Below are positions 1-64,000 of a DNA stretch of 64,000 bases, in pieces (within the stretch, counting starts at the first letter, position 1; each line of letters opens with the position of its first letter). Source of the DNA: an uncultured Myxococcales bacterium (GTDB lineage Bacteria > Myxococcota > Myxococcia > Myxococcales > UBA5297); NCBI GenBank assembly GCA_937910285.1, contig CALEOC010000170.1:26000-89999 (forward strand), in the 5' to 3' direction. A model generated the notes under the pieces. It made no database searches. It saw only the letters and a program-made list of their open reading frames with translations, and was not told where the DNA came from. The position numbers were made by a program, and so were the translations under genes.

Positions 1-211
1 GGCTTCACCGTGGACGACCGGTCCGGCCATCGCCGGACATCTTCGGCAGGCATCGAGCTCGCGGTGCAGCGCCCGCAGGGCGCTCAGCCGGCCAGCCGCT
101 GTCTCGGTGCTCCCCATCGCCCTTTCGCTCTCCTCGCCCATGCGCCGCCATCGGCCAAAGGCTGCGGACGCTCCGAACGGTTAATCGGCAAGATCATTCG
201 CATCGCTGACA

Positions 212-239
212 TTGTGAGACTCGCGCGGCCGGATAGAAT
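212..239 (+). promoter_or_regulatory. candidate sigma70-like promoter upstream of the nucleotidase gene
   Basis: TTGTGA (212-217), 16 nt, TAGAAT (234-239) in a locally AT-richer stretch. The -10 ends 6 nt before the GTG at 246, which would give a near-leaderless mRNA. Pattern match only. Confidence 0.2.
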
Positions 240-245
240 CGGCCC

Positions 246-2018
246 GTGCAAGCTCCCCGCCTCCCTCTCGCTCTGATGCTCACGGTGCTCGCGGCCTGCC
301 CCGGGCGCGCCGCACACCGACCGGACGGTCCCGCTTCGGCCGAGCCCCCGGTGCGAATCACCTTCGCCGCCACCAACGACCTCCACGGATGGGTTCAGCC
401 CCGTGAGAGCGTCCTGCCCGACGGCACCGTGCTGCGCGCCGGTGGCTTGAGCCTGCTGTCCGGCTACCTGGCAATCCTGAGAGCGCAGAACCCCGGAGGC
501 GTAGTCGTCGTCGACACGGGCGACCTCTTCCAGGGAACGCTGGTCGCCAACCTGTCCGAGGGTGAAGTCGTCATCGCGGCCTACAACGAGCTGGGCTACG
601 ACGCGGCGGCCATCGGCAACCACGAGTTCGACTACGGCCCGGTCGGCCCGCGCTCCGCCGCGGTCGGCGCTGACGACGACCCTCTCGGCGCGCTCGCCGA
701 ATGCGCCCGAAAGGCTCGCTTCCCCCTGCTCGCCCGGAACGTCCGGCTCGGCGACGGCACCCCTCCAACGTTCCTGCGCCCATCCATCATCATCGAGCGT
801 CACGGCATCAAGATCGGCCTCCTCGGGCTGCTCACCCCGGCCACCCCCGAGGTGACCAACCCCGTCAACGTGATGCGCCTGCGCTTTGGCGAGCTCGTGG
901 AGGAGGCTACGGCCGGCGCCGAGGAGCTGCGCGCACAAGGCGCCGAGCTCGTGGTCGCGCTCGTGCATGCTGGCGGCAGATGCGAGGAGCTCTCCGATCC
1001 GCACTCCTTGACGAGCTGTGATCTGCGGGGCGAGATCTTCGAGCTTCTCCTCAAGCTCCCAAGCGGCCTGTTCGACGCGGTCTTCGCGGGTCACACCCAT
1101 GCCGGGATCGGCCACTTCGTCAATGCCATGCCGGTCGTCGAGTCGGGCGCGTTCGGCCGCCAGTTTGGAACCATCGAGCTCGCGGTCGACCCCACGACCC
1201 GCCGCCCGATTCCAGCGCAGACCCGAATCCGCGCGGCGATTCCGATTTGCGAGCGCACCATCGATGAGACCGGCGACTGCAATGCCAAGGACTGGAGACC
1301 GGGGATGACCACCCGCCCCAGCACTTTCGAGGGAGCCCCGGTCGTGCAGGATCAGCAGCTCGACTCCCTGATTGCCCCCTACTTCGAGCGCGTCGATCTC
1401 AAGCACCGGCAGAAGCTCTCGGTCACCATGCCTTCGGCGCTCGCCCGCGAATACCGCTCGGAGAGCCCGCTCGGCAATGCTCTGGCCGACGCGCTGCGCG
1501 AGTCGGAGGGAGCCGATGTCTCGCTGCTCAACAGCGGCGGCCTGCGAGCCGACCTGCACCCCGGAGAGCTGACGTACGGTACGCTCTACGAGGTCTTTCC
1601 CTTCGACAACAGCATCGCGACCCTGCACCTGACTGGCCGAGAAATCGTGGAGCTGCTCGAGGCGCTGCTGTCGGGCACGCACGGCGTCCCGCAGACCTCG
1701 GGGCTGCGCTTCGTGGTCGAGCGCTGCCCGGGCAAGGCGACCATCACCGAGATCCGCCTCGCCGACGGGCGCCCCCTCGACAATGAGGCGACCTACAGAC
1801 TGGTCACGAGCGACTTTCTCGCCCTCGGCGGCGACGGCGTCGGCGAGGTCCTGGACCGCGTGCCCTCCGAGCGCAAGCACTATGGCCACGAGCGCGACCT
1901 CGGCATGCGCGACGCGCTCGCCGAGTGGTTCCTGCACCGTGGAGGCACGCTCGAGGGGCGCGTCGACGGCCGGATGAAGCTGCTCGACGCGCCGGCCGAC
2001 GCCTGCCCGAAGCGATAA
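246..2018 (+). CDS. metallophosphatase/5'-nucleotidase family lipoprotein (UshA-like)
   Basis: 590-aa ORF. Lipoprotein-type signal (LMLTVLAAC). Calcineurin-like phosphoesterase motifs TNDLHG, GDLFQG, GNHEFD and GHTH, followed by a 5'-nucleotidase C-terminal-like region (LLNSGGLRADL, VFPFDN). GC-rich third codon positions. Confidence 0.85.
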   Translation: MQAPRLPLALMLTVLAACPGRAAHRPDGPASAEPPVRITFAATNDLHGWVQPRESVLPDGTVLRAGGLSLLSGYLAILRAQNPGGVVVVDTGDLFQGTLVANLSEGEVVIAAYNELGYDAAAIGNHEFDYGPVGPRSAAVGADDDPLGALAECARKARFPLLARNVRLGDGTPPTFLRPSIIIERHGIKIGLLGLLTPATPEVTNPVNVMRLRFGELVEEATAGAEELRAQGAELVVALVHAGGRCEELSDPHSLTSCDLRGEIFELLLKLPSGLFDAVFAGHTHAGIGHFVNAMPVVESGAFGRQFGTIELAVDPTTRRPIPAQTRIRAAIPICERTIDETGDCNAKDWRPGMTTRPSTFEGAPVVQDQQLDSLIAPYFERVDLKHRQKLSVTMPSALAREYRSESPLGNALADALRESEGADVSLLNSGGLRADLHPGELTYGTLYEVFPFDNSIATLHLTGREIVELLEALLSGTHGVPQTSGLRFVVERCPGKATITEIRLADGRPLDNEATYRLVTSDFLALGGDGVGEVLDRVPSERKHYGHERDLGMRDALAEWFLHRGGTLEGRVDGRMKLLDAPADACPKR

Positions 2019-2023
2019 AACAA

Positions 2024-2052
2024 GGGCCGGCGGAGCAGAACCCCGCCGGCCC
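2024..2052. terminator. GC-rich hairpin between convergent genes (possible bidirectional terminator)
   Basis: GGGCCGGCGG (2024-2033) pairs perfectly with CCGCCGGCCC (2043-2052) around a 9-nt loop. There is a T-rich tail only for the minus-strand reading (TTGTTTTAT). It lies 6 nt after the plus-gene stop and 26 nt after the minus-gene stop. Confidence 0.4.
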
Positions 2053-2077
2053 TGACCATCAAACGTCGACCGAAGGC

Positions 2078-2275
2078 TTACTCCTCGTCGCCGCCGCCCT
2101 CGTCGCCACCGCCCTCGTCGCCGCCGCCCTCGTCGTATTCGCCTTCGTCACCGCCGCCCTCGTCACCGTCGTCTTCCTGCGCGATCGCTGCCGCCGGGAA
2201 GAGGACCGTCGTCGTCACGAGCGAACCGGTCAGGAGCCAAGCCACCACGAGTCCAATGCGCGAAAGGAGCTTCAT
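2078..2275 (-). CDS. small secreted acidic protein with (G)GGDE repeats
   Basis: Internal ATG of the 191-aa ORF gives 65 aa: MKLLSRIGLVVAWLLTGSLVTTTVLFPAAAIAQ (signal-like), then EDDGDEGGGDEGEYDEGGGDEGGGDEGGGDEE. The repeat is encoded by six tandem 15-nt units (2084-2173). Confidence 0.5.
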   Translation of the reverse strand: MKLLSRIGLVVAWLLTGSLVTTTVLFPAAAIAQEDDGDEGGGDEGEYDEGGGDEGGGDEGGGDEE

Positions 2276-2551
2276 GCATTTCCATCCTGCAAGGGTTTGT
2301 GCCGCAGGATAGCCGATAATTTGGAAAAATGGGCAGGCATCCTCCCGACGACCGGTGGACAGACCTCCTACTCGGGATGGCTTGCTCGGTACGAGGCGGA
2401 GGGGTGCGGGTGGAAAAAGCCGCGCGGTGACGGGCGGTTGCACGGAGACGACGCGACCCGCCACACCCGTGCGTCTTGCGTTCGTCGACTCCCCGCTGTC
2501 CGGCTGGCGGCCACGAGCGGGGCGCACCGTGGTGTTAGGATCGGGGGTGCC

Positions 2552-3628
2552 ATGACCAGAACGGCCACCATCTGCCTCGCCCTTGCAGCCCTCCTCACGC
2601 TGCCCTTGTCGGCCCGCGCCCAGTCGCCGGACCTCTTCGCCAAGAAGCCCCACCGCTGGCGCACCGAGGACCTCGACAAGCGCTTCCTGAAGACGCGTAT
2701 CGCCAAGGCGCTACAGGAGCCGCCTGCCGACCCGGCCTGTGCGCGGGTCGTCGCCAGCCTGCTGATGGCGTTCTCCGAGGCGACCCCGTACTTCCACAAG
2801 AAGGACGAGAACTACTTCCTCTTCCAAACCCTCATCGCCCCCATCGCTACCGAGGACTTCCCAGCCGAGGCCTATCTGCGGCACATGGTGCGCCGCACGA
2901 TGCTCGACCGGAAGGCGCCGGAGGCCTGGCTCAAGACCGCCAAGGTCCTCAGCGAGCGCTACAAGGCGCCCATAGACCTCGCCCGCCTCGCCTACGCGGT
3001 CGACGGGCCGATGCTCATCGACAGCGTCTACTTCAGCCTCGCGGTCTTCCTCGAGCGCTACCAGGCCGAGGTCGCCCTCGCGCCCAGCCTCGCGCAGGCC
3101 TCGGCGCAGCAGCGCTTTCGCGACCAGTACCTCGATCGCGACCTGACCTGGGGTGGATTGGTGCTCGCCGACATCCACAAGGAAGACCCGCCCAAGAAGA
3201 CGAAGAGCAAGGCCGCTTTCGACGAAGAAGAGGAAGAGGGGCCCAGCTACATCGCCACCCTCATCGTGCCGATAGCCGGCCCGGTCTCGCACCCCATCTT
3301 CAAGGCGCCAAAGCAGGAACCCATCCGCGTCCGCGTCAAGCTGTTGAAGCAGCAGTACATGAACCTGACCAAGGCGGTGGTCTTGAACCCCTACGTCGTG
3401 CGCGGCAGGTTCTGGGACTTCAAGGTCGGCGACGGCACCCCGGACACCCCGCCTTTCGAGTTCGAGATCCGCGACGGCCTGCTCTTCGAGGACCGCGACT
3501 GGAGCCGCTACTCCGGTTTCGCCCTGCCTGGCGACGCGGAAGCCTGCGCGCTTTGCGTCAATGACCTCTCGCTCCTGGGCCTCAAGCAGAAGCAGGGCGT
3601 CGGCCTCAAGGACGGCTTCGCGCACTGA
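2552..3628 (+). CDS. hypothetical secreted protein
   Basis: Internal ATG of the 567-aa ORF gives a clean signal peptide (MTRTATICLALAALLTLPLSARAQ). The sequence downstream is non-repetitive and balanced in composition with GC-rich third positions. I recognise no domain. Confidence 0.6.
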   Translation: MTRTATICLALAALLTLPLSARAQSPDLFAKKPHRWRTEDLDKRFLKTRIAKALQEPPADPACARVVASLLMAFSEATPYFHKKDENYFLFQTLIAPIATEDFPAEAYLRHMVRRTMLDRKAPEAWLKTAKVLSERYKAPIDLARLAYAVDGPMLIDSVYFSLAVFLERYQAEVALAPSLAQASAQQRFRDQYLDRDLTWGGLVLADIHKEDPPKKTKSKAAFDEEEEEGPSYIATLIVPIAGPVSHPIFKAPKQEPIRVRVKLLKQQYMNLTKAVVLNPYVVRGRFWDFKVGDGTPDTPPFEFEIRDGLLFEDRDWSRYSGFALPGDAEACALCVNDLSLLGLKQKQGVGLKDGFAH

Positions 3629-3756
3629 AGCCCGTCGCGCCGCGCGACACCGCGGTTCCGCCTCGAGACGCCGCGCTCGATCGCGCCCCGTCGGCGCGGC
3701 GCGGCAGCAGCTTTGCACTCGCCGCCCTCCATTTCTTGAGCACCGCGGAGGGCGAG

Positions 3757-4617
3757 ATGAAGGTGACCGGTCGCAAAGACCCGGAAGCGGCGCGCGCGGG
3801 CGAGCCTGGCTCCTCGTTCGACGAGCTTCTCTCCAAACAGCTCGGTAACAAGGGCCGCAAGCCGCAGGCCGGCGGGAATCCGGCACCCAAGGGCCCGGCG
3901 CAGCCTGTCGTGGCGGGCAACGGGCCGAAGGCTTCCCCTGCGGCGCCCGGGATACGAGCCGAGGCAACCCTGACGGCGAAGCTGCAGGCTGGCCGCCTGC
4001 AGTCACAGCTCGTGTCGACAGGTCGGGCGCTCAGCGCGCGCACGGCTTCCCGCGCGCACGAAACCAGCGTGAGGACCGATGCGCTGCTCGCCCAGGCGCA
4101 TTCGGCCTCTGCCGACACGAGCCGCGAGCGGCAGGCCGTCCGTTCCGAAGACGGCCTGCGAATGAACCTCCTTCGCGAGCTCGAGCGTCAGGCACCCGCG
4201 ACTGCCCCGCGGCACGAGCCCTCGGCCCGAGACCGCGACCGAGGCCCGGAGCGCTGCGGCGAGCCCTGCGAGGCGGAGGGAGCGAGACCCGCGGGCACGC
4301 CCCCAACCCCGGCGACCGCCGAGGCCGGGCCGACAGCACCGGCCGCCCGGGCTGAAGAGGTGGCGGCCCTCGTCGAGCGGATCGAGGCGGCGGTCAAGAA
4401 CGGCCAGCCGACCCTCTCGCTGTCGCTCGGAGCGGGCGCGGCAGCGGCGGTCGAAATCGCGAGGACGGCCAAGGGCGAGGTCTCCATCCGAATCGCCGCC
4501 CGAGGCGAGGCGCGCTCGAAGCTCCTCGCGCAGGCCAACGAGCTGAAGGAAGCCCTGACCGCGCGCGGGCTCAAGGTGCGCTCGCTCGACATCTCGCAGG
4601 CGGGCTCGAAGGGCTGA
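3757..4617 (+). CDS. hypothetical protein with FliK-C (hook-length-control)-like C-terminal domain
   Basis: ATG at 3757 follows GGAGGG. The N-terminal two thirds are low-complexity Ala/Pro/Arg-rich. The C-terminus (TLSLSLGAGAAAAVEIARTAKGEVSIRIAARGEARSKLLAQANELKEALTARGLKVRSLDIS) follows the Flg_hook/FliK C-terminal pattern. Confidence 0.45.
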   Translation: MKVTGRKDPEAARAGEPGSSFDELLSKQLGNKGRKPQAGGNPAPKGPAQPVVAGNGPKASPAAPGIRAEATLTAKLQAGRLQSQLVSTGRALSARTASRAHETSVRTDALLAQAHSASADTSRERQAVRSEDGLRMNLLRELERQAPATAPRHEPSARDRDRGPERCGEPCEAEGARPAGTPPTPATAEAGPTAPAARAEEVAALVERIEAAVKNGQPTLSLSLGAGAAAAVEIARTAKGEVSIRIAARGEARSKLLAQANELKEALTARGLKVRSLDISQAGSKG

Positions 4618-4690
4618 TGCTCCCTGGAGCCGCGCAAACCCGCGCGCGACTCCGCCCCCCTCGAGCCCGAGGCCCGGCCGCGAGCGGGCC

Positions 4691-5824
4691 CTACGCCGCC
4701 TGTTCCCTCTTCGCCTCCACCTTGATTCCCGCCGCCCTGGCGAGCTCGCGATAGACCCGCCCGACCCGCTCGACCTGCCCCTTGGCCGGGAACCGCTCGT
4801 AGAAGCCTTCGTTCCTGAACTCGCGCTGCAGCTCGGCCCAGGGCGCGAGGCGCTCGGCCCAGCGCGCCACACGCTCATCGGCCGACCCTTCGTCCTCCGT
4901 GGCGAGGTCGGCGCACACGCGCAGCATCGCCTTGAGCGTCACCGGCCGCCTCACCATGAACGACGCGCTCCCCCACGCCTCGCCCCAGGCCTGCTGGGCC
5001 GCCTTGAGAAAGTCCCTGACCACCGCATACTGCCGGTCGGCGGCGCGCGCGTCGGTGCCCCTCTCCTTGAGGCGCTCCCAGTCCGAGGCGATCCACCGAT
5101 GCAGCTCGTTGAACAGCTCGGCCTGCAGGATCCACTTCGCCTGCCGGCTGCGGCCGCCGAGCCGGTTGATCTTGTAGCGCAGCGGGCTGTCGGCCTCGGT
5201 GTAGAGCCGCTCGACCACCTTGGCCGCGAACTTCTTGTCGGGCGCCGCCCACGAGACGCGCTCGTAGAGGTCGACGAGGTGGCTCTTGTTGATGCGCGTG
5301 GAGGTCGAGTTGATGATCACGAACATCTCGGCCGCGAAGTCCTCGCTCTTGCCGTCGAAGATGACGCAGGGCACGTGCATGCCCTTGGCGTCTTCGGGCT
5401 GGTGGCTCCTGTAGAAGTGCAGCGCCGCCAGCCGGTGCTGCCCGTCGATGATCAGGTACTTGCCGCCCGGCTCCTCGAGGTTGCCGACGTTGTCGAAGGT
5501 CCCGATCGGATCGAAGTGCAGCCGCTCCGCGGTGAAGAGCAGCACCGTCCCGGGGATGGGCGGCTGGCTGACGGCGGTCTCGTAGAAGTTCTCGATGGCG
5601 GCGACCTTGCGCGAGGAGATCTCCCGCTGGAAGGCCGAGTCCGACTTCTCGATTCGGGCGATGAAGCCGCCGACCTCGTCGCCCGACTCGGGCTTCTCGG
5701 GCGCGATGGTCTCGCCGTCGCCGTAGAAGCGGCTGATGAAGCGGACCTTCCCGAGCAGATCCTCGGCCGGATACGACACGAAGTAGAAGACGCTGTCCTT
5801 CTGCCTCACCTGCGTTGCCAGCAT
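4691..5824 (-). CDS. DGQHR domain protein (DndB-like, ParB/Srx fold)
   Basis: 377 aa. Signature KYLIIDGQHRLAALHF, followed by FVIINSTSTRINKSHLVDL. AAGGAGG SD 7 nt upstream of the ATG. Last gene of a three-gene minus-strand operon. Confidence 0.85.
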   Translation of the reverse strand: MLATQVRQKDSVFYFVSYPAEDLLGKVRFISRFYGDGETIAPEKPESGDEVGGFIARIEKSDSAFQREISSRKVAAIENFYETAVSQPPIPGTVLLFTAERLHFDPIGTFDNVGNLEEPGGKYLIIDGQHRLAALHFYRSHQPEDAKGMHVPCVIFDGKSEDFAAEMFVIINSTSTRINKSHLVDLYERVSWAAPDKKFAAKVVERLYTEADSPLRYKINRLGGRSRQAKWILQAELFNELHRWIASDWERLKERGTDARAADRQYAVVRDFLKAAQQAWGEAWGSASFMVRRPVTLKAMLRVCADLATEDEGSADERVARWAERLAPWAELQREFRNEGFYERFPAKGQVERVGRVYRELARAAGIKVEAKREQAA

Positions 5825-5906
5825 GGAAAGCCTCCTTTTCCCTCACCTCGCCGGCCCGCGGGATGCGCACCGGCTGCTCCACGAACCTGCGGCTGCCCGA
5901 GCCGAA

Positions 5907-6380
5907 TCAGCCCTGCGCCGCGTAGAAGTCCTTGTCCCAGGCCTTGCGGACCTTGTCGCTCCAGCCGAACAGGTCGCGCCCGAGCACGCCCCAGTCGACC
6001 GGTGTCTTGGCCGCCGAGAGCACCTTGCGGATGCGCGGGACGAGCTCGTCGACGTCGCGCGCCTGGACGAGCTGCCGATAGCGGGCCGCCTCGGCCGGCT
6101 CGAGGGTCGCCGCGCTCGGATAGAGCGCCTTGCGCAAGAACGCGCCCGGCCTGAAGCCCTCGGGGCTCTCGAGCTGCGGCGCCGCGGGGAAGCAGGCGAC
6201 AAGATGCGCGAGCCTGAGCCGAATCGAGTCGGGCGCGCCTCCGGCGAGCTTCCAGAACACCCGCTCCATCATGATCGCGTTGGCGTCGGGCGCCCGCTGC
6301 AGCGCGGCCCTCTCCTCGGGGCCAAGCGCGTCGTAGGCCTGGCGCAGCTCGCGCGCCTGCTGGACCGAAAACTCCTCCAT
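5907..6380 (-). CDS. Cse2/CasB-like small alpha-helical protein (orphan; no other cas genes nearby)
   Basis: 157 aa. The full-length pattern resembles type I-E Cascade small subunits: ERAALQRAP, HLVACFPA, RYRQLVQARDVDELVPRIRKVL, VDWGVLGRDLFGW, VRKAWDKDFY. SD AAGGGAGA upstream. Starts 17 nt after the stop of the upstream gene. That it is a CDS is well supported; the family assignment is by eye. Confidence 0.6.
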   Translation of the reverse strand: MEEFSVQQARELRQAYDALGPEERAALQRAPDANAIMMERVFWKLAGGAPDSIRLRLAHLVACFPAAPQLESPEGFRPGAFLRKALYPSAATLEPAEAARYRQLVQARDVDELVPRIRKVLSAAKTPVDWGVLGRDLFGWSDKVRKAWDKDFYAAQG

Positions 6381-6397
6381 CGAAGCATCTCCCTTCT

Positions 6398-7393
6398 TCA
6401 GTCGGCCTCCGCCTCCGCTTCGGCCGGTGGGCCGCCCATTCGCGACAGGTCCTCCCGCTTCACCTTGGCGGGGTCGAACCTGCGCGCGGCGGCGATCATC
6501 TTCGCGATCGTCGGCTCGAACTCGGCGGTGGTGCCGCGCCGCGTGAACCGCAGCGGGTTGAGCCGCGCGATCACGAAGTACTTCAGATACGGGCTCTCCA
6601 GGCCGCGCTCCTTGAGCGCCTTGACGACGCCGACGACCTCGTCGTCGAGCTCGAGCAGCCGCGCCGCGCGCTCCTCGCGTATCTGCAGCGCCTCGACTAT
6701 CGGCTCGTCGAGGAAGGCCTCGATGCGCTTGACGATGGGGCTGTAGGCGCCGGCCGAGATGCGCGGGCGCTTCTCGTAGGCGGCGCCGAAGGTCACCAAG
6801 TGCGGCTCTTCGAAGATCGGGGCGAAGTCGCTCTCGACACCCTCGCCCGCGCCGACCAGGCCGCGGTACATGCGGATGACCTCGAGCGAGCGCTCCTTGA
6901 CGTTGTGCGCCTTCTCGGTGTTGAGCGCGAGGATCTGGTAGGCGACGTCGGGCTCGGGCAAGACCAGCGCGACGATGGCCCGCGCGCCGAGCAGCCGCGC
7001 GGCCGCGATGCGGTGGCTGCCGTTGGGCGACAGGTAGCGGCCCTCGCGCCGGATGGCGACGACCGGATCGAGATAGCGCCCGACCCGCTCCATCGCCGCG
7101 GCGAGCCGCTTGACGTGCGGCTCCGAGACGTCGCGCTGGTACGGGGTCGGCTCGACCAACTCGAGCGGCAGGCTCGCGAGCACGACCGGGTGCGCGCCGA
7201 GCGGCTCGCGATAGGTCGCCAGCGCGACGCCGCCGTCCTCGGCTATCCGCTCGGCGAGCGCCGTCGCTTCGACAGAGACCCCGGCGGCGACCTCGCGCGC
7301 CGAGAGCCCGCGAGAGCGCTCGGCGGCTCGCTTGCGCCTCGGTCGCCTGGCCGGCGTCTTCGCCTCGGCTCCGGCTCGTCTCGCTGTGGGCAT
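6398..7393 (-). CDS. ParB N-terminal (ParB/sulfiredoxin)-like domain protein
   Basis: Start MPTARRAG chosen at 7393, preceded by a GGGAGG-type SD. Core sequence: VEPTPYQRDVSEPHVKRLAAAMERVGRYLDPVVAIRREGRYLSPNGSHRIAAARLLGARAIVALV. This has ParB-box-like spacing, and NGSHR aligns with the GERR/DGQHR position. The longer 670-aa ORF runs antisense through the MaoC gene and across a repeat element. Confidence 0.75.
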   Translation of the reverse strand: MPTARRAGAEAKTPARRPRRKRAAERSRGLSAREVAAGVSVEATALAERIAEDGGVALATYREPLGAHPVVLASLPLELVEPTPYQRDVSEPHVKRLAAAMERVGRYLDPVVAIRREGRYLSPNGSHRIAAARLLGARAIVALVLPEPDVAYQILALNTEKAHNVKERSLEVIRMYRGLVGAGEGVESDFAPIFEEPHLVTFGAAYEKRPRISAGAYSPIVKRIEAFLDEPIVEALQIREERAARLLELDDEVVGVVKALKERGLESPYLKYFVIARLNPLRFTRRGTTAEFEPTIAKMIAAARRFDPAKVKREDLSRMGGPPAEAEAEAD

Positions 7394-7549
7394 CGCCCCC
7401 CCTCCCTCACGGCGGCTCGAGAAGGCCCCGAGTCTCGCCCCGCCGGGCCCCGGGGCGCAACCGGGTTCGCCCGAAGAGGCTGCGCTTGCGTCCCCGCGCG
7501 TTCTGCGCCACAACCGGCCGCAGCTTTGGCCCAGGGAGGCAGAAACGAA

Positions 7550-8008
7550 ATGGCGCTCATGACCCTCACGCCCGCCGAGGCGAGGGAGCTCGAGGGCAGG
7601 GAGCTTGGCGTCACCGACTGGAAGGAGGTCACGCAGGAGCTCGTCGACCTCTTCGCCCGCGCGACCGGCGACAGGCAGTGGATCCACACCGACCCCGAGC
7701 GCGCCGCGCGCGAGTCGCCGTTTCGCCGCACCATCGCCCACGGCTACTTCACCCTGGCGCTGGTGCCGGCCTTCTTCTACGAGCTGCTCGAGGTGCGCGA
7801 CTGCCGCATGCTCATCAACTTCGGGGCGAACGAGGTGCGCTGGCCCGCGCCGGTCCCGGTCCCATCGCGGGTGCGGCTGCGCGCGCGCATTGCCGAGGTC
7901 GAGAACACCTCGCGCTCGTTCACCCTGCACGTCGAGGCGACCATCGAGGTCGAGGGGCAGGCCAAGCCCGCGATGAACGCCCGGGTGCTGTTCCGCTACT
8001 ACGTCTGA
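7550..8008 (+). CDS. MaoC-like (R)-hydratase / hotdog-fold dehydratase
   Basis: 152 aa from the ATG at 7550 (GGGAGG upstream). Motifs FARATGDRQWIHTDPERA and TIAHGYFTLAL are typical of the MaoC dehydratase family. Confidence 0.85.
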   Translation: MALMTLTPAEARELEGRELGVTDWKEVTQELVDLFARATGDRQWIHTDPERAARESPFRRTIAHGYFTLALVPAFFYELLEVRDCRMLINFGANEVRWPAPVPVPSRVRLRARIAEVENTSRSFTLHVEATIEVEGQAKPAMNARVLFRYYV

Positions 8009-8040
8009 TCTGAAGAACCGTCGAGAAATCCCTCTTCGAC

Positions 8041-8166
8041 TCCGTCCGCTTCCGCTCACCCTGAGCGTAGCTCCCGACGCGCGAGCGGCGGGAGCGAAGT
8101 CGAAGGGCCCCTCGACTTCGCGGCCTCGCAAGCTCGGCCTACGCTCGGGGCGAACGGGCGGACGGG
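8041..8166. repeat. REP/MITE-like palindromic element, copy A (complete)
   Basis: Outer arms CCGCTCACCCTGAGCGTAG and CTACGCTCGGGGCGAACGG. Inner 10-bp hairpin GCGAAGTCGA (8094-8103) / TCGACTTCGC (8112-8121). Related copies occur at about 42.6, 43.2, 48.0, 50.9, 51.3 and 54.0 kb. Confidence 0.75.
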
Positions 8167-8346
8167 CCGAGATCATGGAGATGTCTCGACACCTCTTGAG
8201 CCGTCGCCACCCCCGAGGCTCGCGGCGCGCGAGGGGGCCGCCGAGACAGGGCGGCGCTCCCTCCCTCGTCCTCCCGGCGACGCGGCGGGGCGCGCCCCCC
8301 CGCGTGCTACATTGCCGAACCGCAAACACCTCGAAGGGGATAGCGG

Positions 8347-9729
8347 ATGGGTACCGAGTTCCGAATCCTCGCCGTCGGCGGCGACCGCGCCGTCCTGGTC
8401 GGCCTCGCACACGCTTTCAAGCGCCTGGGCACGGTGTTCGCCGCCCTCGCCGATCTGTCGCAGCTCCTCGAGTCGGCCGCGCGCTTCGAGCCCAACGCCA
8501 TCCTCGTCTTCGCGCGCCCTTCGCCCGAAGACGCGATGCGCTCGGTCTGGCGCCTGCGAGCCACCCCGCGGTTCGCGAACCTGCCCATCCTGCTCGTCGC
8601 CAGCCTGCCGCCGCGCGACACGCGCGGGGTGACGCGCATCGTCCCCGACCCCTCGGATGTCGCCGACTTCGCGACGCGGCTGCTGGGATTCCTCGCCACC
8701 CTCCCCGCCCCCGCGCCGCGGGTCGAGGACGAGGAGTCCGTCGAGCTCCAGGAGCTCGCCGAGGTCGAGGAGATCCCCGCGCTCTCCGCGCGCATCCTGC
8801 TCGTCGACGACGACCCCTCGCTCTCCAAGCTCTTCGCGATCGCGATGACCAAGTCGGGCTTCGACGTGCGGGTGGCGAGCGAGGGCGAGGAGGGCCTGCG
8901 GGTGGCGCTCGAGATGCGCCCGGACCTCGTCATCGCCGACCTGAACATGCCCCGGCTCGACGGCTGGGGGCTGCTGCGCGCCCTGCGCGCCGACCACCGG
9001 CTCGGCGAAACCCCGCTGATGTTCCTGTCGTGCCACGACGACTACCGCGAGAGCCTCAAGGCGCTGTCGGCCGGCGCCCAGGACTACGTCGCCAAGGGCG
9101 GCAAGCTCGACGCGCTGGTCGCGCGCATCCGCTCCCTGCTCGCCGCGCGCGATGCCTTCGACCTCGCGCTGGCCGGCGGCGAGCGGGTCGGCGCCAAGCT
9201 CGAGGAGCTCGGCGTGCAGTGGGCGCTGCGCAAGATGGGCGCGGCGGGCGTGACCGGGGCGGTCCAGCTCCGCGACGCCTTCTGGACCTGCTACCTGGGG
9301 ATCGACGAGGGCCAGCTGTGCTTCGCGCGGGCCGAGATAGGCCAGCACGTGCTCGAGGGGCCGGGCGCGCTGCCGCCGATAACCTCGCTGCGCAGCGGGG
9401 AGCTGCTCTACGTGCCGAAGAAGGTGCCGGAGAGAAACCTCGAAGGAGCGCTCGAGCAGCTCATCGAGGAGGCCGCGCTCAAGAACAACGCCAACGAGGC
9501 CGCCGCGCTCGATCGCCTCCTGACGCAGGCGACCAAGGTGGAGATCGACGCGGAGCTCTACCAGCTCTACGAGCAGCTCGGCCCGCCCGCCTCGCGGGAC
9601 ATCGCCAGGCTGGTGCGCCAGGGGCTCACTCCGCGCGAGGTGATCGCGCACTCGTCGAAGAGCCCCACCGAGGTCGAGGAGACGATCCGCGACCTGTTTC
9701 GCCGGAAGGTCGTGCGGTTGGGGGTGTGA
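8347..9729 (+). CDS. response regulator: degenerate receiver, canonical receiver and DUF4388-like C-terminal domain
   Basis: 460 aa. The canonical REC domain reads ILLVDDDPSL...DLVIADLNMPRLDGWGLLRALR...PLMFLS...K. The N-terminal REC-like domain lacks an obvious phospho-acceptor Asp. The C-terminal segment LEELGVQWALRKMGAAGVTGAVQL...YLGIDEGQLCFA fits the DUF4388/PATAN pattern. Confidence 0.85.
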   Translation: MGTEFRILAVGGDRAVLVGLAHAFKRLGTVFAALADLSQLLESAARFEPNAILVFARPSPEDAMRSVWRLRATPRFANLPILLVASLPPRDTRGVTRIVPDPSDVADFATRLLGFLATLPAPAPRVEDEESVELQELAEVEEIPALSARILLVDDDPSLSKLFAIAMTKSGFDVRVASEGEEGLRVALEMRPDLVIADLNMPRLDGWGLLRALRADHRLGETPLMFLSCHDDYRESLKALSAGAQDYVAKGGKLDALVARIRSLLAARDAFDLALAGGERVGAKLEELGVQWALRKMGAAGVTGAVQLRDAFWTCYLGIDEGQLCFARAEIGQHVLEGPGALPPITSLRSGELLYVPKKVPERNLEGALEQLIEEAALKNNANEAAALDRLLTQATKVEIDAELYQLYEQLGPPASRDIARLVRQGLTPREVIAHSSKSPTEVEETIRDLFRRKVVRLGV

Positions 9730-9812
9730 GCGGTTTCCGGCCGCCCGAGATCGCGGGCAAGGCCCCCGCGCAGGACCAGGCCCCAGGCCAGCAGCGGGCC
9801 CGCGCGCCACGA

Positions 9813-10061
9813 CGCGTAACGGCAGCCAGGTCGGCCGGCCGGAGATTACGCGGCGAGGGGCTGCCGTCCCGTCGCGAAGAACGCCGATTCCGCGTCGCGT
9901 AATCGCCAAAGGTTCGACCTGGCTGCGCTCACCGCGCCGCGTAAGGGCCTCTTGGCCCAGCACGGGCGCTATTACGCGGCGTGTAAGCACGGTCTCGTCG
10001 GCGAGGACGGGCGTTACGCGGCGCGTAAGGCTCGATTTGCCGAACCAACCGCACTTACGCG
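9813..10061. promoter_or_regulatory. array of TTACGCG/CGCGTAA heptamers with two 15-bp palindromes (candidate multi-site protein-binding region)
   Basis: CGCGTAA at 9813, 9896, 9938 and 10022. TTACGCG at 9846, 9972, 10014 and 10055. Variant CGTGTAA at 9980. Palindromes are TTACGCGgCGCGTAA (10014-10028) and TTACGCGgCGTGTAA (9972-9986). Nested inverted repeats at 9822-9833/9915-9926 and 9844-9852/9896-9904. Confidence 0.55.
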
Positions 10062-10199
10062 CCTCTTCGCCCCCCTTTCGGGGGACGGCCTTGTCATTTC
10101 CACTCCAGACCGGGCAGCATCTCGCCGTTCACCCGGGGGGCCAGGGGACGTCATCGCGTCCGCGTGCACCCCCAACCCACAAAACGGAGGGCGTGCCCC

Positions 10200-10889
10200 A
10201 TGGCAAAGAAGCTCCACAAGAACGCATCCACCGAGTCGCATCTGCACCAGGGCGAAAAGCAGATCATCCGGCTCCAGCTCGACGAGAACGCCGCGCCGCT
10301 CGCGGGTCCGATCGCGACGAGCACCGCGACGCTGCGCACCGCCTACGAGAAGCGCCTCGCCGCCGAGAGGGCGCTCGTGCCGTTCGAGGTGAGGAGCGCG
10401 CACGCCGACCACGCGTGGGACATGGCGCTCCGGGGCACGGCGAAGACGCTCGAGGTCCGGGCCGGCGGCTCCAAGACGCCCGCCTACCGCGAGGTCTTCC
10501 CCAAGGGGTTCGGCGTGCTGGTCACCCCGAGCGGCGACGCCCAGCTCGTCACGGCCGACCAGTTCATCGCGCACTTTGGCGCCTGCACGAGCCCCGAGGC
10601 GAGGACGGTCGCCGAGGAGTACCTGCCGAAGCTGCAGACCGCGCGCGAGGTCCTGCGCACCGAGCTCGCCGCGCGCAAGCAGGCCGAGGGCGTCGTCTTC
10701 GCCGCGCGCGCCGAGGAGCTGGCGGCCAAGCGCGACTACAGCCGCACCATCGACAAGACGATCGCCGAGATCCGCGCGCTCTACCCCGAAGACCGCCGGC
10801 GCCAGGACTTGCTCTTCCCCAGCATCGACGCGGCGCGCGGGGACCGCGACGACGAGCAGGCTACCGACAGCGAGCCCGAGCAGGGCTAG
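10200..10889 (+). CDS. hypothetical protein
   Basis: ATG at 10200 is preceded by ACGGAGG. 229 aa with GC-rich third positions and balanced composition (MAKKLHKNASTESHLHQGEKQIIRLQLDEN...). Acidic C-terminus. I recognise no domain. Confidence 0.6.
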   Translation: MAKKLHKNASTESHLHQGEKQIIRLQLDENAAPLAGPIATSTATLRTAYEKRLAAERALVPFEVRSAHADHAWDMALRGTAKTLEVRAGGSKTPAYREVFPKGFGVLVTPSGDAQLVTADQFIAHFGACTSPEARTVAEEYLPKLQTAREVLRTELAARKQAEGVVFAARAEELAAKRDYSRTIDKTIAEIRALYPEDRRRQDLLFPSIDAARGDRDDEQATDSEPEQG

Positions 10890-10987
10890 CGCACACCCTC
10901 GCCGCTTCCCCTCGCCCCGCGCTTGGCCCCGGGCCGACGACGGCCCGGCTTGCGGCGCCCTCGGGCGGGCGGCGAGGATTCCCCACG

Positions 10988-11030
10988 AAAAAGCCCCTCC
11001 TCGACCGAGTCGAGGAGGGGCTCCAGGTTT
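10988..11030. terminator. bidirectional rho-independent terminator candidate
   Basis: Perfect 12-bp stem GCCCCTCCTCGA (10993-11004) / TCGAGGAGGGGC (11010-11021) with a 5-nt loop. Flanked by AAAAA on the left and GGTTTT on the right. Lies between the convergent genes 10200-10889 (+) and TetR (-). Confidence 0.6.
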
Positions 11031-11073
11031 TCGCAACGACGCTCTCGCGCTCAGGCGCCATGGCGGCGCCTCT

Positions 11074-11796
11074 TCACCGTCGCCCGGAGCGGCGCCGCCC
11101 GGCAGAGCCGCGGCCACCATGCGGCCCGGCGCAATCTCGCTGCGGCCCGCGCAGGTAGCCCTCGAGCATCGCCACCAGCTCCTCCGAGAACTCCTCGCGT
11201 GACAGCCCCTGCTCCGGGTGCGCGGCGAACCGGTGGGTGAGCGCCTCGACGCTCTGCACCACCAGCCGCGCCGCGCGCTCGAGATTGCTGCGGGCGGCCT
11301 CGGGGCAGGTGCGCAGCAGGCCTGCGACGGTGCGCGCGGCCTCTTCCTCGTTGCGCTCCACGGCCTCGTTGAGCCGCGGAGGCAGCGGCGTCTCCTCGAG
11401 CAACAGGTGCTGCAGGCGCGGCCGTCCGCCGTGCATCTCGAGCATCGCCTCGACGTAGGTCTGCAGCGCGTGGCGCAGATCGCGCGGGCGCGCCAGCGTC
11501 GCCCCGGCCCAGTCGTTGACCCGCCGCCTCGTCTCGGCCAAGTGGCGCTCGAGAAGCGCCACTGCGAGCGCCTCCTTGTTCGGAAAGTACTGGTAGAGCG
11601 TGCCGACCGAGACCCCCGCGCGCGCCGCCACCCGGTTGGTGGTGGTGCCGGCATAGCCGTGCTCCTCGAAAACCTGAACCGCTGCCACGAGGAGCTGCTC
11701 GACCGTGGCTTGGGAGCGCCGCTGAACCGGGCATTTTCTCGGCTCGAGGAGCTTCTTCGGTGCGGGCCGCCTCAGTTTCTGAATGCGAGTAGACAT
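11074..11796 (-). CDS. TetR/AcrR family transcriptional regulator
   Basis: 240 aa. N-terminal HTH QLLVAAVQVFEEHGYAGTTTNRVAARAGVSVGTLYQYFPNKEAL. Divergent from the ATPase gene. Confidence 0.9.
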   Translation of the reverse strand: MSTRIQKLRRPAPKKLLEPRKCPVQRRSQATVEQLLVAAVQVFEEHGYAGTTTNRVAARAGVSVGTLYQYFPNKEALAVALLERHLAETRRRVNDWAGATLARPRDLRHALQTYVEAMLEMHGGRPRLQHLLLEETPLPPRLNEAVERNEEEAARTVAGLLRTCPEAARSNLERAARLVVQSVEALTHRFAAHPEQGLSREEFSEELVAMLEGYLRGPQRDCAGPHGGRGSAGRRRSGRR

Positions 11797-11798
11797 AA

Positions 11799-11816
11799 CC
11801 TGAAGGATTACTCAGG
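11799..11816. promoter_or_regulatory. short inverted repeat in the TetR/ATPase divergent region (possible operator)
   Basis: CCTGA (11799-11803), 8 nt, TCAGG (11812-11816), in an AT-richer patch directly upstream of the TetR start. The match is weak and short. Confidence 0.2.
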
Positions 11817-11883
11817 ATCGTCCGTGCTTTCCAGTGGCCTCTCGCCCCGAGGCGGCGAGCGGGCCTTTTCCGAGGACGACGCG

Positions 11884-14490
11884 ATGACCAGCAAGGCTTC
11901 CGAGTGCACCCCTCCCAGCGTCCCGCCTGCCGCGAAGGCGGCCGAGAGTCTCGATCTGGGCGGGTTCGACGGGTTGAGCGAGCAGGAGGCCGCCGCCCGG
12001 CTCGCGGCCGAGGGGTTCAACGAGCTGCCGGCCGGCCGCAAGCGCGGGCTGCTCGGCATCGTCCTCGAGGTGCTCCGCGAGCCGATGTTCCTGATGCTGG
12101 TCGCCGCGGGCCTGCTCTACCTGCTGATGGGCGAGCCCAGGGACGCGCTGATGCTGCTCGGCTTCGTCTTCGTGGTGATGGGAATCACCGTGGTGCAGGA
12201 GCGGCGCACCGAGCGCGCGCTGGACGCCTTGCGCGACCTGTCGAGCCCCCGCGCGCTGGTGGTGCGCGGCGGCGTCCACCGCCGCATCGCCGGCCGCGAG
12301 GTGGCTCGCGGCGACTTCGTCGTCCTCGGCGAGGGCGACCGCGTCCCTGCCGACGCCCTCCTGCGCCGCGGCATCAACCTGAGCGTCGACGAGTCGCTGC
12401 TGACCGGCGAGTCGGTCCCGGTGCGCAAGCGCGCGAGCGCGACGGCGACCGCCCTCGACAAGCCCGGCGGCGACGACTTGCCTTCGCTCTTCTCCGGCTC
12501 GCTGGTCACGGCCGGCCAGGGCGTCGCCGAGGTGGTCGGCACCGGGCTGGGCACCGAGCTGGGCAAGATCGGCCGCGCGCTCGAGCAGCTCGAGCCCGAG
12601 CCGACGCTGCTGCAGCGCGAGACCAACCGGATGGTCAAGCTCTTCGCGCTGGTCGGCCTGTCGGCCTGCGCGCTGGTGGTCGTCGTCTACGCCCTGACCC
12701 GCGGCGGCGGGCCCGCCGAGTGGAAGCAGGGGCTGCTCGCCGGCATCGCCATGGCGATGGCCACCCTGCCCGAGGAGTTCCCGGTCGTCCTCACGATCTT
12801 CCTGGCGCTGGGCGCCTGGCGCATCTCGAAGAGCAACGTGCTCACCCGGCGCATGCCCGCGGTCGAGACCCTGGGCGCGGCGACCGTGCTGTGTACCGAC
12901 AAGACCGGCACCCTGACCCTCAACCAGATGACCCTCAAGCGGCTGTCGAGCGGCGGCCGCGAGGCCGAGCTGAAGGCGGGCGAGCCGCTGAGCGACGCGC
13001 TGCACGAGGTGCTCGAGTACGCGGTGCTCGCCAGCAAGCCCGACCCGTTCGACCCGATGGAGAAGGCGCTGCGCAACGCGGGCGAGAGCTTCTTGGGCGG
13101 CACCGAGCACCTGCACCCGGGCTGGAGCCTGAGGCGCGAGTACCCGCTGTCGCCCGAGCTGCTCGCCGTCAGCCACGCTTGGCTGGCCGAGGACGGCAAG
13201 ATCAAGCTCGCCTCCAAGGGCGCGCCCGAGGCTGTCTTCGACCTCTGCCACCTGCCGGCCGAGCGGCGCGAGGAGTTGGAAGAGCAGGTCACCGCGCTCG
13301 CCGCGCAGGGGCTGCGGGTGCTCGCGATCGCCCGCGGGGAGACGACCCCGGAGCGGCTGGCCACCGGCCACCATGACCTGACCCTCGAGCCCTTGGGCCT
13401 GGTCGGCCTGGAGGATCCGCTGCGGCCGACCGTGCCCGCGGCCATCAAGGAGTGCCAGAAGGCCGGCATCCGCGTGGTGATGATCACCGGCGACTACCCG
13501 GTCACCGCGCAGAGCATCGCCCGGCAGGCCGGGCTGGAGAACGCCGAGGAGGTCATCTCCGGCCCAGAGCTCGACGCGATGAGCGACGAGGAGCTGGCCC
13601 GCCGCGTGCGCACGGTGCAGGTCTTCGCGCGGGTGGTGCCCGAGCAGAAGCTGCGGCTGGTCAAGGCGCTCAAGGCCAACCGCGAGGTTGTGGCGATGAC
13701 CGGCGATGGCGTCAACGACGCGCCTGCGCTCAAGGCCGCGCACATCGGCATCGCGATGGGCGGCCGCGGCACCGACGTGGCCCGCGAGGCCGCGTCGCTG
13801 GTGCTGCTCGACGACGACTTCTCCTCCATCGTGGCCTCCGTGCGACAGGGCCGGCGCATCTTCGACAACATCCGCAAGGCCATCTCCTTCATCGTGGCGG
13901 TCCACGTGCCCATCGCCGGGTTGTCGATGATCCCGGTCTTCTTCGGTAGCTGGCCGCTGCTGCTGCTGCCGGTCCACATCGTCTTCCTCGAGCTGGTGAT
14001 CGACCCCTCGTGCTCGCTGGTCTTCGAGGCCGAGGAGCCCGAGACGGGCGTGATGGAGCGGCCGCCGCGCGACCCGGGCCAGCGGCTCTTCTCGCTCAAG
14101 GGCCTGGGGCTGAGCCTGCTGCAGGGGCTGAGCGTGCTGGCGGCCTGCCTGGCGGTCTTCCTCGTCGCCCGCGTCAACCACGCCCCGGACGCCGCGCGCG
14201 CCCTGACCTTCGCGGCGCTGGTGGTCGCCATCGTGGCGATCATCCTGGCCAACCGCTCGTGGTCGAAGACCATGCTCGGCGGGCTCACCTCGCCGAACAC
14301 GGCGCTCTGGTGGGTGCTCGCCGGGACCGCGTTCTTCCTGGCGCTGGTGCTCTTCGTGCCCCCGGTGCGCGCGGTCTTCCACTTTGCGCCCGTGCACCCG
14401 TCCGATCTGCTGGTGAGCCTCGCCGCGGGCGTCGCCTGCGTCGCCTGGTTCGACATCCTCAAGCTCGTCCACCGGCGCCGCGCCGCGTGA
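11884..14490 (+). CDS. cation-transporting P-type ATPase (P2-like, Ca2+/Mg2+ type)
   Basis: 868 aa from the ATG at 11884. Motifs TGES, CTDKTGTLT, MITGD and TGDGVNDAPALKAAHIG, with about 10 hydrophobic segments. The N-terminal part of the 1090-aa ORF overlaps the TetR gene antisense. Confidence 0.9.
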   Translation: MTSKASECTPPSVPPAAKAAESLDLGGFDGLSEQEAAARLAAEGFNELPAGRKRGLLGIVLEVLREPMFLMLVAAGLLYLLMGEPRDALMLLGFVFVVMGITVVQERRTERALDALRDLSSPRALVVRGGVHRRIAGREVARGDFVVLGEGDRVPADALLRRGINLSVDESLLTGESVPVRKRASATATALDKPGGDDLPSLFSGSLVTAGQGVAEVVGTGLGTELGKIGRALEQLEPEPTLLQRETNRMVKLFALVGLSACALVVVVYALTRGGGPAEWKQGLLAGIAMAMATLPEEFPVVLTIFLALGAWRISKSNVLTRRMPAVETLGAATVLCTDKTGTLTLNQMTLKRLSSGGREAELKAGEPLSDALHEVLEYAVLASKPDPFDPMEKALRNAGESFLGGTEHLHPGWSLRREYPLSPELLAVSHAWLAEDGKIKLASKGAPEAVFDLCHLPAERREELEEQVTALAAQGLRVLAIARGETTPERLATGHHDLTLEPLGLVGLEDPLRPTVPAAIKECQKAGIRVVMITGDYPVTAQSIARQAGLENAEEVISGPELDAMSDEELARRVRTVQVFARVVPEQKLRLVKALKANREVVAMTGDGVNDAPALKAAHIGIAMGGRGTDVAREAASLVLLDDDFSSIVASVRQGRRIFDNIRKAISFIVAVHVPIAGLSMIPVFFGSWPLLLLPVHIVFLELVIDPSCSLVFEAEEPETGVMERPPRDPGQRLFSLKGLGLSLLQGLSVLAACLAVFLVARVNHAPDAARALTFAALVVAIVAIILANRSWSKTMLGGLTSPNTALWWVLAGTAFFLALVLFVPPVRAVFHFAPVHPSDLLVSLAAGVACVAWFDILKLVHRRRAA

Positions 14491-14877
14491 GCCGGGCTGC
14501 GAGACCCGAGGTTCCCAAGGCGAGCGGACGCTGTCGGTGTTCGAGAGCGCCCTTGGCGGCCTTGGACAGGTTGCCGCTCGACGATCCGCGCAAACGCCCA
14601 AGCCACGTCGGGCCCGGCGTTCGAGTCCGAAAAAGGCGAATCAGCGAATCCCTTACTCCCGGAGGCGCCCCTCGGCCGCCTCGACGGCAGGGGAAGACCG
14701 GTCGCGTCCGGACTGCTGGAGAGCCCCGGCAGGATCTCTCGGGGCGCCCGCCATCACCGCGAGCGGCGACCTCGCGGGCGAACGAAGGAGATGGAGTCGA
14801 GCGTATCGGCCCGTCCCCGCGCCCGCCGTTCACCTGGAGCTGAGCGATTGCTGAGCGAACGGTTCTTCGACGGCCCT

Positions 14878-16371
14878 TCAGGCCGCGGGCGCCGGGGCCA
14901 TCTCGCCACGGGGCTTTCTCGCCTGCAGCACCGACACCACGCCGCAGTAGAGGAAGCCGACCTGGAAGAGCACCAGGAACGGCAGCGAGTACCAGATGCC
15001 GTTCTCGATGGCGAAGAATATCGAGTAGGTCAGGTAGAGGCCGAGGGCGATCTCGACCAGCGGCACGAAGTTGAGCTTGCCGCGGTACTTGGTCTTCGTC
15101 GCCGCCGCCTTCTCGCCCTTGTTGACGACGCCGAGCTTGGGCGTGCGCACGAAGCCCGACTGCTGGTTGAGCAGCGCCTCGAGCACCGCTTTGGCGTTGT
15201 TGACCGACAGGCCGATGCCCAGCGACATCAGGAACGGCAGGTACTTCATCCGCGCGCCCCAGTTGCCGCCGACCTCGCGCTGCGAGGCGACGTAGAAGAA
15301 GCAGACCGAGGCGGTCGCCAAGATGAAGAACGGGAAGTCGAGCAGCAGCACCCCGTACCAGCCGTGGCGGAAGCGGATGACCATCGACAGCGGCATCAGC
15401 AGCGAGAGCACCACCATCAACAGGAAGGCGACGTTGTTGGTGAGGTGGAAGAAGGCCTCCTGCTTGATTCGGAACGGCAGCTTCGCCCTGAGGATGGTCG
15501 GCAGCAGCTTGCGCGCGGTCTGGATGGAGCCCTTGGCCCAGCGGTGCTGCTGGCCCTTGAAGGCGTTGATGTCGACCGGGATCTCGGCCGGCGAGAGCAC
15601 GTTGGGCAGGAAGACGAAGCGCCAGCCCTTGAGCTGCGCGCGGTAGGAGAGGTCCAAGTCCTCGGTCAGCGTGTCGTGCTGCCAGCCGCCCGCGTCCTGG
15701 ATGGTCTCGCGCCGCCAGATGCCCGCGGTGCCGTTGAAGTTGAAGAAGCGCCCGGAGCGGTTGCGCGCGGTGTGCTCGATGACGAAGTGGCCGTCGAGGA
15801 GGATCGACTGCGTCTGCGTCAGCAGCGAGTAGTCGCGGTTGATGTGGTCCCAGCGCACCTGCACCATGCCCACGCCGTCGTCCGAGAAGTAGGGGACGGT
15901 CTTCTTCAGGAAGTCGGGCGGGGGAAGGAAGTCAGCGTCGAAGACCGCGACGAACTCGCCCTTGGCCTGCTTGAGCCCGGCCTCGAGCGCGCCGGCCTTG
16001 AAGCCGCTGCGGTCGGCGCGGTGCAGGTAGACGATGTCGATGCCCGCCTTGCGGTGCTTGTCGACGACCTCGCGGGCGATCTCCCGGGTCTCGTCGGTCG
16101 AGTCGTCGAGAACCTGGATCTCGAGCAGCTCGCGCGGATAGTCCATCTTGCAGACCGCGTCGATGAGCCGCTCGCAGACGTACATCTCGTTGAAGATCGG
16201 CAGTTGGATGGTCACCCGCGGCAGCGTCTCGAGGCGTCCCTTGGGAGTCGGCAGGCGGTACTTGTGGCGGTAGTACAGAAACGCCATGAAGTAGCGGTGC
16301 GAGCCGTAGACCGAAAGGACCGCGAGCACCAGGAAGTAGACCCCAAGCAACAGCGACTCGACGAGCGTCAT
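14878..16371 (-). CDS. processive family-2 glycosyltransferase (cellulose-synthase/CslA-like, membrane-integrated)
   Basis: 497 aa. Motifs LDDSTD, DADF, TEDLDLS and QQHRWAKG (QxxRW). One N-terminal and several C-terminal TM segments. Confidence 0.9.
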   Translation of the reverse strand: MTLVESLLLGVYFLVLAVLSVYGSHRYFMAFLYYRHKYRLPTPKGRLETLPRVTIQLPIFNEMYVCERLIDAVCKMDYPRELLEIQVLDDSTDETREIAREVVDKHRKAGIDIVYLHRADRSGFKAGALEAGLKQAKGEFVAVFDADFLPPPDFLKKTVPYFSDDGVGMVQVRWDHINRDYSLLTQTQSILLDGHFVIEHTARNRSGRFFNFNGTAGIWRRETIQDAGGWQHDTLTEDLDLSYRAQLKGWRFVFLPNVLSPAEIPVDINAFKGQQHRWAKGSIQTARKLLPTILRAKLPFRIKQEAFFHLTNNVAFLLMVVLSLLMPLSMVIRFRHGWYGVLLLDFPFFILATASVCFFYVASQREVGGNWGARMKYLPFLMSLGIGLSVNNAKAVLEALLNQQSGFVRTPKLGVVNKGEKAAATKTKYRGKLNFVPLVEIALGLYLTYSIFFAIENGIWYSLPFLVLFQVGFLYCGVVSVLQARKPRGEMAPAPAA

Positions 16372-16485
16372 CTCGTTCGTGCCCTCGAGGCCGTGGCTTC
16401 TCCTTCCCCCTTCGCCCTACCGCCACGGCCCTTGGCGCGCTTTTTCTGCGCGTTTTCGGCAACCAGTTATGGAAAAGTGCGGCGG

Positions 16486-16514
16486 ACTATAGGTCAGACG
16501 GTATAGCTCCGCAA
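16486..16514 (-). promoter_or_regulatory. candidate sigma70-type promoter for the GT2 gene
   Basis: On the minus strand: TTGCGG (16514-16509), 17 nt, TATAGT (16491-16486), in an AT-richer island about 115 nt upstream of the GT2 start codon (16371). Confidence 0.35.
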
Positions 16515-16653
16515 TCTGCGATTCCGCCCCGCGCCAACCCCTATCTTTCGACCAGAGCGCCTGGTGTCGCCCCGCAAACAGCAGCGCCCCCGGGACATGG
16601 AGCGCGGGGGGGGGGCGCAGCAGGCGAGCCAATGCTCGCGGCGTGAAGGTCGG

Positions 16654-17634
16654 TCAGGCGCTGGCGAGCACCTGCGGCTGCTCGAGCGCGCGCGGGGGGC
16701 CGGGCTCCACGGCGCGGGGCTGCGCGTCGGTGCGGGCGCGCTCGAGGATCGCCGCGACCAGCTCCTCGAAGCTCATCCCCGCGGCGCGGGCGATCTTCGG
16801 CAGCAGGCTCGTCGCCGTCATCCCCGGCAGCGTGTTCACCTCGAGGACGAAGTCGTTCTCGGTGTCCGAGGCGATGAGGTCGACCCGGCCATAGCCGCGG
16901 CACCCGAGCGCGCGCCAGGCGAGCAGCGCGAACGTCTCGAGGTTCTTCAACCGGGTCGGGCTGACCCGTGGCGGCAGGTGATAGCGGGTACCGCCCAGGT
17001 ACTTGCTCTCGTAGTCGAAGACTTCGCGCGGCGCGGCGACCTCGCAGGCGCCGAGTACCTGGCCGTCGAGGATGCCCACGGTGATCTCACGCCCGCGCAC
17101 GAAGCGCTCGACGAGCACCTCGCCGCCATAGCGGCAAGCCTCTGCGGCGGCCGCTGCGAGCTGCTCGCAGTCGCGCGCGACCGCCAGGCCGTACGAGGAG
17201 CCCGAGCAGGCCGGCTTGACGACCGCCGGAAAGCCGAGATCGCCGTGTACCTCGAGCACCTGCGCAAGCTCGCTGGCTTGGAGCGTGTAGCCGGCCGGCG
17301 TCGGCAGGTTCTGGAAGCGCAGCAGCTTCTTGGCCATCGGCTTGTTCATCGCAAGCGCGCTCGCCAGCACACCCGAGCCGGTGTACGGCAGGCCCAGCAC
17401 CTCGAGCAGCCCCTGGACCCTGCCGTCCTCGCCCATCGGCCCGTGCAGGGCGATGAAGGCCGCGTCGACCTCGAGCGGGCGCAGGCTGCGCTCGAGCCCG
17501 GGCCCGGCGAGCACGCGATGGACCTCGTGGCCGCGCTTGGCGAGCGCCTTGGCGACCGCCTCGCCGGTGCGCGTCGACACCTCGCGCTCCTCGCCCCACC
17601 CGCCCATCAGCACCGCTACCCGGCGAAACTCCAT
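16654..17634 (-). CDS. ddl: D-alanine--D-alanine ligase
   Basis: 326 aa. Motifs VAVLMGGWGEEREVS, FIALHGPMGEDGRVQGLLEVLGLPYTGSG and EVNTLPGMT. Confidence 0.92.
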   Translation of the reverse strand: MEFRRVAVLMGGWGEEREVSTRTGEAVAKALAKRGHEVHRVLAGPGLERSLRPLEVDAAFIALHGPMGEDGRVQGLLEVLGLPYTGSGVLASALAMNKPMAKKLLRFQNLPTPAGYTLQASELAQVLEVHGDLGFPAVVKPACSGSSYGLAVARDCEQLAAAAAEACRYGGEVLVERFVRGREITVGILDGQVLGACEVAAPREVFDYESKYLGGTRYHLPPRVSPTRLKNLETFALLAWRALGCRGYGRVDLIASDTENDFVLEVNTLPGMTATSLLPKIARAAGMSFEELVAAILERARTDAQPRAVEPGPPRALEQPQVLASA

Positions 17635-17677
17635 GGCTGCTCCTCCTGTCGATTCGACTCCGTTCCCGCAGCCGTCA

Positions 17678-17694
17678 AAGCATCGGTAGTGCCA
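17678..17694 (-). promoter_or_regulatory. sigma54-like -24/-12 element upstream of ddl
   Basis: The minus strand reads TGGCACtaccgATGCt (GG and GC with canonical spacing), about 45 nt upstream of the ddl ATG. About one such match is expected by chance in a window this size, so this is only suggestive. Confidence 0.2.
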
Positions 17695-18063
17695 CGCGAA
17701 AGGCCGCGCACTGTAGCGCCCTGTTGCAGCGAAGTGAACATAATTGCCGGCCGCGCAAACGCCCGGCGACAGGAGGGAAAGAGCGAAGTGGCGGCCCTCG
17801 GAAGCGAGCGGGCGCGGCGGCTGGTCGCGCGCCGCGGGCGCGGCCCGGTTGCCGCGCTCGCGTGGCCCTTTGGCCTCGGCGACGTCGGCCGCGTCGAATC
17901 GGTCAGCCCGTGCGCAGGCGCACCAACAAGGGGCGCCTCTTCACGACGGTCGAGAGTCGAGGGACGACGGTCGAGGGCCGGCGGGGAGCTTTGGCCATCG
18001 AGGGACCTGCTCTACCCGCGGAAGACTTGAGCTCGCGACAGCGCTTCTGCGCTCCAAGGTCTC

Positions 18064-18351
18064 TTAGACTCCGGCGTCCTCTTCGAACTCGAGGCCGGCA
18101 TCTTCCTCGGGCTCGAGACCGGCGTCTTCCTCGGGAAAGCCCGCGTCGTCCTCGGGCAGGCCCGCGTCGGGCGGCGGCTCGTAGACGATGCAGATGCCCT
18201 CCTTGCAGACGTAGCCCTCCAGGCACGTCTCGGTCTCGTCGCAGGGCTTGCCCTCGGGCTCGAAGTCGACGGCGAACGAGCACGCGAACGCACCGATAAG
18301 CACGAACGCGCAGAGGAGGTTGAATCGGTTGGCTCGCAAGGGCCTGTACAT
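18064..18351 (-). CDS. small Cys-knot lipoprotein with acidic EDAG repeats
   Basis: Internal ATG gives 95 aa. Signal and lipobox (LLCAFVLIGAFAC), then GKPCDETETCLEGYVCKEGIC, then PPDAGLPEDDAGFPEEDAGLEPEEDAGLEFEEDAG. Confidence 0.6.
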   Translation of the reverse strand: MYRPLRANRFNLLCAFVLIGAFACSFAVDFEPEGKPCDETETCLEGYVCKEGICIVYEPPPDAGLPEDDAGFPEEDAGLEPEEDAGLEFEEDAGV

Positions 18352-18380
18352 GGTCGTTCCTCGTGCGGTCATTCGTCCGG

Positions 18381-19919
18381 CTACCAGTCGCGCAGGTCGT
18401 CGTCGTCGCGCTCGCGCCTCTCGGAGGCCGGCACCACCTCGTCGTCGGCTCGCGGCGAGCGCGAGACGCGCCTGCGCTCCTCGATGCTCAGGTTCGACAG
18501 ATCGTCCTCGGCGATCCCTCGCCCGGTGATCGCCAGGAACAGGCCGGTGCCCCCGGCGATGATCGCGGCGAGATAGGAGACGTCGGCGATGAGCGCCGAG
18601 CGCCGCCCGTCGCTCTCGAGCGTCTTGTAGGTCTGGCTGATCTGAGGCTCCTGCAGGGTGTTGTAGCGGTCGTTCAGCGTGTTCGCGTCGAGCCCGAAGT
18701 AGACCCCCGAGCCGAGCGCGAGCGCTCCCAGACCGAGCAGAACATAACCGGTGTGCCGGGCGCGCCATTGGAACCCGCCTCCGGTCGTCGCGATAGCCTT
18801 GCCGCCCTCGCCGCGCCGGCGATCAGTCGAGAGGGCCTTGCGCAGGAAGCTGTCGGCGACCGGCTCGAAGCGCTGCTCGTCGTTGGGCAGCGGCTCCTCG
18901 ACATAGGCGTACTCGTGACCGTCGGCGGCGTCGATGCGCACCGCGAGGGCCGAGAGCTGATCTTTGTCCTTGGCCTGGACGCCGATGACCAGCACCTGGT
19001 CGACGCCGAGGTCCTTGGCGAGCTCGCGGGCGACCCTGTTGCGGCCCTTGCCGCGGAAGTCGTCCTTGATCCTGCGCACCTGGTCGCGGAAGCGCTCGAG
19101 CCCGGAGGCGGCCTGCAGGGTCTCGACCCGGGTGCCGCCGGCCCCCGGCCGCACGGTCTTCTGGAGCACCCTGTAGCCCGGGGAGACCACCGTGAGGACG
19201 TGGTCGCCGGCGGTCAGGTCGCGCAGCTCGACCGAAGAGATGCCGCGGTAGCGCCCGTCGATGTAGACCCGGCCAGGCACCGGGCGCACCTCGATGTCGA
19301 GGCCGAGGCCGCTTTGCGAGGTCAGGGCAGCGCGCCGGCGCTTGACCTGGGCGACGAAGTCCGGGGCGAAGAGGTTCGGGTCGAACGGCGTGTGCAGATC
19401 GAGCGGAAGGAGCCGCTCGACCTCGCGGTCGGCCGCGCCCGCCTCGGCGTTGGCGATGAGCGAGGCGATGCGCAGCATGCGCGCCCGGACCAGCTCGCCA
19501 AACGAGCGCGACAGGTCGCTCTTCTCATAGGAGGCGATCGCCTGATCGCACAGCTCCTTGGCCCGCTTCGGCTCGAGCTCGTCGTAGGCAGCGCGGGCCT
19601 TGCGGATCGCCTCGTCGGCGGCGGTCATCAGGCCGCGCTGGGTCTCGTGGCCCTCTGGATCGAGCGCCGAGGCCAGATCGCGCAGCTCCTGCCGCCCCAC
19701 CTCGAGGGCGAGCTTCTCGCCGAGATAGGCGAGCCTGGCAGCGGCGCGCGAGCTGTCGTCGAGGGCAAGGGCGACGACCGCCAGCCGAGGCGTGCGCGGC
19801 TTCGTCGGTGCGTAGAAGTCCGGCCCCGGCCCGCCGTCGGCGGCCCACGCAGGCGCCGCGAGGAGCCCGACCAAGACAGAAGCAACGGCCCGGAACCCCG
19901 AGCTGTGGCGATAGCGCAT
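18381..19919 (-). CDS. secreted/membrane-anchored PEGA-domain protein
   Basis: 512 aa. Signal peptide (VLVGLLAAPAWA). PEGA-like segment RPVPGRVYIDGRYRGISSVELRDLTAGDHVLTVVSPGY. Two C-terminal TM segments. Confidence 0.7.
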   Translation of the reverse strand: MRYRHSSGFRAVASVLVGLLAAPAWAADGGPGPDFYAPTKPRTPRLAVVALALDDSSRAAARLAYLGEKLALEVGRQELRDLASALDPEGHETQRGLMTAADEAIRKARAAYDELEPKRAKELCDQAIASYEKSDLSRSFGELVRARMLRIASLIANAEAGAADREVERLLPLDLHTPFDPNLFAPDFVAQVKRRRAALTSQSGLGLDIEVRPVPGRVYIDGRYRGISSVELRDLTAGDHVLTVVSPGYRVLQKTVRPGAGGTRVETLQAASGLERFRDQVRRIKDDFRGKGRNRVARELAKDLGVDQVLVIGVQAKDKDQLSALAVRIDAADGHEYAYVEEPLPNDEQRFEPVADSFLRKALSTDRRRGEGGKAIATTGGGFQWRARHTGYVLLGLGALALGSGVYFGLDANTLNDRYNTLQEPQISQTYKTLESDGRRSALIADVSYLAAIIAGGTGLFLAITGRGIAEDDLSNLSIEERRRVSRSPRADDEVVPASERRERDDDDLRDW

Positions 19920-19949
19920 GATTGCCGTCCTTCCCGGCCTCGTCCCGCC

Positions 19950-21323
19950 TCACAGGCTCTTCTTGCCCGAGGTGGCGCCGTTGGCCTTGAAGATTTGCCA
20001 GGTGCGCAGGTAGTCGAGAGCCGTCTTGAGGACGTAGTCCTCCTCGTCGCCCTTCGCCGTCGCCTCGACCTCGCCCTGACCGGCCGGCTGCAAGTGCTGC
20101 CGGGCAGGGAGCCTGCGCTCGAAATCATTGCCGAAGTGGTTCTCGAGGTCCACTTCGCGGGGCGCGATCGCCTCGCGACCGGCCTGGTCGGGACCGCTCA
20201 CCGCGACGTCCGGGGTGATGCCCTTCTCCTGAATGCTGCGGCCCCGGGGCGTGAAGTAGCGCGCGATGGTCAGCTTGAGGCCGCTGCCGTCCTCGAGCTC
20301 GATGAGCGTCTGCACGCTGCCCTTGCCAAAGGTCTGTGAGCCCATCAGCACCGCGCGGCCGTGATCCTGCAACGCGCCGGCGACGATCTCCGAGGCCGAG
20401 GCCGAGCCTCCGTTGACGAGGACGATCATCGGGTAGGGCGGCTCGGTGCCGCGCTCGTGGCTCTTCTCCTGCTCGACGTGCCGGTCGTTGCGGCCCTTGG
20501 TGGTGACGATGACCTGGCCGCCCGGCAGGAAGCGATCGGCCATGCGCACCGCCTGATCGAGCAGGCCGCCGGGGTTGTTGCGCAAATCGAGGATCAGCCC
20601 GCGCAGCTCGCCCCGGTTCTCCTTGCGCAGATCGTCGAGCGCGCGCCCGAGGTAGCGGTCGGTCTGCTCCTGGAAATTCTTCACCTTCACGTACCCGATG
20701 CCCTCGTACAGCCGGCCCTCGACCGAGACGACGCGGATGTGGTCGCGCACCACGATGAGGTCCCGCGGCGCGCTGAACCCGTCGCGCAGGATGGTGAGCA
20801 CGACCTTGGTGCCCGGCGGGCCGCGCATCTTGGCGACCACGGCCATCAGGTCGAGGTCGGTGGTCGGCTCGCCGTCGATCTTGAGGATGAGGTCGCCGGC
20901 GAGGACCCCGGCGCGCGCGGCGGGCGTGTCGTCGATGGGCGCGACCACGGTCAGGTAGTCGTTGCGCACCCCGTTGGCCACCTTGGGCTTCATCGTGACC
21001 TCGATGCCGAGGCCTCCGAACTCGCCCTTGGTGTCCATCTTCATCTCTCGAAAGACCTCGGCCGGCATGAAGACGGTGTGCGGGTCGAGCGTGGAGACCA
21101 TGCCCTTGATGGCGCCCGTCAGGAGCTGCTGCTCCGAGACGTGCTCGACGTAGTTGTTCTCGATGTGGGCCAGCACCCGCGTGAAGACCTCGAGGTGGCG
21201 GTAGGTACCCTCGCCGCCCGCGGCGAAGACCGCCCGGTCGACGGCCATTCCGCCGAAGAAGGCAAAGGGCGCGAGCAGCAGGACCGTCGCCCAGGTGCTT
21301 CGTGAGCGGCGCGGATACGACAC
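19950..21323 (-). CDS. ctpA: S41 family C-terminal processing peptidase
   Basis: 457 aa with a GTG start behind GGGAGG. PDZ region (GGLGIEV...GDLILKIDG). Catalytic region VLVNGGSASASEIVAGAL and TFGKGSVQ. Confidence 0.9.
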   Translation of the reverse strand: MSYPRRSRSTWATVLLLAPFAFFGGMAVDRAVFAAGGEGTYRHLEVFTRVLAHIENNYVEHVSEQQLLTGAIKGMVSTLDPHTVFMPAEVFREMKMDTKGEFGGLGIEVTMKPKVANGVRNDYLTVVAPIDDTPAARAGVLAGDLILKIDGEPTTDLDLMAVVAKMRGPPGTKVVLTILRDGFSAPRDLIVVRDHIRVVSVEGRLYEGIGYVKVKNFQEQTDRYLGRALDDLRKENRGELRGLILDLRNNPGGLLDQAVRMADRFLPGGQVIVTTKGRNDRHVEQEKSHERGTEPPYPMIVLVNGGSASASEIVAGALQDHGRAVLMGSQTFGKGSVQTLIELEDGSGLKLTIARYFTPRGRSIQEKGITPDVAVSGPDQAGREAIAPREVDLENHFGNDFERRLPARQHLQPAGQGEVEATAKGDEEDYVLKTALDYLRTWQIFKANGATSGKKSL

Positions 21324-21436
21324 CGAAGACCTCCCTGTCGTGGACTTGGACGCAGCTTAGCACCGCACGCCCTGGGCGCCTTGCCCTAGAGCTCCCCCCC
21401 GGCCACCCGAAGCTCGAGGGGTAGGCCGCTCGTCAA

Positions 21437-22309
21437 CTACTTGGGAACCCGAACGACCCCACGCCGCTCGAGGAAGCTGTTGATCCGCTTGCACAACTCC
21501 TTGGGCCGCTCGAGCTGGGGAGCATGGCCAAAGCCCTTGACCTCCTGCACCTCGGCATCGGGTGGCAGATGCGCCTTGAAGAAGCCGACCCCTGCGTACG
21601 GCAGCAGCCGCTCGCTGCGACCCCACAGCAGTAGCGTCGGAGGCCGCAACGACTCGAGCTCCTCGGCACTCAGCCCAGCCGAGGCAGCGGCGTCCTGCAG
21701 CAGGCGGCGCACCGCCGGCGAGCTCATCCGCTCGCGCATCGCATACGCGGTGATCAGCCGGAAGAGCGGCGGCCGATGGAAGACGCGGCCTGCGAGCGCG
21801 AGCGCCTGACCGAGGGTGCGCACGCCGAGCCGCTCGACGACCTTGTCGAGCCCGACCTGCGCTCCGGCAGGGGCGACGAGCACCAGCGCGGCGACCGACT
21901 CGGGGTGACGCACCGCGAACCGTACGGCCATTGCGCCGCCGAGCGAGTTGCCGACGAGGACCGCGGGGCGGCGCACCTCCTCGGTCACGAAGCGCTCGAA
22001 GAACGAGAACGACTCGTCAATGCCCGGCGGGCCGGCCTTCGGGAGCGGCGAGAACCCGGCTCCGGGCAGGTCGACCGCTATGACGCGCATCGCCCGCCGA
22101 TCGAGGCCGAAGAAACAACCCGACCAGTCGAGAGAGCTGCCACCGAGGCCGTGCAGCAACACGACCGGCGGGCCGTCCCAGCGGCCCGCGAGGTCCAAGA
22201 AGTGAATCCGCTCGCCCGCGAGGTCGACGAGCATGGAGCGCACCCCGCGCTTGACAAGACGGCGCCTCGCGAGCGCGATTGCCAGGGACTCGATCGACCT
22301 GTTCTCCAT
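21437..22309 (-). CDS. alpha/beta-fold hydrolase
   Basis: 290 aa from MENRS. Motifs VVLLHGLGGS, nucleophile elbow VGNSLGG and GFGHAPQLE. Confidence 0.85.
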   Translation of the reverse strand: MENRSIESLAIALARRRLVKRGVRSMLVDLAGERIHFLDLAGRWDGPPVVLLHGLGGSSLDWSGCFFGLDRRAMRVIAVDLPGAGFSPLPKAGPPGIDESFSFFERFVTEEVRRPAVLVGNSLGGAMAVRFAVRHPESVAALVLVAPAGAQVGLDKVVERLGVRTLGQALALAGRVFHRPPLFRLITAYAMRERMSSPAVRRLLQDAAASAGLSAEELESLRPPTLLLWGRSERLLPYAGVGFFKAHLPPDAEVQEVKGFGHAPQLERPKELCKRINSFLERRGVVRVPK

Positions 22310-22343
22310 AGTGGACCTCGCCGACTCGAGCTCATGCCGGAGC

Positions 22344-23474
22344 CTACTTCGACCCGAGCCACCCCTTCGGATCGATGGGTTTGCCCTTCTTGCGCAGCTC
22401 GAAATACAGGTAGGCGCCCTTGAGCGACCCGGTGTCGCCGACCTGGCCGATGACCGCGCCCGCTTCGACCGCCTCACCCGCCTGCCGTCCGATGGAAGCC
22501 AGGTGCGCATAGAGCGTGTGAAAGCCGTCCCCGTGGTCGACGATCACCAGGTTGCCGTAGCCGCGAAAAGCGCTGGCGTGGACAACGGTGCCCTCGGCGA
22601 CCGCCTTCACGTCGGTGCCCTCAGGTGCGCGCAGATCGAGGCCATTCTGGTAGGTGACCGTGTTGAACTTGGGGTTGAGCACCTTGCCGAAGCCGACCTC
22701 GATGTGGCCGTCGGTCGGAAACGGCAGCTTGCCCTTGAGCTTTGCGAAACCCTCGCCCTCGCCCGTCGGATCGAGCTGGCGCACGTGGCGCGACAGCTTC
22801 GCCTGGGCCTTGTACAGCTCCCCGAGCGTCTTCTCGCGAAGCCCCTGCTCGGCCAACAGTGCGTCGTGGAGGGCGGCGAGCTCATCCTTGCGTCTTTTGG
22901 CCTGAGAGCGTCGTTCGAGCGCGGCCTTGGCTCGCTCCTCCTGTTCGAGCTTGGCCGCCACCAGCTCAAGGCGGCGGACCTCGAACCGCTCGAAGCTCGA
23001 ACGGGCAAGCTCGAGCATCCGCAGGTCACCGGCGAGGACATCCTCGAGGGCGCGCTTGCGGCGCAGCAGCTCGCCCACCGATCTCGCCGACATGAGCAGG
23101 CTCGCCCGGCGCGCCTTGCTGAGCTGGTAGCGGGCCTGCAGCCGCGGCGCAAGCAGATCGAGCTGGGCGATGAGCGCATCGCGCGCGGCCTGCTCGTCGA
23201 GCTCGGCCGACGCCACCTTGGCACCGGCGGCCTTGACCTCGGCCTCCGCCTGATGGGCGGCCTTCTGCAGCTCGCGCAGGGCAGCCTCGGCCGCCGCCAA
23301 CTCGTCGAGGACGGAGACGGCCTTGTCGCGCAGCTTCTCGAGCGCCTCTTCGCTCGCCTTGACCTCGGCCTCGACCTGCTCGGAGGTCTTCTCGGGCCCC
23401 TCGGCCCACGCCGGAGCGGCAGTCATTCCGAGCGAGGCGAGGACGAGGAAGGCTGCGACCGCCCGAGCGCGCAT
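22344..23474 (-). CDS. envC: murein hydrolase activator EnvC-like (coiled-coil plus M23/LytM domain)
   Basis: 376 aa. Signal peptide, a long coiled-coil region and an M23 domain (GLDLRAPEGTDVKAVAEGTVV...VIVDHGDGFHTLYAHL). Its ATG overlaps the ftsX stop (ATGA at 23474). Confidence 0.85.
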   Translation of the reverse strand: MRARAVAAFLVLASLGMTAAPAWAEGPEKTSEQVEAEVKASEEALEKLRDKAVSVLDELAAAEAALRELQKAAHQAEAEVKAAGAKVASAELDEQAARDALIAQLDLLAPRLQARYQLSKARRASLLMSARSVGELLRRKRALEDVLAGDLRMLELARSSFERFEVRRLELVAAKLEQEERAKAALERRSQAKRRKDELAALHDALLAEQGLREKTLGELYKAQAKLSRHVRQLDPTGEGEGFAKLKGKLPFPTDGHIEVGFGKVLNPKFNTVTYQNGLDLRAPEGTDVKAVAEGTVVHASAFRGYGNLVIVDHGDGFHTLYAHLASIGRQAGEAVEAGAVIGQVGDTGSLKGAYLYFELRKKGKPIDPKGWLGSK

Positions 23475-24367
23475 CAGAGCCTCAGGAAGCGGCGCACCGC
23501 GACGAAGCTGCCGACGAGGCCAAGGCAGGTGCCTACCACGCATAGCTCGAGCCAGCCGTGCAGGTCGACGAGCTGGGGGAAGACGAGCCCGCCGAAGATG
23601 AAGGAGAGCGCCTCGGAGAGCCTCGGGCCCATGTAGCGCGAGAAGGCGTGAAGCCCGCCGGCGGCGAGCGAGGCGCCGAAGAGCCCCTGGATGATGCCCT
23701 CGAAGAGGAACGGCGCCTTGACGAAGGCGTCGGTGGCGCCGACGAGCTTCTGGATCTCTATCTCCTCGCGGCGCGCGTAGATGGCGAGCTGCAAGGTGGC
23801 GGCGACGACCACCACGGCGGCAGCAAGGACGATGAGCAGCACCAACGCGCCGGCACCCCGGGCCGCGGTGGCCAGCGACTCGAGCCTCTCCAGCCACTCG
23901 CGCCCGTACTCGACCGATTCGATCTCCGGCGCCTGGGCCCAGCGGGCAGCGAGTACCGCGATGGCGCTCGCGCTGCGCTGACCGGCCGGAGGGTTGAGCT
24001 CGACGGACCAGGGCAGAGGGTTCTTCGGCAGGTTCTCGAGCACACCGCCCGCTTCGCCGAATTCGGCGCGCAGCCGCTCGATCGCCGCCTCCGGAGTGAC
24101 CAGCCGGACTTGTCCGCCTTCCTCCTGCCCAACCCGCACGACGAGCGCCTGCGCGGCCTCCGGCGTGACCTCGCTCTTCAGATAGAGGGTGATTTCGGCC
24201 TCGGCGCCCCACGAGTCGAGCACCGAGTTGACGATGCGCACCCCGTGGCGCGACAGGCCGGCAGAGAAGAGCGCGACCCCTATCGCGAGCGAGGCGACGA
24301 AGTGGACGAACGGGCTCATCCGGAGCCCGGCGAACGCCGCGCGCAGGAAGTAGAGCAGCTTGACCAC
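23474..24367 (-). CDS. ftsX: cell-division ABC transporter permease FtsX
   Basis: 297 aa. Topology is TM1, a periplasmic loop and three C-terminal TM segments. Motif EIEIQKLVGATDAFVKAPFLFEG is typical of FtsX. Sits between ftsE and envC. Confidence 0.9.
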   Translation of the reverse strand: MVKLLYFLRAAFAGLRMSPFVHFVASLAIGVALFSAGLSRHGVRIVNSVLDSWGAEAEITLYLKSEVTPEAAQALVVRVGQEEGGQVRLVTPEAAIERLRAEFGEAGGVLENLPKNPLPWSVELNPPAGQRSASAIAVLAARWAQAPEIESVEYGREWLERLESLATAARGAGALVLLIVLAAAVVVVAATLQLAIYARREEIEIQKLVGATDAFVKAPFLFEGIIQGLFGASLAAGGLHAFSRYMGPRLSEALSFIFGGLVFPQLVDLHGWLELCVVGTCLGLVGSFVAVRRFLRL

Positions 24368-24428
24368 TAGGCACGCTCCCCTTTGGAGCGGCGGCGCGGC
24401 GATGCAGCGGCGTTATGGCCGCGCGGCA

Positions 24429-25115
<687 letters not shown>

Positions 25116-25570
25116 GGCGTCGGGGCGGAGGCGCGCCGAGTCCCCGCGACTTCCGGAGCGAGAGCGCTTTCGAGGTTGAAAAGTGTTTACCACGAAGCAA
25201 CCGCTTCGGGAGCGCGCGGTCGCGAGGCAGGGCAGTCCTCGCGCAAACGCTACAACAAGCGGCCAGGCGCGAGACCGGGCAGACGATCCGGGAGGCGAGG
25301 CCCGGTCTTTCGCACCCCTCGTGGTCGCTGCCTCACAGCGCCTGCTCTCTGGGGCCGAGACCGTTCGCGGACCGGCCGCAGGCTGTCGGGGCTTCGTTCG
25401 CCCGGCGCCGCAGGACTGCGCGGGCGCTGGCCGACTGGATCAAGAGCGCCCCATGCCCCCGGCCACAAGCAGAAGACACGACCCGCGACGAGAGGACTCG
25501 GATCTGGAGACGAGGGGAACTTGCCGAGCAGTGCTATCGTCGCCTGCGTGCTCTCCTACGGAGTCTCCTT

Positions 25571-27748
25571 GTGGGCAACTCTCAGACATTCGGCAAGTTT
25601 CATCTCGTAGGCAAGCTTGCCACCGGCGGCATGGCCGAAGTCTTCCTGGCCAAGGTCGATGGTCCAGCCGGTTTTCAGAAGACGCTCGTCCTGAAGCGCA
25701 TCCTTCCCCACCTCGCTGAGGACGAGCGCTTCGTCGAGATGTTTCTCAACGAGGCGCGCCTCGCCGCCCGTCTCAACCACCCGAACATCGTTACCATCTT
25801 CGAGCTCGGAGAGGAGGAAGACAGCTACTTCATCGCCATGGAGTACATCGACGGCCCGAACCTGCGCACCTTGGGCCGCAGCGCGGCCAGGTCCGGCCGC
25901 CCCATCCCGGTCGAGCACGCCGCGAAGATCATCTCTCTGGCGTGCGAAGGCCTTGGCTTCGCCCACGACTTCGCCGACGACAGTGGCCAACCGCTCAACC
26001 TCATCCACCGCGACGTCAGCCCCGACAACATCCTGCTGTCGCGCGCCGGAGGGGTGAAAGTCGTCGACTTCGGCATCGTGAAGGCAGCAAACCAATCGCA
26101 CCTGACGCAGACCGGCACTATCAAGGGCAAGCTTTCCTACATGGCACCCGAGCAGGCCCGCGGAATGCCGCTCGATCGCAGGGCCGACATCTTCTCGCTC
26201 GGCGTCGTTCTCTACGAGCTCATCGCGGGGATGAAGCCCTTCGATTCGACGAGCGAGGTCGCCGCACTGCAGGCCATCCTCTTCGCCCCCCCTGCACCTC
26301 TTCTCGAAAAGCGTCCCGACTGTCCCCCTGCGTTGTCGGCCATCATCGAGCGGGCTCTGCAGAAAGACCGCGAGGATCGCTACTCGGACTGCCGCGCCAT
26401 GCAGTTGGATCTCGAGCGCTTCCTGATGGAGTGCGGCACTCCGATCGGCGCCTACGATCTGTCGAAGCTGGTCGCCGAGCTGTCACCGTCCGGCCCGCCG
26501 GCATTGCGGACAGCCCCGCCGGGGCCAGCCATCCCCCCGCAACGGGACGCTGCGGCCGCCGCTTCTCCTCTGCCGCCGCAGGACGCTTCGCCCGACAGCG
26601 AGTTGGAGGAGCCCACCGAGCTCAGGCAAGAGCAGGAGTCACCGCCACCGGTCGCCCCCCGCGCCTGCTCCATTGCGGCTGAGGCGACGCGGCTCAAGTC
26701 CAAACCGGCGGACCCACCGTCCCTTGCGCGGCAGGTCCTCGAACATGCCGAGCAAAGGCCCGCCTCCGCTAGTCGACGAAGCAACAAGCCGGTGCTCATC
26801 GGCGTCAGCCTCGGCCTCGCGCTCGCCGTGGCGGCGGCCGGCTACGCACTCTTCGGCGACGAGCTGTCGACCGATGCAATGCGCCTCGCCCCCTCACTCG
26901 AGCCCACTCCCATCGCCGAGCAGAAAGCCGACACCCCGTCCGCCTTGGCGATCGAGCCGCCGGCGACACCTCCGGACACTGGTCGCGCCGCCGCAGCCGA
27001 GCCGGAGCCGACCGAAGGAGCGCCTCCGGGCACCGGTTCCACCGCCGCCGCCGCGCCGGAGCCGGTCGAAGAGGCGCCTCCAGGCACCGGTTCCACCGCC
27101 GCAGCCAAGCCGGAGCCGGCCGAAGAAGCGCCTCCGACCGTTGCGAAATCGCCCAAGCCTGACGCAACGAAGCCAACCTCAGGCAGACCGGGCCGTGGCT
27201 CTAGGGGCACCAAGACCGCGTCTTCCCTGCCGACGAACCCGGCCCCTGTCCGCGGACAACCCCTTCGGAGCGAGCCGGTTGTCGCTCAGGGTCGACTCAG
27301 CGAGAAGGATTCACCTCCGGTGGCTGTGCAGAGCGCCACTCTGGTCGTCCGGACGGACCCGCCCTGCCTGGTCAGCGTTGACGGCACGAACCATGGCACC
27401 ACACCGGTTCGGCTCGCGGAGCTATCGCCCGGGCCTCACGCCCTGGTGGTCCACAACGCGGCCGAGAACCTGGAGCGAAAGCTCACCGTCACCCTCGCGC
27501 CCGGCGAAAGCAGAACCGAGACGATCACCTTCGGCACTGCCAAGCTCGTCTTCCGCGTGCGGCCCTGGGCGCGAGTCGAAATCGACGGCAGGGCGCGCGG
27601 GGTGACCCCGCTTCCCGATGGGATCACTGTCTACGAGGGCGAGCACCGGGTGCGCTTGTACAATCCGGATTTGAAGAAGGAAGTTATCCGCACGGTATGG
27701 ATTAGGGCCGGGGAAGACCTGCCCATCAAAGCAGACCTCGAGAGGTAG
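25571..27748 (+). CDS. Ser/Thr protein kinase with long Pro/Ala linker and two C-terminal PEGA-like domains
   Basis: 725 aa with a GTG start. Kinase motifs [27 protein letters not shown] and YMAPEQ. A TM segment follows the linker. C-terminal PEGA-like segments ([15 protein letters not shown]..., [13 protein letters not shown]...). Confidence 0.9.
26997..27140 (+). repeat. in-frame 54-bp tandem repeat (about 2.6 copies) in the kinase linker
   Basis: CCGGAGCC recurs at 27003, 27057 and 27111. It encodes [18 protein letters not shown] / [18 protein letters not shown] / [10 protein letters not shown]. Confidence 0.7.
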
Positions 27749-28006
27749 CAAGACCCCACGCCAGTTCACCGTTCGCCGCCACCCGGCAAAGGCTCACCAC
27801 CGCGCCCGAGAGCGCCACGCGCGCTGTCGAGCACTCTCAGCATCGACAGCGCCGCGGCTCGTGACGTGGGCGCCGGCTGCGAAGCCGACTGCCACCGGAA
27901 CCCTCTCGCAGACCAACTTGTTGGCCCGAAGGAGCGCAAGCTCAGAAGACGGTCGTGTCGCCCGCGCTCGTGGTCGACGGATTACAGGGGTGCAGCCCGC
28001 CGCCGG

Positions 28007-29014
28007 TCAGTCAAAGGGGTCAAAAGGGTCGCGCTCGCTTTCATCACGCCTCGCCGGCGCCGCCGCCGGCTCCAGCTCAGGAGTGCTGTCCACCTGCGAG
28101 TTCGAGGATGACTCGGTCGATGGGCCGCCTGCCAGGAACGAGATGATTCCGCCGACGACGGCGGTCCCGGCCGCTCCGAAGAGGATGTTGGCGGTGAGCG
28201 CCTGCCCTTGGGCTGCATCGAGCCTGCTCGCGGCATCGCTCTGGAAATGGGCGTCTTCGGCCTCAGCCGCCGTACTCGATGAGCGCGCGCCGAAAAAGGC
28301 GCCGCTGCCGGCGAGCACCGCGCCGGCGCCAACCAGGACGTATGCGAGCACACGACCTGAAGTCGTGTAGGTCTCCACCTGGCTTGGAGACCGGCCGCTG
28401 ATCGCTTCCGCGGGAACCGGCTCGGAATGGGCGAGAAGCACCCGCGCCCTCTCCTCACCCGAGGGTGGCGCGACTTCGGCCTTCCTCCCCTGGTCCGACT
28501 CGGGAGGGTGGACGGCGGACGACACCCCGGCCGACCGAGCGAGATTCGGATCGGAGGCCGGCGCGGGCTTCTCCGCGGGCGCGGAAGGCGTCGAAGCTAC
28601 CGGTGGCTCGGCGGGGGCCATGGCGACTGGCGGAGGCACGATTGGAATGGTCGCGAGGACTTGGTCGCGGGCGCTCTCGAAGACGACGGCGACCTTGGGC
28701 GAGACCTTCGCCGGAAGCTCGAGCTTCGGATCGAGCCGCAGGGCAGTCATGAAGTCAGCCCGGGCTCCTTCTTCGTCGCCGAGCTCCATGCGGATGTACC
28801 CGAGCCACAGTCCGATTTGGATCTTGTCGAACCGCGCGTTGTTCTCGAGGCTCGCCGCTTTCTTGAGCTGCTCGAGCGCCGCCTCGTATTCGAAGTCAAG
28901 GTAGAGGTCGATACCCGCCTGGAGATACGGGTTCGTGCTGTTGGCGAGGGCCGGCGCACCCGACACCGCGGTGACGATTGCCGTCGCCAGCACCAGGCAG
29001 CGTGCGGTTGTCAT
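28007..29014 (-). CDS. secreted TPR-like / proline-rich membrane-anchored protein
   Basis: 335 aa from MTTARC, with AGGAGG-type SD (ACAGGAGGGA) upstream. Signal peptide, one TPR-like helix pair (YLDFEYEAALEQLKKA...GDEEGARADFMTALRLDP), a Pro/Ala linker and two Gly/Ala-rich TM segments. Confidence 0.6.
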   Translation of the reverse strand: MTTARCLVLATAIVTAVSGAPALANSTNPYLQAGIDLYLDFEYEAALEQLKKAASLENNARFDKIQIGLWLGYIRMELGDEEGARADFMTALRLDPKLELPAKVSPKVAVVFESARDQVLATIPIVPPPVAMAPAEPPVASTPSAPAEKPAPASDPNLARSAGVSSAVHPPESDQGRKAEVAPPSGEERARVLLAHSEPVPAEAISGRSPSQVETYTTSGRVLAYVLVGAGAVLAGSGAFFGARSSSTAAEAEDAHFQSDAASRLDAAQGQALTANILFGAAGTAVVGGIISFLAGGPSTESSSNSQVDSTPELEPAAAPARRDESERDPFDPFD

Positions 29015-29430
29015 GTCGTGTCCCTCCTGTGTCTTTCCCTCTGAGCACCGGCGAGCGGCGTCATCGCCGAGCGTCGGGCTTCGTGCTCTGCCAGTGCGTC
29101 CATCGCCCTCGGACAGCAGTGCGAACAGCTCCCGAAGGCCATCATCCACGAATTCGCATGACTCGTCAGTCTAAGCGAAGCGCCAGGACTACAACCAGTT
29201 TGCTCGACTTTCGAGGGGAATGCATTGCCGCTATCGCCCGCAACTCGCGCGATCGAAGCGATCGCCTTTCCGACCTTCGCCGAAGTCCTCTTGCCCGAGC
29301 CGAGATGTGCCCGCGCACGGAGCCATCGTCCTCATGACTGATTGCAGAGATGTACCGAGTTTAGTTGAAGCTGGGTGCATTCGAATCGGCCTACAGTAGG
29401 ACGTCAATTCCCCCGTGCCACGGAGACGCC

Positions 29431-32400
29431 ATGGCGAAGAGGTCAGCCTGTTGTCGTTGGACACTGAATTCGACCGTTCCTCTGGCCTTGCTGGCGCTCC
29501 TGCTGGCAGGCTGCTCTTCAGAAGTCCCCGCCGAGCACACACCCGGCGTAGACGCCGCGATCGTGCCCTGCGCGGGAAGCTGTGCCGATGGGCAGGTGTG
29601 CATCGCCGATCATTGCTACGACGAGAACTGCGCGGCCAAAAACTGCCGGGAGACGCAGGCTTGCGTCGAGAACGAGTGCGTCGCCCGAGCGTGCCTGACC
29701 GTTGACTGTCCCGAGAACGAACGGTGCGTCGAGGGGCTCTGCTATCCGGACGACTGCGCGAGCTCGAGTTGCCAGCCCGACGAAGTCTGCATCGGAGGCA
29801 CCTGCCAGGTCGTCGACTGTGTCGGCGTAAGCTGCACCGGCACCGACGTGTGCATCAAGGGCGACTGTTATCCGACCAGTTGCCAGGACGAGACCTGCGC
29901 GGCCGGCGAGGTCTGCGTCGAGGGCGAATGCACCGACCGGCGCTGCGTTGGAATCACCTGCGAAGGTGGGCACCTCTGCGTCGCAGGTAGCTGCTCCGGA
30001 TGCCCAGACGATGAGTACGAGCAAGACGGTGAATGCCTGCCACGCGGGGATCTCGGCGCCGCCTGCACGCAGAACCTCGCTTGCCTTTCCGACTGGTGCG
30101 TCGAGGGACTGTGCTGCGACACCGAGTGCGCGGGGCCCTGCCGAAGCTGCGCGATGACCCCCGGCACCTGTCTCGACCGCCCAGCCGGCTTCCCCGACCC
30201 GGCCTGCGGCGCCTTCGTCTGCGAAGAGGGCGGCACCTGCGCCACCGTCTGCACCGGGCCCGAGCAGTGTCATGCGGACGCCTTCTGCAACGGCAACACC
30301 ACCTGCGAGGCTGCCCGCGAGGACGGCACCTCGTGCCTCGCTTCGCAGGAGTGCGCAAGCGGCCACTGCGTCGACGGCTTCTGCTGCGAGACCGGCTGCG
30401 ACGAGCCCTGCGACTCCTGTGGCCAGGCGGGCCGTGAGGGCACCTGCGAGCCGATGACCGAAGGCAGCGTGGGAGACCCCGCCTGCGGGGCCTACCTCTG
30501 CGACGGCCAGACGGCGACGTGCCCGACCAGTTGCGAGACGAACCCGCAGTGCGCGATCACCCACTACTGCACCGAGGCCGGTGTCTGTTCGCCCCAGTTG
30601 GTCGACGGCGAGAGTTGCGCTGTGGCGGCCGAGTGCGTCAGCGGCCACTGCGTCGACGGGGTCTGCTGTGATTCGGCCTGCGAAGGCTCCTGCGACGCCT
30701 GCAACCTGGCCGGCACCGAGGGAGTCTGCTCCCTCGCTCCGGCCGGCAGCGCGGGCTCACCCTCTTGCTCTCCGTACTTCTGCCCCGGTGAGTCTGCGGC
30801 CTGCGCGACTGTCTGCGCCTCGAGTGCAGATTGCGCGAGGGACTACTTCTGCTCGATGCGCACGCCTACCGAGGGCACCTGCGAGCCCGCGACAGACCTC
30901 GGCGAGCCCTGCAGTGCATTAACGGCCGCTTGCTCCAGCGGCCACTGCGCCGACGGGGTCTGCTGCGACACGGCGTGTGATGACGCTTGCGCCTCCTGCA
31001 ATCAGCCCGCGCTGCGACCGGGGCATTGTTCGCCGCTGATCGCGGGGAGTGCGGGCGATCCGTCCTGCCGCCCTTTCCTCTGCGACGGCAGTAGCCAGAG
31101 CTGCCCGAGCACCTGCGACTCGGACGCCGATTGCGTGAGCACCCATTACTGCGACACACGCGACCCCACAACCTGCAGAGAGAAGCGAGCCAACGGCACC
31201 ACCTGCTCCGCCGACAACCGCTGCCTGAGCGGCCACTGCGTCGACGGGGTCTGCTGCGACACGGCCTGCGAAGGTGCCTGCGATGCCTGCAATCTGAGCG
31301 CTTCGGAGGGAACCTGCTCCCTGGCCCCGGACGGCAGCGCGGGCTCGCCCTCGTGCTCTCCCTATCTTTGCCCGGGCAACTCCGCGACTTGTGCGACGGC
31401 CTGCAGGTCGAACGCAGACTGCGCGAGCGGCCACTTCTGCTCGATGCGCTCGACCGAAATCGGCACCTGCGAGGCCCTGCTCGAGAACGGCCTGCGCTGC
31501 GCCGCGGATGCCGAGTGCGTCAGCGGCCACTGCGCCGACGGGGTCTGCTGCGACACCGCCTGCGACGGCGCCTGCGACTCCTGCAACCAGGCCAGCACTC
31601 GGCCTGGGCATTGTTCGCCGGTGCCCGCGGGCAGCCCGGGCGATCCGGCCTGCGCTCCCTACCTCTGCGACGGAAGCCTGCTGGCTTGCCCGCGTGAATG
31701 CTCATCGAACGCAGACTGCATAGACGGCCACTGGTGCACCGATATGAGACCCAGCCGTTGCGAGGAGAAGAGGCCCAACGGCAGTGCCTGCACCGTCGAC
31801 GCGAGCTGCCAAAGCGGCCACTGCGTCGACGGGGTCTGCTGCGACTCGAGCTGCGACGGAAGCTGCAACGCCTGCAACCTGGCCGGCTTGGAGGGCAGGT
31901 GCTCCCTCGCGCCCGCAGGAGCCATCGGTAACCCGCCGTGTGAGCCTCTTGTTTGCTCGGGCACCGCTTCGGTCTGCCCGCTCGCCTGTTCCTCCGACGC
32001 CAACTGCGCAAGCGGCTTCTGGTGCGACACGCGCGATGGGAGTTGTAGAGAGCAATCCGCCGACGGCGTCGCCTGCACTGCGGACAACCGCTGCCTGAGC
32101 GGCCACTGCGTCGACGGGGTCTGCTGCGACACGGCCTGCGACGGCGCCTGCGACTCCTGCAATCAGCCCGCGCTGCGACCGGGGCATTGTGCCGCGCTGC
32201 CCGCGGGTAGCCCGGGCGATCCGTCCTGCACTCCGTACCTCTGTGATGGCTCCCTGACCAAGTGCCCGCGCGAGTGCTCATCGAACGCAGACTGCATAGC
32301 CAGCCATTGGTGCCCCCCTTTCAGGCCCAGCCACTGCGAAGAGAAGATGCCCGACGGCAGTGCGTGTACCGCTGACGCGAGCTGCCAGAGCGGCCACTGC

Positions 32401-33219
32401 GTCGACGGGGTCTGCTGCGACACAGCCTGCGACGGAAGCTGCAACGCCTGCAACCTGGCCGGCTCGTTGGGTCGCTGCGCCCTCGTCCCCGCCGGGTCCG
32501 CGGGCGAGCCGGCCTGCGAGCCCTTCGCCTGCTCAGGCAGCTCGTCGGCCTGCCCGACAGCGTGCAACTCGGACACGACCTGCGCCGCCGGCTTCTGGTG
32601 CAATGGCACCCCCGAGCCGAACGAATGCATGCCGAAGCTCAGAAACAGCGCCTCCTGCATCGCCCACAACCGCTGCCTGAGCGGCCACTGCGTCGAAGGG
32701 GTCTGCTGCGACTCGGCCTGCGAAGGACCCTGCAATTCCTGCAGGACGTTGGGCTACGAGGGAACCTGCCGCAACGTGGGAATGGGTGGCCTGGGAGAGC
32801 CGTCCTGTGCGCCGTACCGCTGCGCAAGTGGCTCGGCCCAGTGCGCGACGAGATGTACGGTCACCTCCGAGTGCCGCTCGCCCGCGTCGTGCATCGACAA
32901 CGCCTGCGTCCTATTCAGCGCAACCAAGTGCACCATCGCGGGTGAAACCTACGCTCAAGGGGCCACCAATCCGCTCAATGACTGCCAGCACTGCGACGCC
33001 TATCTGACCAGAACCGACTGGAGCGACAGAAGCGCAGGCACGAGCTGCAATCACGGCTTGGGAAGCTGCGATGGCCGCGGCCGCTGTCTGCCGTATCCCT
33101 GCTTCGGGACCTGCGGTTCAGCCGAATGCACCGGCCAGCCCTGTGGGAACGGATGTATCTGCTCGGCAGGCCAGTGCGTTTCCCCGAGTAATCCATCCAT
33201 CTTCTGTGCCCAGTTCTAA
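29431..33219 (+). CDS. giant Cys-rich repeat lipoprotein (about 10 modules of about 95 aa containing CxSGHCVDGVCC)
   Basis: 1262 aa from the ATG at 29431. Lipobox LLLAGC. The N-terminal part has about 18-aa C..C....C..G.C mini-repeats. Ten modules follow, each with (S/D)GHC(V/A)DG(V/F/L)CC(D/E)xxC..xCxxC, PAGSxGxPxCxPYxC and xCxSxxDCxxxxxC. The modules resemble the Dickkopf-N-like bacterial Cys-rich repeat. Confidence 0.85.
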   Translation: MAKRSACCRWTLNSTVPLALLALLLAGCSSEVPAEHTPGVDAAIVPCAGSCADGQVCIADHCYDENCAAKNCRETQACVENECVARACLTVDCPENERCVEGLCYPDDCASSSCQPDEVCIGGTCQVVDCVGVSCTGTDVCIKGDCYPTSCQDETCAAGEVCVEGECTDRRCVGITCEGGHLCVAGSCSGCPDDEYEQDGECLPRGDLGAACTQNLACLSDWCVEGLCCDTECAGPCRSCAMTPGTCLDRPAGFPDPACGAFVCEEGGTCATVCTGPEQCHADAFCNGNTTCEAAREDGTSCLASQECASGHCVDGFCCETGCDEPCDSCGQAGREGTCEPMTEGSVGDPACGAYLCDGQTATCPTSCETNPQCAITHYCTEAGVCSPQLVDGESCAVAAECVSGHCVDGVCCDSACEGSCDACNLAGTEGVCSLAPAGSAGSPSCSPYFCPGESAACATVCASSADCARDYFCSMRTPTEGTCEPATDLGEPCSALTAACSSGHCADGVCCDTACDDACASCNQPALRPGHCSPLIAGSAGDPSCRPFLCDGSSQSCPSTCDSDADCVSTHYCDTRDPTTCREKRANGTTCSADNRCLSGHCVDGVCCDTACEGACDACNLSASEGTCSLAPDGSAGSPSCSPYLCPGNSATCATACRSNADCASGHFCSMRSTEIGTCEALLENGLRCAADAECVSGHCADGVCCDTACDGACDSCNQASTRPGHCSPVPAGSPGDPACAPYLCDGSLLACPRECSSNADCIDGHWCTDMRPSRCEEKRPNGSACTVDASCQSGHCVDGVCCDSSCDGSCNACNLAGLEGRCSLAPAGAIGNPPCEPLVCSGTASVCPLACSSDANCASGFWCDTRDGSCREQSADGVACTADNRCLSGHCVDGVCCDTACDGACDSCNQPALRPGHCAALPAGSPGDPSCTPYLCDGSLTKCPRECSSNADCIASHWCPPFRPSHCEEKMPDGSACTADASCQSGHCVDGVCCDTACDGSCNACNLAGSLGRCALVPAGSAGEPACEPFACSGSSSACPTACNSDTTCAAGFWCNGTPEPNECMPKLRNSASCIAHNRCLSGHCVEGVCCDSACEGPCNSCRTLGYEGTCRNVGMGGLGEPSCAPYRCASGSAQCATRCTVTSECRSPASCIDNACVLFSATKCTIAGETYAQGATNPLNDCQHCDAYLTRTDWSDRSAGTSCNHGLGSCDGRGRCLPYPCFGTCGSAECTGQPCGNGCICSAGQCVSPSNPSIFCAQF

Positions 33220-33260
33220 AGCCTGACGCCTCGGAACGAAGGCGCGAGGCATAGCCCAGC

Positions 33261-33286
33261 GCCCCCGGCCGGAAGAGGCCGGGGGC
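33261..33286. terminator. GC hairpin downstream of the Cys-rich gene
   Basis: GCCCCCGGCC (33261-33270) / GGCCGGGGGC (33277-33286) with a 6-nt loop, 42 nt after the stop codon. There is no U-tract. Confidence 0.3.
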
Positions 33287-33433
33287 CGAGAACCCGGGTT
33301 CAGCGGGCTTGGCGCAGAGGATTCTTTCGCCGCCTCCTCGAACCGAAGAAACCTTGCCCATCCCCGCCGCCGACCCTCCGCCCGTCGTCGGCGCGGGCTT
33401 CAAAGCCGGGGCATCCGAGATACACTGTTCGCC

Positions 33434-34675
33434 ATGCGCACCTCTCTGCTGCTTGCGCCCCTGACCATCTGCTGCTGTTTCGCCATCGCCTGCCCGATGC
33501 CCGAGGTCGACCTCGCGGGAAAGGCCTGCGACTCGGACCACCCGTGCGAAGAGGGGTTCGAGTGCAACGGAGGTGTCTGCCAAACGCCCGGGACAGCCGA
33601 ACCGGACGCGGGCTTGGTCCCGGATGCCGGACTCGGCGAATCCTGTTCAGGCAGCCACCTGCGCTGCATCGACGGCGCGCTCCAGGCCTGCCACCAAGGC
33701 AGCCTGGTTCTCCTCGACGACTGCAGCCGGCTCGGGCTCGGCTGCGACCCGGTGCGCGGCTGCCTCACCCGCTGCAGCAGTGAGCAACCTTGCGCGCCCG
33801 GCGAATCCTGCGACGAGGCGAGCGGACTGTGCGTCAAGCAGCCCGCGTGCGCGACGACGGCCGACTGCTCGGGTGAAGAGCGAAGCTGTGTCCATGGCGC
33901 CTGTCTGTCGGCGCCTCCGGGCGGCACCGTCATCGAGAGCGGCACCGAGGTCGCCGCCGATCTCTCCTGCTACCTCGAACCGTCGGCGACCACGCCCGGC
34001 CCGACCGTCCGGCTCAAGGGCTACCTGGCCAGTCCGGCCGGTACACCGACTGAGCGCACCGTCGGCTACACGCTGAAGGTGTTCCTCGCCGACGACCTCC
34101 ACCGCGACCCTTCCGAAGCACAGCCGCTGGCCGAGACGGTGATCAGCCTCGCGATGATCGGCGACAGCGAGGCCGGCGCCTTCGACCTCGAGACCATCCC
34201 CACCGGCGTCGAGCTCGTCGCCTTTTCCGAGGGCGATGAAGGCCTGCCCACCTGGCACTACTTCGACGTGCAGGCCGCCCTCGCCCAGGACGGAGTCGTC
34301 GAGCCGTTCGTGCTGTTCTCCTACGATCAACGCCTCTGGGGAACCTTGACCGAAGGCGCGGGCCAGACTCCTCTCGCGGGCCGCGCAGGCGTCGACGGGC
34401 AGGCCTACGACTGCCACACGCCGTCGCTGCGCATCCAGGGAGCGACCGCCGCGCTCAGCACCTTGACCCCGGCTTTCTACAGCCATCCGGGCTTGGTCGG
34501 CGTCGATGCCGAGGCGAGCGCAACGACCGACACTGGCCGCTTCTTCTTCTTCGACGTTCCCGCCACCACCTTGACCGCGGTCGTGGGCAGCGGCGACCCG
34601 CTCGCGGCGGCCACGAAGCAGATCCGCACCTTCCCCAACTCGATCACCGTCTTCGCGATCCAGCCAGTGCGCTAA
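33434..34675 (+). CDS. Cys-knot lipoprotein, hypothetical
   Basis: 413 aa. Lipobox CFAIAC, then GKACDSDHPCEEGFECNGGVC and a PDAGLVPDAGLG linker. More Cys-pair segments follow, then a Cys-poor C-terminal domain of about 230 aa. Confidence 0.65.
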   Translation: MRTSLLLAPLTICCCFAIACPMPEVDLAGKACDSDHPCEEGFECNGGVCQTPGTAEPDAGLVPDAGLGESCSGSHLRCIDGALQACHQGSLVLLDDCSRLGLGCDPVRGCLTRCSSEQPCAPGESCDEASGLCVKQPACATTADCSGEERSCVHGACLSAPPGGTVIESGTEVAADLSCYLEPSATTPGPTVRLKGYLASPAGTPTERTVGYTLKVFLADDLHRDPSEAQPLAETVISLAMIGDSEAGAFDLETIPTGVELVAFSEGDEGLPTWHYFDVQAALAQDGVVEPFVLFSYDQRLWGTLTEGAGQTPLAGRAGVDGQAYDCHTPSLRIQGATAALSTLTPAFYSHPGLVGVDAEASATTDTGRFFFFDVPATTLTAVVGSGDPLAAATKQIRTFPNSITVFAIQPVR

Positions 34676-35117
34676 TCCATCGGGCCGAGGCGCACCTCGC
34701 CCTCCGCCCCCGCGCGACTGATGCCGCGGCGGGTAGCGCGCACGCCCGGGCGTGCGCGCGCGTGGCTCAAAGCCTGCGCGATGCCAGGCGGTTGACCGTT
34801 CCTACAGTGCCCGACCATCCGGGAACGCTTCGCCCCTTCGGCTAGCTGAAGAATAGGGCCGTGCTCGGATGACGCAGGGAATGCTTCGCCAGGCACTGGG
34901 GATCTATAGTCCAGCGCCCCGAAGCCCCCGGAGCCGCGAGCGCCTGCGCGCCGATGCCTGTCGCACGCCCACTTGCTCAAGTGAGCGCATACACGCACGC
35001 TTGCTCGGTTCGTCGTCGGCGCACGCTGCTGGGCGAGGGTTGTGAGAAGAAGAGCGAGCAGCAACTCGATAGGGTCAAGGCGAGCCGGGGCTGGAGTGCC
35101 CTGAGCAGGAGCAAGCA

Positions 35118-35342
35118 ATGGCCAAGCAACGCAGCAAGCGGAAGAAGAAGTCAGGCTCGGGCCCCTCGAGCGGCGCCGAGAGCAGCGGCGGTGGGCTGAT
35201 GATGTCGCTGCGCGGCGGCTTCAAGAACGTCGCGACCGGCAACCCCAAGAAGGCCAAGGGCACCACTGGCAAGGTCTGGGACGTCATCTTCTGGGTGCTG
35301 TTGGCGGCTGCAGCGGTGTTCTTCATGGCTCGGAGGTTCTAG
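35118..35342 (+). CDS. small basic tail-anchored membrane protein
   Basis: 74 aa with AGGAG 6 nt upstream of the ATG. Lys/Gly/Ser-rich N-terminus (MAKQRSKRKKKSGSG...) and a single C-terminal TM segment (VIFWVLLAAAAVFFM). GC-rich third positions. Confidence 0.5.
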   Translation: MAKQRSKRKKKSGSGPSSGAESSGGGLMMSLRGGFKNVATGNPKKAKGTTGKVWDVIFWVLLAAAAVFFMARRF

Positions 35343-35404
35343 TCCCGAAGGCGGTCGGCGAGGCCGGTTCGATTCAGGCTGTCTGTCGGCGAAGGGCCGC
35401 CGCC

Positions 35405-36796
<1,392 letters not shown>

Positions 36797-36915
36797 GAAC
36801 AAAGCCTCTGAAAGCGACCGCGGGGGCGGCCGCCGCTGTCGGACAGGGGGACAGGATAGCGCCAGAGCATCGGGCCCGGTCGCATGGTCGGCCGGGACGG
36901 GGGCAAGCGCATTCC

Positions 36916-37644
36916 TCAGCGCCTTCTTCGCTGCCGCCTGGAGCTCGACTCCGCGATCTCCTCGCGGCGCCCCTCCATTCGCTCGGCGACCATCCGCTCG
37001 AGGTACCTGCGATCCTGCCAGCTCTTGTAGATCCAGATCAGCAGGATGATCACGCCGCCAAAGACCGAGTAGCGGGCGATGCGCCCGGGCATCTCGAGCG
37101 CGTAGTCGACGTTCCAGAGATCGCGGGGACCGACGATCAACAGCTCGCTGCCCCGCTCGTTCATCCGCCGGTAGCGCAGCGCCAGGGCGTCTATCTGCTT
37201 CTGCTTCTCTCCCGGCAGCTTCGTGTTGCGCTCCTGCAGCCGCCGCACGACCGCCTCGATGCGCTGGTGCGCCAGGGGATCGTCGGGATACGCGCTCAGA
37301 GCGGCGAGCAGGTGGTCGAGCGCTTTGAGCAGGTCGGAGGCCTCGGCGGTCATCCCGTTGTCCTCGCCGAGCATCTGCCCCGCGATGCGCAGATGCCGCG
37401 CGGCCTTGTACTCGGGCGCGTTGTAGTACTCGTAGCGCAGGAATCCCCAGACTCCGCCGAAGTACAGACCGAGCAGGATGAAAAGGCCCCAGGGGATGGG
37501 AAAGCGGCGCCGACCGCGCCTGACGAGCACGTCCTCGATGATCTCGTCGGGATCGACGCGCACGGGCTCGCCGCACTCCGGGCACTCGGGCTGCGTCGGA
37601 TCGCGAGTCGTCCCACAGGACGGGCACCAGAGCGTTCGTGACAC
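36916..37644 (-). CDS. zinc-ribbon membrane protein, hypothetical
   Basis: 242 aa with a GTG start. N-terminal CPSCG...CPECG zinc ribbon and two TM segments flanking a helical domain. Arg-rich tail. Upstream of and co-oriented with the cNMP kinase. Confidence 0.55.
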   Translation of the reverse strand: MSRTLWCPSCGTTRDPTQPECPECGEPVRVDPDEIIEDVLVRRGRRRFPIPWGLFILLGLYFGGVWGFLRYEYYNAPEYKAARHLRIAGQMLGEDNGMTAEASDLLKALDHLLAALSAYPDDPLAHQRIEAVVRRLQERNTKLPGEKQKQIDALALRYRRMNERGSELLIVGPRDLWNVDYALEMPGRIARYSVFGGVIILLIWIYKSWQDRRYLERMVAERMEGRREEIAESSSRRQRRRR

Positions 37645-37958
37645 GCCGTCACTATCCGGTCAGTCCGGCGATGCCGTCAAGGAAGCGACACGCTTCTCGC
37701 TCCCCTGCCGCTCTTGGCGCTCGCCACGCACTTGGCTGCCGCCCTGGACGGCCTGCCGCAGGACCGTCGGGCACGCGCACCGCCGGGTGCCAATCGCACG
37801 TGCGACCGTCACCATCCAGCCTGCTCATGCGTGGAAGGCGGCGATCGCCCGATCGATCCCAGCCGTGGGGAGTTTCCCAACTCCTCGGCCCGCCAGATTG
37901 GGTGCCCGCCGCGCCGCTTCGTTGGTATCGTGCCCCGACCGTGACTGACTCAGCTTCC

Positions 37959-38837
37959 ATGTTGCGTCCGCCAGCCCTCCGGCCCGGCGACTCGGTCGCC
38001 GTCGTTGCTCCCGCGAGCCCATTCGACCGCACGTCGTTCGAGCGCGGGCTCGAAGCGCTCTCGACGCGCTATCGCCCCGTCTTCACCCCGGGCCTCTTCG
38101 AGTCATCGCGCTACCTGGCCGGCTCCGACGCGCGGCGCCAGAACGAGTTGGCCGAGGCACTCGAGTCGCCCGAGGTGCGCGCGGTCTTCTGCGCCAGGGG
38201 CGGCTACGGCGCGATGCGCCTGCTCGAAGGGCTCAAGCTGCCACAGGCGAACAAGCTGCTCGTCGGCTTCTCGGACATCACCGCGCTCCACGCGGCCTTC
38301 CAGGCAGCCGGACGCACCAGCGTCCACGGCCCGGTCGTCACCCAACTCGGAGCACTCGGAGCGCGGGTCGCCGAGCCGCTCTTCCGCCTGCTCGAGTCGC
38401 CGAGCGAGCGGCCCGTGCTGCGCGGGGAGCCGATCGCCCGAGGCGTCGCCGAAGCGCAGGTCGTCGGCGGCAACCTCTCGGTGCTCACCCGACTGTTGGG
38501 CACTCCGTTCATGCCCCGGCTCGACGGCGCCATCCTCTTCTTCGAAGACGTGACGGAGCGGCCGTACCGACTCGATCGGATGTGGCACCACCTCGCCCTT
38601 GCCGGCGCCTTCCGGCGGATCGCAGGGCTGGCGCTCGGAACCTTCACCGGCTGCGACGACAAGGACCTGGCCGGCGACCGGGTCATCCGCGAGCTCGCTT
38701 CGGCGACTGGGCTACCCTGTGTCATGGGCCTGCCGGCCGGCCACGGCGACGACAATCAGTCTTTTGCCCTGGGCGCCCGCGCTCGGCTGGATGGAAGCGA
38801 AGGAACACTCACCTTTCTCGAGGGGGCGGTGGCATGA
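37959..38837 (+). CDS. ldcA: LD-carboxypeptidase (S66, muramoyltetrapeptide carboxypeptidase)
   Basis: 292 aa from MLRPPALRPGD. Motifs VAVVAPASP, ARGGYGAMRLL, GFSDITALH, FFEDVTERPYRLDRM and LPAGHG. Confidence 0.85.
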   Translation: MLRPPALRPGDSVAVVAPASPFDRTSFERGLEALSTRYRPVFTPGLFESSRYLAGSDARRQNELAEALESPEVRAVFCARGGYGAMRLLEGLKLPQANKLLVGFSDITALHAAFQAAGRTSVHGPVVTQLGALGARVAEPLFRLLESPSERPVLRGEPIARGVAEAQVVGGNLSVLTRLLGTPFMPRLDGAILFFEDVTERPYRLDRMWHHLALAGAFRRIAGLALGTFTGCDDKDLAGDRVIRELASATGLPCVMGLPAGHGDDNQSFALGARARLDGSEGTLTFLEGAVA

Positions 38838-40072
38838 AGTCCAAGCAAAGCGACGAACGGGCACCGTCGGTGCCGGAGATTGCCAGAGCGCTCGAGGAGG
38901 GTGTGGAGGCAGGCGTCTTTCCGGGCGCCGCCGCCGCCGTCTTCCTGCGCGGCAAGCTGATCCACGCCTCGGTCATCGGCGACGCGCAGCGGCTCCCCGC
39001 TCGCATCCCGCTCTCCGACGACGCCCTCTTCGACCTCGCCTCAGTCACCAAGGTCGTCGCGACCACCACCGCGACCGTGGCGCTCGTGGCCCGCGGCGCG
39101 ATTTCGTTGGACGAATCCGTTGCGCGCTTCTGGCCCGAATTCGCCCGCGCCGGCAAACGCGCCGTCACCGTGCGCCACCTGCTCGCCCACTCGTCGGGCC
39201 TGCCGGCCTGGAAGCCGGTGTACCTCGACGTCGCGGCCGATCCGGGCGGGGAGCCGCTCTTCGCCGAGGAGCGCGACCCGGAGAAGACCGCCCGCGCCTG
39301 CCGGCGCGGGCGCGCCATGGTCTTCGAGGCCATCGAGGCGACCGAGCTCGAGCAGCCGCCCGGGACGAAGGCGGTCTACACCGACCTCGGCTTCATCGCC
39401 CTGGGGCGCGTCATCGAAGAGGTGACCGGGCAGCGGCTCGACGCCTTCGTCGAGCGCGACATCCTCCCCGAGCTGCGGCTCGAGTCGTTGATGTTCCGGC
39501 CGCTGGACCGGGCGCCACGCAAGGCGCCGGTCATCGCCGCGACCGGCGTCTACCGGCCCAACGAGCCGGCGCCCGGGCAGGAGCAGCTCGTCCCTGCGCC
39601 GCCGCCCGACGCCGTGCCGCGTGATCGGGCAGGCGAGGTGAACGACGACAACGCCTTCGTCATGGGCGGCGTCGCGGGGCACGCCGGGCTCTTTGGAACC
39701 GCGCGCGACGTCGCGGCGTGGGGCAACGCGGTCATCGAAGAGCTCGCCGGCGCGATGCGCATCGCGCCTCCCGAGGTCTGGGAGCGCTTCTGCACCCTCG
39801 ACTCGACGCCCGGGACCTCGCGTGCGCTCGGTTTCGACACCCCGACGCCCGGCGCCTCCTCGGCCGGGCGCTACATCGCCAGCTCGCGGGCCGTCGGGCA
39901 TCTCGGCTTCACCGGCACCAGCGTCTGGATCGACCTGCGGCGGCAGCTCTCGGTGGCGCTGCTCACCAACCGCGTCCACCCGACCCGGGCCAACGTGGCC
40001 ATCCGCGAATTCCGGCCCCGCTTCCACGACACGGTCATCGAAGCGTTCGGGCTCGAAGGAGTGCCCGAGTAG
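38834..40072 (+). CDS. serine hydrolase, beta-lactamase/transpeptidase fold (AmpH/class-C-like)
   Basis: 412 aa. Its ATG overlaps the ldcA stop (ATGA). Active-site SVTK. Other motifs: HLLAHSSGLPAW, YTDLGFIALG and GFTGTSVWID. Confidence 0.85.
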   Translation: MKSKQSDERAPSVPEIARALEEGVEAGVFPGAAAAVFLRGKLIHASVIGDAQRLPARIPLSDDALFDLASVTKVVATTTATVALVARGAISLDESVARFWPEFARAGKRAVTVRHLLAHSSGLPAWKPVYLDVAADPGGEPLFAEERDPEKTARACRRGRAMVFEAIEATELEQPPGTKAVYTDLGFIALGRVIEEVTGQRLDAFVERDILPELRLESLMFRPLDRAPRKAPVIAATGVYRPNEPAPGQEQLVPAPPPDAVPRDRAGEVNDDNAFVMGGVAGHAGLFGTARDVAAWGNAVIEELAGAMRIAPPEVWERFCTLDSTPGTSRALGFDTPTPGASSAGRYIASSRAVGHLGFTGTSVWIDLRRQLSVALLTNRVHPTRANVAIREFRPRFHDTVIEAFGLEGVPE

Positions 40073-40237
40073 CAAGCCGCCGCTGGAGCCGATGGCGGGC
40101 CGCAGCCGGGAACACGGAGCGCACAGAAGAGATTTGACCGAAGAGCAGGCACCAACCGAGCTCGTGCTCGATTTCCGGACGAGCGCATTGCCATGCGCCC
40201 CAACCTCACAACTCCCAACTCAGAACTCACAACTGCC

Positions 40238-41665
40238 ATGCCCATCGTCACCCGCGTCGACCGCAAAGAGATCCACCGCATCCACCTGCTCGGAGTCTGC
40301 GGCACGGGCATGGGCTCGTTCGCCGGCATGCTCGCGGCTCAGGGCTTCACCGTCACCGGCAGCGACGAGAACGTCTACCCGCCGATGAGCGACATGCTCG
40401 AGGGCTGGGGAGTGAGGACGATGCTCGGCTACAAGCCCGAGAACCTCGATGAGGCCAAGCCTGACCTGGTCATCGTCGGCAACGTCATCCGCCAGGTGAA
40501 CCCCGAGGCGACCGCGGTGCGCGAGCGGGGCCTGCCGCACATGAGCTTCCCGGCCGCGCTCGGGGAGCTGTGCATCGGCGAGAAGCACTCGCTGGTCGTC
40601 GCCGGCACGCACGGCAAGACGACCACCACCGCGATGCTCGCCCACGTACTCTCGGCCGCCGGCCGCGACCCCTCGATGCTCGTCGGCGGGGTCTCGCTCG
40701 ACTTCGGGGCCAACTTCAAGGTCGGCGCCGGCGAGCACTTCGTCGTCGAGGGCGACGAGTACGACACCGCCTACTTCGACAAAGGGCCCAAGTTCCTCCA
40801 CTACCGGCCCCGCAGCGCCATCTTCACCAGCCTCGAGTTCGACCACGCCGACATCTACCGCGACATGGCCCACTACTGCTCCTCGTTCGAGAGGTTCGTC
40901 GCGCTCCTGCCCGAGGACGGCTACCTCGCGGTCTGCGCGGCCTATCCGCGGGCGGTCGAGCTCGCCCGGGCCTGCCGCGCCAAGGTCGAGACCTACGCCG
41001 GGGCGACCGGCGCCGACTGGCATGCCGACGGGCTGACGCACGGCGCGGGCGGCGCCTTCTTCGACGTGGTGCACAAGGGCGTCAAGCTCGGCCGGGTCAA
41101 CCTCGCGGTCGGCGGTCCCCACAACGTCGAGAACGCCCTCGGCGTCATCGCGCTCGCCACCTCGCTCGGGCTCTCGATAGAGGAGATCGACAAGGGGCTC
41201 GCGTCGTTCCGCGGCGTCAAGCGCCGGCAGGAGCTGCGCGGCGAGCCCAACGGCGTCTTCGTCATCGACGACTTCGCCCATCATCCGACCGCGGTGCGCG
41301 AGACCATCGCCGCCATCGGCGCGCGCTACCCCGGCCACAGGCTCTGGGCGATCTTCGAGCCGCGCTCGAACACGAGCCGCCGCAACATCCACCAAGCCGA
41401 GTACGCCCGCGCGTTCACCGGGGCGAGCCGCGCGGTCATCGCCACCCCGCTGCCGACCGACAAGGTCCCGGCGGACGAGATGCTCGACGTGGGCCAGCTC
41501 GCGAAGAACATCACGGCGAACGGCGTGTCCGCGACCGCGGCGGCCGACGTCGCGGAGATCGTCGCGCTGGTCAAGGCCGAGGCGAAGCCAGGGGACGTGC
41601 TGCTGGTCATGTCCAACGGCGCCTTCGGCGGGCTCATCGACAAGCTGCTCGTCGCGCTCCAATGA
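40238..41665 (+). CDS. mpl: UDP-N-acetylmuramate:L-alanyl-gamma-D-glutamyl-meso-DAP ligase
   Basis: RIHLLGVCGTGMGSFAGMLAAQGFTVTGSDENVYPPMS aligns with the N-terminus of enterobacterial Mpl. Motifs AGTHGKTTTT, EGDEYDTAYFDK and DDFAHHPTA. The start could instead be the ATG at 40193. Confidence 0.9.
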   Translation: MPIVTRVDRKEIHRIHLLGVCGTGMGSFAGMLAAQGFTVTGSDENVYPPMSDMLEGWGVRTMLGYKPENLDEAKPDLVIVGNVIRQVNPEATAVRERGLPHMSFPAALGELCIGEKHSLVVAGTHGKTTTTAMLAHVLSAAGRDPSMLVGGVSLDFGANFKVGAGEHFVVEGDEYDTAYFDKGPKFLHYRPRSAIFTSLEFDHADIYRDMAHYCSSFERFVALLPEDGYLAVCAAYPRAVELARACRAKVETYAGATGADWHADGLTHGAGGAFFDVVHKGVKLGRVNLAVGGPHNVENALGVIALATSLGLSIEEIDKGLASFRGVKRRQELRGEPNGVFVIDDFAHHPTAVRETIAAIGARYPGHRLWAIFEPRSNTSRRNIHQAEYARAFTGASRAVIATPLPTDKVPADEMLDVGQLAKNITANGVSATAAADVAEIVALVKAEAKPGDVLLVMSNGAFGGLIDKLLVALQ

Positions 41666-42171
41666 TGCGCCCGGCCTCGCTCCTCGCGCTGGCGACGCTG
41701 ATCGCCTGCTCGGCGGCTCCTCCCCCCGCGCTCGTGGAGGGAGCTCCGCTCGGCCAGGCGCGCCACGGTCTGGAGGCCGAGCTTTCGCTCCAGCTCGAGC
41801 GCCCGGGGAAGGTCGTCGTCGTGGTCTTCTTCGCGACCTGGTCCGAAGCGGCCCGCGCGGTGCTCACGCAGGTCGAGAAGCTCCACTCCGAGCTCGCGGC
41901 CCAGGGCGTGGAGGCCATCGGCGTCGCCATCGACGAGGACCAGCGGTTCGTCGCGCCCTTCGTCGGCGAGCTCGGCCTCACCTTCGAGGTGCTCGCCGAT
42001 CCTGGCGCGCGGAAGGCAGAGCGCCTGGCGCGGCTCGAAGCGGTCCCCACCGTCGCCGTGCTCGACGCCGAACGGACGGTGCGGCTGCTCTCCAGCGACC
42101 CGCACGCCATCCGCGAAGTCGAGTCTCTGGTGGTCTCACTCGCCTCGAAACCGATCGAGCAGGCCGACTGA
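41662..42171 (+). CDS. TlpA/redoxin-fold lipoprotein lacking the CxxC motif
   Basis: 169 aa. The start overlaps the mpl stop (ATGATG). Lipobox LIAC. Thioredoxin-fold pattern VVVVFFATWSEAARAVL, where WCxxC is replaced by WSEAA. Later motif VPTVAVLD. Confidence 0.7.
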   Translation: MMRPASLLALATLIACSAAPPPALVEGAPLGQARHGLEAELSLQLERPGKVVVVVFFATWSEAARAVLTQVEKLHSELAAQGVEAIGVAIDEDQRFVAPFVGELGLTFEVLADPGARKAERLARLEAVPTVAVLDAERTVRLLSSDPHAIREVESLVVSLASKPIEQAD

Positions 42172-42351
42172 CCTGCCCTCACCTCGGCGCCGCGAGGGCT
42201 GAAGATCTGTCGAAGAGCCCCTTGAGCGATAACCGGTCAGCCGGCGCGCAGCCTCGCGAGCGCGACGAACCCGGGGCCGGACAGGTTCGGCGACAGCAAA
42301 GCGGCTGCTACCCTCCTGCAGACCAAAACAGGCCGACCGAGAGGATGAGCG

Positions 42352-42573
42352 ATGGGCGCCAAGCGCAGTTTCAGAAGCCGCAGACCGAACGCAGACCCGG
42401 CCTATCCGACCACGACCCGCCGGGCGCTCGCCGCGCTGGGGACCGCAGCCGCGCTCGCCGCCCTCACCTCCTGCGGAGCCGCGCCCAATCCGGACATCGA
42501 TCCCTACGAGGAGACCGACGCTGGCCTGGTCGACGCGGGCGCGCCCGACGGCGGTGCCGACGCCGGGCAGTAG
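42352..42573 (+). CDS. small Tat-type(?) lipoprotein with acidic DAG-rich tail
   Basis: 73 aa with GAGAGGA SD upstream. Contains TTRRALAALGTAAALAALTSC (twin-Arg plus lipobox), then PNPDIDPYEETDAGLVDAGAPDGGADAGQ. Confidence 0.45.
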   Translation: MGAKRSFRSRRPNADPAYPTTTRRALAALGTAAALAALTSCGAAPNPDIDPYEETDAGLVDAGAPDGGADAGQ

Positions 42574-42635
42574 TCCGCAGGCATTCGCAGGGGTCTCGGC
42601 TCGAGCGCGTGTCGGGAAGTCTTCTTGAGCTCGGC

Positions 42636-42676
42636 CCGCCCCCTCCGTTCACCTCGAGCGAGGTCGAGAGGCCCGA
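42636..42676. repeat. REP/MITE-like element, short partial copy
   Basis: CCGTTCACCTCGAGCG..AGGTCGAGAGGCC resembles the reverse complement of the right arm of the 48.0-kb copy, with an internal deletion. Confidence 0.35.
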
Positions 42677-43160
42677 GCGCCGTGCAGGGCTTCTGCCCGC
42701 TGAGTCATTGGAGGGAACGGTGCAGCGGAGGCACCGCCGAGACCGCTGGCCCTCACCCTCCTCTCCCAAACGGCGCGCGCGACGACCGTGCTCGACTCGA
42801 TCATCGAGGGCGCGCCTGGGAGAGGCGATCGCCCTTGACGGTGCGAGGACTCGTCGCTTGTTCGAGCAGCGCTCGCGAGTGCTGGGACGCCGTGATGCGT
42901 CCAGGCGTACTGCAGCGCGATCAAGCCGGAATGCAGAAGGCCAGCACACGCGATCGCCCCTCCCAGGCCCGCGCAACCAAGTCCGCGGCGTGCACGCTGG
43001 AATGCGGGCCGTTTGGGAGGGGAGGGGGCGGGCCACCGCTGCTCGCGGCGACTCGCTCCCTCGAATTGCGCATACGACTTCAATCGATCGGCGGCCAGCG
43101 CTCACGGCGCTCGAAAAGGATTACGGCGGAGGTCGAGCGCGCGGTGCGGTTGATTGAGGG

Positions 43161-43231
43161 CGGAGTCGAGGAGACCCCTCGACTCCGCCTCCCTCGTTCC
43201 TCGGGAGGCTACGCTCGGGGTGACCGGGCGG
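43161..43231. repeat. REP/MITE-like element, copy B (hairpin plus right arm)
   Basis: CGGAGTCGAGGagaccCCTCGACTCCG hairpin followed by CCTCCCTCGTTCCTCGGGAGGCTACGCTCGGGGTGACCGGGCGG. The latter is near-identical to 48078-48116. Confidence 0.65.
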
Positions 43232-43274
43232 CCGGGCCGACGGGCCACCACGCGAAGGAATCCTCGCCCCCTCT

Positions 43275-44530
43275 TCAGTCCTCGCGGCCGAGCACGAACC
43301 GCCGCGAGGCGCGCACCAGCTCGGCCTGGTGCCCGCGCAGGACGACCAGGTGGTTGCCGAGCGGCCGCTCGAGCAGCTCCGCGAGCATCGCTTTGTCGGC
43401 GCGAATGCGCGCCTGCGTACGGCACAGCCCCTCCTCGGTCCCCGACGCGATGAGCTCGCCCTCGCAGATCCAGACAGCCTCGAGCCGCGCGCCGCCGAGG
43501 CGCACCAACGTCACCGGCCCGGGCGCAAGCTCGCCGGATATCGCCACGCCCAGGCCCGACTCGAAGTGTGAGCGCAGCTCAAACGAACGGACGCAGCCAC
43601 ACGGCACGGTGCAGTGGGCGAGGAGGATCTCGCCGGTCGAGAGATCGACGCGCGACGGGTTGGCCATCCACGGCATCTCGCCGGTGAGGCGATAAAGCCA
43701 CAGCAGGCTAAGCACCGAGGGCACGTCGCCTTCGCATCCGGCGGGCACGCCCTCGTCACACAGCCGCGAGAGCGCGATGCAGCTCGTGGTCCGCTCGCGC
43801 ACGACGAGCTCGAAGCAGCGGACGGTGATCGCGTCGAGCCGCTGCGCCTCGACCGTCTCGCGCAGGACGCGGTAGACGGCCATCGCCTGCGCGAGCGTCT
43901 CGAGGTCGGGCTCACGGCACCCGCGGGCGCGCTCGGCGAATTGGCGCGCCTGGTCCCTGTCGGCGTCGTTGACCGCCATCCGCTCGAAGATCGGCTCGAA
44001 AGCCAAGGCCACCAGCTCTGAACCCCAGCTCGCGCGCACCGTCTCGGCGTCGTGGGCGCTGGCGACGAGCCAATCCGAAGGGCCTCCGATGGCGCCGATC
44101 CGCGCCAGGCGCAGCCCGAGGGAGACGGCGCTAAGCGTCGCTGCCTGCGCGAGTCGCTCACGATCCGCAGCCAAATCGCCGGAGAGGAAGACGATGCGCC
44201 CGATGCCGCCGTCGCGCCGCACCCGCGCCAGGATCTCCAGGCTCGCCGGCAGCGAATTGTGGAGCGGGTGCGCGACGAGCACGACCGGCTCTCGCCCGGC
44301 GAGCGCGCGCCGGCGCTCTATGCGCTCGAGCACGATGCCCTCGGTGCCGCCGGTCAAGACGACGTGGAAGAGCGGATCGCCGTGGGGCGCGTCTGCAAAC
44401 CCGCGCCGGGCGCCCCCGGCCTCGGAGAGCGCCCGCTCGTGCTCGGCGAGGATGCGCGCGGTGCTCGTCGCGTCGTGAAGGGTCGATGCGGCGACGTCGT
44501 AGGTGAAGGCCGTTTTCACGCTGTACCTCC
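43275..44530 (-). CDS. L-fucose/L-arabinose isomerase-family-like protein
   Basis: 418 aa from a GTG at 44530 (GGAGG 7 nt upstream). Its length and C-terminal pattern (MPWMANPSRVDLSTGEILLAHCTVP...) resemble the sugar isomerase family. That the frame is coding is well supported; the family call is tentative. Confidence 0.5.
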
Positions 44531-44638
44531 AGGGTGAGCGCCCGGAGGGTATACCGAGGAACAGGTTGTGAGTTGGGAGTCGGGAGGCGGCACGCCGGGC
44601 GGAGCCGAGCGGGGGCTCGCTTCCGCGCAGCGCGCTTC

Positions 44639-47600
44639 TCACCCGACTTCCGCCTGCTCCTCGGGAATCGCGAGGAAGACGGGAAAGCCCGAGAACGCGT
44701 CGCGCAGGAAGAACCCGGAGTAGCCCTCGTGCTCGGCCAGCTCGAGCCGACGTCCGGTGAAGACCTCGACGAACCGCTGACCGGTCACGGCGAAGGGGAC
44801 GCGCACGAAGGTGTCGGCCCACAGCCGCTCCTCGCAGGGTGAGCCGAAGCGGTCGAGCAGCTCGGCGAGCAGCCTCGGGACGACGGCGACCGCGCTCTGC
44901 TCGCCGTTGCGCCGCGCCAGGCCGATGGCGTGCAGGGTGCGCTCGCCTCGGATCACCAGAGGCAGGTAGCGCCCGTCGCGCAGCAGCTCGGGGAACCGCC
45001 GCCGCAGCCGCAGACCCTGGCTGGTGACGTAGAGCTTGATGCGCCCGTCCTCGAACGAGGCGTGCAGCTCTCGGGTGAGCGCCTGACAGCCCGCGGGCAG
45101 GCGCGCGTCGAGCTCCGCGAGCATCCTCGCGCGCAGCTTGAAGTCGACCGGCCGCCGGTTGTCGGGGTCGACCAGGCTGAAGTCCCACAATTCGTTGCCC
45201 TGGTAGAGGTCGGCGACCCCGGGCGAGGCGAGCTTCAGGACGAGCTGCGCGAGCGAGTTGTACGCGCCGGCCAAGGCGATGCGCCTCTGGAAGGGCACGA
45301 AGTCGCGCCAGAACCGCTCGGAGAGCCGGGAGTCGAGGACCGAGTCGATGAACGAGGCGACGGCGCGCTCCCACTCCTCGTGCGGGTTGAACCAGCCGGT
45401 GTTGACCTTGGCCTCCTTGACCGCCTTCTGCATGTAGGCCTGGATGCGGCCGCGATAGGTCTCGAGCCGCTCGCCTTCGAGCTCGCCGAAGGGCCAGGTG
45501 CCGAGCAGCGTCTGGTAGAGCAGGATCTCCTCGTTGCGGTCGGGGGCGAGCAGGTCGCCCACGTTCTGCTTGAAGCGGCGGTTGAGGCGCGACCAGACCG
45601 ACAACCTCTTCTTCCACTCGCCGGGGATCTCCGAGAGGACGTTGATGCGGGCGCGCACGTCCTCGCTGCGCTTGGTGTCGTGGGTCGTCGACCCGATCAG
45701 CGCGGCGGGCCAGCGCGAGGCGCGCTCTTCGTTACGCTCGTGGAAGTCCTCGACGATGATCCCGAACTCGTCGGGCTCGCCGCCCACCTCGTTGAGCGAG
45801 ACGAGCCGGTTGTAGATGTAGAACGCGGTGTCCTCGACCGACTTGGCCATCACCGGCGAGGTGAACTGCTGCAGCTTGAGCACGAACTGGAGACGTTCGG
45901 CGGCCGCCTCCTCGGTGATCCGCCCGTCGCCGAGGCCGAGGAGCACCTCGCGGATGAAGTTGAAGATCGACGCGTTGATGGTCGGGTTGCGCCGCCTCGC
46001 CAGGCGCAGCGCCGCCTCGACCGCGCCGCGGTCGTGCTCGTCGGCCGGCGCCCCGTCGCTCGCCCGGTAGGTGCGGTAGACCGGGAAACAGGCGATGACC
46101 TCCATCAGCGCCCGCCGCAGGCTGTTGAGGGTGAAGTCGCGGGTGCGCCGGTCGTGCTCGGAGATGCGGCTCAACTGCCGGGCGAGCATGTTGAGCTCGC
46201 TCGACATCGAGTCGCCCATCGTCTGCCGGCGCTTTTGGTAGACGAGCTCGGCGTAGGAGAGGTCGAGGCCGGTGAAGCGGGCGAAGGTCTCGTCGACCGC
46301 GCGCACGTTGCGCTCGTCCACCTGCACGTCGTTGACCGCGTTCATGAAGTCGTAGCCGGTCGTCCCGTGCACCGCCCAACCCGGCGGGATGTTCTCCTGG
46401 TTGGCGAGGATCTTCTCGACGACGACGTAGAGGGGCCGAAAGACCGGCGAGTCGGCGCCGCGGGCCGCGTCGGCGCGGTAGCGCTCGCGCAAGGCCGGCT
46501 CGAGCGCGGCCCACTCCTCGTCGCTCGCCCCTTCGGTGGCGCCGGGCCTGCGCTCGACGAAGAGCCGCCGGCACAGCGTGATGGCCAGCTCCTCCTGGAG
46601 CCCCTCGAAGTAGTCGGCCGGGCAGTAGAGGCCGTCGGGGTGGTCGATTCGCAGCCCGGTCACCTTGCGGTCGGCGATGAGCGAGAGGACCAGCGCGTGC
46701 GCCTGGTGCAGCACCCGCGGGTCCTCCATGCGGATGGCGGCCAGGTTGTTGATGTCGAAGAAGCGCCGGTAGTTGATCTCCTCGGCGGCGACCCTCCAGT
46801 ACGCCAGGCGGTACGACTGGGAGCGCAGCAGCGCGTCGAGCAGGTCGAAGCTGTGCGGGTCGCCCGGCACGCCGTTGAAGAGGCGCACGTTCTCGCGGAT
46901 GAAGGCCTCGAGCTGCGGCGAGGCTTCGCACAGCGCGACGAGGCGGCGTTTTATCGACTCCTTCTCGCGGTTGCGCTCCTCGATGCGCGCCTGGTCGGTC
47001 TCGTGAGAGGGGGGCAGGTTCCCGAGGGCGGTGATGATCGACAGCAGGTCCTCGAAGGCGACCTCGCCTTGCGGCAGCGCCCGCTGCAGCTCGTCGAGCC
47101 GATGGTTGAGGATTTGCGTGTATTGCCGCGGCGCCACGGGGAACCGGTGCTCGTAGTAGTCGATGTGGAAGCTGCCGTTCTCGAAGGTGAGGACCAGCTC
47201 GCCGCGCTCGAGCACCGCGCCGTACTGGTCGCCCAGGATGGGCAGGAGCACCTTGTTGCGCAGGTCTTCGCGGATGGGATCCCAGTCGATGTCGAAGAAG
47301 TAGGCATAGATGGACGACGGCCCGTTCTCGAGGACGTCCATCCAGACCGGGTTCTCCGGCCCGATGGCCATGTGGTTGGGGACGAAGTCGAGCAGGTGCC
47401 CCATGCCCCGCTCGCGCAGAGAGGCGGCGAGCGCACCGTGGTCTTCGGGCCGGCCGAGCTCGGGGTCGAGCTGGCCGTGGTCGACGACGTCGTAGCCGTG
47501 CTGACTGCCCCGCTGCGCCTTCAGGCACGGCGAGGTGTAGAGGTCGCTGACACCGAGGCTGTCGAGATAGGGCACGATGGCCTTGGCGGCCTGGAACCCG

Positions 47601-47743
47601 AAGGTGTGGTTGAGCTGGACGCGGTAGGTGGCGATGGGCAGGCGCGTATACGCGGCAAGCGCGGCGACCATCGCCAGGTAGAGCTCATCGACCAGCTTGG
47701 GCGGCTCGTTCTCCACGCTCGCCTCGTCGGACCAGGCGCCCAC
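44639..47743 (-). CDS. treY: malto-oligosyltrehalose synthase
   Basis: 1034 aa. Motifs ATYRVQLNHTFGF, LGVSDLYTSPCLKAQRGSQHGYDVVDH, LLDFVPNHMA and GLRIDHPDGL. GTG start behind AGGGA. Confidence 0.92.
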   Translation of the reverse strand: MGAWSDEASVENEPPKLVDELYLAMVAALAAYTRLPIATYRVQLNHTFGFQAAKAIVPYLDSLGVSDLYTSPCLKAQRGSQHGYDVVDHGQLDPELGRPEDHGALAASLRERGMGHLLDFVPNHMAIGPENPVWMDVLENGPSSIYAYFFDIDWDPIREDLRNKVLLPILGDQYGAVLERGELVLTFENGSFHIDYYEHRFPVAPRQYTQILNHRLDELQRALPQGEVAFEDLLSIITALGNLPPSHETDQARIEERNREKESIKRRLVALCEASPQLEAFIRENVRLFNGVPGDPHSFDLLDALLRSQSYRLAYWRVAAEEINYRRFFDINNLAAIRMEDPRVLHQAHALVLSLIADRKVTGLRIDHPDGLYCPADYFEGLQEELAITLCRRLFVERRPGATEGASDEEWAALEPALRERYRADAARGADSPVFRPLYVVVEKILANQENIPPGWAVHGTTGYDFMNAVNDVQVDERNVRAVDETFARFTGLDLSYAELVYQKRRQTMGDSMSSELNMLARQLSRISEHDRRTRDFTLNSLRRALMEVIACFPVYRTYRASDGAPADEHDRGAVEAALRLARRRNPTINASIFNFIREVLLGLGDGRITEEAAAERLQFVLKLQQFTSPVMAKSVEDTAFYIYNRLVSLNEVGGEPDEFGIIVEDFHERNEERASRWPAALIGSTTHDTKRSEDVRARINVLSEIPGEWKKRLSVWSRLNRRFKQNVGDLLAPDRNEEILLYQTLLGTWPFGELEGERLETYRGRIQAYMQKAVKEAKVNTGWFNPHEEWERAVASFIDSVLDSRLSERFWRDFVPFQRRIALAGAYNSLAQLVLKLASPGVADLYQGNELWDFSLVDPDNRRPVDFKLRARMLAELDARLPAGCQALTRELHASFEDGRIKLYVTSQGLRLRRRFPELLRDGRYLPLVIRGERTLHAIGLARRNGEQSAVAVVPRLLAELLDRFGSPCEERLWADTFVRVPFAVTGQRFVEVFTGRRLELAEHEGYSGFFLRDAFSGFPVFLAIPEEQAEVG

Positions 47744-47974
47744 CCGGCGTCCCTGGCGCTCCCGTTCGATAGCCCCCGCCCGACGGCTTCTCCCCCACCC
47801 TGCTGACGCGAAGGGCCCTTGGCATCAAGGAGTGTGCAGGCTCGGCGCGAAATACGAGGAAACCGCCCGTTCACCGCGGGCGGAACAGGGCTCGGGCTTT
47901 CCATCAAAGCTCGCCAAAGCTCGGCATTCCGGCGGCTTCTAGGAAGCGGCTCGCGCAGATGGGCGAGCCCCAGG

Positions 47975-48120
47975 CTCCCTGCGAGCCTCGTCGAGCGATT
48001 CGAACCGGCCGCCGGTCATCCCGAGCGTAGAGGCGACCCGCGGGAGCCTCGGATTCTAGGGGCCTCTCGACTTCGCCCCCCTCGTTCCTCGGGAGGCTAC
48101 GCTCGAGGTGAGCGGGGGGA
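47975..48120. repeat. REP/MITE-like element, copy C
   Basis: Left part CTGCGAGCCTCGTCGAGCGATT...CCGGTCATCCCGAGCGTAGAGGCGACCCGCGGGAGCCTCGG. Right arm CCTCGTTCCTCGGGAGGCTACGCTCGAGGTGAGCGG. The left part matches 50895-50986. Confidence 0.7.
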
Positions 48121-48705
48121 AGGGCTTCAGATACAAGGGAGTCGCGGATTCGCCTCGCCAGTAGATTCGAGCACTTGCTGCTTCCGGCCCATTCGGTGGA
48201 GTGAGATCTGGCGCCCGCCATCCCCCGCTCGTGGCAGGTGGGACCTATCCGGACGGGGGCGCGGGGGCTTCCACGGGCGGCGCGGCGATCACCGAGCGCC
48301 CCCGCGGCGCCCGAAGGTGCAAGAGACGAAATGCATTGCGCCATTTTGTGGCAGAGGCCAGGCCATACCGCTTTGCATTGCGTCTTTTCGCGGCCCCAGC
48401 CAGGCAGAAGGCCGTTCGGGAGCGCGAAAGTGAACGAATCGCCTGCCGCGACCCTCTCCGGAAGGGCTTCTGGGGCCCGGAATTGTCCGCTTCAACGCAA
48501 TCGATCGCGGTGGGGCCTGGCCTCCGCCAGGCGAGAACGCTCTGCATTGCGCCTGGGCTGGCCTGGGCCGCGCGGAGCGGGATCCAATGCGGTGCTTCTA
48601 GAGGTGGCCGGAGGAGGCGCAACGCATCCCGCCTGCGCCGAGGAGGATGCGCGCGCCACCGCGCGCGAGTCGGCCGGCACTCAAGGCGCGCGGGCCGCCC
48701 GCGGC

Positions 48706-50814
48706 TCACCGGCCCTGCCCGCTCGCGAGCGCCGCCTCGGTGGCCCGCAACAGCGGCGCGGCGCTCACCGGCGCCCCCGTCGCATGCTTCATCCACAAGT
48801 CCGGGGGCACCGCGCCATAGCTCGTCATCCGCTCTATCTCCGGTCCGATGGCGGGGCTCTTGCGCAGATGCTCCTCGATCTGGAACGCCACGAGGTGGCC
48901 CATCGGATAGTCGGGCAGATAGAGCGGGTAGGCGATGAGGTGCGAGTAGATGCCGAGCAGCACCGAGTCCTTCGCTCCGAGCACGGGCGCGTAGTAGCGG
49001 TTCCAGACGTCCTTGCTTATCGCCAGGACCGCCTCGCGGAACCCCTCCGGGGTCGCCTGCGGATGGTCGTAGAGCCAGTGCCAGGCGGCGACATCGACCA
49101 GGCCGACCCCGGCGATCTCCCAGGTCATCCAGAAGGTGTTGAGCACGCGCAGCCGCTCGGCCTCCTCGTCCGGCCTGCTCAGGCCGAGCAGCTCGAGATC
49201 GCGCGACTGGAAGACGAAGGCGATGGCCTCGGTGAAGGCGTTGTTGGGCACGCCGGCGAGCAGGGTGCGGTCGACGTCATAGAGCGAGAAGACCTGCTCG
49301 ACGTTGTGGCCGAATTCGTGGATGGCGACGTTGTAGCCCTTGTAGTCCATCCCGTCCCGGGCGATGCGCGTGCGCAGGCGAGGCAGGTCGCCGCGGCGCC
49401 TCGCCTCCATCGCGTGGCCCGCCCCGCGCGCCGCGTCGACCGCGATGTGCTCGGAGAGAAAGCGCGCCTTCTCCTCGCTGAAGCCGAGCTCCTGGAGGAT
49501 GCGGGGCATGTCGGCGTGGAAGGCCTTGGCGTCCGGGTATCGCCCGCGCGTGATGGCGTTGAGCTCGTCTTCCGAGTAGCGCCCGCGCGCCTGGAAGCCG
49601 TTGAACCAGAGGTCGTGCGGCTCGAGCGGGCGGCCGAGCCGCTTCTCGATCTCGGCCGCCACCCCGCGCGCGACGGGCGAGGAGACGACCTCGGTGAGCA
49701 GGCCGACGACGCGCTCCTCGGGCATCTCCCGGCCAAGCTCGAAGGCCCGCGAGAGCGCGGTGGGGGTGACCGGCGTGTACGGGTCGACCCGCCGTGCCGC
49801 GAGAAACTGCTCGATCCACTTGCGGTAGCGCACATCGGGCTCGGGATCGGAGTCGGGGTTCACGGCGCGGGCGGGCGCGTCCTCCTCTATCTGCGTCTCG
49901 GGCGCGGCGCTGACCCGGTTCGCGTGGGGCTCCCAGTCGACGCGCGGGTTGTCGACGACGATGGCCGGGATGGTCTGGGTGACGATGCGCTCCATCACCT
50001 TGGCGATGAGCCGCTGCTTCTCGAGCCCCCGGGGATCGGCGTAGTTCGCCTTCAGCTCGTCGCGCAGGTTCCAGTGGCTGATGAGCCGCATGCCCTTCGG
50101 GAACAGCCGCTCGCCCTTCTCGTCGAGCAGGTGATGCATCCAGATGTTGTACTCGGAGACGTAGAGATCGGCCTCGGCCGACACGCGCGAGATCTGCTGC
50201 AAGACCTCGCCGGGAACGCGGCGGGAGAAACGGCTGGCGAGCCGCACGCGGGCCCACTCGTCGCGGCTGTAGAGGTCGCCGTGGTCGAGCCGCTCCTGCA
50301 AGGTGGTGAGCGGGAGGTTGAGCAGCACGACGAAGCCGATCATCGAAGCGAAGAAATCCTCGTTCAGGTGCGCCGCCGGGTCGAAGGCCGCGAGCAGCGG
50401 ATCGACCGGAAGCAGCGGCCCGATCTCGAGATCGGTCGGGGCGCGCAGCGCGCGGGAGATCTCGGTGTTGTGGCCCTCGAGCTGTTCGAGGACGGCCTCG
50501 AGCCGGGCGACCGTGAGCGCGAGCGTCGCCTCGTCGGCGATGAAGTGCTCCCGCGCGAAGGCCGAGAAATTGCCATCGGAGGGGCGCCATTGCGCGGCCA
50601 CCTGCCGCAGGCCCCGCCGGATGCGCTCCTGCTGCGAGGCGCCGTGCTTTGCGAGCAGCTCGACCTCGAGTGCCGAGACTTCTTGATGGAGGTCCATGGA
50701 GTCGCTCCTGGAGGGCTGACGGGAGTCGGGCGAAGCAGGCCGGTTTGCGCCCCCTGAGCTGCAGGCGAGGGCGAGGGCGGCGGCAAGAGCCAAGGGGATG
50801 TCGACAGGGCGCAT
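48706..50814 (-). CDS. gluzincin-type zinc metallopeptidase lipoprotein (HEFGH, M3-like spacing)
   Basis: 702 aa from MRPVDIPLALAAALALAC (lipobox). Motif AIHEFGHNVEQ with a Glu about 26 residues downstream (FTEAIAF). The rest of the 892-aa ORF runs through repeat elements and is not supported as coding. Confidence 0.7.
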   Translation of the reverse strand: MRPVDIPLALAAALALACSSGGANRPASPDSRQPSRSDSMDLHQEVSALEVELLAKHGASQQERIRRGLRQVAAQWRPSDGNFSAFAREHFIADEATLALTVARLEAVLEQLEGHNTEISRALRAPTDLEIGPLLPVDPLLAAFDPAAHLNEDFFASMIGFVVLLNLPLTTLQERLDHGDLYSRDEWARVRLASRFSRRVPGEVLQQISRVSAEADLYVSEYNIWMHHLLDEKGERLFPKGMRLISHWNLRDELKANYADPRGLEKQRLIAKVMERIVTQTIPAIVVDNPRVDWEPHANRVSAAPETQIEEDAPARAVNPDSDPEPDVRYRKWIEQFLAARRVDPYTPVTPTALSRAFELGREMPEERVVGLLTEVVSSPVARGVAAEIEKRLGRPLEPHDLWFNGFQARGRYSEDELNAITRGRYPDAKAFHADMPRILQELGFSEEKARFLSEHIAVDAARGAGHAMEARRRGDLPRLRTRIARDGMDYKGYNVAIHEFGHNVEQVFSLYDVDRTLLAGVPNNAFTEAIAFVFQSRDLELLGLSRPDEEAERLRVLNTFWMTWEIAGVGLVDVAAWHWLYDHPQATPEGFREAVLAISKDVWNRYYAPVLGAKDSVLLGIYSHLIAYPLYLPDYPMGHLVAFQIEEHLRKSPAIGPEIERMTSYGAVPPDLWMKHATGAPVSAAPLLRATEAALASGQGR

Positions 50815-50937
50815 GGCCAGCCTCTGTAGCGCCCCGGGGCCGGCCGCGGCAAGCGCCGGTGAGAGCAAATCGGCGCGCCCCCGGGCTCTGGACTTCCTGC
50901 GAGTCTCTTCGAGCGATTTGGGCCAGGCCGCCGCCCA

Positions 50938-51336
50938 CCGGTCATGCCGAGCGTAGAGGCGACCAGCGGGAGCCTCGGAGTCGAGGCACGCGCGGGTAAG
51001 GCCATCTCGGTGAGTTGCCGGAGATCCCAAATCGGCCGCGAAATCGAGGTTTGGCTGCAAACGCTTCGATCTCGCGTGGTTGCCAACTCCTGACCTGGAC
51101 CTTGCACGAGCTCTGGGGCTCTGGACGGCTCCGACCGGACACACACACAGCCTGGCGAAGCTTCGCCTTGAGAGGCGTCGAAAAATCACCCTCGCCTCGG
51201 CTCGCCACCCGCTCACCCTGAGCGTCGCTACCGACGCGTTGAGCGGCGGGAGCGGAGTCGAAGGAGCCCTCGGCTTCCGCGCGGCCCCCTCGACTCCGAG
51301 GCTCCCGCTGGTCGCCTCTACGCTCGGGGTGACCGG
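50938..51336. mobile_element. MITE-like unit bounded by 49-bp terminal inverted repeats (no transposase)
   Basis: 50938-50986 is the reverse complement of 51288-51336 with 2 mismatches out of 49. The 301-bp interior is AT-richer. It contains a (CA)5 run and a second left-arm copy of the REP family (51206-51275). Confidence 0.4.
51206..51336. repeat. REP/MITE-like element, copy E (complete)
   Basis: CCGCTCACCCTGAGCGTCGCTACCGACGCG...GGAGTCGAAGGAGCCCTCGGCTTCC...CCTCGACTCCGAGGCTCCCGCTGGTCGCCTCTACGCTCGGGGTGACCGG. The left arm matches copy A. Confidence 0.7.
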
Positions 51337-51412
51337 GGGCGGGCTCGGGGGTGGCCGGTTATCGCTCGAAGGATTCTTCGACACCTCTTCAGAAGGATTT
51401 CTCGACGGAGCC

Positions 51413-52747
51413 TCAGTCCGCCGGCGTCGCGGCCGCAGTGGCCTCCGCCCTGCTCAGCGCTTCTGCCCCCACCGCAAGGCCGTCCGCGAGCCGCTCGACG
51501 AGGTCCGGATCAAACAGGGCCCGCCGCGCCTCGCCCCGGCCCTGAAGCACGCGGTCGGAGGCCTCGATGTACCCGAGGTATCCCTGCGAGAGCCCGACGA
51601 CGACCGGCTCGGCGACGCCTGCCGGGGTGCCCATTCGGCCGAGAATCTGAGCTGCGGCGAAGCTCGTCGCCTCGCCTGGGACAAAGAGCCAGGAGAGCCC
51701 GCCCAAGCGCAGGACCGCGACCCGCGCGGTCCTCGGGAGCAGGGGGGCGAGGAGGTTCGACACCGGGCGACGGAGCGCGCTGGGCACTGACGAGGGGGCG
51801 AGCACTCGCGGCAGGTCGACTTGGAGCTCGGCGAAGCCCAGCGAGGGCTCGACGAGGGGCGGCCCTGAGACAGCGAGCGCGTCGCGAGCCGCCCGCGCGA
51901 GCGTGACCGCCACCTTCTCCGGCTGGCGTATCCGAGCGCTCACGTCGCCGACGGCGCCCTGAGTGAAGAGGGCGACCCCGCCCTCCTCCTCCAGCGCCGT
52001 CATGAGCCGGCTTGGGAAATCGCCGTCGAGACGCTCACCGTCGCGGGCGACCAGCGTCGCGTGCGCGGCAAAGGTGACGAGCCGGGCGACCGGCGCACCT
52101 CCGTCGAGGGCCTCCAGGCTCAGCACCCGCAGCCTGTCGTCGACGTCCGCGCCGGGTTCGGCGCGGTTGCGGGTCGACTCAGGAACGGCGACTGCTCCCG
52201 CGCGCGCCGACACCGCGCGCCTGAGGTCCGTGGCGAGCCGCAAGCACGTCTCGATCTTGGCGACAAGTCGAGAGGCGCGCTCCTCGTCGAAGGCACCGGT
52301 GGCGGCCACCGCGGGGAGGAGGCGCGGGTCGTAGCCGCCGAAGGAGCTGTGGACGTGCGTCGCAGCGAGGACCACTCCATCCAGCCCGAGGAGAGGAGCG
52401 CGCTCGCGCACGCGGTCCACCAGGCTCTCGGGCACTTCGAGCAGCTCGAGCGACACGAGCCCGACCCGAATCCGCCCGCTCTGGAAAACGACGGCTCGGG
52501 CAAAGAGAGGCGCCGCCAGGTCGCTCGCCTCGCGCCGAGGGGGCGGATAGCCGGCGACGACGACCGGCAGCTCCGGCGAGATGTCGACCTTCGCCGCTCC
52601 GGCGAGCAGGACGCCGCCCGCTCGCTCCGCCTTCAAGAGCCGTGGGGTGCTCGCCTGCGGGGTGGCCTGCCAGTCGACCCCGAGGGCCAGCAGAGGGCAC
52701 AAGAGCGCAACGGCGAGGAGCGCTGATCGAGTGCGTTTGCGGGGCAT
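51413..52747 (-). CDS. neutral/alkaline ceramidase-like hydrolase (N-terminal domain family)
   Basis: 444 aa with a signal peptide. GAAKVDISPELPVVVAGYPPPRR...PLFARAVVF...VGLVSLELL...VVLAATHVHSSFGGY follows the ceramidase N-terminal domain pattern. Confidence 0.7.
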   Translation of the reverse strand: MPRKRTRSALLAVALLCPLLALGVDWQATPQASTPRLLKAERAGGVLLAGAAKVDISPELPVVVAGYPPPRREASDLAAPLFARAVVFQSGRIRVGLVSLELLEVPESLVDRVRERAPLLGLDGVVLAATHVHSSFGGYDPRLLPAVAATGAFDEERASRLVAKIETCLRLATDLRRAVSARAGAVAVPESTRNRAEPGADVDDRLRVLSLEALDGGAPVARLVTFAAHATLVARDGERLDGDFPSRLMTALEEEGGVALFTQGAVGDVSARIRQPEKVAVTLARAARDALAVSGPPLVEPSLGFAELQVDLPRVLAPSSVPSALRRPVSNLLAPLLPRTARVAVLRLGGLSWLFVPGEATSFAAAQILGRMGTPAGVAEPVVVGLSQGYLGYIEASDRVLQGRGEARRALFDPDLVERLADGLAVGAEALSRAEATAAATPAD

Positions 52748-53065
52748 CGGCGGCCGGGTTGCGCGAGGGTCGAGCGGGCTTGCCCGGACGCTTTCCTCGC
52801 GGGAGAGGGTGAGTGGCCTCTATAATCCTCACGACGAGTCTTCAACAATAGCCACACCGGACGGACCGACGAGCACCGGCGAGCCTCGCCTTGCGCGTCG
52901 ACACGAGCAAGAAACGGCGTGTGGCTCTGAAAACGGCGCTGCTCGCCCAAGGTCGCGCATGCAGGTGGCTTCGTGGCGGGCGACCAGATTGACAGAGGGC
53001 CTTGACGAGCCGTCCGGCCTAGACCTGACCGACCGGCGCTTCGCGCACGTTGGGAGCTTCGCAGC

Positions 53066-53869
53066 ATGACCGCACGAATCGGCGAAATCCTGGTACGGGC
53101 CAAACTGATCGATCAGCTTCAGCTCCGCTCGGCGCTGGCCGACCAGCAGCAGTGGGGCGGGCGCCTTGCGAAGATTGTCGTCGAGAAGCGCTTTGCCAAA
53201 GAGTCGGCGGTCATCGACGTGCTGTCCAAGGCGCTCGGTGTGCCGAGAGTCGAGCTGGACAAGGTCGAGAAGGATTCGGGCGCGCTGCTCAAGGTGGATC
53301 CCAACTACGCGAAGGAGAAGGCGGTCTTCCCCTGCGCGCTCAAGGACAACGGCAAGACGCTCTGGGTGGCCATGGCCGACCCGAGCGACATCCCTACCCT
53401 CGACGACTTGGTCATGAAGACCGGCGCGCGCGTCAGGCCTGTCATCGCGGGCGAGACCGAGATCATCACAGCGATCGAGCGCCACTACTTCGGCCGCGAT
53501 CCCAGCATGACCCCGCAAGCTTTCGGGTCGATCGACGCCCTCGGCGCGGGCGACGAAGAGGGCAAGCTCGTCGACATGGCGGGCAATACGATCATCAAGA
53601 GCATCAAGGACCTCACGACCTCCGCGCCACTACCGGCCGCGCGGCCGCCGCCTTCGCCGGCGGCGGCTGTGTCGACGGCCAACAGCATTCTCGATGGGCT
53701 CCTCGGAGGAGGAGGCGCGCCGTCACTGACCCCGGCGGACAAAGAAAGAGTCCGCGTCATCCAGGACCAGCAGGAGAAGGGCGCCCGCATTCTGCGCGCG
53801 GTGCTCGAGCTGTGCCTCGAGAAGGGCTACTTCCGGGTCGAGGAATACCGCGCGAAGCTCCTAGGCTGA
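53066..53869 (+). CDS. stand-alone GspE/MshE N-terminal (T2SSE_N/MshEN) domain protein
   Basis: 267 aa. IGEILVRAKLIDQLQLRSALADQQQWGGRLAKIVVEKRFAKESAVIDVLSKALGVPRVEL...DPSDIPTLDDL is the typical T2SSE_N pattern. No ATPase domain follows. Confidence 0.8.
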   Translation: MTARIGEILVRAKLIDQLQLRSALADQQQWGGRLAKIVVEKRFAKESAVIDVLSKALGVPRVELDKVEKDSGALLKVDPNYAKEKAVFPCALKDNGKTLWVAMADPSDIPTLDDLVMKTGARVRPVIAGETEIITAIERHYFGRDPSMTPQAFGSIDALGAGDEEGKLVDMAGNTIIKSIKDLTTSAPLPAARPPPSPAAAVSTANSILDGLLGGGGAPSLTPADKERVRVIQDQQEKGARILRAVLELCLEKGYFRVEEYRAKLLG

Positions 53870-53924
53870 GGAGCGGCAAAAAAGTCCGCCCCGCTGCCGC
53901 CCCGTCTCTGGGAAGGTCGGGATC

Positions 53925-54043
53925 TCTGGAAGCCTCCGAGCGATAGTCGGTCAGCCCGAGCCCAGGCCGAGCCTGCGAGGCCGAAGTCGAGCCCCTCGAC
54001 GGCGCCTCCCTCGTTCCCCAGGAGGCTGTCGCTCCTGACCAAC
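53925..54043. repeat. REP/MITE-like element, degenerate copy F
   Basis: GGAAGCCTCCGAGCGATAGTCGGTCAGCCCGAG...GAAGTCGAGCCCCTCGACGG...CCTCCCTCGTTCCCCAGGAGGCTGTCGCTCCTGACC. Same architecture as copies C, D and E. Confidence 0.5.
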
Positions 54044-54396
54044 GGCGCTGCCAGTTCCAGGTCACCGCCGGTCACCGGACCGGCAACGAGCTCGGGGGGA
54101 GATTCGCGACGACTCTTGGATCCGGTAGCCCGAGACGCCGGGCCGCCAGCACGAAGGCTGGCGCTCCGGCCCTCCTGGTGCCGGGCCGAGGTCAGGGAGG
54201 TTTCGCGACACCTCTCGAGCCCTCGTCGTCGCGCCCGCCTTGGCCCCGGTAGCCAGCCGAATCGGTGCGCCCCAGCGCGGGGTTCGCGGCGGCAACCGGG
54301 CGTTGGAGAGGTGCTCGCGGCGGGGGCCAGCCTTCGAGCGGACCCGCGCTGACCGCGAGCCACCTTCAACGAGGCCATCCCGCGCGCGGCAGTTGG

Positions 54397-54987
54397 CTAG
54401 ACGTCGAGCTCGTCGCCTCTGACCGGCTGCAGCGAGGCCACCCCACGCTCGATGAGCGAAAAGGGCACGTGAGCAAACCGGCTCCATTCGGGCCCGAGCG
54501 CGCGTCTCAGATCCCAGACAAGAGTCCCCTGCGCCTTGATCTGGCTCAGCACCCAGTGCTCGGGGCCACTGAGCACGATGTCTTTCGGCGGGAGCGGATA
54601 GAGGCGCGCCGTGTAGGCGATGGCTGTCGGGTGCTGCTTCAGCCGGATGGCAAGCGCCGGATTGCTGATGACGAAGGTCTCGTAGAGGTTGAGCGCGGCT
54701 TCAAAGGCCTCGGGTTTGCCGACGTTGAAGGCGATGCCGACCGAAACCCCGTCCTCGTGAACCACCCTGCCCTTGAGCTTCAGGGGGGCTCCACCTTCGG
54801 GCCGAAGCAAAAGATCGAGGTCGGTTCCCGCCTCGGGCAACGAGGCGCCTTCGAAGCGCATGCCACCCGGCGACAGATCGACCGCGTGGCCAACATAGCT
54901 GTAGGAGAGGTCTTCGAGCTCGACCGCAAAGCGCACGGGGATGCGCGCGTTCGCACGCCGGTCGCGAATCTTCTCTTCGAGGGCCAT
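54397..54987 (-). CDS. PilZ domain protein (putative c-di-GMP receptor)
   Basis: 196 aa. RxxxR motif (RRANARIPV) and D/NxSxxG motif (DLSPGGMRF) at PilZ spacing. Starts 39 nt downstream of the kinase gene on the same strand. Confidence 0.8.
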   Translation of the reverse strand: MALEEKIRDRRANARIPVRFAVELEDLSYSYVGHAVDLSPGGMRFEGASLPEAGTDLDLLLRPEGGAPLKLKGRVVHEDGVSVGIAFNVGKPEAFEAALNLYETFVISNPALAIRLKQHPTAIAYTARLYPLPPKDIVLSGPEHWVLSQIKAQGTLVWDLRRALGPEWSRFAHVPFSLIERGVASLQPVRGDELDV

Positions 54988-55026
54988 CTGCTCACCCCGC
55001 TCCGTCTGGTGGGATTCCCGGGTGGT

Positions 55027-56490
55027 CTATTCCGAAGCCTTCGACTCGGCGCCGCTCGCGACCCGGGTCTCCGAGGAGAGAATCAGGTCGCCACGCTTGA
55101 GGTAACTGCCGTCGCCGAAGGCGGAGTAGAAGTCGTCGAGGACCGCCTCGAAGTCGGGGTATCGGGCCTCCCGGCGGTCCTGGGTCATCTTGTCAAAGAG
55201 ACCGTCGAGCGCCTCGGGGGCCTTGTCGTTGACCGCCGAGGGCAGAGGTGAGCGGCGCCCGGGGAGCTGGCCGGTGAGCATCTCGTAGAAGAGGATCCCC
55301 ACCGCATAGACGTCGGAGGACGGCCCCAAGTCCTTGGTCGAGCGGGCGAGCTGCTCGGGGCTCATGTAGCCCATCCCGCCGGTGCCGACGAAGACCTGCG
55401 GCATCCCCTTGGCGGTGTCCACCTCGATGACCCGCGAGAGCCCGAAGTCGGCGAGCTTCGCGTTGCCCATGGCGTCGAACAGGATGTTCTCAGGCTTGAT
55501 GTTGCCGTGTGCCAAGCTGTGCGCGTGGGCGGCCCGCAAGCCGTAGGCGACCTGCAAGAAGATGCGGATCGCCTCTTCGGTAGGCAGCCCCTTGCCGCCG
55601 GAGGCCGCCAGTCGGTCGGCCAGGCTGCCACCGGGGCACAGCTCGACCACGAAGAAGGGACGCGCGACATCGCAGTTCTGGTCGAGGACCGGCACGAGCG
55701 ACGGGTGGCGCACCAGCGCCTGGGCGCAGATCTCGCGTTTCAGGCGCTTGATCACCTCGCCTCGCTGCAAGAACGAGAAGTAGCCGAAGATGTCTTTCAG
55801 CTCCTTGATCGCCACGTCGAGGCCGAGCGCGGTGTGACGGCCCCGGTAGACGGTACCGAGGGGGCCCTGGCCGATAGCGTCGTATTTGACGTAGCGCAGG
55901 TCGATCTCCTGGCCCTTGGGCTCGGGCCGCGCCTCGTTCTTGAGCGCGGGCAGCGGCGAAGCCGCCGGGAAGGAAGGCGCCCCCTCGACCTCCCGGCCGA
56001 GCCGAGACCGCGGCGCCGAGCCGCTCGGACGAGGCTCGGAGGCTTGGGCCGCCGAAGCCGGGGCAACCTTGGTCGGCTCCTCGTGCACGGGGTCGGGAGG
56101 CGGCAAGGGCAACGCGGGCGGCGGGGTGTGCTCCTCGGCAATCATCGAGGAGTCGGCGAGGATTTCGGCCACCGGAGCGTCGATCTCGGCGAGGCGGCTC
56201 GCGAAGTACTCCTGGACCGCGTCGATGAAGCGCTCGCGCCTGTCGCCATCGACGATGCGCTCGCCGTCGGGAGTAAGCTGCAGGCAAGCTTCGCGATCCA
56301 TCCCGATGAAGTGGTACTTGCGCAGAAAGAAGAAGTAGGTGTCGAACTCGAGCGACACCACCGGCTCGAAGGCGCTCTTGACGTCGGCGAGCTTGTTCGA
56401 GCGCCCCGAGCGCGCATTGTCGCGAAGGGTCGACAGAATGGTGAGGGCCTCACCGGCAATCTTCTCGCGGGTCATCGCTGCTCCGGCCAT
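55027..56490 (-). CDS. Ser/Thr protein kinase with uncharacterised N-terminal domain
   Basis: 487 aa. The kinase domain is in the C-terminal half (GQGPLGTVYRG, VAIKEL, HGNIKPENILF, DFGLSRV, YMSPEQ). The N-terminal domain of about 130 aa is unassigned. GGAGG upstream. Confidence 0.88.
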   Translation of the reverse strand: MAGAAMTREKIAGEALTILSTLRDNARSGRSNKLADVKSAFEPVVSLEFDTYFFFLRKYHFIGMDREACLQLTPDGERIVDGDRRERFIDAVQEYFASRLAEIDAPVAEILADSSMIAEEHTPPPALPLPPPDPVHEEPTKVAPASAAQASEPRPSGSAPRSRLGREVEGAPSFPAASPLPALKNEARPEPKGQEIDLRYVKYDAIGQGPLGTVYRGRHTALGLDVAIKELKDIFGYFSFLQRGEVIKRLKREICAQALVRHPSLVPVLDQNCDVARPFFVVELCPGGSLADRLAASGGKGLPTEEAIRIFLQVAYGLRAAHAHSLAHGNIKPENILFDAMGNAKLADFGLSRVIEVDTAKGMPQVFVGTGGMGYMSPEQLARSTKDLGPSSDVYAVGILFYEMLTGQLPGRRSPLPSAVNDKAPEALDGLFDKMTQDRREARYPDFEAVLDDFYSAFGDGSYLKRGDLILSSETRVASGAESKASE

Positions 56491-56635
56491 CTCCCCTCCA
56501 CTGTGGAACTCGTCGGTCGCACCGCCACGCCTCCGAGGCGTGGCCGGGCGAAAGGCGCAGATTCTAACAAAGCGTCCATGGGCGGCAAGAAGGCCTTGCG
56601 GACAATCAGCCGGCGCCCGCGGGCGGGTTTCGCCG

Positions 56636-57643
56636 CTACCAGCGCGAGTGGTGGTCTTCGGTCACCCCGGGCAGGCCCTTCACCTCGACGCGCTCGCCGT
56701 CAGGCCCGAGCACCGTGCCCGTAAAGGTGCCAATCGGCTGCACATATCGGCTCGCGAAGAGCCGGTAGTCGAAGCTCTCGCGCCGCACGCCCTCCGGGTC
56801 AAATCGCAAGTCGACGCGGCCATCCTCGGTGCTCAGCCTCCAGGCCGACAGGGGCGCCTGCGGCGAGTGCTCGAACCGGGCCCGACCGAGCGGCGCGAGC
56901 CGCCCGGCTATCCACAAAGCGTTCTCGGTGACCGGACCGCTGTTGTGCCCTTCGACCAGGTTGATGCCGAACAGCCTGCCGTCGTCGAGCCGACCGCAGC
57001 CGCTCGCCCACCGCCAGCGGGTCTGGCGCAGGAGGTAACCGTGGGAGTAGTCGAGGCTCGCAAAGCCATCTTGCAGCCGGTAGGTGCTCGGCCCGACCCT
57101 GATTTCGCCGGCAGCGGGGACACACGAGGACTTCTGGGTCATCGTCACCCGGTCGCCAGCGACCGGGCAGATCGCCGTGAGGGGTTCGGGCGCGCCCTCG
57201 GGCCTCAGGACAAGCTCGGCGAGCACGTGGCCGGGCAGCGACACGACCAGGCGCCCGCCGAGGCGCGAGGCCTCGAGAAGAAAGCGAGTGCGCACGCCCC
57301 TGAGCGTTGCGCGGGTCTCGGCCGCGTTGTCGTCGAGGCCGACGACGGCCAGCTTGATCGTCCGGTCGACGAGCATGCGGCGCTCACGGCGGTCGAAAAC
57401 ATAGAAGAAGCCGCCGGCCGCGTAGCCGAGGTCGACCACCGACGCGGCGAGCACCAGCGACGGCGAGCCGACACAGGCATAGAACCACCTCTTCTCCGAA
57501 GCGAGCCGCGCGAGCCCGCTGCGGTGAAAGCGGCCGGCCAGGGGCCGAAGCGAGGTGTCGTAGACCCGGCCCGCGAAGGCGCCGAAGTGCGGTGCTCCTC
57601 GTTCGTCGACAAGCCTTCGCGGGGCCTCGGGCAGCGATTCCAT
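56636..57643 (-). CDS. DUF2804-like protein
   Basis: 335 aa with GGAGGAG SD upstream. Pattern EKRWFYACVGSPSLVLAASVVDLGYAAGGFFYVFD... with a terminal EDHHSRW, as in the DUF2804 family. Assigned from memory of the family pattern. Confidence 0.6.
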   Translation of the reverse strand: MESLPEAPRRLVDERGAPHFGAFAGRVYDTSLRPLAGRFHRSGLARLASEKRWFYACVGSPSLVLAASVVDLGYAAGGFFYVFDRRERRMLVDRTIKLAVVGLDDNAAETRATLRGVRTRFLLEASRLGGRLVVSLPGHVLAELVLRPEGAPEPLTAICPVAGDRVTMTQKSSCVPAAGEIRVGPSTYRLQDGFASLDYSHGYLLRQTRWRWASGCGRLDDGRLFGINLVEGHNSGPVTENALWIAGRLAPLGRARFEHSPQAPLSAWRLSTEDGRVDLRFDPEGVRRESFDYRLFASRYVQPIGTFTGTVLGPDGERVEVKGLPGVTEDHHSRW

Positions 57644-57858
57644 CGTCTCCTCCGCAGCACCCGGACCAAGCGGCGTCCTTACGACTCGCTTCGCGCCGTC
57701 AGGCCAGGTTGGAAATAGTCCGCTCGGATCTGCAAGCCGCTCAAACCGCGCTCGTCCGGTCCGCTCTCCACAGCCTGCAGCCCCGACTGCCTCGTTGGCT
57801 TGCGGCGCGGCCCAACTCTGTCAAGGGGAATCGGGAGAGCGCAGGGTGAGGCGGGCCT

Positions 57859-59199
57859 TCAACTTCTCCGGGCCGCGCGCGCTTCGGGCTCGGGCACTCC
57901 AGCTCGTCGGAACAACTCTATCGCCCGGTCGTGCTGCCCGGCAGCGAGCGCCGCGTCGCCGGCAAGCTCCCATGAGCCCAGTTGCTCGTACAGCCGCAAG
58001 GCCTCCTCGGGCCGGCCTGCCTCTATCCAGCTCTGGGCCGCTGCCGGCAGGTCGCCTGCCCGCTCGCACCAGCGGGCGGCCTCGCCCAAATCGCCCGACT
58101 CACGCGAGCGCCTCGCGCTCGCCTGCGCAAAGCCGAGCGCCTGTTCATCGAGCCCGGCCTGCTGCAGCCACTGGAAGGCAAGATCGGGCCTTCTCTCGCG
58201 CGCGAGGTCGAACGCACGCTCGTGGAGGCCGAACTTTCTGAGCACTTCGCCGGCAGCGGGGAGATCGCCTCGAGCCAGACGAAGCTCGGCCTCGGCGGCG
58301 ACGAGCCGCTCCATCCCTGCCAGATCGCCCGCCTTGCGCAAGCACTCGGCGGCCTTGAGCGTGCGGCCCGCGCGCTCGTAGGCCTGCGCCGCGTCGAGCC
58401 ACTGTTCAGCCCGCTCGTAGAGCCTGCCTATCTCGACGAAGTCGCCGCGGCCCGCGAGCAGGTCGAGGTAGAGGTCGCCCTGCTTGTGGCGCAACAGGAG
58501 CTCCCGCGCCCCCTTCGGTCCGACGGCGGTCGCGAGCTCGCGGACGGCCTCCAGATTGCCGGCCAGCAAGGCGACGCGCAGCGCGGCCCGCAGATCGCCC
58601 GCGGCGCGCCACGGCTCGAGCGCCGAGGAGTAGTCCTGGTGCTGCTCAAAGAGCCTGGCGGCGTCGGCGTGCCGGCCCTCACGCGCGGCAAGCGCGGCCG
58701 CCTCCTGCCATTCGCCTGCCCTCTGCAGCATCTTCATCGCCGGCTCGGTGCGGCCTGAAGCGGCGATGAGCAACGCGGCGCGCCGCTCGTCGCTCACGGC
58801 CCGCCAGATCTCCCCGAGGGTGAAGAGGATCTCCTTGCGCCTGGCCTCCTTCTCCGCGTCCTCCTGCGGGGGTTGACGGCCGGCCCGCAGCAAGGCGGTG
58901 AAAAGGCGGGTTCGCGCATCGAAATCGAGCTCGTCGATGCTGCCGAGCCGCAGCGCCTGCAGCCGCTCGAGGACCTTGGCAAACGGAGCCCTCTGGGCCT
59001 CGAAGTCGCCGGTCGTCAACGGGCGCTCGGCCTCCTTGAGCGCGCCGAGAATCGCCGCCTCGGCCCCGGCGCGTGCGCTCCGGGGTGGTTCGCCCCCTCG
59101 CCCGTCGCGGGCTCGCGGCGGCCCGCGCCTGCCAGAGCCTCGTCTCTCGACACCAGGGGCCCTCGGCCCAGAGCTGCCACTCTTCGAGTCTCGATTCAT
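57859..59199 (-). CDS. TPR-like helical-repeat protein
   Basis: About 446 aa. Repeated A/L/R/E-rich helix pairs with GD(L/F)xxA motifs (AGDLRAAL, KQGDLYLDL, RGDFVEIG, AGDLAGM, RGDLPAAG, SGDLGEAA, AGDLPAAA). The start is uncertain: the first 60 or so codons have atypical codon usage. Confidence 0.55.
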   Translation of the reverse strand: MNRDSKSGSSGPRAPGVERRGSGRRGPPRARDGRGGEPPRSARAGAEAAILGALKEAERPLTTGDFEAQRAPFAKVLERLQALRLGSIDELDFDARTRLFTALLRAGRQPPQEDAEKEARRKEILFTLGEIWRAVSDERRAALLIAASGRTEPAMKMLQRAGEWQEAAALAAREGRHADAARLFEQHQDYSSALEPWRAAGDLRAALRVALLAGNLEAVRELATAVGPKGARELLLRHKQGDLYLDLLAGRGDFVEIGRLYERAEQWLDAAQAYERAGRTLKAAECLRKAGDLAGMERLVAAEAELRLARGDLPAAGEVLRKFGLHERAFDLARERRPDLAFQWLQQAGLDEQALGFAQASARRSRESGDLGEAARWCERAGDLPAAAQSWIEAGRPEEALRLYEQLGSWELAGDAALAAGQHDRAIELFRRAGVPEPEARAARRS

Positions 59200-59371
59200 G
59201 TGGTCAAGGGTGCGTTGGCCAGCCGAATCCGTCAACGACCATCGAGCCTTGAAAGCCTTCAGGCCAATCGACCGATGCGAGTCCGGAAGTCCCGGCGTGA
59301 TAATCGATCGGGGCACCATGGCGACTGACAGCAGAGGAAAGACGCCGATGGCAGAACTGGAGGGCGGGAGC

Positions 59372-60070
59372 ATGCGGGCGCGACACGACAAGGAGCGAGG
59401 CCAGGCCGCCGTCGAGACCGCCCTGACGCTCCCGATGATGCTCTTTGCGCTGCTGGGCATCTTGCAGCTCACCCTGGCCTACCACGCCCGCATCCTCACC
59501 GAATACGCCGCCTTCAAGGCCGCCCGCGCCGGGAGCGTCTATCGCGCCGACTGCCGAAGGATGCAGCAGGCGGCGCTGATGGCGCTCGTCCCCTCGATGC
59601 CCACGGTCAAGGCAACGCCGCGCGAACAGTTCGTGCGAGCGGCCACCGCGGTGACGACCTGGCGCTTCAACCGGAGCAGCAAGTTCACGCCGTTGGTCTT
59701 CATCGACTACCGCATCGAGAACATGCGCCGGCCCTTTGACGTGCAGCTCGATCCGAACGCGGACGCACCGATGCGCCTTCGCATACGGCTCGCGTACTTC
59801 TTCGAGTACCGCATCCCCATGGTCAACTGGATCATGACGAAGTACTGGCTTGCCGTGAACACGGGGCGGCGCTGGGCTTCGACCGATCCCACGATGGCGA
59901 TGCTGCAGGCCAAGCAACCGGTCGCCATGGTGAGCACCGATGAGCTGGTGACCAACGCCCAGGCGGCGATCGCGCGCAGCTACTTCACCACGCCCATCGT
60001 CGCCACCTGGTCGATGCGGATGATGAGCGACCCGATGCCCAGGGAGCGGGGCGATGGGCGCTGCCGGTGA
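59372..60070 (+). CDS. TadE-like pseudopilin
   Basis: 232 aa from the ATG at 59372 (GGAGG 8 nt upstream). N-terminus ERGQAAVETALTLPMMLFALLGILQL matches the TadE-like domain. Confidence 0.75.
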   Translation: MRARHDKERGQAAVETALTLPMMLFALLGILQLTLAYHARILTEYAAFKAARAGSVYRADCRRMQQAALMALVPSMPTVKATPREQFVRAATAVTTWRFNRSSKFTPLVFIDYRIENMRRPFDVQLDPNADAPMRLRIRLAYFFEYRIPMVNWIMTKYWLAVNTGRRWASTDPTMAMLQAKQPVAMVSTDELVTNAQAAIARSYFTTPIVATWSMRMMSDPMPRERGDGRCR

Positions 60071-60089
60071 GCCGGAGGGAGGCCGCTGA

Positions 60090-61724
60090 ATGAATCGCTG
60101 GTCGAGACTCGAGAGACGGCTGGGGCGGCGTCGGGGTCAAGCGCTGACCATCGCGGCGCTCATCATGCTGCTCACCTTCGTGGCGGTGATGCTCACCTTC
60201 GCCATCGGCAACCGCACCCGCGAGAAGGTCAAGCTGCAATCCATCGCCGACGCGGGCGCCTACAGCCTCGCGGTGGCCGGGGCCCGCACGTTCAATTTCA
60301 CGGCGTGGTCCAACCGCGCCCACGTCGCGCACGACATCAGCATCCTGTCCATCCACTCGCACCAGAGCTACCTGAGCTGGTACGACAACATGCTGCAGGC
60401 GCAGGGGACCGCCCATTACATCGCGGCCGGGGTCATGGGCGCGATGTGCATTCCCTGCGCCCTCTCGGGCGTCTGCTGCCAGTCGTGCAGCAACGCGGGC
60501 AAAGCGGTCAAGGTCGGCAAGTATTACCGCAACGAAGTCCACAAGGAATTCCACCGCGACTACTTCACGGATACGAGCTACCACGACCATCTGCACAGGG
60601 GCGCCAAGGCGCACATGGGGTTGATTACAAATACCGGGCTCGCCCAATGGACGATGCTCGCCGATCTGTCCGCCAAGGCGACATCGCAGACCTTCGCCGA
60701 AGACGCCGCGAAGCTCATCGACAATCGGGCCCGCCCCGCCGGTGCGGCCGGACTCGCCAGCGCTCGAAACATCAACGGGGCCATCGGCTGGCACCCGGCC
60801 AACGCCGAGGAGTGGCTGGAGATCAACTCCGCCTCGCGCTGGCCGCAGTGGATCACCCGGCGCGGGTACGTCATCGAAGGCGGTCACTGGTGGCTCAAGT
60901 ACGCCGAGGCCGCGCAGAAGGGCACCCCCTGCGCCGTGCTGCCCATCCCGCCGCACAACAGCGGCAACGCGAAGATCCTCGGGATCAGCCCCCAGGGCAG
61001 CGAAGCGCGCGCCTTCAACGCCATCAAGAAGGCGGTCAATCGCAAGGAGCCGCACGGGCGGGATGCCTGGTCCGGCTTCAGGGACGGAGGAGGCCATGCC
61101 TTCGGCGCCTGGGACTCTGGCGGCGCTTCGGCGCTGTGGATCTGCGACTGCCCTGCCCCCGGCTACATGACCGCAAAGGGCGCCGCCTACTCGGACCCGA
61201 ACGACCGGGGGCACCAGCACGGCTGGCACCTCGTCGACGGCAAGCCGGTGAGCGCCTACACCGGCCATGGGCTCGGCGGCTGCGACAGCAACCGCGCCTG
61301 CGGGATCTACCAAGGCCACATGCGCTACAAGATGGCGACCGAGCGTTCGACCGGCGGGAGCACCGGCAATCCCTACCTCTGGCACCAGCCTCACACGGTC
61401 GCGTTCGTCACCAAACAGGCCAATCGCAGGCGAGAGGTCTGGGACTTCAACTTCCGCGCGACCTTGCCCCTTCCGGTCGCCTTCACGACCACCAACTCCC
61501 GGGGCGACGACCCGCCGATGGCCGCGATCGCCGGCGGGCTTGTCTACTACCACAAGCCCAACATCGGAGAGAGCGACGGCTGGAAGGAGCCCCCGAGTCT
61601 GTGGAACCCGTTCTGGCGCGCCAAGCTGCACCCGGTGACCCCGGGCGATGCGCGCCTGGCTTTCATCGGGCACGAGTCGTTCAACGCCTACAGCGTTCTT
61701 GGCCACAAGGCCCTCAACTACTAG
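60090..61724 (+). CDS. TadG-like (Tad N-terminal domain) protein with large Cys/His/Trp-rich domain
   Basis: 544 aa with GGAGGGA SD upstream. N-terminus RRGQALTIAALIMLLTFVAVMLTFAIGNRTREKVKLQSIADAGAYSLA matches the TadE/G-like 'Tad' domain. The remaining 480 or so aa are unassigned (MCIPCALSGVCCQSCSNAG, LWICDCPAPGY, many H and W). Confidence 0.7.
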   Translation: MNRWSRLERRLGRRRGQALTIAALIMLLTFVAVMLTFAIGNRTREKVKLQSIADAGAYSLAVAGARTFNFTAWSNRAHVAHDISILSIHSHQSYLSWYDNMLQAQGTAHYIAAGVMGAMCIPCALSGVCCQSCSNAGKAVKVGKYYRNEVHKEFHRDYFTDTSYHDHLHRGAKAHMGLITNTGLAQWTMLADLSAKATSQTFAEDAAKLIDNRARPAGAAGLASARNINGAIGWHPANAEEWLEINSASRWPQWITRRGYVIEGGHWWLKYAEAAQKGTPCAVLPIPPHNSGNAKILGISPQGSEARAFNAIKKAVNRKEPHGRDAWSGFRDGGGHAFGAWDSGGASALWICDCPAPGYMTAKGAAYSDPNDRGHQHGWHLVDGKPVSAYTGHGLGGCDSNRACGIYQGHMRYKMATERSTGGSTGNPYLWHQPHTVAFVTKQANRRREVWDFNFRATLPLPVAFTTTNSRGDDPPMAAIAGGLVYYHKPNIGESDGWKEPPSLWNPFWRAKLHPVTPGDARLAFIGHESFNAYSVLGHKALNY

Positions 61725-61741
61725 CCCCGCCGGAGGACGCC

Positions 61742-62743
61742 ATGCGCAAAGGCTTCAAGACCGAGCAAGGCGCGGCCGCCGCCGAGCTCGCGCTCGCCAC
61801 CATGCTCATCGTGCCGATGGCCCTCTATTCGATGTACGTCGGCGAGGCCTTCGTGGCGGGGCTCAAGGCTCAAGAGGCTGAGATCGCCGCAGCCTGGGAG
61901 ATTACGGCTTACCGGCTGCACAACTTCCGCTCGGGCAGCTACACCGGCCGCTTCGGCAGCGCCGCGAACCGCTCCGCGGACTCGGTCCACAACGACCTGC
62001 TCGACTTCGACTCGTTCGACCGCAGCAACAGCCACGGCAGGGTCAACGCGGTCAGCGAGTACGAGTTCAAGGAACTGCGCTGTAGCAGGCGCGGCGGCAG
62101 CTCGGCCGGCAACGGCATGGGACCGGGCTGGGGCCTCGGGGGCAGCTTCTTGTACTCGGACGGCTGGGTCGGTTGCCAGGCGCGGGTCGAGTTCAGGAAC
62201 CGCTTCCTTCCCCGCAACCCGCACAGCGAGTTCTTCCGCAACTCGGAGCTGCTGCCCAATGAGGTTTCGAAGCTCGAGCTCTGCGGTCTGGGCAACGATC
62301 CGCAAGGCTGCCGCGCGAGTCGCAACCGCGGGATGGCCCTGCTCACCGGTGACTGGGGGCTCGACAATCCGAGGTACAACCCCTTGGGCACCGAGAAGAA
62401 CCAAGAGTATTGGAACGTCGGCAACGACATCTACAAGTTCTTCGGCGGCGCCTATGCCGGCACGACTGCCATCCTGCTCGGCTTCACCCCGCTCGTGTAT
62501 GCGTGGGACCAGGCCAAGACGAGCACGTTCCGCATGACCTATCGGAAGACGATCAAGGAGCAGCAGGACGTCAGCACGGCAGCCGGCACGTTCAAAGCGC
62601 ACGCCTCGCCGCATTGTGACGAGGACCGCCCAGCCATCGAAGAGTACACGCACCGCATCAGGAACATGAGCGCCGAGGTCTATTCCGAGCGGACCATCGG
62701 CAACTATCTCGGCAAGAATCAGGCGGAGTGGAACCTGCAATGA
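61742..62743 (+). CDS. TadE-like pseudopilin with extended C-terminal domain
   Basis: 333 aa with GGAGGA 5 nt upstream. N-terminus EQGAAAAELALATMLIVPMALYSMYV is TadE-like. Confidence 0.65.
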   Translation: MRKGFKTEQGAAAAELALATMLIVPMALYSMYVGEAFVAGLKAQEAEIAAAWEITAYRLHNFRSGSYTGRFGSAANRSADSVHNDLLDFDSFDRSNSHGRVNAVSEYEFKELRCSRRGGSSAGNGMGPGWGLGGSFLYSDGWVGCQARVEFRNRFLPRNPHSEFFRNSELLPNEVSKLELCGLGNDPQGCRASRNRGMALLTGDWGLDNPRYNPLGTEKNQEYWNVGNDIYKFFGGAYAGTTAILLGFTPLVYAWDQAKTSTFRMTYRKTIKEQQDVSTAAGTFKAHASPHCDEDRPAIEEYTHRIRNMSAEVYSERTIGNYLGKNQAEWNLQ

Positions 62744-63750
62744 GCCGCAGCCCGCGCCAATTGCTCAGCCTCCGGGCGGCCGCCACGCTCCTATTCGGGC
62801 TTGGCCTCGGCCTTCTTGCCGGCCGGCTGACAGGCGCCGAGGCGCTCGACTCCCGGGGCCAAGCCCAGCCCGACGCGCTGGCGGCCACGCGGCACGAAGG
62901 CGGCACACCGGCGCTACGCTCCGAGGAGCGCGTCTGCGGCCCTGACCCGTTTTTCGAGGAGAGCGCCCTCTGCGTCGACGAGACCGAGGAGGATCTGGCT
63001 TTTCGCGAGCTCGAACGGATTCTGAGGCGCGAGTCGGGTCTGCTTGCCGGCCGGCTCGGCCAGGTGCGCACCGGGCAGGAGGCGCTGCGCGAGCGCTTCC
63101 CCGCGTTTCCACAGGCGTACACGCCCATCGTCTCCATGGGCGAGCAGGTGGTCGCCAACGGCGTCCCGATGGACCTCGCCTTTTTCGAGACCCGGGCCGA
63201 TGCGCCGCAGGTCCTCGAGTACTACACCCAGCACTTCGGCTCACGCGGCTGGTCATGGAGCGGGCTCAAGGAGAACTACCAGGTCATCCCCCACCCGGCG
63301 ATTAGCGCCATCGACCTCGAGGAGCGCGTGCAGATGACGGTGATGGTCCTGGAGAACCGCGACGAAGGCTACAGCACGGTCTTCCTTGGGCTCGCCGACA
63401 TGCTGCCCGAGGCCCAGCGGCCGCTCGAGGACGTCGGCGATCTTCCCGTGTTCCCGGGCACTGCCCCCTTGGCCCTGCGCTCGTTCGACGTCGAAGCTGC
63501 GACAAGCCTGACCGTCACCTTCACGGTGCCCGAGGCCCACGAGACCGTGGCGAGCTTCTACCGGGAGAGGATGCGCGAGCTCGGCTACTCGGAGGACGAG
63601 CCCACGCCCGCCGTCACCGACGAGGCCGGCGGGAGGCTCCAAACCCTGCGCTTTGCGTCCGCCCATGGGCGCTGGACGCTTGCCCTCGCCTCCTACGACG
63701 GCGAAACCGGGGTCACGGCCGTCAATTCGAGTCAGGAGGTGCAGCAATGA
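62740..63750 (+). CDS. hypothetical single-pass membrane protein in the Tad-like cluster
   Basis: About 336 aa. The ATG overlaps the upstream stop (ATGA); an alternative GTG start is at 62728. One N-terminal TM segment (LLFGLGLGLLAG). I recognise no domain. Confidence 0.55.
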   Translation: MSRSPRQLLSLRAAATLLFGLGLGLLAGRLTGAEALDSRGQAQPDALAATRHEGGTPALRSEERVCGPDPFFEESALCVDETEEDLAFRELERILRRESGLLAGRLGQVRTGQEALRERFPAFPQAYTPIVSMGEQVVANGVPMDLAFFETRADAPQVLEYYTQHFGSRGWSWSGLKENYQVIPHPAISAIDLEERVQMTVMVLENRDEGYSTVFLGLADMLPEAQRPLEDVGDLPVFPGTAPLALRSFDVEAATSLTVTFTVPEAHETVASFYRERMRELGYSEDEPTPAVTDEAGGRLQTLRFASAHGRWTLALASYDGETGVTAVNSSQEVQQ

Positions 63751-63959
63751 AGCGCCTAACCCTCGAGCCGTGCAGGCTCCTCGCAGCTCTGCTTCGCGAC
63801 GAGGACGGACAGGCCATGGTCGAATACTCGGTGACGACCATTCTCCTGCTGGGCTTCCTCGCCGTCGGCGTCTCCTGGCCGCTGACACGCAACCTGTTCG
63901 ATGGCCTTCAGGGATACATCGACCTTTATTTCTACGCGCTCAACCTCGCCCTCGGCTAG
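63747..63959 (+). CDS. flp: Flp/Fap-family type IVb pilin
   Basis: 70 aa. The ATG overlaps the upstream stop, with AGGAGG 8 nt upstream. LLRDEDGQAMVEYSVTTILLLGFLAVG fits the Flp prepilin motif (G / xxxxEY followed by a hydrophobic helix). Confidence 0.7.
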   Translation: MKRLTLEPCRLLAALLRDEDGQAMVEYSVTTILLLGFLAVGVSWPLTRNLFDGLQGYIDLYFYALNLALG

Positions 63960-64000
63960 GAGACGGCCAAGGGGAGCTCGGCAGCAGTTGTCACCTCTGG

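Follow-up and report, generated by a model that had tools for sequence, protein, structure and literature searches.

We have identified a five-gene cassette from an uncultured Myxococcales bacterium that we judge, with a probability of about 0.8, to be a stand-alone "Tip" operon serving a Kil-type pilus (Tad-like, type IVc) of the myxobacteria. The cassette (genes g1 to g5) lies at the end of the 64,000-nucleotide stretch of DNA that was analysed, referred to below as the window. The Kil system of M. xanthus is a Tad-like prey-killing pilus with "Tip" minor-pilin operons (Herrou et al. 2025, PMC12075869). Four kilM-kilN-kilL clusters are present in that organism, and three of these are not linked to the kil machinery genes (PMC12075869). 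One of these, tip3, comprises kilM3 (mxan_1146), kilN3 (mxan_1147), kilL3 (mxan_1148), mxan_1149 and kilO (mxan_1150) (PMC12075869; bioRxiv 10.64898/2026.08.20.745974), with KilO being a 59-residue Flp encoded two genes past kilL3 in the same operon. The features of our cassette that were computed here are its gene content, motifs and conservation, its stand-alone context, its pattern of variable and conserved regions, and its restriction to the Myxococcales.

All five genes were confirmed as open reading frames on the forward strand: g1 at 59372-60070 (232 aa), g2 at 60090-61724 (544 aa), g3 at 61742-62743 (333 aa), g4 at 62740-63750 (336 aa) and g5 at 63747-63959 (70 aa). Successive genes are spaced by 19, 17, -4 and -4 nt, both overlaps (g3/g4 and g4/g5) being ATGA sequences, and GGAGG-type Shine-Dalgarno sites precede the gene starts. 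The sequence is thus in full agreement with the first-pass annotation as regards the five genes, their N-terminal motifs, the Shine-Dalgarno sites and the two overlaps. A public gene call places the start of g1 at 59348, giving a product of 240 aa. GC3 is between 0.81 and 0.91 for each gene. The cassette is complete within the window, the g5 stop codon occupying 63957-63959, and only the downstream context is missing. Upstream, a TPR gene on the reverse strand (57859-59199, from the gene call on the identical contig L001) is separated from g1 by a divergent intergenic region at 59200-59371, which presumably holds the promoter of the cassette. A scan for sigma-70 consensus sequences and terminators returned nothing above chance. 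Among the real open reading frames of the window only g1, g3 and g5 have the G-x4-E class-III signal, and g1, g2 and g3 each contain a single N-terminal hydrophobic segment. Relative to the 82% relative (L002), dN/dS is 0.23-0.40 across all five genes; values against distant relatives were saturated and were discarded.

The product of g1 is a predicted TadE-type minor pilin in the KilM position. It matches Pfam TadE (E 1.5e-11) and an NCBIfam TadE subfamily (0.0013), has one N-terminal hydrophobic helix, and contains a G10-Q-A-x-x-E15 motif that is invariant in 17 relatives. The TadE-like N-terminus proposed for this protein, including the motif quoted for it, is well founded. The dN/dS of g1 against the 82% relative is 0.24. 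A TadE-like N-terminus had also been proposed for g3, and this too is upheld, by the presence of the motif and by weak TadE matches within the family: neither G10 nor E15 varies among 16 relatives, two Cys residues are likewise invariant, and six of the 16 family members weakly match Pfam TadE (best E 0.0019). The window protein itself has no match in Pfam or NCBIfam. Alignment of the g3 family to the g1 family with hhalign covers the N-terminal 58 columns (E 7e-4, probability 26%). We assign g3 as a candidate TadE/TadF-like minor pilin in the KilL position.

The sequence of g2 indicates a TadG-like minor pilin in the KilN position, whose base is conserved and whose distal middle region varies. 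Its score against Pfam Tad (PF13400), 21.3 bits, is just below the cut-off of 22.3, and its relative P0033 is above it at 31.6 bits. Relatives of g2 conserve an R-G-Q sequence followed by a hydrophobic helix in which the +5 residue is hydrophobic, not Glu. Conservation among relatives is 47-76% in residues 21-100 and 441-520 and 17-44% in residues 101-440, the region in which relatives carry insertions of 28-40 aa. A profile search with g2 retrieved 2376 relatives, with similarity confined mainly to the N-terminal module of ~80 residues. Of 10 distant relatives submitted to a cluster look-up, one was informatively named, as a TadE/TadG family protein of Myxococcales, and none carried an M. xanthus locus tag. 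The AF2 model of g2 (pLDDT 70.5) is built of very long helices, with a beta sheet at the C-terminus; searching it against the PDB with Foldseek produced only chance coiled-coil matches (best E 0.66), and an hmmsearch of the family profile against PDB sequences produced no match at E up to 10. The earlier description of g2 as a giant Cys/His/Trp-rich protein is apt for His (5.0%) and Trp (3.5%), but Cys is only mildly enriched (1.8%; 10 residues, partly conserved) and a protein of 544 aa is not giant. The suggestion that this protein is a pilus-tip module is plausible given its conserved base, its variable middle, and its lack of both a PDB relative and a Glu at +5. Tip-capping pilins also have no Glu at +5. 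We place g2 at the very top of the tip, where it is presumed to be the capping subunit.

The AF2 model of g4 shows a transmembrane helix at residues 9-30, a low-confidence stretch from 31 to 110, and domains at 131-220 and 245-330. On this model g4 would be an exported or membrane-anchored accessory protein in which a disordered linker connects the N-terminal transmembrane helix to two tandem alpha/beta domains. The window protein matches nothing in Pfam or NCBIfam; PF27226 (AF_1845) is a precomputed assignment for g4 homologues, and the Pfam scan run here returned no match, homologues included. Structural matches in the PDB are weak (TplEi/Tli4, DcrB, PA1624, Eag/SciW and PsbP, with TM at most 0.25), and the family profile finds no PDB sequence at E up to 10. 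All eight loci retrieved by g4 alone have cassette genes around it, and five of the eight have the whole g1-g5 set. The protein is a fixed component of such cassettes, which is a modestly new point. Alternatively, g4 might be a dedicated chaperone or a self-protection (immunity-like) factor for a g2 tip that is itself an effector; its only structural echoes are of T6SS immunity proteins (TplEi/Tli4) and of chaperones with Eag, DcrB or PsbP folds. The family-specific conserved His residues of the g2 distal region (H81, H91, H151, H155, H175, H380, H410, H488, H514 and H528) would then form a metal-dependent active or binding site. We regard this idea as speculative and quite improbable; if true, it would connect Tad pilus tips with toxin-immunity logic.

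The last gene, g5, has the hallmarks of an Flp-type short pilin in the KilO position. It contains the motif G21-Q-A-M-V-E26-Y27, the G, Q, E and Y of which are invariant in 13 relatives, and the C-terminus is conserved across the family as YxDLYFYALNLAxG. The processed protein would be ~49 aa, within the mature range of about 45-60 aa for Flp pilins. The 70-aa Flp prepilin called at 63747 is accordingly a sound identification as regards its G/x4-E-Y motif and hydrophobic helix, and it lies below the Pfam cut-off: the window protein has no match in Pfam (including PF04964, Flp_Fap) or NCBIfam, and the best Flp_Fap match in the family is a marginal E 0.049 for one relative. A member of the 90% cluster of g5 is named "Flp pilus assembly pilin Flp" in one source. 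We presume that g5 is an adapter between tip and filament.

The same five-gene cassette occurs in about 25 loci of Myxococcales, and the sequences that flank it are unrelated from one context to another. Synteny is kept on every contig that is long enough (18 loci from genomes or assemblies and 8 from metagenomes). Every carrier with a named genome record is either assigned to the Myxococcales or entered under Deltaproteobacteria. At least four diverged cassette lineages can be distinguished, the large protein occurs in short and long variants, and two MAGs carry two diverged copies each (loci L002 and L010 in one, L003 and L004 in the other). The cassette is present in M. stipitatus; the entries of Supplementary Data 1 of PMC12075869 include kilA-H, kilP, Tip1 genes and a Tip2 KilM for another strain of this species. 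In the comparison made here among Myxococcales loci, the g1-g5 order is the usual one for this cassette.

The Pfam-scanned open reading frames of the 64-kb window include no gene for a secretin, an ATPase, a platform protein or a prepilin peptidase, and precomputed Pfam annotations for 53-59 kb contain no Tad machinery either. The cassette had at first been read as a tad locus of atypical, inverted order. This reading is not borne out, there being no adjacent machinery and the g1-g5 order being the norm across Myxococcales cassettes. It was nevertheless conceivable that we were looking at one end of a complete, atypically ordered tad locus with its machinery just past the window, which stops 41 nt after g5. 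Contig L001, which is identical to the window, runs 1.39 kb further, and L002 runs 8 kb further. Together, L001 and L002 show g5 followed by a small Cys-rich open reading frame, then a convergent Ser/Thr kinase gene and genes for TPR and PEGA-like proteins and for an ABC transporter, and the proposed downstream check for tad machinery is negative in both. Such machinery is likewise absent from the upstream 59 kb and from the surroundings of the cassette in M. stipitatus (L018) and a JGI contig (L019), and no machinery family recurs among 95 flanking proteins from 17 loci, making a truncated tad locus very unlikely. The TPR, DUF2804, kinase, PilZ and MshEN genes that lie upstream were considered as part of the system and rejected, since they are common only to L002, the closest relative, and are not found in L018 or L019. 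The missing machinery, together with rather fast evolution (the dN/dS range given above), might also be expected of a decaying, non-functional remnant of a pilus locus. Such decay is extremely unlikely in view of the intact state of the five open reading frames in about 25 loci, their invariant processing motifs and coupled starts, and dN/dS values below 1.

A stand-alone Tip operon is consistent with all of this context. For the workings of the tip we infer heterotrimer formation, priming, an adapter role and contact-dependent killing by analogy with the M. xanthus work (PMC12075869). The g1, g2 and g3 proteins would be exported as prepilins, and a prepilin peptidase from another part of the genome would cleave g1, g3 and g5 on the C-terminal side of the conserved Gly. 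The N-terminal helices of g1-g3 would bundle to form a heterotrimer, which would both prime and cap the filament of major Flp, with the major pilin and the polymerising machinery also encoded elsewhere in the genome. From its position at the very top, g2 would present its variable middle domain to the surface of the target (prey), and g5, as a dedicated adapter Flp, would join the tip to the filament. The g4 protein would be an exported accessory factor peculiar to the cassette, and a helper in assembly is its most plausible role. Instead of serving as an adapter on a KilP-type filament, g5 might be the major pilin of the cassette's own Flp pilus (in adhesion or biofilm formation, for example), primed by g1-g3 and built by shared or distant Tad machinery. 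In keeping with this, the sequence of g5 shows every motif feature expected of an Flp pilin, its C-terminus is strongly conserved, there is no KilP-like gene within the window, and the predation role of the cassette is only putative. However, g5 comes at the end of the operon, is ATGA-coupled and lacks a separate promoter, an arrangement that fits minor-pilin stoichiometry, and the equivalently placed KilO of M. xanthus, which is expressed poorly, functions as an adapter. An own filament is thus unlikely, and we favour the adapter role for g5.

If the assignment as a Tip operon is right, Flp-bearing Tip operons appear to have diversified in the Myxococcales and to include more than the four Tips examined in M. 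xanthus, and this diversity would fit the view that prey range is tuned through interchangeable pilus tips. The fourth gene, which is in the mxan_1149 position, would be directly testable in existing single-Tip3 strains of M. xanthus. For annotation, it would follow that myxobacterial clusters of tadE/tadG-like and Flp genes without machinery are Tip cassettes and not broken tad loci.

Minor-pilin sets that prime assembly and cap the filament are familiar from the T2SS (GspK-GspI-GspJ) and from T4aP (minor pilins with PilY1), and the top subunit of the T2SS set, GspK, has no Glu5. The cassette would share this priming and capping logic, and g2 resembles GspK in being a presumed top subunit without Glu5. 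In contrast to those systems the cassette is of the type IVc/Flp class, with no sequence relationship to them and no N-methylation-type domain. A T2SS/T4aP pseudopilin set was rejected as an identification because the matches are to TadE and Tad domains and a short Flp is present. With the TadE, TadF and TadG proteins of canonical tad systems (Aggregatibacter, Pseudomonas, Caulobacter CpaJ/K/L) the cassette has in common TadE and Tad (PF13400) N-termini, G-x4-E motifs and one large TadG-type member. In those systems tadE/F/G end a contiguous flp-tadV-rcp-tadZABCD locus, whereas the cassette is an independent operon with its own Flp and an extra exported protein.

Tip1, Tip2 and Tip4 of M. xanthus resemble the cassette in their kilM-kilN-kilL triad, prepilin motifs, variable KilN distal domain and occurrence as several paralogous sets per genome. 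They differ in that Tip1 and Tip2 each consist of three genes (mxan_0354-0356 and 0738-0740) with no Flp gene reported, and in that all three rely on KilK (kil cluster II, mxan_4655, three genes from kilL4). A fifth, unnamed Tip type also exists, to which the family of our cassette might correspond. The closest match by architecture is tip3, which has an identical order of genes for a TadE-like protein, a large TadG-like protein, a TadF-like protein, a further protein and an Flp of ~60 aa in a single operon. Like our cassette, tip3 stands alone away from the machinery in a member of the Myxococcales and encodes a large distal domain without PDB homologues; KilN has such a domain, and Tip complexes are predicted to be disulfide-rich (PMC12075869). 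In addition, g5 lies two genes after g3, with g4 between them and joined by ATGA overlaps, which matches the arrangement of mxan_1148 and mxan_1150. The termini of the two Flp proteins differ, those of KilO being MRKSLRPS...VIQAPI as deduced from the published primers and the g5 family ending in ALNLAxG. Two word-limited homologue searches gave no M. xanthus protein among their 12 and 31 matches, and the published kilO primer 24-mer had no match in metagenome contigs. The suggested correspondence of g1, g2, g3 and g5 to KilM, KilN, KilL and KilO comes from architecture, motifs and Pfam domains and not from direct alignment, and orthology of the cassette to tip3 is probably absent. As no close M. 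xanthus relative was found, the cassette probably represents a further Tip family beyond the M. xanthus Tips. It nevertheless has the features of a Kil-type Tip: the gene triad, the leader, Gly and hydrophobic helix, the variable distal domain with Cys residues, a stand-alone location, and paralogous sets.

The five genes (g1-g5) that the first-pass annotation placed near the end of the window are all present exactly there on the forward strand: g1 (59372-60070, 232 aa), g2 (60090-61724, 544 aa), g3 (61742-62743, 333 aa), g4 (62740-63750, 336 aa) and g5 (63747-63959, 70 aa). The tight coupling proposed for them is also borne out, with gaps between successive genes of 19, 17, -4 and -4 nt, both overlaps taking the form ATGA, and GGAGG-type Shine-Dalgarno sites upstream of the starts. 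Third-position GC is 0.81-0.91 in each gene, values that fit genuine genes in DNA of 69% GC. Comparison with an 82% identical relative (L002) gives dN/dS values of 0.23-0.40 across all five genes, indicating purifying yet fairly relaxed selection. In public annotation the cassette proteins are hypothetical; one source gives the name 'Flp pilus assembly pilin Flp' to a protein closely related to g5.

The g1 protein matches Pfam TadE (E 1.5e-11), and g2 scores 21.3 bits against Pfam Tad (PF13400), whose cut-off of 22.3 bits is exceeded by one g2 relative with 31.6 bits. Pfam and NCBIfam return no significant match for the window's g3, g4 or g5. Weak TadE matches are found for 6 of 16 members of the g3 family, and hhalign aligns this family with that of g1 over the N-terminal 58 columns only (E 7e-4, probability 26%). 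In a motif scan of all window ORFs, a G-x4-E class-III signal with a hydrophobic stretch occurs only in g1, g3 and g5. Aligned with their families, all three keep the Gly of the cleavage site and the +5 Glu without exception (GQAAVE in g1, G-x4-E in g3, GQxxxEY in g5). The g2 family retains R-G-Q, and its +5 residue is always hydrophobic. In type IV filament systems elsewhere the subunit that lacks Glu5 is the tip cap, as exemplified by GspK.

Searches with the five proteins by tblastn recovered the order g1-g2-g3-g4-g5 in every sufficiently long locus, the loci compared being L002-L017 from a scan of genome contigs, together with L018 (Myxococcus stipitatus) and L019, which were reached through homologues. 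This gene order, first taken as atypical, is the usual one for the cassette across Myxococcales. A scan of metagenome contigs with g4 alone found eight loci, all with cassette genes around g4; five contain the whole g1-g5 set and two are short fragments. The same order, ending in a 66-67-aa Flp, extends to the distant loci L026 and L027 (L027 has the whole run of genes; in L026 the 5' end is missing). Two metagenome-assembled genomes (MAGs) each carry two diverged copies: SBF912SR1HQ0023 (L002 and L010) and NC_groundwater_1653 (L003 and L004). The L010 proteins are ~31-45% identical to those of the window for g1-g4 and 49% for g5. The flanking genes are wholly different from context to context, and no Tad machinery family is among the 25 most frequent families of the 95 proteins flanking 17 loci, a count that allows for single occurrences. 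The g1-g5 set is a conserved, portable five-gene cassette.

The DNA beyond the window can be followed in two contigs. Public contig L001 matches the window identically for 10,254 nt and extends 1.39 kb past it, where a Cys-rich ORF is followed by the 3' end of a Ser/Thr kinase gene running convergently. L002 runs on for 8 kb and encodes the same kinase, TPR and PEGA-like proteins, and an ABC transporter. Upstream of the cassette the called genes encode TPR, DUF2804, kinase, PilZ and MshEN-domain proteins, and Pfam scans of 20 further window ORFs gave housekeeping and signalling genes only. No secretin, secretion ATPase, platform protein or prepilin peptidase was found in the Pfam-scanned window ORFs or in the downstream DNA of L001 and L002.

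Several features of these surroundings merit separate description. The PilZ-kinase-DUF2804-TPR neighbourhood is common to the window and its closest relative L002 and absent from other cassette loci. It adjoins a 267-aa stand-alone MshEN-domain protein, which lies beside the PilZ-domain protein and Ser/Thr kinase (53066-53869, +; 54397-54987, -; 55027-56490, -), a grouping that suggests c-di-GMP signalling. Kinases number at least three in the window and are unusually dense, a high density being common in Myxococcales. The 25-33 kb stretch, assessed by eye, contains a 725-aa Ser/Thr kinase whose long linker is rich in Pro and Ala and whose C-terminal region is beta-rich (25571-27748, +), and a 1284-aa secreted protein with many Cys-rich repeats of the C-x-SGHC-VDGVCCD-x-AC type (29365-33219, +); opposite-strand ORFs at 31.3-32.9 kb appear to be shadows of the latter gene. 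A separate PEGA-domain protein is encoded at 18381-19919 (-), and a 377-aa protein at 4691-5824 (-) has weak matches to GmrSD_N and DndB (the latter 28.9 bits, just under the 29.1 cut-off), which are DNA-modification or restriction-associated.

The large g2 protein had been described as rich in Cys, His and Trp, which holds for His (5.0%) and Trp (3.5%) but amounts to only a mild enrichment for Cys (1.8%). Conservation is 47-76% in the N-terminal (residues 21-100) and C-terminal (441-520) regions and 17-44% in residues 101-440, where insertions of 28-40 residues in relatives produce a short (~540 aa) and a long (~650-680 aa) form. Ten His residues (H81, H91, H151, H155, H175, H380, H410, H488, H514 and H528) are invariant or nearly so in 24 members with identities down to 28%; their conservation at the same positions is absent from the wider TadG/KilN-like superfamily. 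A profile of the family matches 2376 proteins (E <= 0.001) out of 1.84 billion representatives, only ~17 of them over their full length, and the remainder have mainly the N-terminal module in common (G16 Q17 ... Q50 D54 A57 Y58 S59 A65 R66 N69 N75 R76). The AlphaFold model (pLDDT 70.5, pTM 0.63) has three long helices, the N-terminal one very long, and a beta sheet at the C terminus, and neither fold comparison (best E 0.66) nor sequence search identifies a relative in the PDB.

The g4 protein is modelled (pLDDT 57.5) with a TM helix joined by a disordered linker to two tandem beta-beta-alpha-beta-beta-beta domains. Its fold matches, to the T6SS immunity proteins TplEi/Tli4, DcrB, PA1624, Eag/SciW and PsbP, are all weak (TM <= 0.25) and serve as hints only. 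From such hints one might speculate that g2 acts as a metal-dependent effector, with g4 serving it as chaperone or immunity factor. Small Cys-rich ORFs recur within the cassettes or just after them. A secreted one of 105 aa lies ~208 nt past g5, just beyond the window (L001:10422-10739), and secreted proteins of ~100 aa follow g5 in L002 (9646-9966) and the g4 analogue in L016 (13519-13797); the L001/L002 kind resembles that of L016 (E 4e-7). A small Cys-rich ORF of a different kind lies between g3 and g5 in L012 (13599-13916) and L015 (13653-13964), two loci without a recognisable g4. The small Cys-rich protein may be an optional sixth component of the cassette.

The closest parallel is the Tad-like Kil pilus that M. 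xanthus uses in predation, a KilP filament with interchangeable heterotrimeric 'Tips' that prime and cap it and consist of KilM (TadE-like), KilN (large, TadG-like) and KilL (TadF-like) (Herrou et al. 2025, PMC12075869). Three of the four Tip-encoding clusters lie away from the machinery, gene numbers give the order M-N-L (mxan_0354-0356, 0738-0740, 1146-1148, 4660-4658), and the KilN distal domain has no PDB homologues (PMC12075869). The tip3 cluster includes mxan_1150, encoding KilO, a 59-aa Flp that is an adapter for Tip3 only (PMC12075869), and kilO lies two genes from kilL3 in the same operon (2026 preprint, bioRxiv 10.64898/2026.08.20.745974). The intervening mxan_1149 is mentioned neither in PMC12075869 or its supplements nor elsewhere in the literature examined. 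M. xanthus tip3 and the window cassette have the same architecture gene for gene. Kil Tips and the cassette are further alike in their stand-alone context, restriction to Myxococcales, several paralogues per genome (two copies in one MAG recalling the multiple Tips of M. xanthus), and a design in which the tip varies and the base is conserved. From these shared properties we read the window cassette as a Tip operon in which g5 is a dedicated adapter Flp and g4 an accessory protein peculiar to the cassette.

The first-pass annotation had instead proposed an inverted, atypical tad locus, cut off by the window end together with any machinery genes. A complete locus of this kind is refuted for the adjacent DNA, as no Tad machinery turned up in the Pfam-scanned window ORFs or downstream of the cassette in L001 and L002. 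A separate filament with g5 as its major pilin is less likely, being disfavoured by the position of g5 as the last, translationally coupled gene of the operon and by the behaviour of KilO. The idea that the cassette is a decaying remnant is contradicted by its intact ORFs, invariant processing motifs and dN/dS below 1.

A Tip operon in the window is probably not Tip3 itself, a distinction drawn from the species returned by homologue searches and from the KilO termini. The searches returned 12 proteins with the window g2 as query and 31 with its M. stipitatus homologue, from M. stipitatus, another Myxococcus species, Pyxidicoccus, Hyalangium and MAGs; M. xanthus, Corallococcus and other heavily sequenced relatives are not among them. 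Since the M. stipitatus and Hyalangium members share 44-50% identity, an orthologue in M. xanthus or Corallococcus would be expected to exceed 50-60%. The cassette finding is real but largely accounted for by the recent literature. Modestly new are the dedicated adapter Flp family with its conserved C-terminus, the constancy of the fourth gene in Flp-bearing Tip operons (L012 and L015 excepted), and the His-rich distal region of a KilN-like family, kept within that family only. The KilO termini (MRKSLRPS...VIQAPI, from published primers) are unlike the conserved g5 termini (...YFYALNLAxG). The window cassette is read as a new member of the Kil-type Tip cassettes, probably a new sequence family among them.
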